This document shows positions 1 through 64,000 of a stretch of 64,000 nucleotides of DNA, in pieces. Both the position numbers and the translations under genes were made by a program. Every line of letters begins with the position of its first letter. The first letter of the stretch is position 1. A model generated the notes under the pieces. It did not search any database. It saw only the letters and a program-made list of their open reading frames with translations, and had not been told where the DNA came from. This DNA is from Chiloscyllium plagiosum. Lineage: Eukaryota. Location: assembly GCF_004010195.1 (NCBI RefSeq), contig NC_057710.1, forward strand, positions 94,507,145 through 94,571,144. The letters are read 5' to 3'.

Positions 1-74
1 TTTTAAAAATAATCTCATGATTCTGTCATGCTAAGTCGCAGATTTTACTATGTGTACAAACTAACTTTGTTGCT

Positions 75-400
75 AAAGGGAATTGACAAAGAGTGGGCCA
101 ATCTAGAACGAGAGGTTTTAGTTTCAGGTTAAGGGATGGCAAATTTAAAATGAAGATGAGAAATTACTTCTCTGAGGGTCATGAAACTATGGAATTCACA
201 ACCTGGGTGGCGTGAACACAGGACACTGAATACATTTAAGGAGGTAGTTAGATTTTAAGAGATAATGGGTTGAGTTGTTATGGAGAACAGGCATGACAGT
301 TGAGTTGAGGCCAAGATGAGATCAGCCATGATCATATTGAATGTCAGAACAGTCCTGAGGGGCTGAATTGCCTAATCCTGCTCCCAGTTCTTACATTCTT
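75..400 (+). mobile_element. CR1 LINE 3' end fragment
   Basis: 'agatcagccatgatcatattgaatg...gggctgaattgcctaatcctgctcc' 3' UTR motif recurs in other CR1 ends in the window. Confidence 0.75.
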
Positions 401-1504
401 ACATTCTTATATTCTTATTTAGTTCTATCAGTTTGGTATGGTAATTCTTTGAGTAAATGGGAGTTTCATTGTGATATGGGGCAGTTCCAAGAATGTTTTT
501 GGCATGAATGTTCAGGAATTTAGTACCGACTTTTATGTAAGTAGAAGGAAGTGTTCTGAGAGTATACTTGAAAGCATACAATAATGTTCTTGTACATCCT
601 TGCACTACGTCACTTTTTGGTTGTAAAATAATCGCGGCTGCCAGTCTAGTGATTACTGCATTGTCAGATGGGATATCTTTGACAGAAATGTGTGTTTAAC
701 ATGGACAAGATGTCAAACATTCCAAGAATTTGTAGACTCCACACAGTGGCTTAAATGTGACTGAAAATTATATTTCATCACATTCTTACAATGTTTCTCT
801 GCACTTTAACATAAACTTGTGTGCCTTGTATTGTCTTATTTTGTCTCCTATTACTTCAGACCATAAAAAAATCTTTCAACTTAATACAACTTGGTGAAAT
901 GTTTATTTTTCTGCCATGAAAATGTTTATGTTTATGAGAAGCTATTTGAAAATTGATATTTGTACTTTGTAAAAAAGCAGAACATCTACTGAGCCACACA
1001 TTTCTCTCCATGAAAGCAGTAAATATATTTCAAAAGGCTAAAACTACATTGGGAAACCATGCGCAATGGAATCAAAATGACATGTTGACCAATTAGAATT
1101 AAAATTGGCCCTGTAATATGTGTGCCACACTCCTGAGAATTAGCAGTTGGTGAGGTGTTTAACTCCTGAGCAAGTCTTTGGGAAACAGAAGCTCTGGCTG
1201 TGGTAGACCTGATTTGCTATGTTGTGCTTGATTTATTCTCATTACTGAAAATGAGAGAAGGTCAAACTGCAGCTGTGCATTGCAACCATATTGTGACCTT
1301 AACCAGCTAATCGCTGCTTTAAAAGAAAGACAGTAATGGAATGCCACAAAATGTTTTCAGATTTGTTCAATTCCAGATCACTCCATGAATTATTTAAAAT
1401 ATTAATTCTTAAAAACATGACTAAAGAAGGCAATCTAATCTCAAATGACTTGTATGTAATCAGAATCAGCGCAGTGTTAAAAGGGGCATGAGTAAAGAGT
1501 TGCT

Positions 1505-2216
1505 TAGAGTCATAGAGATGTACAGCATGGAAACAGACCCTTCGGTCCAACACGTCCACGCCGACTAGATATCCCACCCCAATCTAGTCCCACCTGTCAG
1601 CACCTGGCCCATATCCCTCCAAACCCTTCCTGTTCATATACCCATCCAAATGCCTTTTAGATGTTACAATTGGACCAGCCTCCACCACTTCCTTTGGCAG
1701 CTCATTCCATACATGTACCACCCTCTGAATGGAAAAGTTGCCCCTTAATATATCTTCCCCCTCTCGCCCTAAAACTATGCCCTCTAGTTCTAGACTCCCT
1801 GACCCCAGGGAAAAGACTTTATCTATTTATCCTATCCATGCCCCTCATGATTTTATAAACCTCTATAAAGTCACCCCTCAGCATCTGACGCTCCAGGGAA
1901 AGCAGCCCTAGCCTATTTACCTCTCCCTATAGCTCAAATCCTCCAACCCTGGTAACATCCTTGCAAATCTTTTCTGAACCCTTTCCAGTTTCACAACATC
2001 CTTCTGATAGGAGGGAGACCAGAATTGCACGCAATATTCCAACAGTGTCCTAACCAATGTACAGCCGTTACGTGACCTTCCAACTCCTATACTCAATGCT
2101 CTGACCAATAAAGGAAAGCATACCAAACGCCGCCTTCACTATCCTATCTACCTGCGACTCCACTTTCAAGGAGCTATGAACCTGCACTCCAACGTCTCTT
2201 TGTTCAGCAACACTCC
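1505..2216 (-). mobile_element. CR1 (HER1-like) LINE 3' portion
   Basis: Minus-strand ORF with LVRTLLEYCVQFWSPSYQKDVVKLERVQKRFARMLPGL (CR1 ORF2 C-terminus) and a (tctatgac)-type tail. Confidence 0.9.
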
Positions 2217-2249
2217 CTTCTTAACAGTTTTAGAATGTTAATGAAGTCA

Positions 2250-2740
2250 GTCATTGAATCTCTGAATGATTGAACATTAGGACAAGTATGAACTTATTAA
2301 ATAGTCAGCATGGGGTTCTGAAGGATGGCTGTATGACTAATCTCTTTCTTTTGTGACAGCCACTAACATGGTGGAGTGTATTGATGCACTTCCAAAAGGT
2401 ATTTGGTTTGGAAGCTTATTTTCTTTCAAAAATTTGAGAATTGAATTTGTGTATCAGCTTTTCACTAGATATGACAAATAATTGGACCAAAGAACAGCTA
2501 GTTGTAGATCATAAACTCCAAATTGCACTAGTTAGGAGGCTCAATAAGTTTTCTAAGTGAGCAGAGAAAGTTCCAAAAGAACATAAACAGATTAAATGAA
2601 CAAGTAAGCTTGCAGCAAATGGAGTTTAATGTGGAGAAATGTGACATCATCCACTTCAATATGAGAAAGGCAAATTTGAATATTTTCTTTATGGTAAGAG
2701 TCTCAGTAGGATTCTCCATAATCCAAGATTGTGCTGTAAG
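2250..2740 (+). mobile_element. Degenerate CR1 RT fragment
   Basis: Eroded SQHGF / DFQKAF / WQMEFNVEKC-like segments. Confidence 0.6.
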
Positions 2741-2769
2741 AGCTGCTGCGTTTTGAGATAATTTAGGTG

Positions 2770-5722
2770 TTGAAGGTAATTTCCTCACATTTTAGGAGCA
2801 GTAATTACTGTTTTATACGTTGTTGCATGTTTTGGAATTTATGGGGGTAAAGATCAAAACAACGGCACGTTAAAAAGGAGGAAGAGAACAAAGGTAGAGA
2901 CCACATGGTCAGTGAAAGAGAGAGAGATAGAAAGAAACCTACATGCTGTCTGACACAACAGTGAAACAGCACAGCGACTGCCTTTGCTGTTTGAGATCAA
3001 GTATTTCTTGACTATCAGAGTATTTCTCAGAAAAATTAACAAACAGCTAAAATCACAGCTGACCTTGGAGGAAGCATTGAAGCAGATAAGTGCATAGTTT
3101 TTACGTGTAACCTTGCTGTCTTTTTTTAATTGTTAGTAGAGTAGATTCTTTTAGGTTATATGTTATACTGAGATCTGTCTCTTGATTAAAATTATAAAAT
3201 ATAAAAGATAGGTACTATGTTAGCGGGAGAGTATTTTTTAGAGCAGTAAGACTGTGGTATTTTCTGTAGATTGTTAAGGTACAATGATGACCTTTAGTAG
3301 ATTGATGTGCTCTTCCTGTCAGATGTGGGAGTTTAGGGAGAATTTCCATGTTGTTAATGATTATGCTTGCAGGAAGTGTCTTTGGTTGCGAATCCTATCA
3401 GATCACATGGATTGGTTGGAGTTGCATTTAGAGGCAACAAGGAATTTACAGGAGCTAGGGAGTGTAATGGATGGCAGGTATAGGAAGGGAGAAAAGCCAC
3501 AGATACAGTCAGGTAGGTGGGTTACCACCAGGAAAGGTTGGAGAGGGAGGCAGGTAATGCAGGAGTCTCCTGTAGCTGTCCCCATCTCAAAGAAATACGC
3601 TGGTTTAGAAAATGTAGGTGTGAGGGACTCTCGGGGAAATGTGGCACAAACAGCTCTAATGTCATGAGGGGTACGTCAGGTTCCAAGCGATCGATTGTGA
3701 TAGAGGACTCTCTGGTCAGAGGCATGCACAGATATTTCTGCGCCGACAGTGAGAAATCAGAATGGTGTGTTGCCTCCCTGGTGCCAGGATCAAGGATATC
3801 TCAGAGAGAGTGCAGGATATTCTCAAAGGGGAGAGTGGCCAGCAGGAGATCATTGTACACTTTGGAACTAATGACATAACAAGGGAAAACGATGAGATTC
3901 TGAAGGGAGAATATGGGAAATTAGGCAGGTATTTAAAGAGGAGTTCTTCGATGGTAATATGGAATACTCCAAATGCTACAAGCTAGTGAGGGTAGGAATA
4001 GAAGGATAGAGCAGTTGAATGTGTGGCTGAGGAGCTGGTGTAGGGGAGAAAGGTTCACATTTTTGGATCATTGGAATCTCTTCTTGTGGTAGAAGTCACC
4101 TGTATAAGCAGGACGGATTGCACTTGAATTGGAAGGGGATGAATAGCAGGGAGATTTGCTAGAGCTGCTTGGGAGGATTTAATCTCGTAAGGTGAGGGGG
4201 TGCATGGTGTGGAGGTGGGGATGGTACCCAGGGAGATCGTGAGGAAAGATCAATCTGAGATTGGTACACTTGGGAAAAGGAGCAATTCAAACAATCGGGG
4301 CAGACGGGAACAAAACAGAGAACTAAGTCAATTAAACTGCATTTATTTCAATGCAAGAGGCCTAATAGGGAAGGCAGATGAATTCCAGGCATGGTTAGGA
4401 ACATGGGACTGGGATATCATTGCAATTACAGAGACATGCCTCAGGGAGAGGCAGGACTGGCAGCTTAATGTTCCAGGATACAAATGCTACAGGAAGATAG
4501 AAAGGGAGGCAAGAGAGAAAGATGAGCGGTGTTTTTGATAAAGAATAACATTATGGCTTCACTTAGGGAGGATAATACTGGGAATATGTCCAGGGAAGTT
4601 ATTTGGTTGGAACTGAGAAATAAGAAAGGGATGATGACCTTATTGGGATTGTATTCTAGACCCACCCCCCAACCAATAGTCAGCAGGAAATTGAGAAACA
4701 AATTTGTAAGTAGATCTGTTACCTGAACGAATATTAGGGTGGCAATGGTATGGGATTTTAACTTTCCAAACAGATTGGGACTGCCACAATATTAAGAGTT
4801 TAGATGGAGAAGAATTTAAGTGTGTACAAGAACATTTTCTGACTTAGTATGTGGATTTACCTACTAAAGGAGGTGCAAAACTTCACCTCCTCTGGGGAAA
4901 TAAGGCAGGGCAAGTAACTGAGATGTCAGTGGGGGAGCACTTTGGGTCAGCAACCATAATTCTGTAAATTTTAAAATAGTGATGGAAAAGGATAGACAGG
5001 ATCTCAAAGTTAAAGCTCTAAATTTGAGGAAGGCCAATTTTGACAGTATTAAGCAAGAACTTTCAAAAGTTGATTGGGTGCAGATGTTCATAGGTAAAGT
5101 GACTGCTGGAAAATGGGAAGCATTCAAAAATAAGAGAGTCCAGAGACAGTATGTTCCTGTTAGGGTGACAGGCAAGGCTGATAGGTGTCGGGAATGCTGG
5201 ATGACTAGAGAAATTGAGGGTTTGGTCAAAAGCAAGAAGGAAGCATATGTCAGGTATAGACAGCAGAGATCAAGTGAATCCTTAGGGTATAACAGCAGTA
5301 GGAATATACTTATAAAGAGGGCAAAAAGGGGACATGAAATAGCTTTGGCAAATAGGGTTAAGGAGAATCCAAAGGGATTTTCTAAATACATTAAGGACAA
5401 AAGGTAACTAGGGAGAGAACAAAACTCTTCAAAGATCAGCAAGGCAGCCATGTGTGGAACTGCAGGAGATAGGGGAGATACTAAACAAGTATTTTGCATC
5501 CATGTTTACTGTGGAGAAGGACATGGAAGATACAGAATATGGGGAAATAGGTGGTGGCATCTTGAAAAATGGAGAAATTGAGGACTGCAGATCTCCAGCA
5601 CCACATTTTTCAGCATTGATGTTCATGTATCCTGGTGATCATCAATAATATCTTTACTTCAACATCTTTAAAAATGTACATATTACAAAGGAGGAGGGGA
5701 TGGATTTCTTAAAACACGTAAA
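2770..5722 (+). mobile_element. 5' half of a CR1 LINE: 5' UTR, ORF1 (Zn finger + SGNH esterase) and ORF2 APE endonuclease; frameshifted, RT absent
   Basis: CSSCQMWE...YACRKC; IVIEDSLVRG (GDS motif); VCCLPGARIKD...IIVHFGTND; LNCIYFNARGL...DIIAITET; RVKENPKGFSKYIK. The 5' boundary is approximate. Confidence 0.9.
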
Positions 5723-5724
5723 CC

Positions 5725-5970
5725 TTCTGGATGTAAGTTTGCTCACTGAGTTGGAAGGCTTGTTTTCAGACATTTGGTCACAAGACTAGGTAAGATCATC
5801 AGTGAGTCTGCAGTGAAGCACTAGTGTTATGACCTGCTTTCTATTTATGTGTTTAGGTTTCCTTGGGTTGGTGATGTCATTTCCTGTGATGTCATTGCCT
5901 ACTCTTTTTCTCAGAGGGTGGTAAATGGGGTCCAAGTCAATGTGTTTGTTGATGGAATTCCATTGAACCA
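5725..5970 (-). mobile_element. Penelope-like element 3' UTR fragment (family A) with a damaged hammerhead motif
   Basis: Near-identical to 19076-19310; minus strand reads CTGATGAtcttacctagtcttgtgacCAAAtg. Confidence 0.8.
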
Positions 5971-6557
5971 TCTCCAAAGCGTTTACTTTCTTCGTTAAAT
6001 AAGGAGATCAAAACTGCATTCAGTATTTTGTGATATAGTCTCACAATTGCTTTGTATAATTTCTTTAACAGGTAATAACTATAAATCGTAAGCTATGGAG
6101 CTTTCTTACACTTCTAAACTTCCATAGGGAAGCAAACATTCAGCCCACCAAGTCTCTGCCTGGATCAAGCATTTCTAAGTAAATTATATTACCTGGTTAT
6201 ATACTTAGGTCACTGTACCTTTCTCTGCATTTAATATTTACCAATTTTCTCTTTGAAATGTACCTGTTCTCTGTCTGTTATTTTCCTGTGAAAAAGTATT
6301 CAATAGTCCAATAACTTGAATTTAGATCCAGATAACAATCAAAGTAGCATAGCATAAGGAAATTGGATTTGATTTGGATTGTTCTGGCAAGATCCTGACT
6401 CAAACCCAATCCCCACTTCATTTGTTCTGTTTTGTAAAATTTTTTTGCAATCCAAGTCTGGTGAAACAAACTAAATTTTTAAATGTTAACATTTATATGA
6501 AGAGTCTTTTTGTTTTAATAAGAAACCATTCCTAATGTAATTTTATTTCATCTTCAG

Positions 6558-6632
6558 ATCTGGTTTGCTTTTGTGAATGGTTTCTCCGGTCAGATTCTCT
6601 TTGAACGGTGGTGCATTGGTCTCTACAATGTG
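6558..6632 (+). CDS. ATP8A1: P4-ATPase phospholipid flippase ATP8A1, internal exon A (IWFAFVNGFSGQILFERWCIGLYNV)
   Basis: Acceptor tttcatcttcag|, donor |gtaagt; 75 nt, phase 0/0; peptide matches the ATP8A TM5-TM6 region (NGFSGQ motif) as recalled. Confidence 0.96.
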
Positions 6633-7884
6633 GTAAGTGTACATATAGTTGAATATTCAGTTCAGGTTGATGATTTACAGGGTTGGATGTGTACCCCATC
6701 CAAATATATCACCATCCTGTTTGTGACAAAAGTATTCAGTTCCTGTCTCTGTTCCACCTGACATTATCAAGAACTTAGGCCTTATTAACAGTTTGCTTAC
6801 ATCTGTCAACATTTAAAGTCAGTAAGAGTATTAAAGGCACGTGTCAATAACTCAGTTTGGTGAATATTCCCTGCCTCTTGCCAAGTTCCCTGTATTTGTA
6901 AATTTTGCTCACATTTTGCATTGCTGGAAGATCCCAAATACAGAAGGAATTTGTGCTTGAGATGATGCCCGCTCATGGGCTAATATTTCAAAGTCTCAAG
7001 CATGGACATTGAAGGGCTGGTGAGGAAGCTTGGCCACCTGCTGCTCATGAAGATATTTGCAATATGTCGGCTATCCGATAGATTCCAAAACACCATGAGC
7101 AGAATATCCAAATCTAATTAAAAGAATTTTGTACTGTACTGATGAGCTTCACAGTTCTGATCTAAAATCAGTGCCTTTCTGATGCATGAGTGATCATTAC
7201 GATTTGTAGTAGACTATCTTCACAAAATCATGTATTTGATCCATGTGCATAAGCAACACATTTAGGATGTGATTTCCAGGAGGCAGACCATTTTCGCATT
7301 CACTTGGTGAAATTGGACTAGTCCCACAATTTTGACACAGACAATAAACTGGATAGCTTACAATTCAATGACCCAAAACTTTGCTGTTTCTGAGCTTTCA
7401 ATAAAAGTTAACTGCTAAAATCAAATATTCTTATCTATATATATTTTGACCATTGCCAAAGATAATTGATGTAAAATGTTTCAATGTGCAGGTAAGTATA
7501 ATGCAATAATAACTCTCTGGTTTAAATGGTACAATTTATAGTCAATGCACCGGCGATTTATGGGGTTACAAAATGTTAATGTGCTCACTGAGTTTGGTCA
7601 GAAAACGTAGCACAAATCGAAATGAACATTTCAAATTGACATGATTAGTAAATCTCAATTTTTACTTACCTCAATTTGTACTTTACATGCGTCAAATTAC
7701 TGCTAATAACAGTTGCAGATAGCTGATAAGATATCCATGACATGTACGGCTATCTCCTACATCAATGGTATGACATTGTGTATGATGTTCAGCAGTTGTC
7801 TTCTCAATATTAATATTTTGCAGTGCCAGTTTAATATTGTTATTCAGAGCTAAGAAACTCAACTTATTTACCTGTGCATGTCAG

Positions 7885-8007
7885 ATTTTCACAGCTCTGC
7901 CTCCCCTCACTTTGGGAATATTTGAGAGATCATGTCGAAAGGAAAACATGTTGAAATATCCAGAGCTTTACAAGACATCACAGAACGCACTGAATTTCAA
8001 CACAAAG
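7885..8007 (+). CDS. ATP8A1: ATP8A1 internal exon B ([41 protein letters not shown])
   Basis: tgtcag| ... |gtaact; 123 nt. [23 protein letters not shown] is the ATP8A1-type rather than ATP8A2-type sequence as recalled. Confidence 0.96.
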
Positions 8008-8610
8008 GTAACTAATTTGTCGGCAACTGAAATTATATGTCCTTAACTAATTTAGTAAGTCTTACAAAGTACCAATATTATGGTATTAGGTACCAATCCC
8101 ATATTGCCTTAATAGGGTACTAACTTGGTGGAAAAAGTCTTTGACCAGTTGAGTTTCATATGTTAAAACGGAGGTGTTGAGTTGGATAGAAAAGATGGCA
8201 GAATCAAAAAGAGGAGGATGAAAGGCAGGACAGAATGAAAACTAATGAACATTAAGAAGCAACGTGATCACAGACAGTAAATGTGTTTGACAAATTTATT
8301 AACAATTTTTGAGATTATAACTAGGATAATAGGAAGCAGAAGAGGAATTTTACTTGAATTTTCAGAAAGCATTCAGAAAGGTATCATGCCAGATAAGGCC
8401 TCATGGAGTTAAAGTTGATGTATGAGCATAAATAGGGATTGGTTAATGGGCAAGACTTTGAGAGTAGAGAAAAATGGGACATTTTCAAGTTGCAAGGTTG
8501 TGCCAAAGCAAGATGCTAGGCCTTAGCTGTATATCATCCATATTAATGATTTAGAATAAGGGATAGTGAGTTTGTGATAATAGAAGTTGTGGGAGTCAGT
8601 AAGCTGATAT

Positions 8611-9253
8611 TGTCACAAACCTGGTCCCTTTATTCTAAAAGCTGTTCCTTTTCTCAAGGATACTGTGTCCTTGGTTTTTTTTCAGAGGGTTGTAAGCAGC
8701 TCCCGGTTCCAATTAGATTGGTTTGTTAGAGAGATTAAATGGTATTGAGAGACCTTTTTGTTTATGTGTAAACAGATGAGACTTCAGGCCAAAGTGGTCA
8801 TGTTCTAGAAATGACCTGTATAATGAAAGGGGAGTGGTCAGCTCTCTAGCTGAGCAGTTCAGTCCAGAACTAATTAGGAGTTTAGCTGTGTGTGAACAGG
8901 CTGCAAAAACACTCTCTCCCTTTTTGCCCTTCTAACTTCAACCTGTAATCATTTGTTCCATTTTTACTGTTTTTAAAGGGGGTTTGCTTATTGAGACTGT
9001 CACTGTATGTTCGGAATAGCATAATTAAGTCTAGTTTGGATAGACTGAGTTCTGCAGGGGTTCTTTATCCTGTTCTTTGTGTTCCATTGTGTCATTTTGT
9101 GAATACATTTTTGTCTGTTTTAAAACCTGGTAGTCAACCTAGCTAACTTACTCCGGGTAATTTTCGCTGTACGCTTACCAAAACAAATTGCAAAGTTATG
9201 GTCTGGGCTGCCCGCTTAAGAATGTTTTGAGTGATCTGGCCTAATCCATAAAA
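8611..9253 (+). mobile_element. Solo LTR (probably Gypsy-type)
   Basis: Starts TGTCAC, ends CCATAAAA (probably mutated ...AACA). 4-bp TSD ATAT at 8607-8610 and 9254-9257. Interrupts a CR1. Confidence 0.7.
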
Positions 9254-9799
9254 ATATGGACAGACTAATTGAAAGGGCAATGAGATAGCAGATGGGTATT
9301 ATAATGTGTGAGGTATTCACTTTGGTTATAAGAAAGATCTGAAATCCGAAATTTGAAAATGCTGGTGTTCAATTGGGTCTGCATATACACATTGAAAGAA
9401 CCAATTGTGCATGCAAGTATAGAAAGTAATTATGAAGGCAAATGGCATGGTGTCAATTACTACAGGGGGACTGGATACAAGAATAAAGACGTCTTACTAC
9501 AAAGCATTGGGATTGCACCTGGAAACTATGCACAGTGATCCAAGAAATGTTGAAAAGATTAATCAGTGGTTGAAAGGGCCATCTGATAATCAGAGGCTGA
9601 GTAAGTTGTCTTTACATTCTCCAGAGTCAAGAAGAACTGATGTGATCTCATTGAATAATAATAGATTCTGAACAGACTTGACAAGGGTGGACTATAAGAG
9701 CTTGTTTCCTTGTTGGGGAGTTAAAGCATGAGGGCCAGTTTCAGAATAAAGGGCTAATTGTTTAGGACTGGGATCAGGAGAATATCCTTCACATAAGGT

Positions 9800-10144
9800 G
9801 GCAGCAGAGTGGCTCAGTGGTTAGCACTGCTGCCATTGCAAGAACCTGGGTTCAATTCCGACATTGCTATTGTGTGGAGTGTTTGCATGTTCTCCTTGTG
9901 TCTGCATGGGATTCCTATGGGTGCTTCATTTTCCTCCCACAGTCCAAGGATATGCAGGTTAGGTGGATTGACCATGCCAAATTGTCCCACAGTGTTCAAG
10001 GATGTGCAGGTTAGGTGGATTAGCTATGGTAAAATGGGGGTTGCAGGATTTGGGTGGGGATCTGGGTCTGGGTGAGATGCTCTTTGGAAGGTCACTGTAG
10101 ATTCATTGGGCTCTCTTCCCGCACTGTAGGGATTCTTTGATTCT
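9800..10144 (+). mobile_element. HE1-like V-SINE
   Basis: tRNA-derived head (TGGCTCAGTGG A box, GGTTCAATTCC B box), V-domain tgtgtggagtttgca..., CR1-like tail. Confidence 0.85.
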
Positions 10145-11512
10145 GTGATAAAGAGTTGTGATGTTTTGATTTTCTCTGCCCCAGGGCGACTTGTGGATGC
10201 TGTACTGGTGATTACACTTAAGAGTGAGATGGACAGAACTTTGGTCTTTCAGGAAATCGAGAGAGTTGGGGCCTGGACAGGAAAGTGAAATTGAAGAATT
10301 CATGTGGAATTGTAATGAAGATTAGCCATGATTGTATTATATAGTGGAGCAGGTTCAATGGGTTGTATGGTCTCCTGCTTCTATTTCTTATCATCTTATG
10401 GTGATTAGGGACAGGTATTAAATCCTTAACATTACAACAAAGCACTAATAAACAGAACGTTTGGAATTGTTAATGTTCACTCTGTCGAGATAATGTTGTG
10501 GACTGGGCAGAAATCATCAGAGTGGGGTGGACAGCTCACCAACTGTCTTCTTCCGAGGCACTCTCCTGAGGATGCATTGTCAGGGTGAGACAATGTACCA
10601 GAAAGATGAGGACGGACCATGTTGGATTATTGTAGCACTTGTGCCGCTCGCTGGGGAGGAAGTAATGGTTGTGAAGGGCTGCTGGCCAATAGCTCCATTA
10701 TTCCTGGTAGTAGTAGACCTTAGTTTTGGTGCTGTAAGATGAGATCTGAAGAGAATCATTGCTTCGCACAGCAGTGCTATTGCCTTTCTGTGAGAGACAC
10801 GTAGACGAAGATACAATGGAGACAGTTAAGAGCTCTATGAAACCACAATTCATTTATTAAGTACTTAAGAGGGTGTCTGGTGGGCTAGATTCTGTCAGGG
10901 AAGCGGCATGATAGGAAGGATGGGGTGACACCTTTTTGGACAGGCTTTGCACCATATGCACACAGAGCACCTCCAACTGATGGAAGCTCCACTTGCCTTT
11001 CCAATTTTTTTTACACAGGCCATTAAAGAATCTTGCCCATTCCCTGCGACTGCTTATATCACATATGATGGCATAGGCAGTACCTTATTGTTATTAATTG
11101 AACTTCTAACTCACTCAGTTCACCCTTATTTACTTATTCACATATAGTGGGCAAGCTGCCAATTTTGGGGCCAACTCAATCTCCATATTAAGAAGGTGAA
11201 CTGAGTGATGGGTCTGAAGACAGCAATCTGCCCATTTTGGCATATCTTATATGCCCCAACTCAAAAAAAATATTGGAGCATATATTATCCATTTTACTGA
11301 AGTATAGTGCAATGTACACTTGTTCATCATTAGTTTCTATCAATAAAAGATAAAGATTTCCATTACGTACTAATGTTTGAAATAAGTAGCTCTTCTACTT
11401 TGTTTTAACATGCACATCTTGCATATTTATGCTTTTGCAATGTTTTCAGTTCTCTTTCTACTGGCAACAAAATCTGGACTGAGAAAGTTTAGAATTAATC
11501 AGGGGTATGGAT

Positions 11513-11608
11513 TCCCTCTTCCCTTCCCTTTTCCCTTCCCTTCCCTTCCCTTCCCTTCCCTTCCCTTCCCTTCCCTTTTCTTCCCTTCCTTTCTTCTTTT
11601 CTTCTCCC
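11513..11608 (+). repeat. (TTCCC)n polypyrimidine microsatellite
   Basis: Direct inspection. Confidence 0.95.
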
Positions 11609-12259
11609 AGTGATAATTTGGGAGTGCTTTTCTTGTTTCCCTAGTACACGTGTAAAATTCAAGTTCGGATATATTCTAGGATTATTGCTTCTACTGGTAG
11701 TTCAATAACAGCTGTGTAAAAATAAATATTCCACACAGGTACACAATAAAGGAAAGTGACCATTGGGGAAAAACAATAACTCCAGTATTTGAACGGAGAC
11801 AGAGTTGGAGTTGTCACAACAGACAAAAAAAAACAGAAGAATAGATTTCAAGGAGATCCAGCCCAATTCAATGACAGGACCTCTAGTTAAAAGCTTTTGA
11901 TCTGTTTCTTGGACAGATTGAGGTCTTGGTTGTAAGTTGGAAAAGCCTACAGCTCGAGGTAGCACCTGGAAAGCTTTGAGGAAGAGGGTCATGTGGGTCT
12001 AGAGGGGGTGGAGCTGTAGGGAAAGGACATTGGGATTGGGAGCAGACATCATGAAGTGAAGAGGAGGGGTGAATAGTTGCGGGCATCTGATCATATGTAA
12101 TCTTAGTGGATCAGAGAAGCATTCCTGCTGCAAGTCACCCATAAGCATTGCTGCTGAAACACATTAGCTGATGGATAGGCTCAAAATTCCAACCTGGAAA
12201 CATTAATAGTAACAGATAAAAAGATTTGTAGTAATATTTTAATGGCTAATCTGTTACCT

Positions 12260-13450
12260 AATATACCTGAAACCTGTAGACTTATTAGCCTGATATCAAA
12301 ACTAGGGAAAAGCTAAAATCTATTGTGAAGGCTGTGATAAATGGACACTTAAATAATAATAATCTGATCAGGCATAGTCAGCATAGATTTAGAAATAGGA
12401 AATTGTATTCATCAAACTTATTGGAGATGTTAATAACAAAACTAATAATGGAGAACCGATGGAAGTAGCATAATTTTCAGGTGTTTGATAAAGGCCCCAC
12501 AAGAGTCTAGTTAGGAAAATGAACAAAGGTGGAGTATGAGGTAATGTACTGATTAAGGACTGGCTAACAGAGAGAAGGAATAAGTGGATCATACACACAT
12601 TGGCACGCTGTGATCAGTGGGTACTGTGAGTATCAGTAGGATCAGGCTCCTTATTTGGGTTTGGGAATCAAATAGAATAATCCCAAATTTGCAAATGTGC
12701 AAAGATGAGTGTAACTCTGTGCTGTGAGGAAGATGTTAAGTGGCTAAATAGAATTTGAATAGGCTTAGTGAATGAGCAAGAGCATGGCAGAAGGAATGTA
12801 ATGTGGAAAAGTAGAGACTTTCCACTTTGATAGGAGAAACAGATGTGTAGATTATTTCTTAAGTGGTGAGAGGTTGGTAAGTGTCGACGTACAACAGGAT
12901 CTTGTTGATGAGTCACTGAAGGCTAACATGCACAGTGCAGCGAACTGCTGGGAAACCAACTAGAATGTTGGCCTTCATCACAAGAGGATATGTGTACAGC
13001 AGTAGTGAAATCTTGCTTCAATTGTATAGGAGCTTGGTTATGTTTCACTTGGAATACTGTGTGCAGTTTTGATATCCTTATCTCAGGAAAAATGATAATG
13101 CTGTAGATGGAATGTAACAAAAGTTCACCAGTTTGTTCCCAGGATGGCAGGACTGGCCTATGAAGAGAGATGGGGCAGGCTGAACTGAAGAATAAGGTGT
13201 TATTTCGATTAGAGATGAGAATTATTTTATATTTAGTGGTTTATGAGCCTTTGGAATTCTCTACCACAGATGGCAATATAAGGTCAGTCTTTGAGTATGT
13301 TTAAGGTCACAGAATTCTTATTAGTAGTGGTATACAGGATTGTGAGGATGGGGAGAGCAAAAGTTCTTAAAGTGTTTGATCAGCCACGATTGTATTGAAT
13401 GGCGTGACAGCCTTGATGAGCTGAATGGCCTACCCCTGTTCATATGTTCT
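12260..13450 (+). mobile_element. Degenerate CR1 RT to 3' end
   Basis: SQH(G)F, YCVQF and 3' UTR motifs; many stop codons. Confidence 0.8.
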
Positions 13451-13821
13451 CTAGCTCTCACATACTACAGCTACAACACAATGCCTGCCCAGCTATCTCT
13501 GTTCTATTAATTGCTTTAGATGTTTCAATATTTTTAAAGTGAACTTATTAACTGCATTCTTCATCTGTGACATCCTAGAGACATGGAAGAAATATCCACT
13601 AATCACATACTGGATTTCATGTGAGTTCACACTTCAGTTCTGACCAGTAGAAAGAGGATCGAAAGGGCTCTCTACCTTGAGCATTATCATTTTTCCTATA
13701 ATAAGGTGACATGATTTACAGCAAGTTAATCCAATGATATTGCCTGGGAAAGGGTTCTTAATTACAAGAAAAGTCCAATCAACTGTAATGTGGTGACATG
13801 ATTGAAGACAGGCTAATCCAA

Positions 13822-14135
13822 GGGGCAGCATGGTGACTCAGTAGTTAGCGCTGCTGCCTCACAGTGGCAGGGACCCGGGTTCAATTCCCACCTCGGGCGA
13901 CTATCTGTGTGGAGTTTGCACATTCTCCCTGTGTCTGTGTGGGTTTCCTCCGGGTGCCCCGGTTTCCTCCCACAATCCAAAGATGTGCAGGTCAGGTGAT
14001 TTGGCCATGCTAAATTGCCCATAGTGTTAGGTACATTAGTCAGAGGTAAATGTAGGGGGGGTGGGTTGCTCTTTGGAGGGTCGGTGTGGACTTGTTGGGC
14101 CGAAGGGCCTGTATCCATACTAAAGGAAATCTAAT
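13822..14135 (+). mobile_element. HE1-like V-SINE, full length
   Basis: A/B boxes, V-domain, (atcta)n tail; TSD CTAATCCAA at 13813-13821 and 14136-14144. Confidence 0.92.
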
Positions 14136-14424
14136 CTAATCCAATGGCATTCTCTGGAAAAGATATCTTATTTACTTAAATTGTCATGCCGTGTATCAGT
14201 TCACGGTTAGTTCAAATGGCCAATTAATGTGTCAGTATTCATTTTATGAAAACTCTATTGTCCTCTTATCTTTGAATTTCAGCTTAATTCTGCAAATCAG
14301 CAGTACAGGTTCACAGGCCATTTTATAGTATTCTTTTAAATCGAGAAACCATTTTGTGGAAAATAAAACTCTACATATATTTGTTGGTTAAATTCAAATT
14401 TTAGATCCTCATTACAATATGTCT

Positions 14425-14585
14425 ACCTGAGAAGACAGAAGGGGCCTCATCCAAAACAGTTCTCTTTGCTGCACTCCCTCACTACTGTACTCGAATTTCA
14501 AACTAACTTAATGTGCTGAAATGGTTCATCAATGCTTGAACCTGGAACCTTGTGATTGATGCAAGAGTGCGACCAATTGAGCACC
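14425..14585 (-). mobile_element. Deu-domain SINE (SacSINE1-like) 5' part, degenerate
   Basis: Minus strand gctcaattggtcgcactcttgc...ggttcaag...cagtagtgagggagtgcagca; similar piece at ~52945-53070. Confidence 0.55.
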
Positions 14586-15424
14586 ATTTACAAACCTTGT
14601 CCTGAACTTTGGTCATATCACACCCTGGATTTTGCTGATAATTCCACTTACAGTAGAAATAGTATACAACTAGTAAAGAGTATCTATAGGACACTATTTA
14701 TTTCCACCTCTGTAGCATTTCCTGTCTTTGTTTGTCTCAGCTATTTGTGCTGAAATTCTCATTCATGTCCTTTTTACCTCCCCACTTGATAATCAAAAAT
14801 ACTCCTGGCTGGTCTCACACCATAGACTTGAGGTCTTCAAAATCTCTGCCAGTGTTATGATCCCAGCTAAGAGTAATACTGTACCAATCAGATCCCAGAG
14901 TGAAGCTGACTTCATAGATCACGAGTTTAATTCTTGTAGTTGGTTATCATGATGGTTCATCACTGAAACCTATTCACGTGAAGCTGAAATGTTCTTTAGC
15001 AAACAAGCAGAAGTACATTATTTAAAAAAAAGTTATATGCCAGTTTAGAAAGACCTAACCATAAACAGATGAACAAATTTTCAACCCTTCACTTGCTGAC
15101 CTACCTTAGCTCTTGGTCAAGTAACATGTTGATTTTAAAGTTCTTGACCTTATTTTCAAAAACATGCATGGTCTCACCCCTCTCTATCTCTGTTATGTCT
15201 TCTGGCCCCACAACCTTGTCTGGTATCTGCATTGAAGTTGAAATTCTTGTATCTGTCAAGAGGAATATCAGACATGTAACAATGGGAAGCTAGCCACTGA
15301 GTGCATTAAACTTAAATCTCTGTGCACCTTGGAGATGTTGAAGTCTCTGTTGAGTTCTTCTTAGTATTTCTCTCAAACTGTATGACACTTGTAATATCAG
15401 AGAGTTTATTTAGATTCTGAACAG

Positions 15425-15675
15425 CAGCAGGAAGGTTATCCCTGGTGTCCCGGCCAATAATTATTCCTCAGTCAATATCACAAAAAGTGTATCTGGTCTC
15501 TGTCAAATTATTGCTTGTAGGAGTTGGCCATCTATTAGTTGGCTGCCGCATATCCTACCTTGCAATAAAGACTATACTTTAAATATTACTTCATCACTAG
15601 TAAGGCTGTAAAGCATTTTGAGACATCTGAAAGTTGTGTAAAGTGTTGTACAAATACAAGCCTGCCTTTCTTTCA
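15425..15675 (+). mobile_element. Deu-domain SINE (SacSINE1/AmnSINE1-like) 3' part
   Basis: ccctggtgtcccggccaataatt...ttggctgccgcat...ggctgtaaagcattttgagac...tacaaatacaag resembles the recalled Deu domain plus L2-like tail. Confidence 0.7.
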
Positions 15676-17299
15676 AGTTTAGTACAAGTTGTTTATGTTT
15701 AAATTCTATCCCTCATGAACTAAACCATGGAAATGGTTTGCTTTTCTTTATGGCCTTATTTTTCCATATTGCTCCTTATACTGACATTATATTTGTACAC
15801 TGCTTTCTAAAATTATGCAACCTTTTATATATGGCCCTAAGCTCCAGCCGAGTTTTCTCTGCCTTATTTAAGACATACCTTAAGTCTATCTCTTTTAACA
15901 TGCTTTTGTTCACCTAATTTAATATTTCCTGATGTTGTTCATGTTATAATAAATTTAAATACTCTGACAAAGTATTATGAGAGTGTTCTAATACTTTAAA
16001 GGAGCTGTATATTGTTGTGAGGGGCAAAAGATTATTCCAATAATAATACTAGAAATACAAGGATGTAACTCTCAGGAGAGGGTGAATAGGCTTGGTCTCT
16101 TTCCTCTTAGCAAAAAGGCTATAGTAACTTCATAGATGTCTTTAAAATTACAAAATACTTTGCAGGAGTGGACACAAAATATTTCCTCTTGTAGGGAAGA
16201 GCTAAAGTAGAAACTGTTTAGCACAGAATATACCTAGAAATCAAATAGGCAATTCAGAGGAAATTTCTTTAATCAGAGCAGTGAGAATGTAAAACTTGCT
16301 TCAATCTCCATTTTGGCAATTAATGTAGCACTTTGAGTATCCTCCCACCCTAACAACAAGCAGTGGTTCAAGAGGCAGCTCACCACCACCTCCTTTTGCA
16401 TAATTGTGAATGTGCAATAAATACTAGCCTACCTACTGTTGCCCCATAAAATAAAAATATTTCCAAAAATGTACTTAAAAGAGAGAATACATAAACGTAT
16501 GAGCAAGATAGAAGGAGAGGATTATGCTGACAAAGGTAGTTAAAAAAAAAAGCTAAGAGGATGCACAAATGGATAATAAACATGGCTTCTTGGGCAAATA
16601 AATATTTCCTTTCTAAGCTAGTTATTATTCAGTTAATTTATACAAAAAGTTTTAAAAAGAAACTTGCCAGCCAGAATTTTTAAGCAGGAATTTTTGTATC
16701 TATCAAGAAGACTGTCAGACAGGTGATACTGGGAGGCTAGCCACCAAGTAGAGTAAACATTAAATAAAGTATCACTGTGCACATTGGAGTCCTCGAGGTG
16801 TCTGGGATCTCTGAAGATTTGTTCATAGCTCTTCTCTCAAACTGTACTGCCTTTGTACTATCCGGCAGTTTATTCAGATTCTCGGCTTTTGAATGTTTAA
16901 ATCATTATATTCATTTTTATCTGGAAGGAGCCAATGTTTATGTTTTTGTCACACATAGGATCCTGATAGATGGACAAGTGAGAAAATCAGGGTTTATTGA
17001 AAAAAAGCTGCTGCTTTTGAAAACAAAATTGACAGTAGTAGAATATTTTAATCAGAAAATACGTATCTAAATTTTAAGAAACCATAAGCCTTCTACCAAT
17101 TCTTGGGGTTTTTGTATTAATTAACACACTGAAACCATGGAAAGATTATGTCCATGTTGCACTGAGGGGCAAACTGACAACAATGTTGCTTATGGCTCAC
17201 CAGTACACCAGGGAAGAATCTGCCATACCACCTGGACATAAAGCTGCATTGTAGATTAAACTGCCTGAAGTCAGTCGAAATTTAAATGTAAGGCTGTCT

Positions 17300-18030
17300 G
17301 TGTAGACCCTCCAACCACATGGCTACCTCATCTTCCTCATTGGGACCCTCCAACCACACAAAATCAATATTGATTTCACCAGTTTCCTCATTTTCCCCAC
17401 TGCACCCCCCCCCCAATCCCAGATCCCAGGGCAGCACGGTAGTTCAGTGGTTAGTACCACTGCCTTGCAGCGCCAGGGACCCGGATTTGAATCCAGACTC
17501 TGACCACTATCTGTGTGGAGTTTGCACGTTCTCCCCGTGTCTGCGTGGGTTTCCTCCGGGTGCTCTGGTTTCCTTCCACAGTCCAAAGATGTGTAGGTCA
17601 GATAAATTGGCCGTGCTAAATTGCCTGTAGTGTTAGGTACATTAAGTGTGGAATTGTTGGACCAAAATGGCCTGTTTCCACACTGTAGGGAATCTAAGAA
17701 TCCAGCCTTCCAACTCAACACCGCCCTCTTGAACTGTCCTACCTGTCCATCTTCCTTCCCACCTATCCGCTTCACCATCTGCTCTGATCTATCACTATAA
17801 CCTCCCCCACCTTCACCTACCTAATGCATTCCCAGCTACCTTCCCCCCAGCCCCAATCCTCCCTTCCATTTATCTCTCATCCCCTTTGGGCCTCCCCCAC
17901 ATTCCTGATGAAGAGCTGATGCTCAAAATGTCAACTCTCCTGCTCCTTGGATGTTGCCTGACTGGCTGTGCTTTTCCAGCACCACACTTTTTAACACTAA
18001 TCTCCATCTCTGCAGTCCTCGCTTTCTCCT
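17300..18030 (+). mobile_element. Penelope-like element 3' end (family B) with hammerhead motif, interrupted by a SINE
   Basis: Encodes LIFLIGTLQPHKINIDF (GIY-YIG C-terminal motif); pyrimidine-rich UTR; CTGATGAa-GAGC-tgat-GCTC-AAAA-tg-TC at 17905. Confidence 0.8.
17429..17698 (+). mobile_element. HE1-like V-SINE nested in a PLE
   Basis: gggcagcacggt...tgtgtggagtttgcacgttctccccgtgtctgcgtgggtttcctccggg...; PLE text resumes after it. Confidence 0.88.
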
Positions 18031-19075
18031 GCCTACCTGGAGTGTTGGTTTTAATGTCCTTACAGCAGGTTGAAACATTGTCCTTGTATCTGCATCTTTC
18101 AACAGCAACTTATTGTTGTCGTTGTTTTCATTTTGCTACCTGTGATTTCTTGTTAATACATCGTAATGAGGAAGATCAATTAACTAAGATCACAGTAAAA
18201 CCCTGTGAAAACTAAAAAGAAATTATCTTCCTACACAAAGACTCATTTATGCTGCTTTACTCCTGATGTCTATGAAGTTTGAAGTTGCAAATATCCCTCA
18301 TATGGATCAGTAGTCTAACTTCTGTTGAAGAAATACTAGTGAAATTATGAAATATGCCGTGTTTCCTGTTATCTGGTGATATAAGGAATATTAAAACTCT
18401 ATATTACACATAAAATACAAAATGAATAAAATGCAATTGAATTAAGTCAACTGAACCACTCTTGATCTACCTGACATAATTTATGTTTATGGCATTTTGG
18501 ATTATGTTATAGTACTACTTGATTCCTTGTTTTTGAATGTGGCACTTTTGTGTCAATGACTGGAGCACGTTAAATTGTCTAATACTGATGTATGGTATCA
18601 ATTATTGCATTATGATTTAACTACAGTAAATCAAATATGCTCAGGGATAAACAAAACCATAGTTAATGGGGATAGTACCTTTAATTAGAACAATTTACAC
18701 TCTGCTGTAATTTTATGATTATTAATTCAAAAGTGTGCACATGTTTGTGATACATGAGGATGAGATGGTTTGCAAGATTGAAATATATTATGCTTTTACT
18801 TTGATATATGAAGTCCAAAATTTGCAATATAGCTAAAGTATTAAATTCAAACTGAGAAATAGGACAATTTGCAGAGAATGATTGCCAAAAGGATCAATTG
18901 AGCTAAAAGAATATCCTAAAAATATCTTCAGTAAACATTACATAGCTGTTGCATTGATTTTCTACAAAAACTAAATGAAAAGTTGATTGTGAAGATAGCA
19001 CTTATGAAGTTTAAACCTAGTATTTGCTAGGAAAGTAAACCATGCATTATTGCAACTAGTTTTATCCTATGCTTT

Positions 19076-20217
19076 TGGATGTAAGTTTGCTCGCTGAGCT
19101 GGAAGGTTCGTTTTCAGATGTTTCGTCACCGTACTAGGTAACATCAGTGAGCCTCCGATGAAGCATTGGTATTATGATCCGCTTTCTAATTTGTGTGTTT
19201 AGGTTTCCTTGGGTTGGTGATGTCATTTCCTGTTCTTTTTCTCAGAGGGTGGTAAATGGGGTCCAAGTCAAAGTATTTGTTGATAGAGTTCCAGTTGGAC
19301 TGCCATGCTTCCAGGAATTCTTGTGCATGTCGCTTGTTTGGCTTCTCCGAGGATGAATGTGTCGTCTTGGTCGAAGTGGTGTCCTTCCTCATCTGTATGT
19401 AAGGATACTAGTGAGAGAGGGTCATGTCTTTTTGTGGCTAGTTGATGTTCATGTATCCTGGTGGCTAGTTTTCTGCCTGTTTGTCCAATGTAGTGTTTGT
19501 TACGGTTCTTGCAAAGTATTTTATAAATGATGTTCATTTTGCATGTTGACTGTATAGGGTCTTTCAAGTTCATTAACTGCTGTTTTAGTGTGTTGGTGGG
19601 TGTGGGCTACCATGATGCCAAGAGGTCTGAGTAGTCTGACAGTCATTCCTGAGATATCTTTGATGTAGGGGAGAGTGGCTAGGGTTTGTGGATGTGTTTT
19701 TTCTGCTTGTTTGGGTTTGTTGCTGAGAAATCAGCAGACTGTGTTCATTTGTTACTCATTCTTTTTGAATACGCTGTATGGGTGATTTTCCTCTGCTCTT
19801 CGTAGTTCCTCTGTGCTGCGGTGTGTGGTGGCTCGTTGAAATAATGTATTCTCACATACAGATGAGGAAGGACACCACTTCGACTGGGACAAAACATCCG
19901 TCCTAGGACAAGCCAAATGCAGAGACACACGAGAATTCCTAGAAGTATGGCATTCCAACTGGAACTCTATCAACAAACACATTGACTTGGGCCCTATTTA
20001 CCACCCCCTGAGAAAAAGAACAGGAAATGACATCACCAACCCAAGGAAACCTAAACATACAAATTGAAAGCAGGTCATAAAACTAGTGCTTCACTGAGGC
20101 TCACTGATGTTGCCTAGTATGGTGACGAAACATCTGAAAATGAACCTTCCAGCTCAGTGAGCTAACTTAGATCCAGAACCTCAGCCTGAGCTACAAATCT
20201 TCTCCAAACTCTCTACT
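19076..20217. mobile_element. Penelope-like element (family A), inverted two-arm insertion with GIY-YIG remnant
   Basis: Minus arm 19076-~19830 encodes NIIYKILCKNRNKHYIGQTGRKLATRIHEH. Plus arm ~19850-20217 is its inverted 3' copy with an extra tail. TSD CTATGCTTT at 19067-19075 and 20218-20226. Confidence 0.92.
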
Positions 20218-21117
20218 CTATGCTTTGTCAATCAAATACTCAATTTAATCATGACAGGTCATTGAACAAAATAAACGGTGATGGAATTCAGAGGAATATG
20301 TAAGACTTTTTGTACCTCAACTATTTGTAATTAAATGGCCTGTTTGTAATTAATCTTCTGGGGAAACAGGTTCAAATCCTTCCATGTGTGTGGTATTTGA
20401 CATTTAAGGATTCATTCAATAATCCGTCTCCCATATCAGCATCATAATTTCCAGAGATTGAGAGGAGATGATGGGGGTAATGTTTACTGGACTAATGATT
20501 CAGAATCCAGACTAATGCCTGAGGACACAAGTTTGAATTTCACCATGGTATGAATAATGAATTCATATTCATTATTGAATATGAATTCATTAAAAATCTG
20601 GAATAAAAAAAACCCACCATTGAAGGGGACGAAGGGTGTCACCCCGTATGATTGTGTTAGGTTAATGAGGTCACCTGATTCCATCAAATTAATTCCCACT
20701 GATTTTTCTCAGGGTGAGTCAGTTGATATGATTTTGCAGAATATGAAGTCAAACTGCACAGTAGATTGACCACATAATCTAGACTGCCACTCCAATATAG
20801 GGAACAGTACCTGCATTCTTGGAAAGGTTTACTGTCTCTTAAGTGATATACAACACTGTCAGATCCAAGTAATCAGAGCATTATCTTGCTGCTCTGACCA
20901 GTGTTTCCTTGCTAACATCAAAAACAGATCATCTGATCATTCATTTGCTGTTTATGGGACCTTAAAGAACTGTAGAGTTGTGACCACAGGTGCTACACTA
21001 AAATTAATTGATTGTGAATTGTTTTAGCCTGGAAAATGCATGTGTTCTGAAGTCATTTAAAGGTGTTAGACCATAAGAAATAGGAAAAGGAGTCAGCTGC
21101 TCAGCCCTGGGTTTTAA

Positions 21118-21430
21118 AGTGGTGCTGGAAAAGCACAACAGGACAGGCAGCATCCGAGGAGCAGGAAAATCGACATTTTGGGCAAAAGCCCTTCGTCAGG
21201 ATAGAGGCAGGTAGCCTCCAGGCTGGAGAGATAAATGGGGGGGTGAGGCTGGGGAGAAGGTAGCAAAGAGAACAATAGGTGAATGGGGGTGGGGGTGGAG
21301 GTCAGAGGGGAGGGTGGACCGGATAGGTGGGAAGGGAGATTGGCAGGTAGGACAGGTCATGGGGACAGTGCTGAGCTGGAAGGATGGAACTGGGGTAAGG
21401 TAGGGGAAGGAGAAATGAGGAAACTGGTGG
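21118..21430 (-). mobile_element. Penelope-like element 3' end (family B)
   Basis: Reverse complement aligns with 17375-17990; CTGACGAa-GGGC-tttt-GCCC-AAAA-tg-TC. Confidence 0.82.
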
Positions 21431-22924
21431 TTTATGCACAAGTATCTCCTAGTCCCTGTGTGTTGCAGCTTTCTGCACTTTTTCTCCACTGAAATTATAC
21501 TCTGTTCTTTTGTTCTTCCTTCCAAAACAACACCTTCGTATTTTCCCATATTATACTCCATTTGCCAATTTACTATTCCATAAAAGGCAGTCCTAAATCC
21601 ACAAAGAATTTAAGGTTGTATGGTTTTTATGTTTTTCATGATACTAGCTGTGAATAATGGTGGTTGAATATCATTAACAGATTAAATATTTAATGCTGTG
21701 TGAATTTTGTCTCTCCAAAAATGAATGCTAAAATAGAAGCTAAAGTTAAGGAACTAAAATATTGTTTACTCAGTAAGGTTTTTTTTTATTATCAATTTGT
21801 GCAGAATCTCTTTTTTTCAACAAAACTAAGTTTGGTTTCAAAAGTGGCAGCTAGCTACTACCATTTTTGCAGGGCTAAGCCTATTTCGAAACAGTGAGTG
21901 TGTGCTGTTCCAGTGCCTTATATCTTTACAATTAAGGTTTCCCCTCTAGTTTGGCAGCAATAGATTTATCACAGTGCCATTCGTTGAATCATAGAATAGT
22001 TACAGCACAGAGGGAAGCCATTCAGCCCATTCGCTCCACACTGGATTCTTGCCTACTCCCACTCCCCCACCAGTTTTCCCTTAACAATGCATGTTTATAT
22101 CCTTCATTTTTATTCATTTTTACTTTTGAAAGTACCCTTTTTGAAACTACCCTCTCGGGCAATACATCCCAGGTTCTAACCATTCTTAGGATTGAATTTT
22201 ACCAGAAATTAATGAATTGTCAATGTCAGTCATCCACATCACTTCTACACAGTACCCCACATCTTCCAATGTGCTACTAGTTCTTTCCCCTACCATCATA
22301 TATTTAATTTTACCCCTTCACAAATATTGTCCCCTGTGCATCCCATTACACTACATCCAATTCCTAGAATTGACTTCCCAATTTTCCTACCCTGGCAGTG
22401 ATTCCTGATCAGCCCCATTGACTTTCATCATGCTGACCCCAGAAGTATCTGTCGTTCACTCTTTAACAAACTTGGATGGAGTGATTGGTGATCAGACCCC
22501 TGACTATCAGTACTGTTCCCCTGACTGACATTGTGAATCCCTGAACTGGTTGCACTGGACCTGAAGAACTGATTGAGGCCCATTCCATGTGCTCTCATGT
22601 TACAGATCCTATGACCTTGACCTCTCCAGGCCCATGATCAATACAAGATGTTGCTGTTGGCTTAATTCTGCCAGGACTCCCTATTTGAAGGCTGTCTCCC
22701 TTGAGGATTGCTTCTCTTAAAAATTGAGACATGGCAGTATGTTTGCCAGGCAAACTGCTGGCACAAGGTGCAGATGTGAGATTGCCTACCACAGTAACAT
22801 ATTGCAACATGTCTACCCCCTTGACTGATCACTAGTGATCACTATGACAAACTGCTGGCTTTATGTTTATGCTAAAAGGCCAAGCAAGACAAAGGTCTGT
22901 CTGTGAACCTTTAAACTTGGGCTG

Positions 22925-23185
22925 TGGAGTTAATTCCTTGGGGCTTAACAGGGTAGATACAGAAAGGTTGTTTGCACTTGTGGGAGAGTCTGGGACCAGA
23001 GGGCATAATTTCAGAGTAAAGGGTTGCCCAGTTAGAGCAGACTTGAGGAGAAATTTCTCTCAGGGTAGTGAATCCGTGGAAGATGGCTGTCAACATTGGG
23101 TCATTAAATTTATTCAAGGCTGAGATAGATCATTATCAGATCAGTCAAGATCTCATTGAATGGTGGAGAGGACTCAATGGGCCAA
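22925..23185 (+). mobile_element. CR1 3' end fragment
   Basis: GLNRVDTERLF...GTRGHNFRVKG...RRNF motif. Confidence 0.75.
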
Positions 23186-24012
23186 TTTGTCATCTCTAAC
23201 CCACTTACAATGCAGATCTAAACTTCAGTGCAGTACTTTGGAGCACACTGACACCTTTCATTGGAACACTGCTGGCAGAGACAGATACCCATCTGATGGA
23301 TACGACCAGACTGCATCTCCAGGCTCCTCAGTCGCTCACTCATTTTGTACCTAATGAGACACTTCATGAACAGTGACTGCATGAATCACTAACCATCCCC
23401 CCACCAAACCCCAGATTCCCAGGTGGCCGTAATGGTGCCAACTAGCCTCTGTTCAACATTTGCCAAATTATTCATGGCGGGGCTTTAAAGATGGCATTGG
23501 TGCCAGGAATCCTAGATTCTAGCAGGGGCCAGAAGCTTGTGGCAAGTGGGAGAATATGACAAGCAGGGCACCATATGGGCTTGGCATATATGTAATGAGG
23601 GGAGTTTGGGAAAATAATGCAAGAAAACACTAGGGCTCATAGTGAAACCATCCATACAAATTGCCAAAATTGACACAAAGCTGATTTTGGATAAGATTCA
23701 GCCCCAAGTGTTAAAAGTTGCAGGATTGGGTTCTTAACAACATTTTGAAGTGCATTTTTTTGTTACTACTTGCATACCAGTGAGCAGGCCTTCAGTTCCC
23801 CAGGACAGATTGTAACATGCTGTAGGCTAAATTACTTGGGTATACTGAAAACTAAGTTAGTGAAAATATTGTACATGCTTTCTAACAAAACCCTTTATAA
23901 GTGAAAGTTAATGTATCTCAGATTCAAAATAATTTTACAGGGTGATGAGTGGTACTTTTTTAAATCCTCTCATGGCTAAGTCAGGATAATGAGTTGAAGG
24001 GGACTTGCAGAT

Positions 24013-24110
24013 GGTCTGAGGAAGCGTCACCGGACCCAAAACGTTAACTCTGATTTCTCTTCACAGATGTTGCCAGACCTGCTGATCTTTTCCAGGAACT
24101 CCTGTTTCTG
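24013..24110 (+). mobile_element. 98-bp PLE-terminal insertion (family C) with hammerhead motif
   Basis: TSD TTGCAGAT at 24005-24012 and 24111-24118; CTGAGGA at 24016; same tail as the PLE end at 58950-59045. Confidence 0.75.
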
Positions 24111-24119
24111 TTGCAGATA

Positions 24120-26620
24120 ATGATGTATCCATTATTCTGCTGATCCATCCTTGTGGGTCGAAGTAGTCATGGGTTTGGAAGGTGTTGTCTAAGGATCTTT
24201 GATGAATTTCTGCAGTGTATCCTGTAGCTTCGGTGATGGAAGGACTGGCTGCTTGTGGATGTCATAGCTATTAAGCGGGCTGCTTAGTACTGGATGGCAT
24301 CAAGCTTCTCGAGTGTTGCTAAGGCTTCATACAAGTAGATGGGGAGTATTACATAGTCGATGGTGAACAGTCTTTGGGAAGTCAGGAGGTGACTTACTCA
24401 TCGCAGTATTCCTAGTCTCTGACTTGCTCTCGTAGCTACTGTGTTTATGTGATAAGCCCAACTGAGTTTCCTGGATGTTAATCCAGGTAAACATCAGAAT
24501 GTTGATAGTGGGGGATTCATTGACATTAGCACCATTGACTGTCAAAGGGTAATGGTTAGATTATCTCTTATTGGCGATAGTCGTTGCCTAGTATTTGTGT
24601 GGTGCGAATGTTACTTGCCACTTGTCAGCCTAAGCTTGGATATTGATACTACATTTAAACATGGACTGCTTCGGTGTCTGAGGAGTTGTGAATTGTGCTG
24701 AACATTGTGCAATCATCAGTGGACATTCCCATTTCTGTCCTTATGATGGAGGGAAGTCATTGATGAAGCAGCTGAAGATGGTTGGACCTAAGACACTTCC
24801 CTGAACAACTCCTGCAGAGATGTCCTGGAGCTGAGATCATTGACCTCCAACAACACAACCATCTTCCTGTGTGTCAGGTGTGACTCCAACAGCAGAGAGT
24901 TTTCTCATTGGTTCCAGTTTCACAAGGTGTCCTTGATACCACACATGATCAAACCTAGCCTTGATGACAAAGGCTGTCACTCTAACCGCTTCTCTGGAAT
25001 TCCATGTTTGAACCAAGGCTGTAGTGAGGTCAGGAGCTGAGTGGCCCTGAAGGAACCCAAACTGGGCATCGCTGAGCAGGTGCTGCTTGATAGCACAGTT
25101 GATGACAACTTCCATCAGTTCATAGATGATGGGACGACAATTGGTTGGGTTGGATTTGCTCTGCTTTGTGTGTACAGGACATACCTGGGCAATTTTCCTC
25201 ATTGTCAATTAGAGAAGGTGCCAAAACAGGTGGATGAAGGTAAAGCGGTTAATGTGGTGTCTATGGACTTCAGTAAGGCTTTTGATAAGGTTGCACACCT
25301 TAGGCCTTTGCACAAAATATGGAGTTTTGGGATTGAAGGCGATTTAGCAGTTTGGACCAGAAATTGACTGACTTAAAGAAGACAGGGTTATGGTTGATGG
25401 GAAATGTTCGTCCTAGAGCTCAGTTACCAGTGGTGTGCTGCAAGGATCTGTTTTGAGGCTACTGCTGTTTGTCATTTTTATAAATGATCTGGATGTGGGT
25501 GTAGAAGGATGGGTTAGTAAATTTTTTAGATGACACTAAGGTAGGCAGAGTTGTGGATAGTGCCGAAGGATGTTGTGGGTTACAGAGGGACATCAATAAG
25601 ATGCAGAGCTGGGCTGAGATGTGGCAAATAGAATTTGATGCAGAAGAGTGAGAGGTAGTTCATTTTGGAAGAAGTAACAGGAATGCAGAGTACTGGGTTA
25701 ATTGTAAAATTCTTGGCAGTGTAGATGAACAGAGAGGTCTGTGTCCTGGTGCATAAATCCCTGAAAGTTGCCACCCAGGTTGATAGTGTTGTTAAGAAGG
25801 CATATGGTGTGTTTATTGGTAGGGAGATTGAGTTTCTGAGCCACAAAGTTATGCTTCAGCACTACAAGACACTGGTAAGGCTGCACGTGGAGAGTTTGTG
25901 CAGTTCTGATCACCATGTTATAGCAAGAATTTAGAAGGTTTGGAAAGGTTCAGAGGAGATTTACTAGGATGTTGCCTGGAATGGAAGGAAGGCCTTGCAA
26001 GGAAAGGCTGAGGGAACCGAGGCTGTTTTTGTTGAAGAGAAGAAGGTTGAGAGGTGACTTAATCCAGACGTCTCAGATAATCAGAGGGTTAGATAGGGTG
26101 GACAGTGAGAACCTTTTTCCACCGATGGTGAAGACTAACACAAGGGGACATAGCTTTAAATTGAGGGGTGATAGATTTAGGACAAATATTAGAGGTAGTT
26201 TCTTCACTCACAGTAGTAGGAGCGTGAAACGGCCTGCCTACAACAGTAGTAGACTCGCCGATGTTAAGGGCATTTAAATGGGTATTGGACATGCATATAG
26301 ATAATAATGGAACGGTGTGGGTTAGATGGGCATCAGATTATTTTCTCAGGTCGGTGCAACATCAAGGGCCGAAGGGCATGTACTGCACTGTAACGTTCTA
26401 TGTTTTATCCTAGTGTTATAACTGTACAGGAACAACTTGATTAGGGGTATGGTAAGTTCTGGAGCCCAAGTCTTCAGTATTATTATCAGAATGTTATTAA
26501 GGCCCATAGTATTTTCAGTATCCAGAGCCTCCAACCATTTGTTGGTATCATGTGAAGTGAATCAAAGTGGCTGAACACTGGTATCTGTGATGCTGGGGGC
26601 CACTAGAGGAGACCAAGATG
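24120..26620 (-). mobile_element. L2/CR1-group LINE RT region, split by a CR1 insertion
   Basis: KSNPTNCRPI...SDAQFGFLQGHSAPDL...VRVTAFVIKARFDHVWYQG; resumes at ~26406 (LKTWAPELTIPLIKLFLYSY). Exact clade uncertain. Confidence 0.8.
25210..26405 (+). mobile_element. 5'-truncated CR1 (RT to 3' end)
   Basis: VDEGKAVNVVSMDFSKAFDKV, GV.QGSVL, DDTK, RRLRGDLI...TRGHSFKLRG; gttctatgtt tail. Confidence 0.92.
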
Positions 26621-27764
26621 GAAAGAATGAATGTAAGGGGCAGGAGAAAGAACAGAATGCCAACAAACATTTTAATGAGAAGCTTCCAAATAAATATAGA
26701 GAACATTTTGTGAAAAATCAGAATTGCTATTTTCTTATAGTGGAGTAAGTACTACCATTAATTTTCCATTTTCCATTCAATTTCATTTTCTAAATTAATT
26801 AATTGAAAATGAGTGGTCCACCTTTAATACTTTGGTTGTACCAGAAAATAACAGATGAACAGAGAGAATGGAACAGCAATTATTTCTAAGCTTTATGAAC
26901 ATCAACTCATATTGCCCAACTCAGCTAATGATCATTTTAGTTGTCTATTTTTCTAATTTATTCCTATCATTTGTAATGCTGGACTTTTTTATTTCTTTAT
27001 TTTTCTATTTTTCCCCCCTAAGTTTTGTACGTTAGAATCTGTACCTAGGTACATTTGTACCTAAAATCACACCATAAGTGACGACTTGTAAAGTTCACAC
27101 TGTACTCATGTGAATACATGTGACAATAAATTCAGTTACTTTCAATTAATATATTAGGAAGCTTATAAGACAGTACATAATCTCTAGTAATTTGACTAAA
27201 CTAATTAAATATAGAAAGACAAATCACTCGTGAATTTATAGCACATCATTATAGGAATAGTTAAATACTGTTATACCTTTTTCCTTTAGAATCAAACGTT
27301 TCTGGACCGGCTACTTTACAAATTATTTTCTGCTTTAGGTTAACAGTTTGGAATGTGTTATAATGACAGATGTACAATTGGTAGTAGAAATTATTTTGCG
27401 TGTGGAGTGTTTGTTTTATATGAAAGCTGGAAGTTTATTGCTTAAATTTAGAACGAGATAGTTCTGATGTCAAAATATCACTTAAATGTAATTACAATCT
27501 CTTAATTGAGCAGTGAGCGACATGTGCGACAGTCCCTGAAACAAATTTAAAAAAGCAATCATATCAAAAGATGCCACTGTGGGCAAATTGTAAAATAAGC
27601 CTAAATTGTTAAAAGATTAAAAGTGGTTGTCAGGAAAACGCCTCATAGTGGTGGTGAGACAAAAAACACACTTAGTGAATTTGAAACCATGATAAAGAGA
27701 AGGGTTAAAGTTCACAGTGCTGGTTTGTTGTAAATGGTTCTCATGGATTTTTCTTTTCCCATAG

Positions 27765-27843
27765 GTTTTCTGGGTTCATTGTTTGAACGGCCTGTTCCAT
27801 TCGGTTATTCTGTTTTGGTTCCCACTGAAAGCCCTCGAGCATG
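27765..27843 (+). CDS. ATP8A1: ATP8A1 internal exon C ([26 protein letters not shown] + G)
   Basis: ttcttttcccatag| ... |gtgagc; 79 nt, phase 0/1; TM7 peptide continues exon B. Confidence 0.96.
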
Positions 27844-29358
27844 GTGAGCAGCATAGACAAACATAAATGTTTAGTGAGATCTTTTCAGATTATCTTATTT
27901 CTTCATGCATACAATCTATGGTTTGTTGAGTTGGTTTTTTCCTCCTAACTGACAAATATGAGATTAAATATTTAATCAACTGTTCAACTTCAGCCTTGTT
28001 TGTCCAGAGCTTAATGTTTCACCAATGTTTATTGGAACAAAAACTCTCAATACTTGCATGAAAGTGAAACAAAACAAAACATAAAAAAACTGTAAAATTA
28101 CTAATGCAGAAAAGTAAATGCTGTGGGTAGTTTGAATGCTTGGGTTTCTATTTTTTTAAAACAATCAATTTGCCATGCATACAAATTTTGCTCAACTATT
28201 TCTTCAGAGTTGGTCTTTACTAAGCTGTGTAAAAACAGCATTATAAGACAGATCAATAGCAGTATAAATTGAGTTTCCTCTTTCAAGCTCTACAGCATTC
28301 CTTTTTAAATGGGAGAGAAGAATGCAAGGGTGACATTGATAAGCTGACAGAGCCCAGCAAAAGATAATTCATTGCTTATGCTGCAACAGTCACTAGGAAA
28401 GCCTGAGTAAAGCAGTTTTTTGTTAGTTTCCTATAAGAAGTTATAAAGTAGGCATTTGGCAATTCATTGACATTTGGTAGATGTGCACCCTGAACACAGG
28501 TATAGTATGGATCTTTAAATCCTGAAATTGGTCCCTTTTTTTGCACCCATAAAATGGTTGCAACTATCCTGTGCCTTCTGGTACCTTTTCTTTTTAATGT
28601 AGAAATTCAAAAGTGGATTTCACCATAATTTTCTACAGTATTCATTCCGTTATCTGGGAATTGTTTCCTGAAAGTTTGTATTTGCAAATGATTTATTCAA
28701 CTTCTTCCATCCTCCCTGTAAATTTGGGCTGCTGCTTGTTTTACTTCCTAAGAAATATTGAAAAAAGTGAATGTTTGCGTGACAGTGGTCTCCTTAGATA
28801 CCTCTAAGGTAGCAAGGTGGTCTTAAGGATCGTTTGAAAGTTAAGGTAAATAGTATCAAATACATTGATGTAATATATTTCATTTATTGCAGCATTAAAA
28901 AAATCAGTCATTGTTTTGCCATGGATATACAAAAGCCTTTGCTGCATTAGATTTATTGTCCAAATTCTCATTAAATGTCTTTAGCTCACTTCTCACTGAC
29001 AGCACATACAAAACTGGCAAGTCTGAATTTCTCAAAATCATTCTTCCAATTTGGTTTAAAAGTTTGAAGAAACATTGCACTGTGCATTTCACTAAAACTA
29101 CCTCAGTGTACAGTAATATGTAAGGATAAAAGAAATTCTGCTGCAGCTATTACATCTTTATTATAATAATCCTGGAGGGACAGTTTCTGTGATGTCCTCA
29201 CAGAATAACTTGGTTCTTCTAAATATCAGATCGCACATTAACTAAGAAAAATCTGCTGCTATGATATGACTAGCAGATGTGGGATTATTTTCTTGGAGCT
29301 TTCAACAACTAATAATTTGAACTGTTGAACTCACTTTAGCATTTTTTGCTTCCTGCAG

Positions 29359-29420
29359 ACACAGCATTTGGAAATGGAAAGACGCCTGGCCGCCTACTAC
29401 TAGGAAATATGGTTTATACA
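29359..29420 (+). CDS. ATP8A1: ATP8A1 internal exon D ([D]TAFGNGKTPGRLLLGNMVYT)
   Basis: ttgcttcctgcag| ... |gtaagt; 62 nt, phase 1/0, restores the frame with exon C. Confidence 0.95.
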
Positions 29421-29687
29421 GTAAGTTAGTTTTGTTATTCCCCATAACCTATTAATGAAGGACTAATTCTTGCATGTGTCCTGCTGAATTTCCACATGCT
29501 TATAACTCTGGTATTAAAAAAGTTGATTGCTTTTGCTTTGCTCTCTTTGTGAAGATTTTCTAAAAACAAAATCTAATGAGCTATTCAAACATATTAGAAC
29601 AGGTGGTATCTGACTGTTGTTTTCTCAGTTTCTAATTAAGAAACAGCAAGTTCAAGTTCTTCGATTGTCCTACAGAACCAGTTTACA

Positions 29688-30150
29688 GGGAAGGCAATGG
29701 CACAGTGGTATTATCTCTAGGCTCTTAATCCAGAGACCCAGGTAATGTTTGGGTAATGACCCAGGTAAAGAAGCGCTTCGCAGGAGGCTCCCAAGCACTG
29801 ATGATGTCGCCTAGCCAGGGGACGAAACGTTTGTAACAAAAACTTCCAGCTCGGCGAACAGAACCACAACAATGTTTGGGGGGCCCAGGTTTAAATCCTA
29901 CCATAAATTCAAAACAAATCTGTAACTAAGAGTCTAATGATGACATGGAACCATTGTTGATTGTTGGAAAATCTATCCAGTTAATTAATGTCCTTTAGGA
30001 AAGGAAACTGCTGTCTATATCTGGTTGGCCTACATATGACTCCAGAGCCACAGCAATGTGGTTAATTCTCACCTGCCCTCTGGGCAATTAGGTTTGGACA
30101 ATAAATGCTGGCCTAACCAGTGGTACACATTCCATGAATGATTTTTTTGA
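29688..30150 (+). mobile_element. tRNA-derived SINE with L2-group-like tail, interrupted by a PLE mini-insertion
   Basis: TGGCACAGTGG A box, GGTTTAAATCC B box; aligns with the uninterrupted copy at 35897-36240. Confidence 0.8.
29798..29831 (+). ncRNA. Putative minimal hammerhead ribozyme (family A-related), inside the 29754-29870 insertion
   Basis: CTGATGA-t-GTCgCC-tagcca-GGgGAC-GAAA-CG-TT; palindromic AAACGTTT helix III; activity untested. Confidence 0.6.
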
Positions 30151-31614
30151 AATTTAAGGTTTAAAATTTAAGATTTAAAATGTTTTTTTTATCTCTCCGA
30201 GGAAAGGCAAAGGCTATTTAATGCACTGAAGCTCATCGCATCTACATTGTTAGCTGAACTGTATTTTGGGCTGCTTTATCTCTACCAGATTTTTGCCAGA
30301 TTATTTAAATCACATTTAACACTTTTTAAAGTTAAGGTACTTATTTAAATGTTTGTTTCCCATAGAAATTCTGTTGTCAACACAATAATCATGTATTTGC
30401 TGTCTCCAGACTGATAAATATTTTTGCCTTATCTTGAATCTTTTTACATCCAAATAATAAAACAAATAAGTCTACAAAGCTACATCTTCTGTTAGCTCTA
30501 ACTTGAAGTATTCTATATACCTTCGTATTGAATTTACCCTGATCCTTTTGATCTGCTTCTTTAACTCAACTGTGATCATTTGCAGCCCATCTCATCCCAA
30601 ATGTCTCAAATTATCTCAATTAGAGTCCATTATTATGAAATGCAGTGTTTATAATATACAAACATGACAATGATGACACCGCATTACCCTACAAATAGCA
30701 ATGAGGTAGATATTCACATAATCCTTTTCAAACAATCAAGTTTCTCAATTACATCAACAGTGGAAAAGTTCTTCCAGCAATTCTGTAAAGAACTTTTGGA
30801 AAGAAAATGCAGAATGCTCGAGAACACAGAATTTTCTGTGCTGGACCTTTGGCAATGAAAATGATAATGGGCAGAATGTTTTCCATGTTTAGGAGCCCTA
30901 ATGGATTCTGAATAAAATTCCCCATTTATAAACAATCTCCAAAGCAGGTATCAGTTGGCAGTGCTAGGAAAAGAAATGTCAAATGGCGCTGTAACAGACA
31001 TCTAACTATTGAAGGACTACAGTTGCTGAAAGTTAACTTCAGCAATAAGGATAGTTCCCTAGCTGTTTTCTACTGAACTTGCAGATCAAAAATGTACAGA
31101 TCTAATGAGTATTTTAAATCTTCAATGATTTGGAAAAATCATATGGAATAGCTTAAAGTTTCTAAATAAATGTTATATAAATAATTTTCTAGTTTCCAAA
31201 TTTAACAAATGCATGGAAATGCACATGAACCACCTTTTTTTTGTTATTTTCTAAAGATATGAAAATGTAATTTTATTTTTCTAAACATACATACCTGGAT
31301 GTTCCACCAATACCACAAAACCACATCAACTCTTAATGCAAAATTTAACTAGCATCCCAGCTAGTTGACTTAATCACCAAAGACAGCACATGAAATTTGA
31401 CCTATCAGCAGAGAAATACGTATTTGAGACACTCTTTTCAAGAATATCTACAGACCTTGCACACACATTCATGATCTTAAGTGGTATTGAGATGATAAGG
31501 TATCCATCCTCTGGAACATGAAAACTCAGAATCACAGTGCAACCAGGACAGTCAAGAAACACTGGCTAGCCAGCGCCACCCACATCCCACAAGTGATTAA
31601 GAAAAAAAATTGTT

Positions 31615-32505
31615 ACGTTGCAGAAGGACGCTGTTGGCCCATTGTGTTTGCACCGGCTCTCTGCACATTTTGACTTCGTGCCAAACTCTTACCTTCTCCC
31701 CCAAGTCTGCATGTTGTTTCTATTTAAATAATCATCCACTGCCTTGAATGCCTCAATTGATCATGCCTCCACTATACTTCCAAACATTGCATTCCAAACA
31801 CTTGCTGTATGAAAAGGTTTTTTTTTCCTTAACTCGCATTTGTTTCTTTTGCAAAATGCTTGAAGACTGTGCTGTCTGGTACTCTATCATTTTACTAGCA
31901 GGAACAGACTTGCCTTACCGACTTTGTGCAGACCCCTCATGATTTTGAAAACTTTTAGCAGGTTTCCCCTTCTTGCTTGCTTCTCTCCAAAGAAAACAGT
32001 CACAACTTCTCCAATCTATCCTCATAATTGAAGCTTCTCGTCCCTCAATTTTTGTGAACTTCTGCATTCTCTTAAATGCATTCACATCCCTACCAAAAGT
32101 GTGGTGCCCAGAACAATGCACAAACTCTCAGCTATATATCAAGAAAAGCAAGGATCTCAGGGGATTCCACTGCAAACCTTCTTTCAGCCCAAAAATACCC
32201 ATAAACATTACACTTTGTTTCCTAAACTCAGACTTTCTTAAAAAAAAACTACGCTGTGTTTCTTTATTCCATAATTTGCATCTGTCATGTGTCACTGTAT
32301 CAAATACCTTTTTTAATGTTCATGTACACCTCATCAACAACTTTGCCCTCATTAACTCTTTGTTACCACTTCAAAAAAACTCCAGTCAGACACAATTTTC
32401 CCCAAACAAACCCATGCTGACTCTTATGAATCAATCTGCACTTTTCCAGGTGACTATTAACTCTATTCCCAATAATTGTTTCTACAAGTTTCCCTACCAT
32501 CTCTG
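31615..32505 (-). mobile_element. Degenerate CR1 RT/3' end
   Basis: Minus-strand CR1 3' UTR and CSGHHT/RDVNAFKRMQ remnants. Confidence 0.7.
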
Positions 32506-32927
32506 ATCTACATGTCATCTTGAATTCTGAGATTGCTTTTAATAGATTCAGGTCCAGAGGATAATTAAGCTTTCAACTGCTGTGTAAACTTATGATGTTC
32601 ATGCAGTAATTCATCTCGTTATCTTTTGAGGGGAGAGCATATAATAAACCAGCTTGTAACCGGAAAGTTTGTCAAAGACTGAGCTAGCCATTCACATTGA
32701 TTTTTCAAGTGTATGAAATCATTAAGTTTCCTGTATGATTTATCTTTAGTGGGTGCATCATATCTACAGAGGCACATGAGTTGAATATTGATTTCCCTTA
32801 GTGGATGGACCATTGTTTGGATTGCAGTCTCGCAGGATAGTGCTACACGTGTGCCCTGCAGTATCCTGCACATGTGGCAGAAAGCAACCAGAACCATGTT
32901 GCTTTAAGACCAGAATCACACTAGTTC

Positions 32928-33144
32928 CCAAATGTCACAGAGAGCATAAATTGTAAGACTACATTTAATGTAGTATTTGAGCAGTTTAGCTTGAAGCACA
33001 GCTCATTCTGGAGCACAGATCTTCAATACAATAGCTGAGATGCTCTAAGAGCTCATAGCTTTCACATAACTGAGCACTCAATCATTTCTTAATACCATAT
33101 TGAGTCACCCAATTTGACTGAAAACTGATAACTGTGACATTTGG
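32928..33144. repeat. Imperfect palindrome with 13-bp perfect inverted ends (MITE-like)
   Basis: CCAAATGTCACAG (32928-32940) / CTGTGACATTTGG (33132-33144), with further internal inverted similarity. Confidence 0.55.
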
Positions 33145-33971
33145 CACCTCAGGAGGGCACCAAAATGAATCATTCACTCGTCCATTGTAGCTGAAGATAT
33201 CTACAAATGCTTCCACCTGGTCTTTTTCAGTTACGTGCTGGGGTCACTCGCATTCTTGTGGTGGAATCAATTCCTCAGTTAATTATTTACCACTATGCAT
33301 AGAATGTAATCACACAGCAGAACATTGATATGATCTGTTAGTTGTGAGATCACTTAGTTCTGCTGCAACTCTTCAGCATGTGTGTAGGTTTCTGTTGAAA
33401 CCTCGCCAGATGTGATGTCTGATTCTGAGGTTTGCCTAATACTGCTCTTGGCATGTTCTCCTACACTCCTCATTGAGCTGGAGTTGATGCCTGTTTTAAT
33501 ATTGCTACCATAATGACATAGAATGTCCTGTTAAGTCAGGTGCTGCTTCTGGAGGGCTGCAGATATCCAGTGTCATGCATTTGGCACAGCTCTTTGAGAC
33601 AAAGACCTTTAATCCTGATTGAATCAGAGTTACAGTCAAAACAGGTGGGCCAGTGCCAACAGCTGAGTGCTAGTTAATGACTGTGGAACCTGACCAGTTT
33701 GCACCCAAAGGTTTCTATCTTCACTGGAGATAAAATGCAATGCCCAAGTGAAAAGTCTTTGGGTTAGGAAGAGAAAGGAAGGGAAGTGGGCATGGACTAA
33801 AAATTAGGGCCAGACTGTATAGGAGAGATGTTAAGAAGCACATTTACACACAAAGGGTGATAGAGGTTTGGAACTTTCTTCTACAAATGGCAAATGATGC
33901 TAGATCAGTTGTTAATTTCAAGTCTGAGATAGGTAAATTTTAAATTAAAGTGAAGACATTAAGAGATATAG

Positions 33972-34069
33972 AAGTAGAGTGGTGCTGGAAAAGCACAGGC
34001 AGTTCAGGCAGCATCCGAGGAGCAGTAAAATCGACATTTCGGGCAAAAGCCCTTCATCAGGAATACCTG
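33972..34069 (-). mobile_element. 98-bp PLE-terminal insertion (family B)
   Basis: TSD ATTAAGAGAtATAG (33958-33971) / ATTAAGAGAaATAG (34070-34083). Confidence 0.85.
34033..34060 (-). ncRNA. Putative minimal hammerhead ribozyme, intact core (family B)
   Basis: Minus strand CTGATGA-a-GGGC-tttt-GCCC-GAAA-tg-TC, giving a GUC cleavage triplet. Confidence 0.65.
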
Positions 34070-35562
34070 ATTAAGAGAAATAGGCCAAAGGCAGGTAAAT
34101 GGTGTTAGGCTACAGACCAGCTATGATCACATTTAATGGCAGATCTTGCTTGAGGATCTGAATGGCCTACTCATGTTCCTATATTCTTATGAAATGCACA
34201 GTCTTTAAGTAAATATACATAATTTAGAATAATGCTGCACTCATTAGCTGGATGAAGTTCCAAGAAAGATTTTGATAATGATTCTGCTCACACAAACGCT
34301 GGTCAAGATGTCGACCTTTAAGAGTAATATTGTCTGCTTACTTTCACCCAACCACCAGCAGTATTTTATTTAGCAAAGGCATTGTAAATATTTTATAATC
34401 AACATGTTCAGAGATGGTATAACACACCTCTGGAGCAGATGGGAATTGAAACTGGGTCACCTGGTCCAGAGCTAGGGATATGGGCATTGTAATCTGGTAC
34501 CAGCTGACAGTGAAAGGGGAAGTAAATGTAACTTGTTACCTGAAAACTTCATCTGATGTGATTGACACATGTCAATTGTGAGAGTAGTGGGATGCACACA
34601 AGATTTGTCAGGGAACTGATCCCAGAGCTGCCTGCAAGAGTGAGAAATTCCAAACTGTTGGAATTGAAATTTTTGTTTCTGGATAATTGAACTCTATCTT
34701 TTTAATTTTTTTCCCCAAACTTCTGTATCATCTTGGCTGCCACCTCCAGCTCTGCCAAAACCTGGAGAGAATATCTCAGGAAGACGAGGAAATGGCTATC
34801 AGTAAGATGACCAGAAGCAGGCTCAGGATGTTTTCCACTGTCCTGCTGGCCAGTCAGTGGAGTGGCAGGGTTGAGCAGGTCAGGAGGATGTGAGGATGTT
34901 GGTCTTGATGAGGTCTTGGGAAGAAAGCTTTTTGTTTGTTGTGGAGGAGCTTCACTGAGTGACCTATTACCAGGAAAGTACAAACCTTTGCCGAAACATA
35001 TAGTATAGAAAATAATATTTTTTACAAAGTACTTTAAGGACATGCACTCATATGATGTATAGATTGTTTGGTCAATAATATGCAAATTTTAATTATGTAT
35101 AAACTGTTGCTATGCTGCTTTATCGCATTCTTTCTGGCATCAAGGCTCAGGTTCATTTTCAAGAATTTTTCAATGTAACCTTTCATGAGATATGGACATG
35201 TCTGACAAGGCCAGCTTGTGTTCTCCATCCCAGTTGCCCTTGAGAAGGGCAGTTGGCCTTGATCCTTTGACAACTGGTCACCCAACTTGAAGGTTCCTTT
35301 GTCCAACTGACCCACTGGACCATTCCTTCACTCACTTGCCTTTTCACCCACTCGCCCTTGCATCAACTTATTCACTAATTCATTCAGTGAAACATCTAAT
35401 CTTTAAAGTTTTTTATCAGAAAACAGCTGTTACTGTCAAAACAGGAGGTGGGGAAGGTTTGTACTCTCCTTGCCCAACTCTCCTGTGTTCTCAAGACTTA
35501 TCCTAGAGTGCCTAAGCTGCCCATTTCTGATTCAGCTGGGATCAGAAGCTCCCAGAGGAAGT

Positions 35563-35764
35563 TAAAAATCACACAACACCAGGTTATAGTCCAACAGGTT
35601 TAATTGGAAGCACACTAGCTTTCGGAGCAACGCTCCTTCATCAGGTGATAGTGAGGAGCGACGCTCCGAAAGCTAGTGCTTCCAATTAAACCTGTTGGAC
35701 TATAACCTGGTGTTGTGTGATTTTTAACTTTGTACATCCCAGTCCAACACCGGCATCTCCAAAT
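35563..35764. mobile_element. Palindromic PLE-type mini-element (family D) with hammerhead motif
   Basis: ~75-bp inverted arms plus a one-sided tail; TSD CAGAGGAAGT at 35553-35562 and 35765-35774. Confidence 0.85.
35616..35644 (-). ncRNA. Putative minimal hammerhead ribozyme (family D)
   Basis: Minus strand cac-CTGATGA-a-GGAGC-gtt-GCTCC-GAAA-gc-TA-gtg; cac/gtg can form helix I. Confidence 0.65.
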
Positions 35765-35896
35765 CAGAGGAAGTAGGCAGTGTTGCAAGGTCAGAAGGAA
35801 CTTGGACAGCAGTAATGCACCTAGCCTTGCTCGTGACCACAAGAACATGACTTTAATTTCCTAAGTTTGGTTCAGTAATTTCTGTGGATCGCTAAT

Positions 35897-36240
35897 GGGG
35901 AGGTGATGGCCTAGTGGTATTATCGCTAGACCATAAATCCAGAGACACAGGTAATATTTGGGAGACCTGAGTTTGAAATCTACCAAGGCTTGTAGTGGAA
36001 CTTGAATTCAGTAGAACTCTGGAATTAACAGTCTAATGATGACCATGAAACCATTGTCAATTGTTGGGAAAATACCCATCTAGTTCAGTATTGTTCTTTG
36101 GGGAAGACAACTGGTCTGGCCTACATGTGACTTCAGAGCCACAGCAATGTGATTTACTGTCAACTGCCCTCTGGGCAATTAGGAATGGGCAATAAATGGT
36201 GGCTTAGATAGTAATGTCCAGATCACATGAACGAAGGAAA
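35897..36240 (+). mobile_element. tRNA-derived SINE (same family as 29688-30150)
   Basis: TGGCCTAGTGG A box; tail gggcaattaggaatgggcaataaat; degenerate copies at ~20470-20600 and ~51000-51360. Confidence 0.8.
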
Positions 36241-38066
36241 AGTATGATAGCTATATTCTTACATGCGGCTGTACCCAAATTGAAAATACCGGATCATTGA
36301 GATAAGACAAAGAGGTAGACAGCTGAAACCTGAGTCAAGCAAGTTTAGTACAATAACAAAAATTGAGATAAGGACCTGAGATAAAATATGAGCTCTGGTA
36401 CGTAACCAGAAAAGGAAACAAAAGGGATATACAGCAAGTGGAACATTTGTGACATTGACGTACTGGGAATTGTGATGGGAAGCTGCAGTTGATGAGTCAG
36501 AAATTTCAACTCACTGCTGGGAAATATGAGAGGATAAGAGCTGTTACCCTGCAGCACCTTCAAATGCCATTGTACATGTCAAAGTCCATCATTCACTTAG
36601 TCCAGTATACCACAAAACAGCTGAAAATCTTGGAAGAATCTGTTAAAAGCACTGCTAAAAATATTAACCACCACAAGATTCACTGAAGTCATTTATTACT
36701 CAACGTAATAAGTCTCCATCCCTCAAAGGTGAATTATTCTGGCTGCTCAGAGGGCCAGTACACTCTAAGGTTACACAAAGTGCTGCCTGTCAGAGAAATT
36801 TAAAGCAGTTGTGATCACAGATACACATCTTAAAAACCTATCCAAACAATGACTCCAGTGATACAAAACCTGTTGTGCAAAGTGTGTAGTCAGAGACAAA
36901 AACCCAGCAATTCCTGAAAAAAAATGCAAATGTTCAAACTATTAACAATGAAGGAAACCTAGATTGTTGATTGCTATCTTAATATCAACAGTCAATAGTG
37001 CAGTGCAATTTTCATTCTGAAATTTTATTTATCAGGATTGAAATGTCTCTGTTTAAGCAAAGTGAACTTTATTTCTTTTGAGCAGAGCTTTTTTTAAAAA
37101 AAAAAATCACTTTTTCAGTCAATGGATCTCTGGGCTAACAACTAGACTGAGTGTAGTAATTAATATTTCTTTAGTGTTCTCAGCCTTTCTTAATCAGACA
37201 CAAAGCTTCTGATGTATTGGTTGAAAAGTCATCTCTCCCTTGTGTTTTCTGCAATTGAGCACTATGAAGAGAATAACAGTGAACAAGTGACAATTGCACA
37301 GGAAGAGTGTTGTCGTAGCCTCAAGGGATTGGGAGGAGAATTACTGAATTACATCTGGAGGGAAGAAGTCAGCATTGTGCTCAGGAAACCTTAACCCATT
37401 ACTTTCATTACACTGCTGTTTGAAATGTTAAACTTCAAAGAATTTTGAGAGCTTTAAACTTGAACATTTGTTCAGAAGAAGAAGAAAAAAAAATCACATT
37501 TCTGAATGTTGCCAGAATTATGCACAGAATATCTGCAGGGGTTCCAGAAGTCACTTGCTGTAGTTTAAGGTGGGCGTTGGCAGGTGGAACCCACCAGAAG
37601 AGGGCGGGGTCCTGATGAAACTGAATTTTTGCCATATTTGTTATAAATGAAGCTACATCTCTCTCAACCTCTTGCAAGGTATTTTTCTTCAGGGTGGAGA
37701 TAGAGGCAGGGATTCACAAGATCAGGTGTACCATGTGTTGAGCTGGTGGCTGATGCGGCAGGCTAGCTTACAACTGAGCCAAAGGGAATATGACAGTCAG
37801 AGCTTTGGCAGGTTTACTTTTTATGGGTCACCTGAAGATCGGCTGATATTAGTGCTTTCATATGCATGTCAGGAATCCTTCACTAAAACCTATAACTTGC
37901 AGCAGGGTTATCAGTGAAAGGCAGTATTGTTCTGAGGGATTTGGGATCTGTTTGTACACAGGAATCAACACTTTATATTTATCATGCTAACAACATTATT
38001 TTGGTGAATTTTATGTGACCAAAGTACAGAGTCGATTAACATTTATGAATTTTGTTCTCTCCACAG

Positions 38067-38123
38067 TTTGTGGTCATCACCGTTTGCTTAAAAGCTGGTT
38101 TAGAGACCTCATCCTGGACTCTT
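38067..38123 (+). CDS. ATP8A1: ATP8A1 internal exon E (FVVITVCLKAGLETSSWTL)
   Basis: ttctctccacag| ... |gtaagt; 57 nt; TM8 end. Confidence 0.96.
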
Positions 38124-38334
38124 GTAAGTAGAGATAATCCATGAACTAATCCTAAAAATGAACATCAAACAAGTTTAGAAATCACATCATTTTGTTATTT
38201 ATGATTTGTTTGTCACTACAATCAAGAAGAAACTATGCATGTTTCAGACTTGTATTAATAGGCATAACATTTTACGCAGTTTGTCATTATAATGAGCAAG
38301 CAGAGCAAGAATTGTACTTATCGCTACGTTTTCA

Positions 38335-38620
38335 GATCAATGAAGGGATTAAGAGCAAATAATAATTTAGCCATCAAGGATCTGGCTGTGACACAGTCAC
38401 AGAATAAAGGACACACTATTTAGAACTCAAACGAAGAAGAACCTATTCACTCATAGCATGATGAAGTTTTGAAATTCTCTACCTGACTGATCAATGCTAA
38501 TCAGTCATTACGTAAGTTCAAGACTGAGTTTGATAGAGCTGTGGTTAATAAACCAAGATCTAAAATGACAGAGCAGGCTCGAGGGACTGAATGGATTTCT
38601 CCTGCTCTTATGTTCCTAAA
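38335..38620 (+). mobile_element. Degenerate CR1 3' end
   Basis: ...gcaggctcgagggactgaatggatttctcctgctcttatgttcct terminus. Confidence 0.65.
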
Positions 38621-41333
38621 GACTATGAGATCTCCCAGTGAAGCTTGATTTGATTTCGAACTTCCATTAGATCTCATCATGGGAAATACCTTTCCTTATT
38701 TTGCATTTCACTCCTTTGCAAATAATGTGGAAATGTTAGCCCTCCGGTTTCTAACTTCGTTCAACCTACTTCTCACTTGCAATGCCACCAACGTTCAAGC
38801 AACTTGGCAGCAATCCAGACAAAGCAGCTCACTTGATCCACAAGCATTCACCCTCTCCTTTACTGATATTCAATAGCAAGCACCATCTACAAAATGTAGA
38901 AATTCACCAAGGCTCCTTCCAAACCCATGACCACTTCCATCCAGAAGGATAAGGGCAGCAAGTACATGGGAACACAATCACCTGCTTGAAATGTGCTGTC
39001 TAAGGAGCCTTGGTGAATTTCTGCAGTGCCCTGGAGATGGCGCGCACAGCTACTACTGAGCATCAGTGGTGGAGAAAATATGCATTTGTGAATATGGAAT
39101 TAATTACCATAGTGGGCTGCTTTGTCATGGTTGTTGTTGAACATTGTGTTATTTAAGTTGCACTCATCGAGGCGAGTACACAGTAAGTTGAACAAAATCA
39201 ACCAAAAGAAAATCAGAAAAATACTGCGCCATGCAAAAGAGTTTGTAAGAATGTGAATTGCGCTGTCTCGTAAGCCATAGGTGAAGAATCAATTTACAGA
39301 AATGAAGAGAATTTAGAAAGCTGGAGTATTCAGGATATGGAGGAAATGAGAAGAATTGGATTTAACAAAGGAGCTACGAAGTTGGCAATATGGTTTATTT
39401 TCTGCTGCCTTGTGTGGAACAGTATCCTACAGCACTTTGTGTTTCAAGGGTCTTGTTCACCAACCAACGGTTGTTATCACTTCACCAAAAATGCATTGCC
39501 TCACTTTCTTAGATTCAGACCCTGTTTGAGGGGCATTTCCAGTTAACTACTCTCTCTCTCTGTTGGGTTATTGTCATGATCTCAGAGGAACCACGTCCAC
39601 AGGGAACATAGGCTGAGGAATTAAGGTTACAATTTTGAGGTTATAACTTCAATCCATGCCCCTTTGAATGTAACATCCCTGTCATGAATGCAGATTTTGG
39701 AATTAGCTATCTCTCTGGACTTTTCCCATTTATGTTAATCTCCTGCCCTCCAGAATGTTTGGTGTGAAGAAGCAAAGGTCACACCAACCCCATACTGGTT
39801 AAGACTGCACAGTCCTAAGCTTTTGGCAATTTCCCAAATGGAGTAATATTCTTCAGGAAAATAGAAATTTGTCCACCCAGATCAAGACAATATGCTCCCA
39901 GTGTGGGTTAATTAACTTCTGTCTTTACTTCATACGCACACTCTCCAGGAAATGTTCTGTGGAACTAAAATGTAACAGGATTTTGGTCTGTGGTGTTAAA
40001 AATTATTACACCAGTCCTTTATGTCCATTGCTAAAACTCTTTTCTTGTATGAACCGCGCCATCTTCTCATTCTAGGAAAGAGTTCTCACCGGTTTTATTT
40101 TTGCTTTAATTAAAAGGAACATATGTTGTCAACCATAATGAAACCAGATTTTTATGCATGAGCTGTTTTTCCCATCAGAATTTTATTATCTTTTTGGAGT
40201 TTCACGGTGCCTGTGATTTCTATTATATAGCATTCAGAACAAACTTACAAAAAAGCTCTGAAGTGTAGTGCTGCAAACAAAATTTGAATAGTTTGAACTA
40301 AATAAAACCCTATTATTAATTATACGGTTTTTAACAAATAAACAGAGTAATCTTTTGATTATTTTGATTTACAACTGCTGTGAGATTCAAAAGATATACT
40401 TACTCAGCCAAATGTAGATAGTTGTAATAAATTATGAGCATCCTCCTTTCAAAATAAAACTCTTGCTGATTCAGCTTGCCTTTTTGGAGGGAATTAATGC
40501 AGATCTGGGAAGCAAAAGCAAAAATACAAAGTGCTTGAAGCACTTGGGTCAGTCAGATTTTGTGGATTGAATGCATGTTAATATTTCATATATAAACCCT
40601 TCCTCCGAACAGGCAGATATAACAAATGGATGAGCAATTAAAAAGTAGAGTGAAGGGAAAAGTACTGATAGATATATCTTAAGGCATAAGAGTGAACTGA
40701 TTATGTGAATAAATGGCCAAATGGTGATTCCTTGAGACAGGAGTCATAATAAGGAAAATCAAATATATTAAAGGCATATATGAGAAACTAAGAACTAAAT
40801 GTATTTTCTGCATGGATAGATGGAAAAGGCATTAGAAATGAAAGCATGAAAAATGACAAGGTAGAACTAGCTGATATGGCCTAGAAGGTGAGAATAAAGT
40901 AGCAGGTTTGACATCAGGAGTGCAAACTGCTCTATCAACACACTGTAACAAAGGGTCACTATCTCATGCACCATGCTGTTTCTTACTCAACTAGCACACC
41001 ACGTAAAGCTGAGTATTTTCCAATATTATAATACAGTCCATGCTGAGACCGAGAACTGCAAAGTGCCTCATGCTGTTCCTTTTCTCTGTTCGTATTTTTT
41101 AAATTACTATTATTCTTAATATTTCCAAGTCAGAAAGTGAATCCAGAACCGAAATGTCAATTCTGCTTGTATTAAATGATCTGATGGGTGCTTCTAGCTT
41201 TTTTTTTCCATTCTGGAAATTACTTAAAACAACCTTTAATGTGACATTGATTTTTGCTATCTGAACTCCTTTCCTGTTACATTTTGAGTGCATTTCCTTG
41301 TTACTATTATTATGACTCACTGGGGTAGCACAC

Positions 41334-42287
41334 TGTAAATCGAACCCCACTGTTCCTGGCATCTTACCAAATGTTAAAGTTTTTTTTTTAAAAGTACACA
41401 CAGTACCCAGATGTACCTGACTTTCAGACCAAGGTTAATAGAAAGCACAGACTTGGTTTCTGTATGAAACAGCAATTATTATTTATTGTAATTAATTAGA
41501 CTATAGCTGGAAATAAACATATACCAACCATTGGCACATACTTCTATTAACTAAAAATCTAATCCCCTTATGAACTCCTCCTTTTTCACACACACACAAA
41601 CACAAATGCGCGCACACATGGGAAAAATAGATTATTGGTGGAGATTGAAAAACTGGGAAGTCGGTCCTGAATCTGATGTTGAGATTATCCTCTGTTGGCT
41701 GCCCAGACTGCTTTGTTCAGATGTCTTTCTCGAGATGCTTTTACTGGTTTATAAGAAGTACAGAGTAATTGATTCACTTGGAAAATGTCTCTGATCTGTC
41801 AGTTCACAGGTCACAGATATACTGCTGCAGAAAAGGTGACTGGTTTTCTCCAAGTTTAAACTGAGTTTTTGACTGCACAGTACAGTCAGCTTCTGAGCTG
41901 TGACAAGATCTGCAAGCTTTCTCTCTCTTTTTTCCAGCTCCAAGTTGCTCGGCCATCCATGAACCGATCACACTGTTGTTGGCAAGCTAAAGTCTCTGCC
42001 ATTGATAATTGTCACAATCCACAATCTAATTGTCACAATTGACCAATCAATTACTTGTTTTCAGGAAGAGCTGCACCAGTACACGCTGTTAGCTTTAGAT
42101 CATTTGCAATCTGAACTTCAATTACTGTGTTCAGTTCAAACAGATGTTTGTAATACCTACTATTGATATCAGATTACTTGCTTTTGAAACTGTAGCCACT
42201 CTTTCGAACATTAGTTTTAAAAATTTCTTTCTCATTTCAACCCCCAGTTTTTAAAAAAATGCAAAATAAAAATACATGGTCCTTACA
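41334..42287 (-). mobile_element. Possible solo LTR
   Basis: TGTAA...TTACA ends and a minus-strand AATAAA, but no TSD found. Confidence 0.3.
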
Positions 42288-42729
42288 CTTTGATAGTTGT
42301 ATGACCAGAATGCATTGACAGTATGAACAGGAAAAGAATTATAATCTATTAATCACAAATTGCTAAAAGGATGTTATCAGCTGACATTCGTGTTTGTACA
42401 CGCTCACAATATATCAACCTCCTTTATAGACAATTGGCAGAACTTTGATTTCAGTGCTAAAGAGACCAACTTGCAGGTAATGTGAAATCACAAGGGAAGA
42501 TAGCAGCTTAAGGGTGAATTCACACACCAGTTTTAATGGCAAGGTTATCACTTTGTTCCATGTTTGAAGTTGGTTTGTGAATAGACCATTTTAATTGATG
42601 TGCTGGCCTGAAATTTTGAAATCCAACATGGCAGGTGGTTTGAGACCTAAACGCAGAGTACAGTGAGAATCTGATTGGGTTGGGTCCCACGGGAAGTATT
42701 GAGCAAACATTAAAGGGAACGTGTTTTCA

Positions 42730-43195
42730 CATAATTGCTACTGTACAAAGGAAGGCTCATTATGCCTGCATCAGATCCTCAAACCAGTATCATTATCTTT
42801 GGCCAATCTCCTGTATAATTCCCCCTTTCCCTTGTGCACTTTATCCAAGAAATCACACATTTGAACCTGCCTCCATCACATTTCCAGGAAGTGCATTTCA
42901 TATCCTGACCACTCACTATGTAATAAACTTTTTACTCACTTCACTTTAAATCTATGCCCTCTTGTTATTTTACAAGTGGGAACTGTTTTTCCTAATCTTA
43001 TCTATCCAGCCTGCTCATGATTTTGAAAACCTCTGTCGAACCTCCTCTCTCCCGCCTCCTGTCCAAGGAGAACGATTCCAAATTTTTCAGTCCATTCTCA
43101 ACTGAAGTTTCTCATTCATGGAACCATTTGTGTAAATTGCTTCTGTATTCTATCTAATGCATTCACATTCCTTCTATAATGTGGCTCTCACAACT
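42730..43195 (-). mobile_element. Degenerate CR1 3' end
   Basis: Similar to 31615-32120. Confidence 0.65.
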
Positions 43196-43235
43196 TGTTA
43201 AATGACTGATTAGTAATATGGTCAATTCTAGACAC

Positions 43236-43367
43236 TCCTGATGAAGAGCTTATGCCCAAAATGTCTATTCTCTTACTCCTCAGATGCTTCCTGACCTGCT
43301 GTGCTTTTCCAGTGCCACACTTTTCAACGTTGATCTCCAGCATCTGCAGTCCTCACTTACTCTTCCA
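43236..43367 (+). mobile_element. 132-bp PLE-terminal insertion (family B) with damaged hammerhead
   Basis: Imperfect TSD CAATTCTAgAcAC (43223-43235) / CAATTCTAaAtAC (43368-43380); CTGATGA at 43238. Confidence 0.75.
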
Positions 43368-43984
43368 CAATTCTAAATACCAAAGTCAGAAAGGCTTTGA
43401 AAGGTGTATAGAGGAGGTTTACTGGAATGGTACCAGCATGAGGAATTTCATTGTGAAGAGTTTGCAGAGCTGATGTTGTGAAGGATAAAAGGAAATGTGA
43501 TAGAGAAATGAATTAAACGACATCCAGTGTCAGAAGGGTCAGTAGCCATGGCTTGTATATTTAAGGTGATTGGCAAAGAATCTGGTGATAATGTGAGGGA
43601 ACACTTTTTGTTAAAACGTCCAGAAATTTGTTTTGATTTGGAATGTACTGCTGCAAAGCATGGTGGAAAATACTTAATAGCATTTAAAGCAATGTTATAA
43701 ATGTTTGAAGGGAAGTAGTTGCAGGGTTACAAAGAAAGAGCAGGCCTTCCTAAGATTCTTTGAAAGAGTTAGCTGAGGACAATGAGCTGAACAGTCTAGT
43801 TCTGTGCCATGTCTTTCTATGAAGTAATTATCTTTCTTGCAGGCAATATTAACAAGAAAATATTCTTTACTTCAAAAATTGACACAGCATTTGTGTGCCA
43901 AATTTGTTGTTGTCTTCTTAAGCAGTCCCTCAAGAGAACTGACTTTCACTCCACAGTTATGATTTAAATGCTTGATCCACACAA

Positions 43985-44145
43985 ATAAAAGCAAAATATT
44001 ACAGATGCTGGAAATCTGAAATAAACACAAAATGTTGGAGAAACTTAGCAGGTCTGTTAACATCTATGGAGAGAGAAACAAAAGTAATGTTTTGAGTTCA
44101 AATGAAACCTTTTTCAGAAATGTTCTGAAGAGGAGTCATAAAACA
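43985..44145. mobile_element. Old family-C-like PLE terminal repeat with inversion
   Basis: acagatgctggaaatctgaaat... then TTCAGAA-atg-TTCTGAAGAGG inversion centre; related copies at ~44785-44965 and ~40510-40610. Confidence 0.55.
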
Positions 44146-45785
44146 AATAACTGTTCACTAAGTAGCAAACTTAGAAGTCCCATTTTGGGTATGATCAGGA
44201 GATAGTAACCAAAATTCCATTGTTTAGGTTACAGTTCACATTTTCAATAAAATTAATTTGCACAATCATAACCTTAAAATATTCAGTGGACCACTCCAAT
44301 TGTGCAGTCTGATAGAATGTAATTGATTCCATTAACGTTTTCATTTTTTTAAAGTGTGTATGCCTTGATATATTTGTGAGAGATAATGGGATACAGTTTT
44401 ATTAACACAGTTAGAAATAGGCTTATCACCAATAATAATCATTTTGTCGAGTCCTCCACCTGTGAGTAATCTGATTTAACATGATTAAAAAACTTTAAAC
44501 TCTTTAACACTTCTATTCTGCCCATCCAGTGTAGATAGTTTTAATCAGACTGTTCAAAATGTTATGATACATATCTAGGGCAGGTTGGGTTTGAACCCAG
44601 ACCTTCTGCCCATCTGATAAATGTTGGCATTTACACTTCAGACTAGTCTCCTTACATTTTATCTCTCTCAACTTCACCTATCATCATAATGTATGACCCA
44701 TTTCCACATTCCTCCCCTCTTGACTAAAGAAATTTCTCCAATCTATTTGTAATTATCCTGTATTTTTAGAAACACAAAGCTAAACTACTGCAGATGCTGG
44801 AAATCTAAAACAGAGTACAAAAGAAATATTTGGGCCTGGTAACATCTGTGAACAAAAATATGAGGATTTGTATTTCAGGTTGATGATCAAAGTCTGAGGA
44901 AAGGTTATGAACATGATATGTCAATATGTATTTTTTCACAAAAAAATCTCCAGTATTTTTGTACTATGTTTCCTCAATGTTTATAATCTTACATGTGGAA
45001 GCATTGCTTCCCCATTTACCCTGCTCAGCTGTTAAAGATCTCCAATAAGTCACCCTGAAGTCTACTCTTTTTTTTTAAAGATGAAATCTTAACGAGAGAA
45101 TCTTGGCAATAGCTGTGATCTCTCAATTCCAATACCGTCCTTATAACTTTTTTTCCCAGTGCTTCTATATCCTTTTCATAAATTGGAGACAAGAACAGTG
45201 TGGGCCACTACTTTAGTGTACACTAGTTGGTTTCTTAGAAACAAGTCATCTTTGATATATGGAGATGTTTTAAAGCATGCTTAATTACTGCCTTTATACC
45301 TAGGGAGGTAAACACAATTTGCACAGCCTTACCTTGTTGTTGCAGTTGACAAATGCAATAATTTCAACTTCAGTTTGTAACTTGATCATGACAAATTTTA
45401 ATCTTCAAGCGATGGAAAAGATCGCTGAATGTGATTGTAGGTGCTTTGCATAACTCAATCATGTTTAAAACTCTCTAATCTTTTGTGTGTTTCAACCAAT
45501 TGCATCCAATTACACAAACATTGCTGGCAGAAACTACCTCCTGTTTAGAATTTCACTACAAATTGTGACCAGATAAAATCTTTCCTTTCTGCCTATAAAC
45601 AAGCAAATAAAATTAAGTTGTCTAAAAGCTGCTAGTTTGAATCTCAACTAAACAGCAAAGCATGAGAATAAACACATTTTTAATGTTATGTCTGCATCAT
45701 AAATGCACTATGTTGATATGTAGTATATTAGATAATTTTACTCTATAATCTGGTAAGGTGATCTTGATATCTTTTTTTTCACTAG

Positions 45786-45893
45786 TTTAGCCATGTGGCT
45801 ATCTGGGGAAGTATCGGAATGTGGGTGGTGCTGTTTGGAATCTACTCATCACTGTGGCCTGCAATTCCACTGGCTCCTGATATTTCTGGAGAG
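45786..45893 (+). CDS. ATP8A1: ATP8A1 internal exon F (FSHVAIWGSIGMWVVLFGIYSSLWPAIPLAPDISGE)
   Basis: ttttttcactag| ... |gtactt; 108 nt; TM9 'H.AIWGSI' motif. The next exon was not found before 64000. Confidence 0.96.
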
Positions 45894-48800
45894 GTACTTG
45901 TTTTGATATTTACATTTACCATTTATGTTGCAGAAAGAAAAGGCATATGACAACGTCCAAGTGCCCGTTGGCTGTCATTTCTTCTGAAATAATTGTCAGA
46001 TTTGTTTTTAATCATCATTCTGTGAAAGATCTTTTGCATTTGCAAAATTTCCCAAATGGATTTGGAAACTGTGATAATCTATTTACAAGATGCTCTGAAG
46101 AGTTTGTCACATTAGAACCAGAAATTGATAAGTTTGAAAAATAAATTAAAGTAATATTAAAAGTTTTGTCAAAAATAAAGCTGCACTAGTTTTGACTGGG
46201 TGTTGAAATGTATTAAGGAATATAGCCAAAGATATTTTGTTTTGCTACAACCAAGAAATTGTCAGTTACCCACTGGAGATCATCTAATTTGTTGGACTGA
46301 TTATCTTCTAATATTTTAGTCCATTTACTTTTGGTCACACAAGACTCCCATTAAAAGCTAATTTCAGTCTTGACAATTACCCAGTGGTTAGCAGTATTGT
46401 GTGGTGTGGACCAGAGATCCCTACTCTGTGCCATTTTAGCCAAATTAAACAGACAGAATAGTACTGTTTGGTTTTACATCCAAGTCCGGGAAGAAAAAAA
46501 ACATTTATTTTCAAAAAATAATTAATTCGAGTCCCTGCTTTTATATTTACTGACTTGTGCTGAACAGTGCATGTGCATGCATCAGAAAGGTTGCGCGTTG
46601 TTAAGAGGATAATAATTCTGTAGATTATCTCATAACTTTCTCCTATAACTTAATTTGTACTTTAACTAAACCAGTTATTCATGTGTGCCTTACATGGCAC
46701 ATGTATAATTAAGACGTGACCTAGATATTTCTTTTAGTTACCAAATTTCTGTAGAACATTTTTGCCTCCTTTTATTCTTGTGCATTGTTTTCAATTTATG
46801 CTAAAATTCCAGCAATTAAATTGCCTCATTTCCGATTGTACCTCTAGCCTTGTAAGATCCTATTGGGTTTGAGATGCTTGAGTCCATGCAAAGTTAACTA
46901 AGTTTTTATCTTGATACTTCCAAGTAACTAAGAAAAGCACAATGATCTATAAGTAACTAACATCCAAAGGTGGTACTTATAATTTTAATGCCACAAAACA
47001 AAAGTCAAGATGTAGATTAGTACAAAATCTTTAATAAAAACAAACAGCTGGAAATGCAAGTGTAATATATGTTGTTAAAGATGTGAAGTTGAAATAAATT
47101 GCTATGTACTTTGGCTCTAAATTGCTCAGTAAAGTCAGCATTCGGACTGTCTTATAGGTTTGTGACAGCAGTAGACATGGTATTGTTCTTAAGTAACATA
47201 TACCAGATTCTATGTTGTCTTTTCACTCTTGTTTAAGGAAGTGCTTAACTGTTTATTTACTGACTTCTGTTTGCTAATGACTGTCTGTGACTTGTTTTGC
47301 ATAGTTGCATGGAAGAGATAATGCAAAGAGATATTGGAGGGGGAAGGATTTTAGAAGTTTGTCTGCATCTAAAGTGAAATAAGTCATTATTGCCTCTGAA
47401 GTATTGCCCATGTGCAATGTCAGCAATCTCGATCATTATTGATGTCTCAAGAAGTGCTGAAAAGTGCATGCAGTATTATTTATTCATGTATGTCAATGTG
47501 TCATATGATAGACAGGGAATTATTTTGTATTATCACAGTATTTTCATTTTGTGCTAATGATAATAAACAATACCAAAGAGAGACATAAAGCCAACATAAC
47601 TAGACATTTGTGAAGGATAGAAAACCTGATGCGAGGCATTAAAATCTACTTAAAACGCAAATGAAACTGATCAAACTACATTTTACAGAGATTCCTCTCT
47701 GAGAAGATTAGACTGTCAGATTGTGCGAGTGTTTTATTGGAAACCTGTTAATTCCAGCAATGTGTGAGATGATGGATATTTTGTAAACTGCAGTATTAGT
47801 TCCTTTCTATTAGTGAATCGGAGTAGGGAATTAAATGCATAGGCATGGAAAAAATAGTGACCCACCTACATAGTGACCCACCTAACCATCCTACTTAATA
47901 AATATGCCTCTTGAGGCTAATTATTAAGTAACAGTTATGGAGGATAATTCTACCTTCCCTAGCTAAATTGGGAACTATTCACCGAGGGAGGAAATGAAAG
48001 CGAATTATCAAAATCAAAGATTAATTTCAAGAGAGGTTCAAAAATCTACACCATGTATGTTGAATCATCTTTAGTTGATAAGTACACTACCAGTACAGTA
48101 TTTGTAGTATCAGATATTTCATTCAAGTTACACAATTATTAAAGCAGTACTTTAGACATAGATGTACAACCCTGTTATGGTTACAAACTGAAATCAACAT
48201 CTGGACCCTGATTTCTTTTTTAATTATGTGATGCAGTCAGAAATGTATTAAAAATTTTAACAATGTTATAAGATGTTTGTTCCAAACGAATTCAGACCTG
48301 GCAAAGCTATAAACTTCTGACTGATGATTGGTATTTGTTTTTAGAATCGGTCTCATACTAATGACAAAAATCAGGTCAATGAAATTGCATTTTATTCTGA
48401 AAAACTTCAGATAGTTTCATTTATTTTTCTCTATGTGTACTTGTTACTTCAGAATATATAGTAATGTGGAAATGTTACAGTCGGCATTTTCACCAAATTT
48501 TGTAACATAAGCAGTGTGTGTGTGGCATTCATGACTGACCATATAGGAGTGAAGATTTCACTGAATTTGTTGGTAGCAAGCTTTTACGCTTAAAGTTAAA
48601 TATTCTCAACATTATTCAAATTAATTTATGTGTTTGATGGTTTTTCTACTCTTCCTTTCTTATGCCAGGATTTAGGCTTTGCTTTGCTTTTGAATAGAAA
48701 TAAAGAATGTGAAGATTTCAATTCAAGGGCCACTGAACTTTGCAATGACTGCTTTTTTATATTATCAATATTTCATTGAATGTGTGTTTTAAACCTCACT

Positions 48801-51739
48801 TCCAAATTAGGTGAAGCAATATCTTAAATTTCTAAAGCTGCATACCAATTTACCTGATTAGAATTTAGTAATTCCATGTGGCACACATGGATAATTAGGG
48901 TATTCACTCCTTTCAGCTTGCAGGTTAGCATATATGCATTTTTAACAATGCAGAACACCTTTGCTCTTCTTTATACTTTTGTTTCCTGGTCATTATTAAA
49001 AAGTAATATTGATGGACGAGGATGGAAATAGCCCACATTTGTACTGACAAATTTGCATTTCATATTAGAGATTTTAGTAAACCAACATTGTCTCTTTCTC
49101 AATGTCATGTTTCTGAATGACAAGTGGAGAGGTGTCAAATTCATTTACTTACTATGGTGTTGGTATGACACCAAAAATTGAAATAATTAAATATTAAATC
49201 CTTTATATGTATATTATGAAATAAAATTTATTTTGAATTGTTGTGGATGTGTTTTGAAGAAGCTCCTTGGAAAAAAATTGAAGCTGAACTCTTAATCTGA
49301 GCAGCTGTCATGTTGTATAGACAGCAGACTTGTTGTTTTCCCTTTGGGGCCTATTGGGCCTTCAAAACACCAAGCTTTGTGACTCTGTGATTTCTGATCC
49401 CTTGTGAATCCCCCTGGGAGCTACTTTTGTGACAGAATCCCATTTGAAGGGGCTAAGGCCTAGAGAAGAAGTTTGGCATGGGCCACAAATTTCACACATT
49501 AGGAACAATTTGTAAACCGTGCACAGAGGCAGCCGGGACCTGTCCCCAGAACAGACTGCCCCTGTTACCAGTATTATATGAAAAGGATCACTTTTCTGTT
49601 TCCCAGATGATTTGCCTGTGTGTGGAGGGATGTGAAAAGTTAGAAACAAAAATGGTTTCTACACAGTGTTTGGGGGGTAGGGGGGGTGTTGAGGGGAGAG
49701 CTTTTGTACAGAAAGGAAGGAAATACCTCTGGGATTTTATTTTTCCCTTCGTACAAAATACAATGAAACTCTCTGTTTTCAATACGAATGTGAGGTTTAA
49801 ATCTTTGAGCTTTGGATTACCTCTGCAGTACAAAATCTGACAGGCTTTCAAATATAAAATAAAAACTTTGTCTTTTTAATTCATTTTGATCATTTCTAAA
49901 GGCACTGAAATTTGAATAGCAGGTCCCAATTGTCCTCTCTTCAGAACTGAAATTAGAATAGTTACGATTAACTCGGCACAGGCAACTTCAACAGTCTTCA
50001 GCTTAATCAGAGAATAAAATCACCAACTTGGATTAGACTACATGAACATAAAGCTTCCTGCATTATTTGTCCTTCTCATCCAAAATGGTATTAAAATAGT
50101 TAATATAGATTTTCTTTACTACAAATTAGTTCTGATGACTGAAACGGAGGACTATTGTCTTATTCAGAAAATGAAAGAGCGCTAGCACTTACCTTTTAAA
50201 ATGTAGCAAAATGAATTATGGATAACAATTGGGATGACTCTTGTCAGAATTAAATATTATTTAACAATTTTGAAAATGTTAAATATGTAGTTGATGTCAA
50301 TGGAAATCCACAATAATTTTACATGAACTTAAAATGCAATCTCATTTCTTCCAAAATTGAAACTGGTGTCAGTTACTACTTACTAGTAACTGACACCAGT
50401 TACGCACTTTGTATTGTTGCCTGTTTAAAAATTCTGTTCAAATTAGTGACATTGCAGGAGAAAATTATGGCAAATGTTTTCATACTGGTTTTCTGTTTAG
50501 TCTTCTCCCCCAACTTAATAAGATAATGCAAGCTAAACTTTATTCTTTGTTCTCAAAATGTTTCTGGCAATTGAAAGAAAAGTTAACATGCGAAAGTGGG
50601 AACACTTTGAAGTTGTTCTGGTAATGCTAAAGTCACCAAACAGTTTGGTCTGTTTTGTATTGGTAAATGCTCTCATTTAAAGTTAATGAACGTACCTCAT
50701 GATCAAAAGCTTGCCAACCAAGAGAAAAAAAATAATTATTGTAAGGCATAAAGATGTTGTGGGGCATTTCATTACAAATGATCCAAGATACACTTCATGG
50801 GATTGAGTAGTTCTTTCCTTTTTTAATAATAGAATTAGTTCAGTTTTCTGCTAACAAGAAACAACTGAGTTAGTTTTAGTCACAAAGTCTAATCATGTTG
50901 AGAGAGTGGAAGGGTAGAATTGATGTATATAAAATTGACCAGGCTGTAGCTGCAATGAGATAAATGGTCAGAAACTCAGTTTGAAATGTTGGACTGAATT
51001 TTATGCAAGGAAGGGTGATAGTGTCCCCCCTCCAGAGATTTATGCAAATACCCTGAGGGTACAGATTCAAATTCCACCAGGCAGCTGGTAGAATATAAAT
51101 CCCATTAGTTAATTTGAAAAATAAAGTTCCTTTCAGTGATTATGACCATGGTAACTATAGGTGTTGTAAAAATCCATCTGGTTAGGGAAAGAAATCTGAC
51201 ATCCTTGCCTGGCCTGATCTTAATGTAATTCAAAATCCACAGAAATATGATTGACTCTTAACTGCTCTTTAAAATGACTTTGTGATCCAGTTAATTCAAG
51301 GCACCAAATCCTGGCCCTGTCAGTGACTCCCAAAATCCAATGAAAGAATCATTATTTTAAAAAAAGTGTATGAGGGTTACTTGGTACTGTTGGACTCTTT
51401 CATTGGAAACAACAGTGGTGACAGTATGAGGTTCTTAAGTAGTTATTAATTGACGTAGAGTACCTGCAGAAATAATTAAGCAACAAGTACGGTGTCTGTG
51501 CCATGGCATCCAGTTTCATGCCCCACCCCTTCAGCCATCGCATCCCCAGTAGACATACAATTCAGTCCATTGGTTGAGAAATATTAAAATATAATTAGCA
51601 AATTTCCCTGATTTTTATTGAATAGTGTGTTAGAATCCTCTCTATCGTCCTGAAGCTAGTCTTTTAATTGAAGATAATGGAAAAGAGCACAAAGCTACAA
51701 TCCCCTGGAGAAAATAGGTCAAAATCTAAAATGGTAGAA

Positions 51740-52930
51740 AAGCTGTAGCAGACATTTAAGCGTATTTGTTCTAATTTTTAAGTAAGATATATTCATTGAG
51801 GAAGAAACGCTCAATGAGAAAGTGACACTGCAGTCACAACTGGAAAGGAAAGGCAAAGATTAGTGGTAAGCCAGAAAATTGGGAAGGTTTTAGAAACAAG
51901 CTAAGGATGACTAAAATGAAGAGGTTAGAATGTGAGTGTAAAATAACTAGAAATATAAAGCAACCATTAAGAGCTTCTACAGGTAAATAAAATGGAAAAG
52001 AGTAGGTGAACTTATTATTGGTACTTTAAATAATCAAACTTGGAAATAAGGAAATGACAGAGACTTTGTGCCACCATTTTGTGTCTGTCTTTCCAGTAGA
52101 AAACAAGCATCTAAGGAAAAATAGTTGAAGAACAAAGGGGTAGAAGTGAGGGCAGAACTTGAAACAATCACTATTATATGAGAGAGAATTCTTGAAAAAT
52201 GAATTAATCTAAAAGCTGACAAGTTCCGATCATTGTTGACCTGCATCCTCAGGTATTTAAAGAAGCTCCTGGAGAGATACTGGATCCATTGATTATTATC
52301 TTCCAAACTGTCCTTGATCTGAGGATTGAAAATCCACAAAAATAATAGTTTTATTCAAGGAAAGAACGGAGACAAAAAGCTGTTACAAGTCAAAGAGCCT
52401 AAATCTGTTCATGGGAAAGTGCTTGGATCCATTATTAAGGAAGTAGAGGACATTCGGAGCAATTTAATGCACTTAGGAAGTCAGCATGTTTTTCTGATGT
52501 GCTTGATAAAGTACTTTGAGAATGTAATAAGTAGGGTGTACAGGGTGTACACATAGTATATTTGGATTTCCAAAAGACATTTGATAACGTGCCTCAGAAA
52601 TGGTGACCCTTCTACATAAAATGAGATTATCAAGTTGGGGGGGTATATTAAGATAGGTAAGGGATTGGCTAGCTAAAAAGAAACAGTCAGAATAGATGGC
52701 TCTTTCTGGTCGGCAAATTGTAACTAATGGAGTCACACAGTGGTCAATGCTGAGGCCTTGACTATTTACAATCTATATTATTGACTTAGGAGAAAAGAAT
52801 GAGTGAGTCAGAGTTTTAATAGGAGAGAATCCAGGGTATAAGGAGCAGGCAGAAATTTGAAGCTAAGGCCTCAATCAATCAGCCGCAGGCAGACTTAAAG
52901 GGTCATAATGGCCTACCTCTGTTATTGTAT
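51740..52930 (+). mobile_element. Degenerate CR1 ORF2 to 3' end
   Basis: KSFYRYIK-like, SQHVF, LDFQK.FD and 3' UTR remnants. Confidence 0.75.
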
Positions 52931-53666
52931 GTGTTATGTTCAATAAACGGTCTCCATTTAAATGCCTCGTTAAAACAACACCAGCTTCAGTGCTCCCTCA
53001 GAAATCCATTTAACTGTCAACCCAGATTGTGTTATAGTGGGACTTAACGCTGTAACCACATGACTCAAGGCTGTTTGTAAAGTTGTGATTTTTCAAGAAA
53101 CCAAAACCTCTGCAGGAGTTCTTCAGAGTAGTGTCCTAGGGATGACCACCTTCAGCTGCTTCATCAATGAACTTCCCTTCATCATGAGCTCAAAAGTGGG
53201 GATTGCACAATGTGCAGCACCATTCCAAATACTCATGCATTGAAGCAGTCCAAGTTTAAATGCAGCAAGACTTGGACAATATCCAGGCTTGGACTAACAA
53301 GTGGGAAATGACATTTGCGGCACACAAGTGGCGGACAATGACTGTCTCCGAGCTTAAAGTGAGAGGGGAGAGATTTATAAAGGACCTGAGGGGTAAGTTT
53401 TTCATGCAGACGCTAGTGCATGTATGGAGCAAGCTACCAAAGGAAATGGAGGTTACGGGTGTAATTTTAACATTTAAAAGGCATCTGGATGCATAAATCA
53501 GAACATTTTCATTTTCCAGACCCTTCTGTAGAAAGGTCACTAGAACCAGAACATTAACTCTGATTTCTCTCCACAGTTGCTGCCAGATGTTGAGATTTTC
53601 CAGAAATTTCTGTTTTTGTTGTGATTTTCAAGTATGGACTGATGCTGTTCTGCTTTCAGTTGACTT

Positions 53667-54830
53667 TGAATTGAATTGAGTTTATTGTCACGTGTACCGA
53701 AGCACAGTGTCTTGTGAGCAGGTCACATAGTTAAATAGCATAGATAAGCAAATAACAGGTAAACAGCGGCAAAAACAAAAACACAGTAACAGGCGAATAT
53801 TAAGAGTTTATAAGTCCATGCAGTATTCTAACAACAGTAGGGTAGAAACTGTTACGAAACTGGCTTGTGCATGTTCAGGCTTCTGTACCTTCTATGGTAG
53901 AAGTTGTAAAGAAACACTGCCAGGATGGGATGGATCTTTGAGAATGCTGGCGGCCTTTCCTTGACAGAGTGCCTGGCAGATGGATTCTATAGATGGGAGG
54001 TTGGTCTTTGGGATTGTCTGGGCCGAGTTCACCACTCTCTGTAACTGTCTCCGATCTTGAATGGTACAGTTGCCATACCAGGTAGTGATGCATCCAGACA
54101 GAATACTCTCGATGGTGCACCTTTAAAAGTTGGCAAAGGTATTTGCCGTCATGCCAAATTTCCTCTGCTACCTGAGGAAGAAGAGACGTTATTGGGCCTT
54201 TTTAACCAGTGCATCCACATGAGGAGTCCAAGAAAGCTTGTGGATGACCACTCTCAGGAGCTTGACACTCTCCACTCATTCCACCTCTGTGCTGTAATGT
54301 GTAGGGGGCATGAGTAGCATCCCGCCGAAAGTCAATGATGAGTTCCTTGGTTTTGCTAGCATTGAGAGCTAGGTTGTTGTCAGTGCACCATTTTTCCAGG
54401 TCTTCCACTTCCCATCTGAAGTCTGTTTCATCACCATCTGAGATTCGACCGACCAAGGTGGTGTCATCAGCGAACTTGTAAATGGCATTAGTCTGGTACT
54501 TAGCGACGCAGTCATGGGTATACGGTGAATACAATAGGGAGCTGAGTACACACCCCTGGGGGGGCTCTAGTGTTGAGTGTTAGTGAGGATGAAATATTGT
54601 TCCCAATCTTCACTGATTGTGGCCTGTGGGTCAAGAAACTGAGGATCCAATTGCAGAGAGTGGGGCTTAGTCAGAGATCACTAAGTTTAGTAATCAGTCT
54701 GTAGGGGGTAATAGTGTTGAAGGCTGAACTGTAATCATTGAGTAGGATTCTTATGTAGCTGTTCTTGGTGTCAAGATACTCTAGGGAGGAGTGAAGGTTA
54801 AGTGATATGGCATCTGACATGGATCTGTTC
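53667..54830 (-). mobile_element. Rex1/Babar-clade LINE, 5'-truncated
   Basis: [70 protein letters not shown]; AATAAA plus (CAATT)n tail; another tail fragment at ~26990-27135 (+). Confidence 0.9.
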
Positions 54831-55239
54831 AGCCTCTCCTCTCACTCAAGCCCTCCAACCCTGGCAACATCCTTGTAAATCTATTCTGCATCCTTTCAAG
54901 TTTCCCAACATCTGATCGGAAAAGGTTTTTTTCAGATTCTTAAAAAAGAAAAGAATTAACAGTGTGTTGCTTCCATAGAAAATACATTGGGGAATTAGTA
55001 ATTGAGGATAAAGAGAGCAGACAAATTGAACAGGTACTTTGCTGTGGTCTTCGCTAACAAGAATACAAGCAACATCACAGAAATAGCTGTAACTTAGAAA
55101 TTGAAAGAGAGCAAAAAAACTTAAAATTACAGTTACCAGAGAAGAAGTACTGAATTAACTGTTGGAACTGTGAGTTGATATATCCTAGGTCCTGATGGAT
55201 TTCATCCTACAGTTTAAAAGAAGTAGCTCGTGAGACTTG

Positions 55240-56947
55240 GTGTAAAATCAAAAATTGCTGTGTAATGAGGCAGGAATAATTAATGATCTCACAGTTCGGG
55301 ATCCTCTTGGAAGGAGCGATCACAGTATGGTTGAAGTTAGAATACAGATGGAAAGTGCGAAGATAAAATCCAATACTTGTGTCCTGTGCTTAAATAAAGA
55401 AGACTACAATAAGATGAAGGAGGAGTTGACTAAAGTAGACTGGAAGCAAAGACTTTATGGTGGGACAGTTGACGAACAGTGGAGGATTTTCAAAGCAATT
55501 TTTCAAAGTGCTCAGCAAAAGCATTTACCAATGAAATGGAAGGACTGTAGGAAAAGGGGTAATCTGCCATGGGTGTCTAAGGAAATAAGGGAGGCTATCA
55601 AAGTGAAAGAGAAGGCATACAACGTGGCATAGACTAGCTGGAAACTAGAAGATTGGGAAAACTTTAAAGATCAACAGAAATGTCATCGCTAAAAATGCTA
55701 GAAAGAAAAGTAAGAGAGATTATAAAAGTAAACTAGCTCAGAATATAAAGACATAACAAATGTTTCTACAAAAAATATAAAATGAAAAAGAGTAGCTAAG
55801 GTAAACTTTGGTCAGTAAACAGAGGATGAGAAGAGGGATTTAGTAATGGGATATGAGGAAATGACCAAGGCATTTAACAGATATTTTGTGTCGGTCTTCA
55901 GTGTGGAGGGCATGAATAACATGCCAGTAATTGACAAGGAGACTAAGGTAGGTGAGGACCTAGAACCAATATTATCACAAAAGAGGTAGTGTTGGGCAAG
56001 CTAATGGTACTCAAGGTAAACAAGTTTCCTGACCCTAATATATCCCAGGGTACTAAAAGAGACGGCGGGAGACATAGCAAACACACTTGTAGTAATTTTT
56101 CAAAATTCTCTGGGTTCTCGGACAGTTCCAGCAGATTGGAAAACAGCAAATGTGATGCCACTGTTTAAGAAAGGAGATAGTCAAAAGATGAGGAATTATA
56201 GACCGGTTAGCTTAATTTCTGTAGTGGGAAAAATACTTGAACTTATTAAGGAAGAAATAGCAAGACATCTCGATAGGAACTGTACCGTTGGGCAGACGTA
56301 GTGTGGGTTCGTGAAGGGCAGGTCATGCTTACCTAATCTACTGGAATTCTATGAAAACATTATGAGCACAGTGGACAACAGTAACCCAATAGATGTGGTG
56401 TATTTAGATTTCCAAAAAGCATTCATCAGAGTGCTGCACAAAAAAAATTGCTGCATAAGATAAAGATGCATGGCGTTACAGGCAATGTATTAGCACGGAG
56501 AGAGAATTGGTTAACTAACAGGAAGCAAAGTGTGGGGATAAATGAGTGATTTTTCTGGTTGGCAATCCCTGGGGTGCCTCAGGGATCAGTGTTGGGACCA
56601 CAGTTATTCACAATTTACATAGATGATTTGGAGTTGCGGACTATGTGTAGCGTGTCGAAGTTTGCAGATGACACTCGGATGAGTGGTAGAGCAAAAGGTG
56701 CAGAGCACTCTGAAACTTTGCAAAGGGACATAGTTTAAGTGAGTGGGCAATGGTCTGGCAAATTGAGTACAATGTTAGTAATGTGAAGTCATCTGTTTTG
56801 GTAGGAATAACAGTAAAAAAAGACTATTATTTGAACGGTAAAAAAATTGCAGCATGCAGATTTGCAGAGGGACCTGGGTGTCCTTTTGCATGAATCACAG
56901 AAGGTTGGTCTGCAGGTATAACAGGTAATTAAGAAGGTAAATGGAAA
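55240..56947 (+). mobile_element. Second CR1 ORF2 segment (endonuclease end through RT) nested in the older CR1
   Basis: VRDPLGRSDHSMVE, DWKTANVMPLFKKG, YLDFQKAF, GVPQGSVLGP, SKFADDT. Confidence 0.88.
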
Positions 56948-57519
56948 CTACAGGTCAGTTAGCTTATCATATATCATTGGGAAAATGTTACATCATATTA
57001 TTAAAGATGTTATAAAAGGGCACTTGCATAAAATCAACAAAATCAGGCAGAGCCAACATGGTTTTTCAAAGCGAAATCATGTTTACTAATTTGTTGGAGT
57101 TCATTGTAGGAGTAACATTTGCTGTAAATAAAAGGGAACCACTGGGTGCATTATACTTAGATATCCAGAAGGCATTTGATGAAGTTCCACATCAAAGATT
57201 ATTGCAGAAAATAAAAACTCATGGTGCTGGAGGTAACATATTAGCATATTAGAAGATTGGCTGACTAACAGGAAGCAACAAGTAGGAATAAATGGGTCTT
57301 TGTCAGGCTGCTAAGATGTCATGAATGATGTACCACAGGGGTCAGTGCTCTTTACAATTTATATAAATGATTTCGATGAAAGGATTGAGCATATAGAAGC
57401 TAAATTTTCTGATGGCACAAAGATAGGTAAGAAAATGAGTTGTGAAGAGGACATAGGTTCCTACAAAGAGATATAGATAGGTTCTGAGCGGGCAAAAATC
57501 GAGCAAAAGGAGTGTAATG

Positions 57520-59045
57520 TCTCAGGACTGTCCACTTTTTCCTGAAAAAAAAAGCCTTGAACCATCCCCATCCACCACCATCACCCTCTGCCTCATCGAG
57601 CTTGTCCTCATTCTGAACAATGTCTCCTTTAACACCTCTCGCTTTGTTCAGATCAAACATGTGACCGTGGATACCTGCGTGGGCCCCAGCTTTGCTTGTT
57701 TCTTGTGGGGTACGTGAAACATTCCTTGTTCCAATCCTACTTGGGGGTCCATCCCACAACTCTTTTCTCTGATACATCGTGGTGCTTTCCTCTCTTCCAG
57801 AATAGCAATTTTGCCTCCAATTTCCACCCTGCTCTCACTTTCACCTGATCCATTTCTGTTTCCTATTTTCCCTTCCTCGACATCTCTGTTTCCATTTCTG
57901 GGGATAAGCTGGCCACCTGCATCCACTGCAAATTCACTATCTCTCTCAGTTACCTTTTGATAATATCAGCTTCCACAAGGGGACCACTGAAATGGCCACC
58001 TTTTTCCTCAACCGATGATTCCCACCACTATGAATGACAGGGTCCTTAAATGTGTCTGACCCACCTCCTGCACTTCTGCCCTCACCCCTTCTGTTCCCGC
58101 CACAACAGAGATAGGGTTCTCCAGTCTTCACACTTCATCCCACCAGCATCAACATCCAAAGGATAATAAATTGCCAATTTTGCCACTTCCAGCAAAATGT
58201 CACCACCAGACACACATCTCTCTCCACTCCCTTGTCAGCCTTCCTTTCCCTATGCAACTACTTGGTCCAGTCCTCCTCCACGCTCTGTACCTTCCCACAT
58301 TCCCATGACACCTTTCCATGCAAATGTATAAGATGTAACACATGTCCCTTTACTTCCTCCTCCTTCATCGTCCAAGACCCCAGGCACACCTTCCAGGTAA
58401 AGAAGTAATTTATCTACACATCACTCAATCTAGTCTCCTGTATTTTGCTCACAATGTGGTCTCCTCAACAGTAAGAAGACAAAATGCAAACTGGGTGACC
58501 ACTTTGCGTAAAATCTACATTTCGGCTGCAACAATGACCCTGAGCTTCTGGTTGCCTGCCACCATGTTCTCTGGTCAACATCTCGCTCAGGTTCACTGCA
58601 GCACTCCAGCAAAGCTTAGTGCAAACTGGAAGAGCAGAATCTCATTTTCTGCTTGGGATCTTGCAGCCTTCAGGAAGTCATATAGAGTTCCATAATTTTA
58701 GGGCCTGAGTATCATCTTCCTTGTCCTTTCCCCAGCCCTCTCATCACATGGGCTGCTACCACAACCAACTCATGGTCAGCTACTAATGGTCCCCATTAGC
58801 AGCAATTTATTCTCCTAGACTAACCATTACCTATTCTTTTGTCTGCCCGACTGCTATTCTCTTTTTCTCTGGGCCCCTCTCTACCCATTGTTTACTCCTC
58901 CCCCCTCCCCATCTTCAGCATGTACACCATTTCCTAGCTACAATCAGTCCTGAAGAAGTCGTCACTGGATCTGAAACATTTAACTCTGCTTTCTCTCCAC
59001 AGTTACTGCCACAAGTTTCTTCAGCGATTTCTGTTTTTGTCTCAA
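57520..59045 (+). mobile_element. Penelope-like element (family C): RT + GIY-YIG remnants and hammerhead-bearing 3' UTR
   Basis: ELVLILNNVSFNTSRFVQIKHVTVDTCVGPSFAC (PLE RT, degenerate GVAMGT.MGPS); frameshifted GIY-YIG at ~58410-58520; CTGAAGA...GAAAC at 58950-58977. Confidence 0.82.
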
Positions 59046-62000
59046 AAGGTTACTTTGCAGTTATACCAAGTAATCAAGAAAGCAAATGGCACGTTATTTT
59101 TATTACGAAGGGAATTCAATGAAAAATTATGAAGGTTATGCGTCAGTTATACAGGTCACTGATGAGATGACATCTGGAGTACTGTGGAAAGTACTGTTCA
59201 CCACACACCATGCAGTTCAAACAAGGTTTACTAAACTAATACCTAGAATGAGCAAACTGTCTTGTGAGGAAAGGCTAGGCAGAGAAGCATTTATTGTCTG
59301 AAGTTTAGAAGACTTAGAAGTAAATTAATTGGAGCATAAGATCATAAGCGGACTTGATCGGGTAGCTGTGGAAAGGATGTTCTTCTTGTGGGAGAATCTA
59401 GAACTCGGGATCATCGTGTAAAAATAAGGATCCACCCATTTAAGGCAGAGATGAGGGGAAAAGGAAAATTTTTGAGGGTTGTACATTGTTGGACTTCCCT
59501 AACTCAAGGCAATGGATGCAAAAGCTTTAAATATTTTTAAGCAAGCAGTAGATATATTCTTGGTCACAAAGGAGTGAAAGATTATTGGGGGCACGTAAGA
59601 ATGTAGAGTTGAAGTTCAAATCAAATCAGCCATGATCTTATTGAATGGCAAAGCAAGCTCATTTATACTTGTTCCTTGTTTTTAATCTTCATGTAACAGA
59701 GCAGAAAGGACAAACTTTGTATAATGTTTTTATCCTTTGGTCATCAAATTCAATGATTGTTTTTGGTCCAAGGATAGTCACTGTTGGAGTGGGAATAAAA
59801 GTGATGTTTCAGTCAAGAGGGAGCAAAGTTATTTTAAGTATTGGAGATAGTCAAGTTTGAGGGGAGGGTTTCCCCAACATTGATTTTGATTGTGTTATTA
59901 ATTTGATGTGTTATAAATTTTTGGAAACTTGTAATGGTATGTGTGAGAAAACATTATTGCCACTGCTTGATCTTTGGAAGCTATTTTAAGCAATCTGATT
60001 TTTCCTGTTTTTAAACAAAAAATAGGTGTTTGTTGGGTAAGTGACTTTTTAGTTTGAATTGCTCATTTAAAAAAGATCAAAACAGCCTATTCTGTGCCTT
60101 CAAATATGTAACAGATGGAAGACTTTTAGTGGAATGGTAGATGCGATTGGGAACGTTTGAGGGGCTTTCAAATAAGCATGTGAATACATAAGGAATGGAG
60201 GGATATGGACCAAGAACCAGCAGAAAGGATTAGTTTAATTTGGAGTCATGTTTGGCACGACATTGAGCTAAAGAGCCCATTCTGTGCTGTGTTGTTCTAT
60301 GTTCTATAAACAGAATGTTGTGCTTTCTAATAACATGAAAATGTGAAATTGATATTGTTTCATTTTAAATTTAACTCTCTTTAAACAAAGTTGTCTGAAA
60401 TATTGTTTCAATGTATTGTTCAATTATTGTTTGAAACAGTATATAGATTTTCATTTTCAAAGGCAGTTTAATTATTAGATGCCATGTCTTATGAAGTCAA
60501 GTCATCCTTTCCTGCATAACATGGATAGTGAATAAGTAAAACAATAGATAGTTAAGCCTACATATGGATGGTTTCAGGAATGGCACAAATAGGGGATAAA
60601 AAGAGAACTGTTTATTAAATGCTTCTAAAATAAACTATTCTAAGTTTAAATACTGCACCAATCTGAAGTGATGTGTTAAGCTTCAAGACATGCTGCAATT
60701 ATAGATGCACCATCATAAATGTAAATTTAAATTCATGAATGAGAGATCTGGAGGTATATCTGGGCAAATGTTTTAAGCCCTAAGTGGTAGTTGCTGTACC
60801 CTGGGCATTGTACCAATCCTACCAGTTGACAACTGGGGTATCAATTTTTATTTGGTCAATTGTGCCAAAGTGAGACAATACCCTGAACCTCCAAACTGCT
60901 CTCATCAAAATAATTACATATATCTACATAAGACAAACTATTTTCAGAAAACATTGAGATTTATGGGAGGGAAGGGAGAGGAAAGGGAGGAAATCTAGTC
61001 AATCAGTGGCTGTTAAAGAGGCCCTTTTAAAAACAAGCCCATCACTCATCCATGAGCCGCAATGATTTAAATCTTCCCATCATGTCTTAAACATGCAATG
61101 AAAGAGCCTGTAAGGTTTATTACAGCTTGTTCTTGTGCCACAATAAAAGTATATGAAAGTACTTATAATCCTATCCTTGTGGATTTGTTCACCCAAATGT
61201 GAAAAAATAAATAATTACAATTTTCACTCAAGACTTTTCACCCTGCTCAAATATCTTTCTAGACACATCTGTCAAACATGTTTTGGTGCTTGTCTGGAAC
61301 AGAGATACACTTGGGTATACTCCACAGCTGAGATCTGAAAATTTACAGGCACTGTCAAGTTGAGCATATAATGATTAATTTGGTGACAATATCAGTTGGG
61401 AGGATACCAGCTGTTTTAATGTTAATAGAGGAATCTCAAGATTTTGAGAAAGAAAATGTGCAGATCTATAATCATCAATGTTAATTTTAAACCATTAAGA
61501 TTAATAAATTGCAAGTCATTTGGTGATGCAGTAAATACGGAAGTGTAGCTAAAATAGATCATGAACATATTGTCTTTCTTTTTAATCTATCTTTAACAAG
61601 TAATTGCAAAAAAATGTGAAAGACACTTCTTGTAGAAGTCGAATGGTACTTCGTTGTGAGCTATAAAAATGATGCATTTACCTTGATTGCTATCTGTAAT
61701 CTAACTCTCCTCATGGTGCATCTTACATGATGGAAAAAGGTTTGTTTTGACTGCAGTTTTAACAAGCAGCTGAAGCATGTCACATCATTTGGAAGATGAA
61801 AGCTATTTTTATTGCATGGCACTTGATGACAGATATTGTCAGCCAGTCAAAAGAGAGAATAAATAAATATATATTTCATTTTTCAAACTTGTTGATTGCT
61901 ATTGCACAAAACTGTTCTATAATAGGGTGGCAGATATGTAATTCACACATTATAGTAAAAACAAACTGGCAATCTAAAATAAAAGTGGAATTTGCTGAAA

Positions 62001-62164
62001 ATACTCACTATGTACATTGATAAAAAGCAAAATATGTTAATGTTTTAAATGCAGACCCTGTATCGCAAATTAAAAGTTGAAAATATTTAGCCTCTTTTAG
62101 GGATATGACAAATGGGCAGGGAAACAACAAATATAAGAGTCAAATAGAATGACATATTACAGAG

Positions 62165-62470
62165 GAACTGCAAATGGGTTTAACATAGAACAAATCCCTC
62201 AAGCACACTCGGCGATTCAATTCCCAACAAAAACCTATCATCCTTGTGTCAAATTTTAATTGGCCTAGGACTTATAACCTTTTGGGGAAGGGAGTTCTGG
62301 ATTTCAGCTGCTTTTTTTATGAAGACATGCTTCCTGATTGCTCCTCGAATGTGAAATTCAATTTTTAAGACTGTGCCTCCTTGTTCACAACTCTTCCAGC
62401 AAAGGAAGTGTTTCTCTAATTCTATTCTATTATGTCTCTTCATTGAGTTAACCACCAACATTTCCATTTG
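62165..62470 (-). mobile_element. Degenerate CR1 3' end
   Basis: Minus-strand RKHVFIKKAAEIQNSLPQKV motif. Confidence 0.65.
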
Positions 62471-62539
62471 TATCACACAAGTGCATGGTAATAACCACCT
62501 CAAACAAAAGAGAATCTAACCATTATGTCCCCTTCCCAT

Positions 62540-62940
62540 TCAATTAAATTACAACCACTCTATTTCCCACTATCAACATTCTGGAGTTTACCATTCAGCA
62601 GAAATTGAACTGGACAGCTATTTAAATATTGTGTCTACAATAGCAAGTTAGACTTTAGGAATTCTGCTGCAAGAAAGTCATCTCCGGACTCCCTAAATTC
62701 AGGTACAAGTCAGGAGTGTGATGGAATGCTGACCACTTGTCTGGATGAATGCAGCTCCAGCAACACTCTAGAAGCTTGATACCATCCAGAACAAACCTTG
62801 ATGACTACACCATCCACCAACTTTAACATTCATGCTCTCCACCATCTTGAAGATGTACTGTAGCAGTTCCCCAAGGCTTCTTTGACAGCACCAACTAACC
62901 TAGAATGACAAGGCTAGTGGAAAAGTAGGAATGCAACCTA
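62540..62940 (+). mobile_element. L2/CR1-group LINE fragment (same family as 24120-26620)
   Basis: caagtcaggagtgtgatggaat...tggatgaatgcagctccagcaacactc is the inverse of ~24290-24420; other pieces at ~38860-39180 and ~16310-16460. Confidence 0.7.
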
Positions 62941-63670
62941 CTAGAAAATCTAGTAATTTAATCTGGTGAAAAACTAGATTAAATAAAATAGTATTTAATG
63001 ATTTGTATATATGGACACTTAAATCAGTTTCTTCTCTCCCCACTAAGAAAACCAAATTGGAATATTTTCTCGGATCTGAATTGGATGGCCTCCTATTTTC
63101 CTACATTGAATTCCACATATCAAAATTTAGTCACTCAGGAAAATTTTCAAAGGATAAAGACTGTCATCTCTCAACTTACTGTGCCCGCTTAGCTTTATGT
63201 TAGCTTTGGATATAGATATACAACTCTTAATTACTTCATCTATTTGATTAATATATCTGGTGAAATATTGCAGTCCCGGCATAGATCCTAGAGAATATCA
63301 CTTCCTGTCGTTCTTATCTCCAATGTATTACCAACCCATGTTACAAGATTATTCAGCTCCATGTGTTTTCACTGTTGCCAATAATCTCCTGTATGGAATT
63401 TTATCAGATATCTTCTTGAAGTCCACACAGAGAACATTGGTATTCCCTGATCCACCATATTAGTGGTCACCTCAAATTTTAACTAAATTCATGAGATATG
63501 CCTATCATTCCCAATTTAAACTACTTTTTCATCAGCCTGTTTTGCTTTTGATGGTAAATTCAAATAATCTTCTCACAGTAAGGGTAGAATTTTCCCAGGC
63601 AATGGTGCACCAGTTTGAAAAATATGGCAAGATCAGAAAAATAAGATTCTCGAGGCCAAGAAAAAAGTAA

Positions 63671-63908
63671 AGTTAAAAATCACACAACACCAGGTTATAG
63701 TCCAACAGGTTTAATTGGAAGCACACTAGCTTTCGGAGCGACGCTCCTTCATCAGGTGATTTCATCAGATGATCATCAGATGATCATCAGATGATCAGGA
63801 GCGTCGCTCCAAAAGATAGTGTGCTTCCAATTAAACCTGTTGGACTATAACCTGTGTTGTGTGATTTTTAACTTTGTACACCCCAGTCCAACACCGGCAT
63901 CTCCAACT
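63671..63908. mobile_element. Palindromic PLE-type mini-element (family D), young copy
   Basis: Perfect 14-bp TSD CAAGAAAAAAGTAA at 63657-63670 and 63909-63922; arms near-identical to 35563-35764. Confidence 0.88.
63727..63755 (-). ncRNA. Putative minimal hammerhead ribozyme (family D)
   Basis: Minus strand cac-CTGATGA-a-GGAGC-gtc-GCTCC-GAAA-gc-TA-gtg. Confidence 0.65.
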
Positions 63909-64000
63909 CAAGAAAAAAGTAATGTTTTGTGACGTGTGGGAAGGAAAAAACGTTAATGAAATTCTCATCCTTTGAACAACTGTAGAAAGAAGCGATTGCA

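Follow-up and report, generated by a model that had tools for sequence, protein, structure and literature searches.

Four short inserts in a 64,000-nt stretch of Chiloscyllium plagiosum DNA (the window) each carry a hammerhead motif between TSDs, which raises the question of what kind of mobile unit they represent. A sequence-only reading had proposed ribozyme-only units from three unrelated PLE families, either extreme, stereotyped PLE truncations or a SINE/retrozyme-like class. The four inserts are genuine but are not a single class. TSDs were verified for all of them (Table 1), and host paralogues with an empty site were found for three. Among the sampled loci, a single TSD copy was present in one paralogue of the insert 1 host site (at -7; expected -8), in 3/7 paralogues of the insert 2 site (at exactly -10) and in 1/3 paralogues of the insert 3 site (at exactly -14); no such paralogue of the insert 4 site was found among these loci. 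Insert 2 had been given as 29754-29870. Its insertion and TSD were confirmed, and the element itself was reduced to 29767-29870, with 29754-29766 reassigned to filler. The opening bases of the 3' TSD copy of insert 1 are also similar to the element tail. Element positions were counted throughout from hammerhead C3 = 0.

Table 1. Inserts, TSDs and related PLE copies in the window.
Feature	Coordinates	Strand	Description
Insert 1	24013-24110	+	Neptune-type family A, -3 to about +95, short tail class; core 24016, G12 lost
Insert 1 5' TSD	24005-24012		3' copy 24111-24118; 8/8 identical; single-copy paralogue L246
Insert 2	29767-29870	+	Young Poseidon-type family B, -31 to +73, short tail class; core 29798
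Insert 2 5' TSD	29744-29753		3' copy 29871-29880; 10/10 identical; within host repeat
Insert 2 filler	29754-29766		13 nt, non-element, duplicating adjoining flank
Insert 3	33972-34069	-	Neptune-type family C/D, -4 to about +85 plus about 5 extra nt, short tail class; core 34060
Insert 3 TSD	33958-33971		Other copy 34070-34083; 14 bp, 1 mismatch
Insert 4	43236-43367	+	Family C/D, about -2 to -6 to +126, long tail class; core 43238, G12 lost
Insert 4 5' TSD	43223-43235		3' copy 43368-43380; 13 bp, 2 mismatches
Longer C/D copy	17323-18030	+	End of EN region, 3' UTR, hammerhead, long tail; other repeat intervening at about 17429-17690
Longer C/D copy	21118-21462	-	-262 to +81
Older Poseidon-type copy, inverted (head-to-head)	19086-20204		GIY-YIG remains
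Long decayed family A copy	57834-59050	+	Homology back to about 57520
Short family A arm	53490-53644	+	
Short family A arms	43988-44119, 40498-40612, 44771-44880	- (all)	

A motif search recovered CUGANGA-N-stem II-RAAA-NN-UH at the core of all four inserts. An intact core with stem II was confined to inserts 2 and 3; inserts 1 and 4 have AAAA instead of GAAA and a mismatched stem II, failed the core-plus-stem-II test and, judged from these letters, have decayed ribozyme cores. An Rfam scan of the window gave no hammerhead match even at E<=10, an expected outcome for minimal hammerheads, which the Rfam models do not detect. The Rfam MIR845_1 match at 35598-35691 was rejected, being in reality a head-to-head hammerhead pair.

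The inserts do not come from three unrelated families. Inserts 3 and 4 share 83% over 87 nt and belong to one family (C/D), insert 1 (family A) is 75% identical to it over 61 nt, and the tails of the two families cross-match in a profile search. On this sequence evidence, families A and C/D are related and both are Neptune-type PLEs. Their placement in the Neptune clade is by the CX2-5CxxC linker, which appears as CX4CxxC at the end of frame 0 of the C/D copy L349 and was recognised by eye only in family A, at about 58320-58345 of the window. In family B, which we take from its resemblance to be of the Penelope/Poseidon clade, no CxxC linker was visible ahead of GIY-YIG.

The parent encodes an RT with a C-terminal GIY-YIG domain, as seen from an RVT_1 match on the C/D copy L426 (E 1e-8) and a GIY-YIG match (PF01541, E 1e-5) at 19271-19606 on the reverse strand, in the B-type copy. 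The EN region of C/D was recognised by reading the sequence and gave no match in Pfam. Longer copies with the same termini had been described as coding, and such copies do exist; those at 17300-18030 and 57520-59045 are decayed, with no Pfam EN or RT match in the scanned frames. Both A and C/D have long copies that run colinear with the stubs. L426 was the sole near-full-length C/D copy reached by upstream walking, which found no intact master copy; its 5' end is rearranged, with a 533-nt gap. L349 had seemed to be full-length, with a hammerhead at its 5' end, but this reading was rejected because the hammerhead belongs to an independent short pair. By profile, the window holds 14 arms of these families; another 4 arms belong to a further family, in agreement with the earlier estimate of about a dozen motifs.

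The 5' ends were mapped in an unbiased genome sample of 80 x 10 kb (779,990 non-N bases; 0.02% of the genome), with profile-derived ends uncertain by a few nucleotides. In family C/D (n=156 arms), 83 ends fell at -15 to +10, 7 at -41 to -16, 32 further upstream and 34 inside; the corresponding numbers in family A (n=71) were 36, 3, 7 and 25. The 5' ends of Neptune-type arms thus pile up at the 5' edge of the hammerhead, with a sharp fall upstream. When only long copies went into the profiles, the drop remained (depth 38 to 98 and 14 to 49 from -20 to 0), with the family A mode at -4 and the C/D ends scattered over -10 to +6; tail-only queries also kept the boundary (15/29 in each family). TSDs were found for 11/29 C/D and 6/29 family A copies in the tail-query set (6/500 in controls); among solo family A edge copies in a random sample they numbered 2/21 versus 14/400, not clearly over chance. 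Extrapolated, the sample corresponds to half a million arms genome-wide, to an order of magnitude, or about 150 per Mb, which bears out the very high copy number that had been suspected.

Family B behaved differently from this pattern. Its relatives have 5' ends anywhere from +7 to -521, with 4/64 arms at -15 to +10 and no pile-up. Insert 2 is an ordinary 5' truncation of a Poseidon-type element and not a stereotyped short unit: the length distribution is smooth, an outcome that the sequence-only reading had itself named as counting against its proposal.

The meaning of the Neptune-type boundary was approached through the tail, which in C/D runs on into the 5' UTR and ORF (ATG at +162). Among the sampled loci, no continuation from tail to ORF was found in families A and B, and no 5' body in family A, and the ORF-start counts apply to C/D only. 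Of 39 copies bearing the ORF start, 18 begin at -13 to +10, two at -26 and -33, and 19 at +30 to +140, 3 of the latter abutting assembly gaps. The hammerhead 5' edge is likely, on the sequence of these copies, to be the 5' end of the element RNA, because 18/39 ORF-start copies begin there and none beyond -33; a sampled ORF-start copy, L159, is a counter-example reaching -64. Jumps that leave the hammerhead edge for another region of the RNA are seen in L096 (at -8), L391 (at -5) and L285 (at +5). The 3' ends form two classes about 35-40 nt apart (short and long tail), and head-to-head pairs combine one of each in 34/36 C/D and 10/11 family A cases, with no long-long pair. An optional tail of 30-40 bp and an inverted 5' copy, as described for PLEs, are therefore both present.

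The three Neptune-type inserts are probably run-off cDNAs from internal RT starts, with insert 2 a plain 5' truncation. The stubs are likely to be run-off products because they begin where gene-bearing copies begin, and reading them as copies of the RNA's initial 90-130 nt fits better than reading them as 3'-end truncations. In this scheme the PLE protein would use either of two internal start sites, which lie 90-130 nt inside its own mRNA, and from there reverse transcription would proceed back across the uncleaved hammerhead as far as the predicted RNA 5' end at about -4. This boundary may be a transcription start, with a TATA-like box about 30 nt upstream and an Inr-like A at -4. The stubs would integrate solo or as head-to-head pairs, the pairs presumably arising when the two target strands are primed at the two RT start sites, and would be dead ends; longer copies may arise by template jumps, or from tandem read-through transcripts by way of their downstream tail. 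The short copies earlier called extreme and stereotyped are so in the two Neptune-type families but not in insert 2, and the term truncation describes them less well. In vitro work on an anole PLE (PMC11167929, in the portions consulted) gives internal RT starts that set the tail, nicking and extension of both target strands, and uncleaved RNA as the chief template. Run-off is not general, because family B, with a canonical TATAAA at -53, shows only 4/64 edge starts. Family B was counted against the run-off reading, as was D. virilis Penelope, for which the sections used of PMC2377424 and PMC4209133 give a TATA-less internal promoter and a hammerhead downstream of an intron.

Promoter-like signals and public runs were compared with the boundary. 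The family A profile has TATAAA 29 nt ahead of the A at -4, together with a pyrimidine tract and AG at -4/-3; C/D has a weak TATA-like box (TTTTATC) and no AG at the boundary. In the public runs, whose species may differ from the window's own and whose contigs cannot reveal RNA starts, a main loose-end position on the 5' side was exactly -4 (X21, 152 reads; X9, 37 contigs; X1, 72 contigs); X22 gave no placed reads. Of the placed X21 reads, 97-98% continue into unrelated flank, and neither placement of reads onto the element gave a position where many molecules begin. For family A the public run showed clear 3' ends, and the rows listed contain no distinct peak of 5' loose ends.

A strong-stop-like replication of Neptune-type PLEs is conceivable though doubtful: RT would begin in the 5' UTR and run off at the cap, and the run-off cDNA would have to jump to the RNA 3' end, where hammerhead cleavage would leave a terminal redundancy of roughly 30 nt (-4 to +28), like retroviral R; the stubs, in their hundreds of thousands, would be failed transfers. 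The jumps seen in L096, L391 and L285 bear on this reading. If true, this would give the PLE hammerhead a role and tie TPRT elements to LTR-type strand transfer.

It is unlikely that the stubs are stereotyped 5' truncations, made when RT sets out at a long RNA's 3' tail and usually stalls or falls off just past stem I or on entering a pyrimidine/C-rich tract. In both Neptune-type families stem I begins exactly at the boundary, the sequence upstream of it is C-rich, and the public runs gave no RNA start, all as a stall would have it. A leak past the stall should be equal in all copies, however, and beyond -40 there are 32/122 tail-ending C/D arms versus 0/20 ORF-start copies (Fisher p 0.007). 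Family B has a similar hammerhead without a pile-up. RT halting after rather than before a hairpin is also atypical.

That short units are self-transcribed as a separate SINE- or retrozyme-like class and moved in trans by PLE RT/EN is very improbable, although their copy number, fixed ends and own TSDs would suit it, and the available part of a preprint (10.64898/2026.07.22.740005) traces retrozymes to pLTRs. On a C/D tree (63 rows, 128 columns), short and long labels change 16 times, at least 7 of these changes being forced by well-supported branches; a single short clade occurs in 0% of bootstraps, and within subfamilies, even the youngest, short copies sit beside long ones. No short-only lineage was therefore present on this tree. 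The 16 changes, versus a shuffle mean of 20.7 (6/500 shuffles), indicate slight clustering, which speaks for such a class. Residual clustering may stem from the choice of long rows by similarity to one window copy. The stubs open at hammerhead stem I with PLE sequence only, lacking a Pol III-derived head or promoter and the upstream TATA-like region. Only 5/116 edge arms have upstream sequence in common while lacking an inversion flag, so the stubs have neither a head of their own nor head-to-tail arrays. No tandem retrozyme array was found in the 0.78 Mb sample (0.02% of the genome), where edge arms are solo or head-to-head and a few tandem jump products occur; head-to-head junctions vary between copies.

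We also hold it very doubtful that the RNA end at -4 comes from processing, by a splice acceptor or cleavage, and not from initiation. The D. virilis intron has its 3' end at the helix I 5' end (PMC4209133, in the part used), and family A has its pyrimidine tract and AG; against this, family A ends mostly retain the AG (mode -4), C/D has none, and the stubs are not preceded by any common exon. The hammerhead cut cannot create the -4 end because it lies downstream, at +28 to +30; around this site, 13/156 C/D arms begin at +26 to +36 without a sharp peak, and no family A arms, which does not support a cleavage footprint. A profile-bias artefact, with other families sharing only the hammerhead and tail, is suggested by the A and C/D tail cross-match and is extremely improbable, as the boundary survives long-only profiles and tail-only queries, TSDs adjoin it in many copies, and what lies upstream is either unique sequence or an inverted arm.

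Should Neptune-type insertions mostly be run-off copies, the start of the RNA and the two RT starts would be recorded in the genome at base resolution; exact predictions follow for 5'-RACE and in vitro TPRT, and solo or opposite-strand minimal hammerheads are explained without a retrozyme or SINE class. Repeat annotation is affected at the density of arms given above.

A search of the literature outside subscription journals found no paper that describes run-off stubs, or PLE hammerhead units in sharks. EN+ PLEs, as described in the sections consulted of PMC8557442 and PMC3846280, are 5'-truncated, with a pLTR, an inverted 5' copy and an optional 30-40 bp tail. The elements here are like them in the GIY-YIG/RT parent ORF, the pLTR hammerhead, the spacing of the two 3' end classes, the tail on one end only of inverted arms, 8-16 bp TSDs and TATA/Inr-like pLTR motifs; unlike their variable 5' truncation, most Neptune-type insertions here share one boundary, which is also the ORF-bearing 5' end. 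The hammerheads resemble the minimal metazoan PLE type in the portion used of PMC4209133 (no helix III, palindromic 15.2-16.2, an unpaired base before stem II), and likewise lie mainly solo or on opposite strands, an arrangement interpreted there as truncated PLEs. That source counts motifs, about 4,000-9,000 in coelacanth and Xenopus, whereas unit ends were mapped here, and 55/145 core-covering arms in the 0.78 Mb genome sample pass a looser core test. PAc (Poseidon, Anolis; Frangieh et al. 2024, PMC11167929, in part) similarly has two internal, tail-defining RT starts within the 5' portion of the unit, extension of both strands and uncleaved RNA templates; unlike that work, in vivo run-off stubs are proposed here, and the Poseidon-type family here lacks a pile-up. 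Non-LTR retrozymes, in the excerpts used of PMC7229834 and preprint 10.64898/2026.07.22.740005, are likewise non-coding and of high copy number, with type I hammerheads and kinship to PLE pLTRs; they form head-to-tail tandems and circular RNAs with mostly canonical hammerheads (PMC7229834), whereas the stubs are solo or head-to-head copies of the element 5' UTR.

The proposed run-off stubs also have a counterpart in LTR elements. Minus-strand strong-stop DNA is a short cDNA whose priming site lies close to the 5' end of the RNA and whose synthesis runs off that end, and the stubs would likewise be short run-off cDNAs from near that end. Unlike strong-stop DNA, they would be target-primed and directly integrated, with no tRNA primer or integrase, and strand transfer is here hypothetical.

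Four short inserts with target site duplications (TSDs) and hammerhead motifs, proposed in the sequence-only reading, were confirmed in the window. One start was moved: insert 2 begins at 29767 and not at 29754, the first 13 nt of the proposed interval being flank-derived filler. For three of the four, a host-sequence paralogue with one TSD copy was found among the genomic loci examined. The inserts had been assigned to three unrelated Penelope-like element (PLE) families; inserts 3 and 4 in fact belong together in a single family, C/D, to which the family of insert 1 (A) is related, and only insert 2 (B) is separate. Their minimal hammerheads were undetected by Rfam in the window scan. A core-plus-stem-II test was passed in the window by inserts 2 and 3 and failed by inserts 1 and 4; overall, 43/88 C/D, 3/41 A and 9/16 B arms (single hammerhead-tail stretches) passed.

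Other repeats of the window are included in the table. The GAAA-GC-UA type pairs are near-perfect hairpins, from which a spurious Rfam MIR845_1 match arises. One copy of the further short repeat, which we take to be SINE-like, interrupts a long C/D copy.

Repeat features of the window
Feature	Position	Strand	Remark
Insert 1	24013-24110	+	family A
Insert 2	29767-29870	+	family B
Insert 3	33972-34069	-	family C/D
Insert 4	43236-43367	+	family C/D
Head-to-head pair, further hammerhead family (GAAA-GC-UA type)	35559-35766		TSD-flanked
Head-to-head pair, GAAA-GC-UA type	63670-63910		TSD-flanked; short tandem expansion at centre
Short repeat	17429-17690		
Short repeat	13823-14038		
Short repeat	9795-9996		

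Element positions take the C3 nucleotide of the CUGANGA core as zero. The genome sample consisted of 80 pieces, each of 10 kb, placed at round coordinates of 19 large contigs and totalling 779,990 non-N bases; it yielded 156 C/D, 71 A and 17 B tail-reaching arms. The 5' boundary of families A and C/D is fixed. Starts at -15..+10 numbered 83 (C/D), 36 (A) and 4 (B), against 7, 3 and 1 at -41..-16 and 32, 7 and 12 beyond -40; the remaining arms begin within the unit. The step survived profiles built from long copies only, the commonest family A start being -4, and no clear peak of 5' ends was seen at the hammerhead cut site. With tail-only queries, 15/29 C/D (-18..+9) and 15/29 A (-7..0) arms started at the boundary; TSD scores of at least 8 were obtained for 11/29 and 6/29, respectively, versus 6/500 shuffled pairings. 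Among solo edge arms (5' end at the hammerhead 5' edge) of the random sample, this score was reached by 8/32 C/D (control 5/400) and by only 2/21 A (control 14/400). An inverted partner was present on 46/81 C/D and 12/35 A edge arms, and 34/36 C/D and 10/11 A pairs joined a long-tail to a short-tail arm. Edge-arm density was ~150 per Mb. For the 3.56 Gb assembly this gives about 0.5 million edge arms and about 1.1 million arms in total, a rough extrapolation from 0.02% of the genome.

Family B, presumably Poseidon-type, is an ordinary family. Its best hits in the genome show 96-100% identity. Across 64 arms from 59 loci, a few of them duplicates or stopping at gaps, 5' ends were scattered from +7 to beyond -521 (4/64 at -15..+10) and 3' ends formed two classes, one near +73 and the other near +112. 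A start at -31/-32 is shared by three arms, the window's among them; this first base, common to loci L061, L075 and L086, lies 22 nt past TATAAA and is possibly a minor preferred end.

PLE coding remains are present on long copies colinear with the short hammerhead-tail copies (stubs): GIY-YIG on B-type copies, in which no linker was visible, and RVT_1 with a CX4CxxC linker on C/D copies. Such linkers go with Neptune elements (PMC8557442). The C/D ORF carries, between N-terminus and RT, a long low-complexity region that is rich in Ala, Thr and Pro and contains short tandem repeats (L426, oriented 1576-2433).

Walking upstream in young C/D copies reached the ORF start. The tail passes straight into the 5' UTR, followed by an ATG at +162; hammerhead and tail are therefore the leader of the C/D element. 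Of 39 C/D copies chosen solely by presence of the ORF start, 18 start at -13..+10 (10 of these at -4..-1) and two further up, at -26 and -33; the other 19 start at +30..+140. Of the 20 passing +10, none extended beyond -40, versus 32/122 tail-ending arms (Fisher p 0.007); L159, a sampled ORF-start copy that reaches -64, is an exception. In public-run reads and contigs, a main loose-end position lay exactly at -4. Family A has TATAAA 29 nt upstream of the A at -4, and C/D a weak T-rich box only; TATA and Inr are presumptive names for such motifs. No RNA start was observed in the public-run reads: they derive from copies inside other transcripts, 97-98% of them continuing into unlike sequence.

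The sequence-only reading had allowed for a separate class of short copies. Stubs are not a lineage apart from long copies in the tree built for family C/D, whose 63 rows (36 of short and 27 of long copies) were restricted to long-tail, well-scoring arms. Short and long labels changed 16 times, at least 7 changes being forced by well-supported branches; a single short-copy clade occurred in no bootstrap tree, and the youngest subfamily contains both kinds alike. Labels were slightly more clustered than shuffles (6/500), probably because some long rows were picked by likeness to one copy.

PMC11167929 shows a PLE protein initiating reverse transcription at two internal sites, which define the tail, and extending both target strands on uncleaved RNA. 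In a transcript beginning at -4, both sites would lie 90-130 nt downstream of the 5' end, and a cDNA primed at them would comprise exactly the hammerhead and the tail. A solo stub would result from one primed strand and a long-short head-to-head pair from two; longer copies may come from the downstream tail of tandem read-through transcripts or from template jumps. Such jumps were observed at the boundary. We infer where the RNA starts, why arms pair and how long copies arise. Stubs are thus likely to be copies primed at internal sites of an RNA starting at -4; the main rival, a structural stall, appears improbable. Composite C/D insertions (L096, L391, L285, L159, L426), in which an ORF-start piece and a hammerhead-tail unit join at microhomology, represent template jumping at the boundary or close to it. 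In the long C/D bodies L410 and L425, the inverted 5' arm is exactly one short unit (-2..+95, -1..+125). L130 is a tail-to-tail fold-back centred in a C/D-related ORF start, opposite in polarity to the usual head-to-head pairs.

None of the papers found in the literature search describes a fixed 5' boundary common to short and ORF-bearing copies, and this pattern is a mechanistic lead open to testing. Minimal hammerheads that stand alone or on opposite strands are in print, and so are tails and inverted pseudo-LTRs (PMC4209133; PMC3846280; PMC8557442; PMC2377424; PMC7229834; preprint 10.64898/2026.07.22.740005). The feature is real: the inserts are variant forms of PLE insertion products already known and do not constitute a new class of element.
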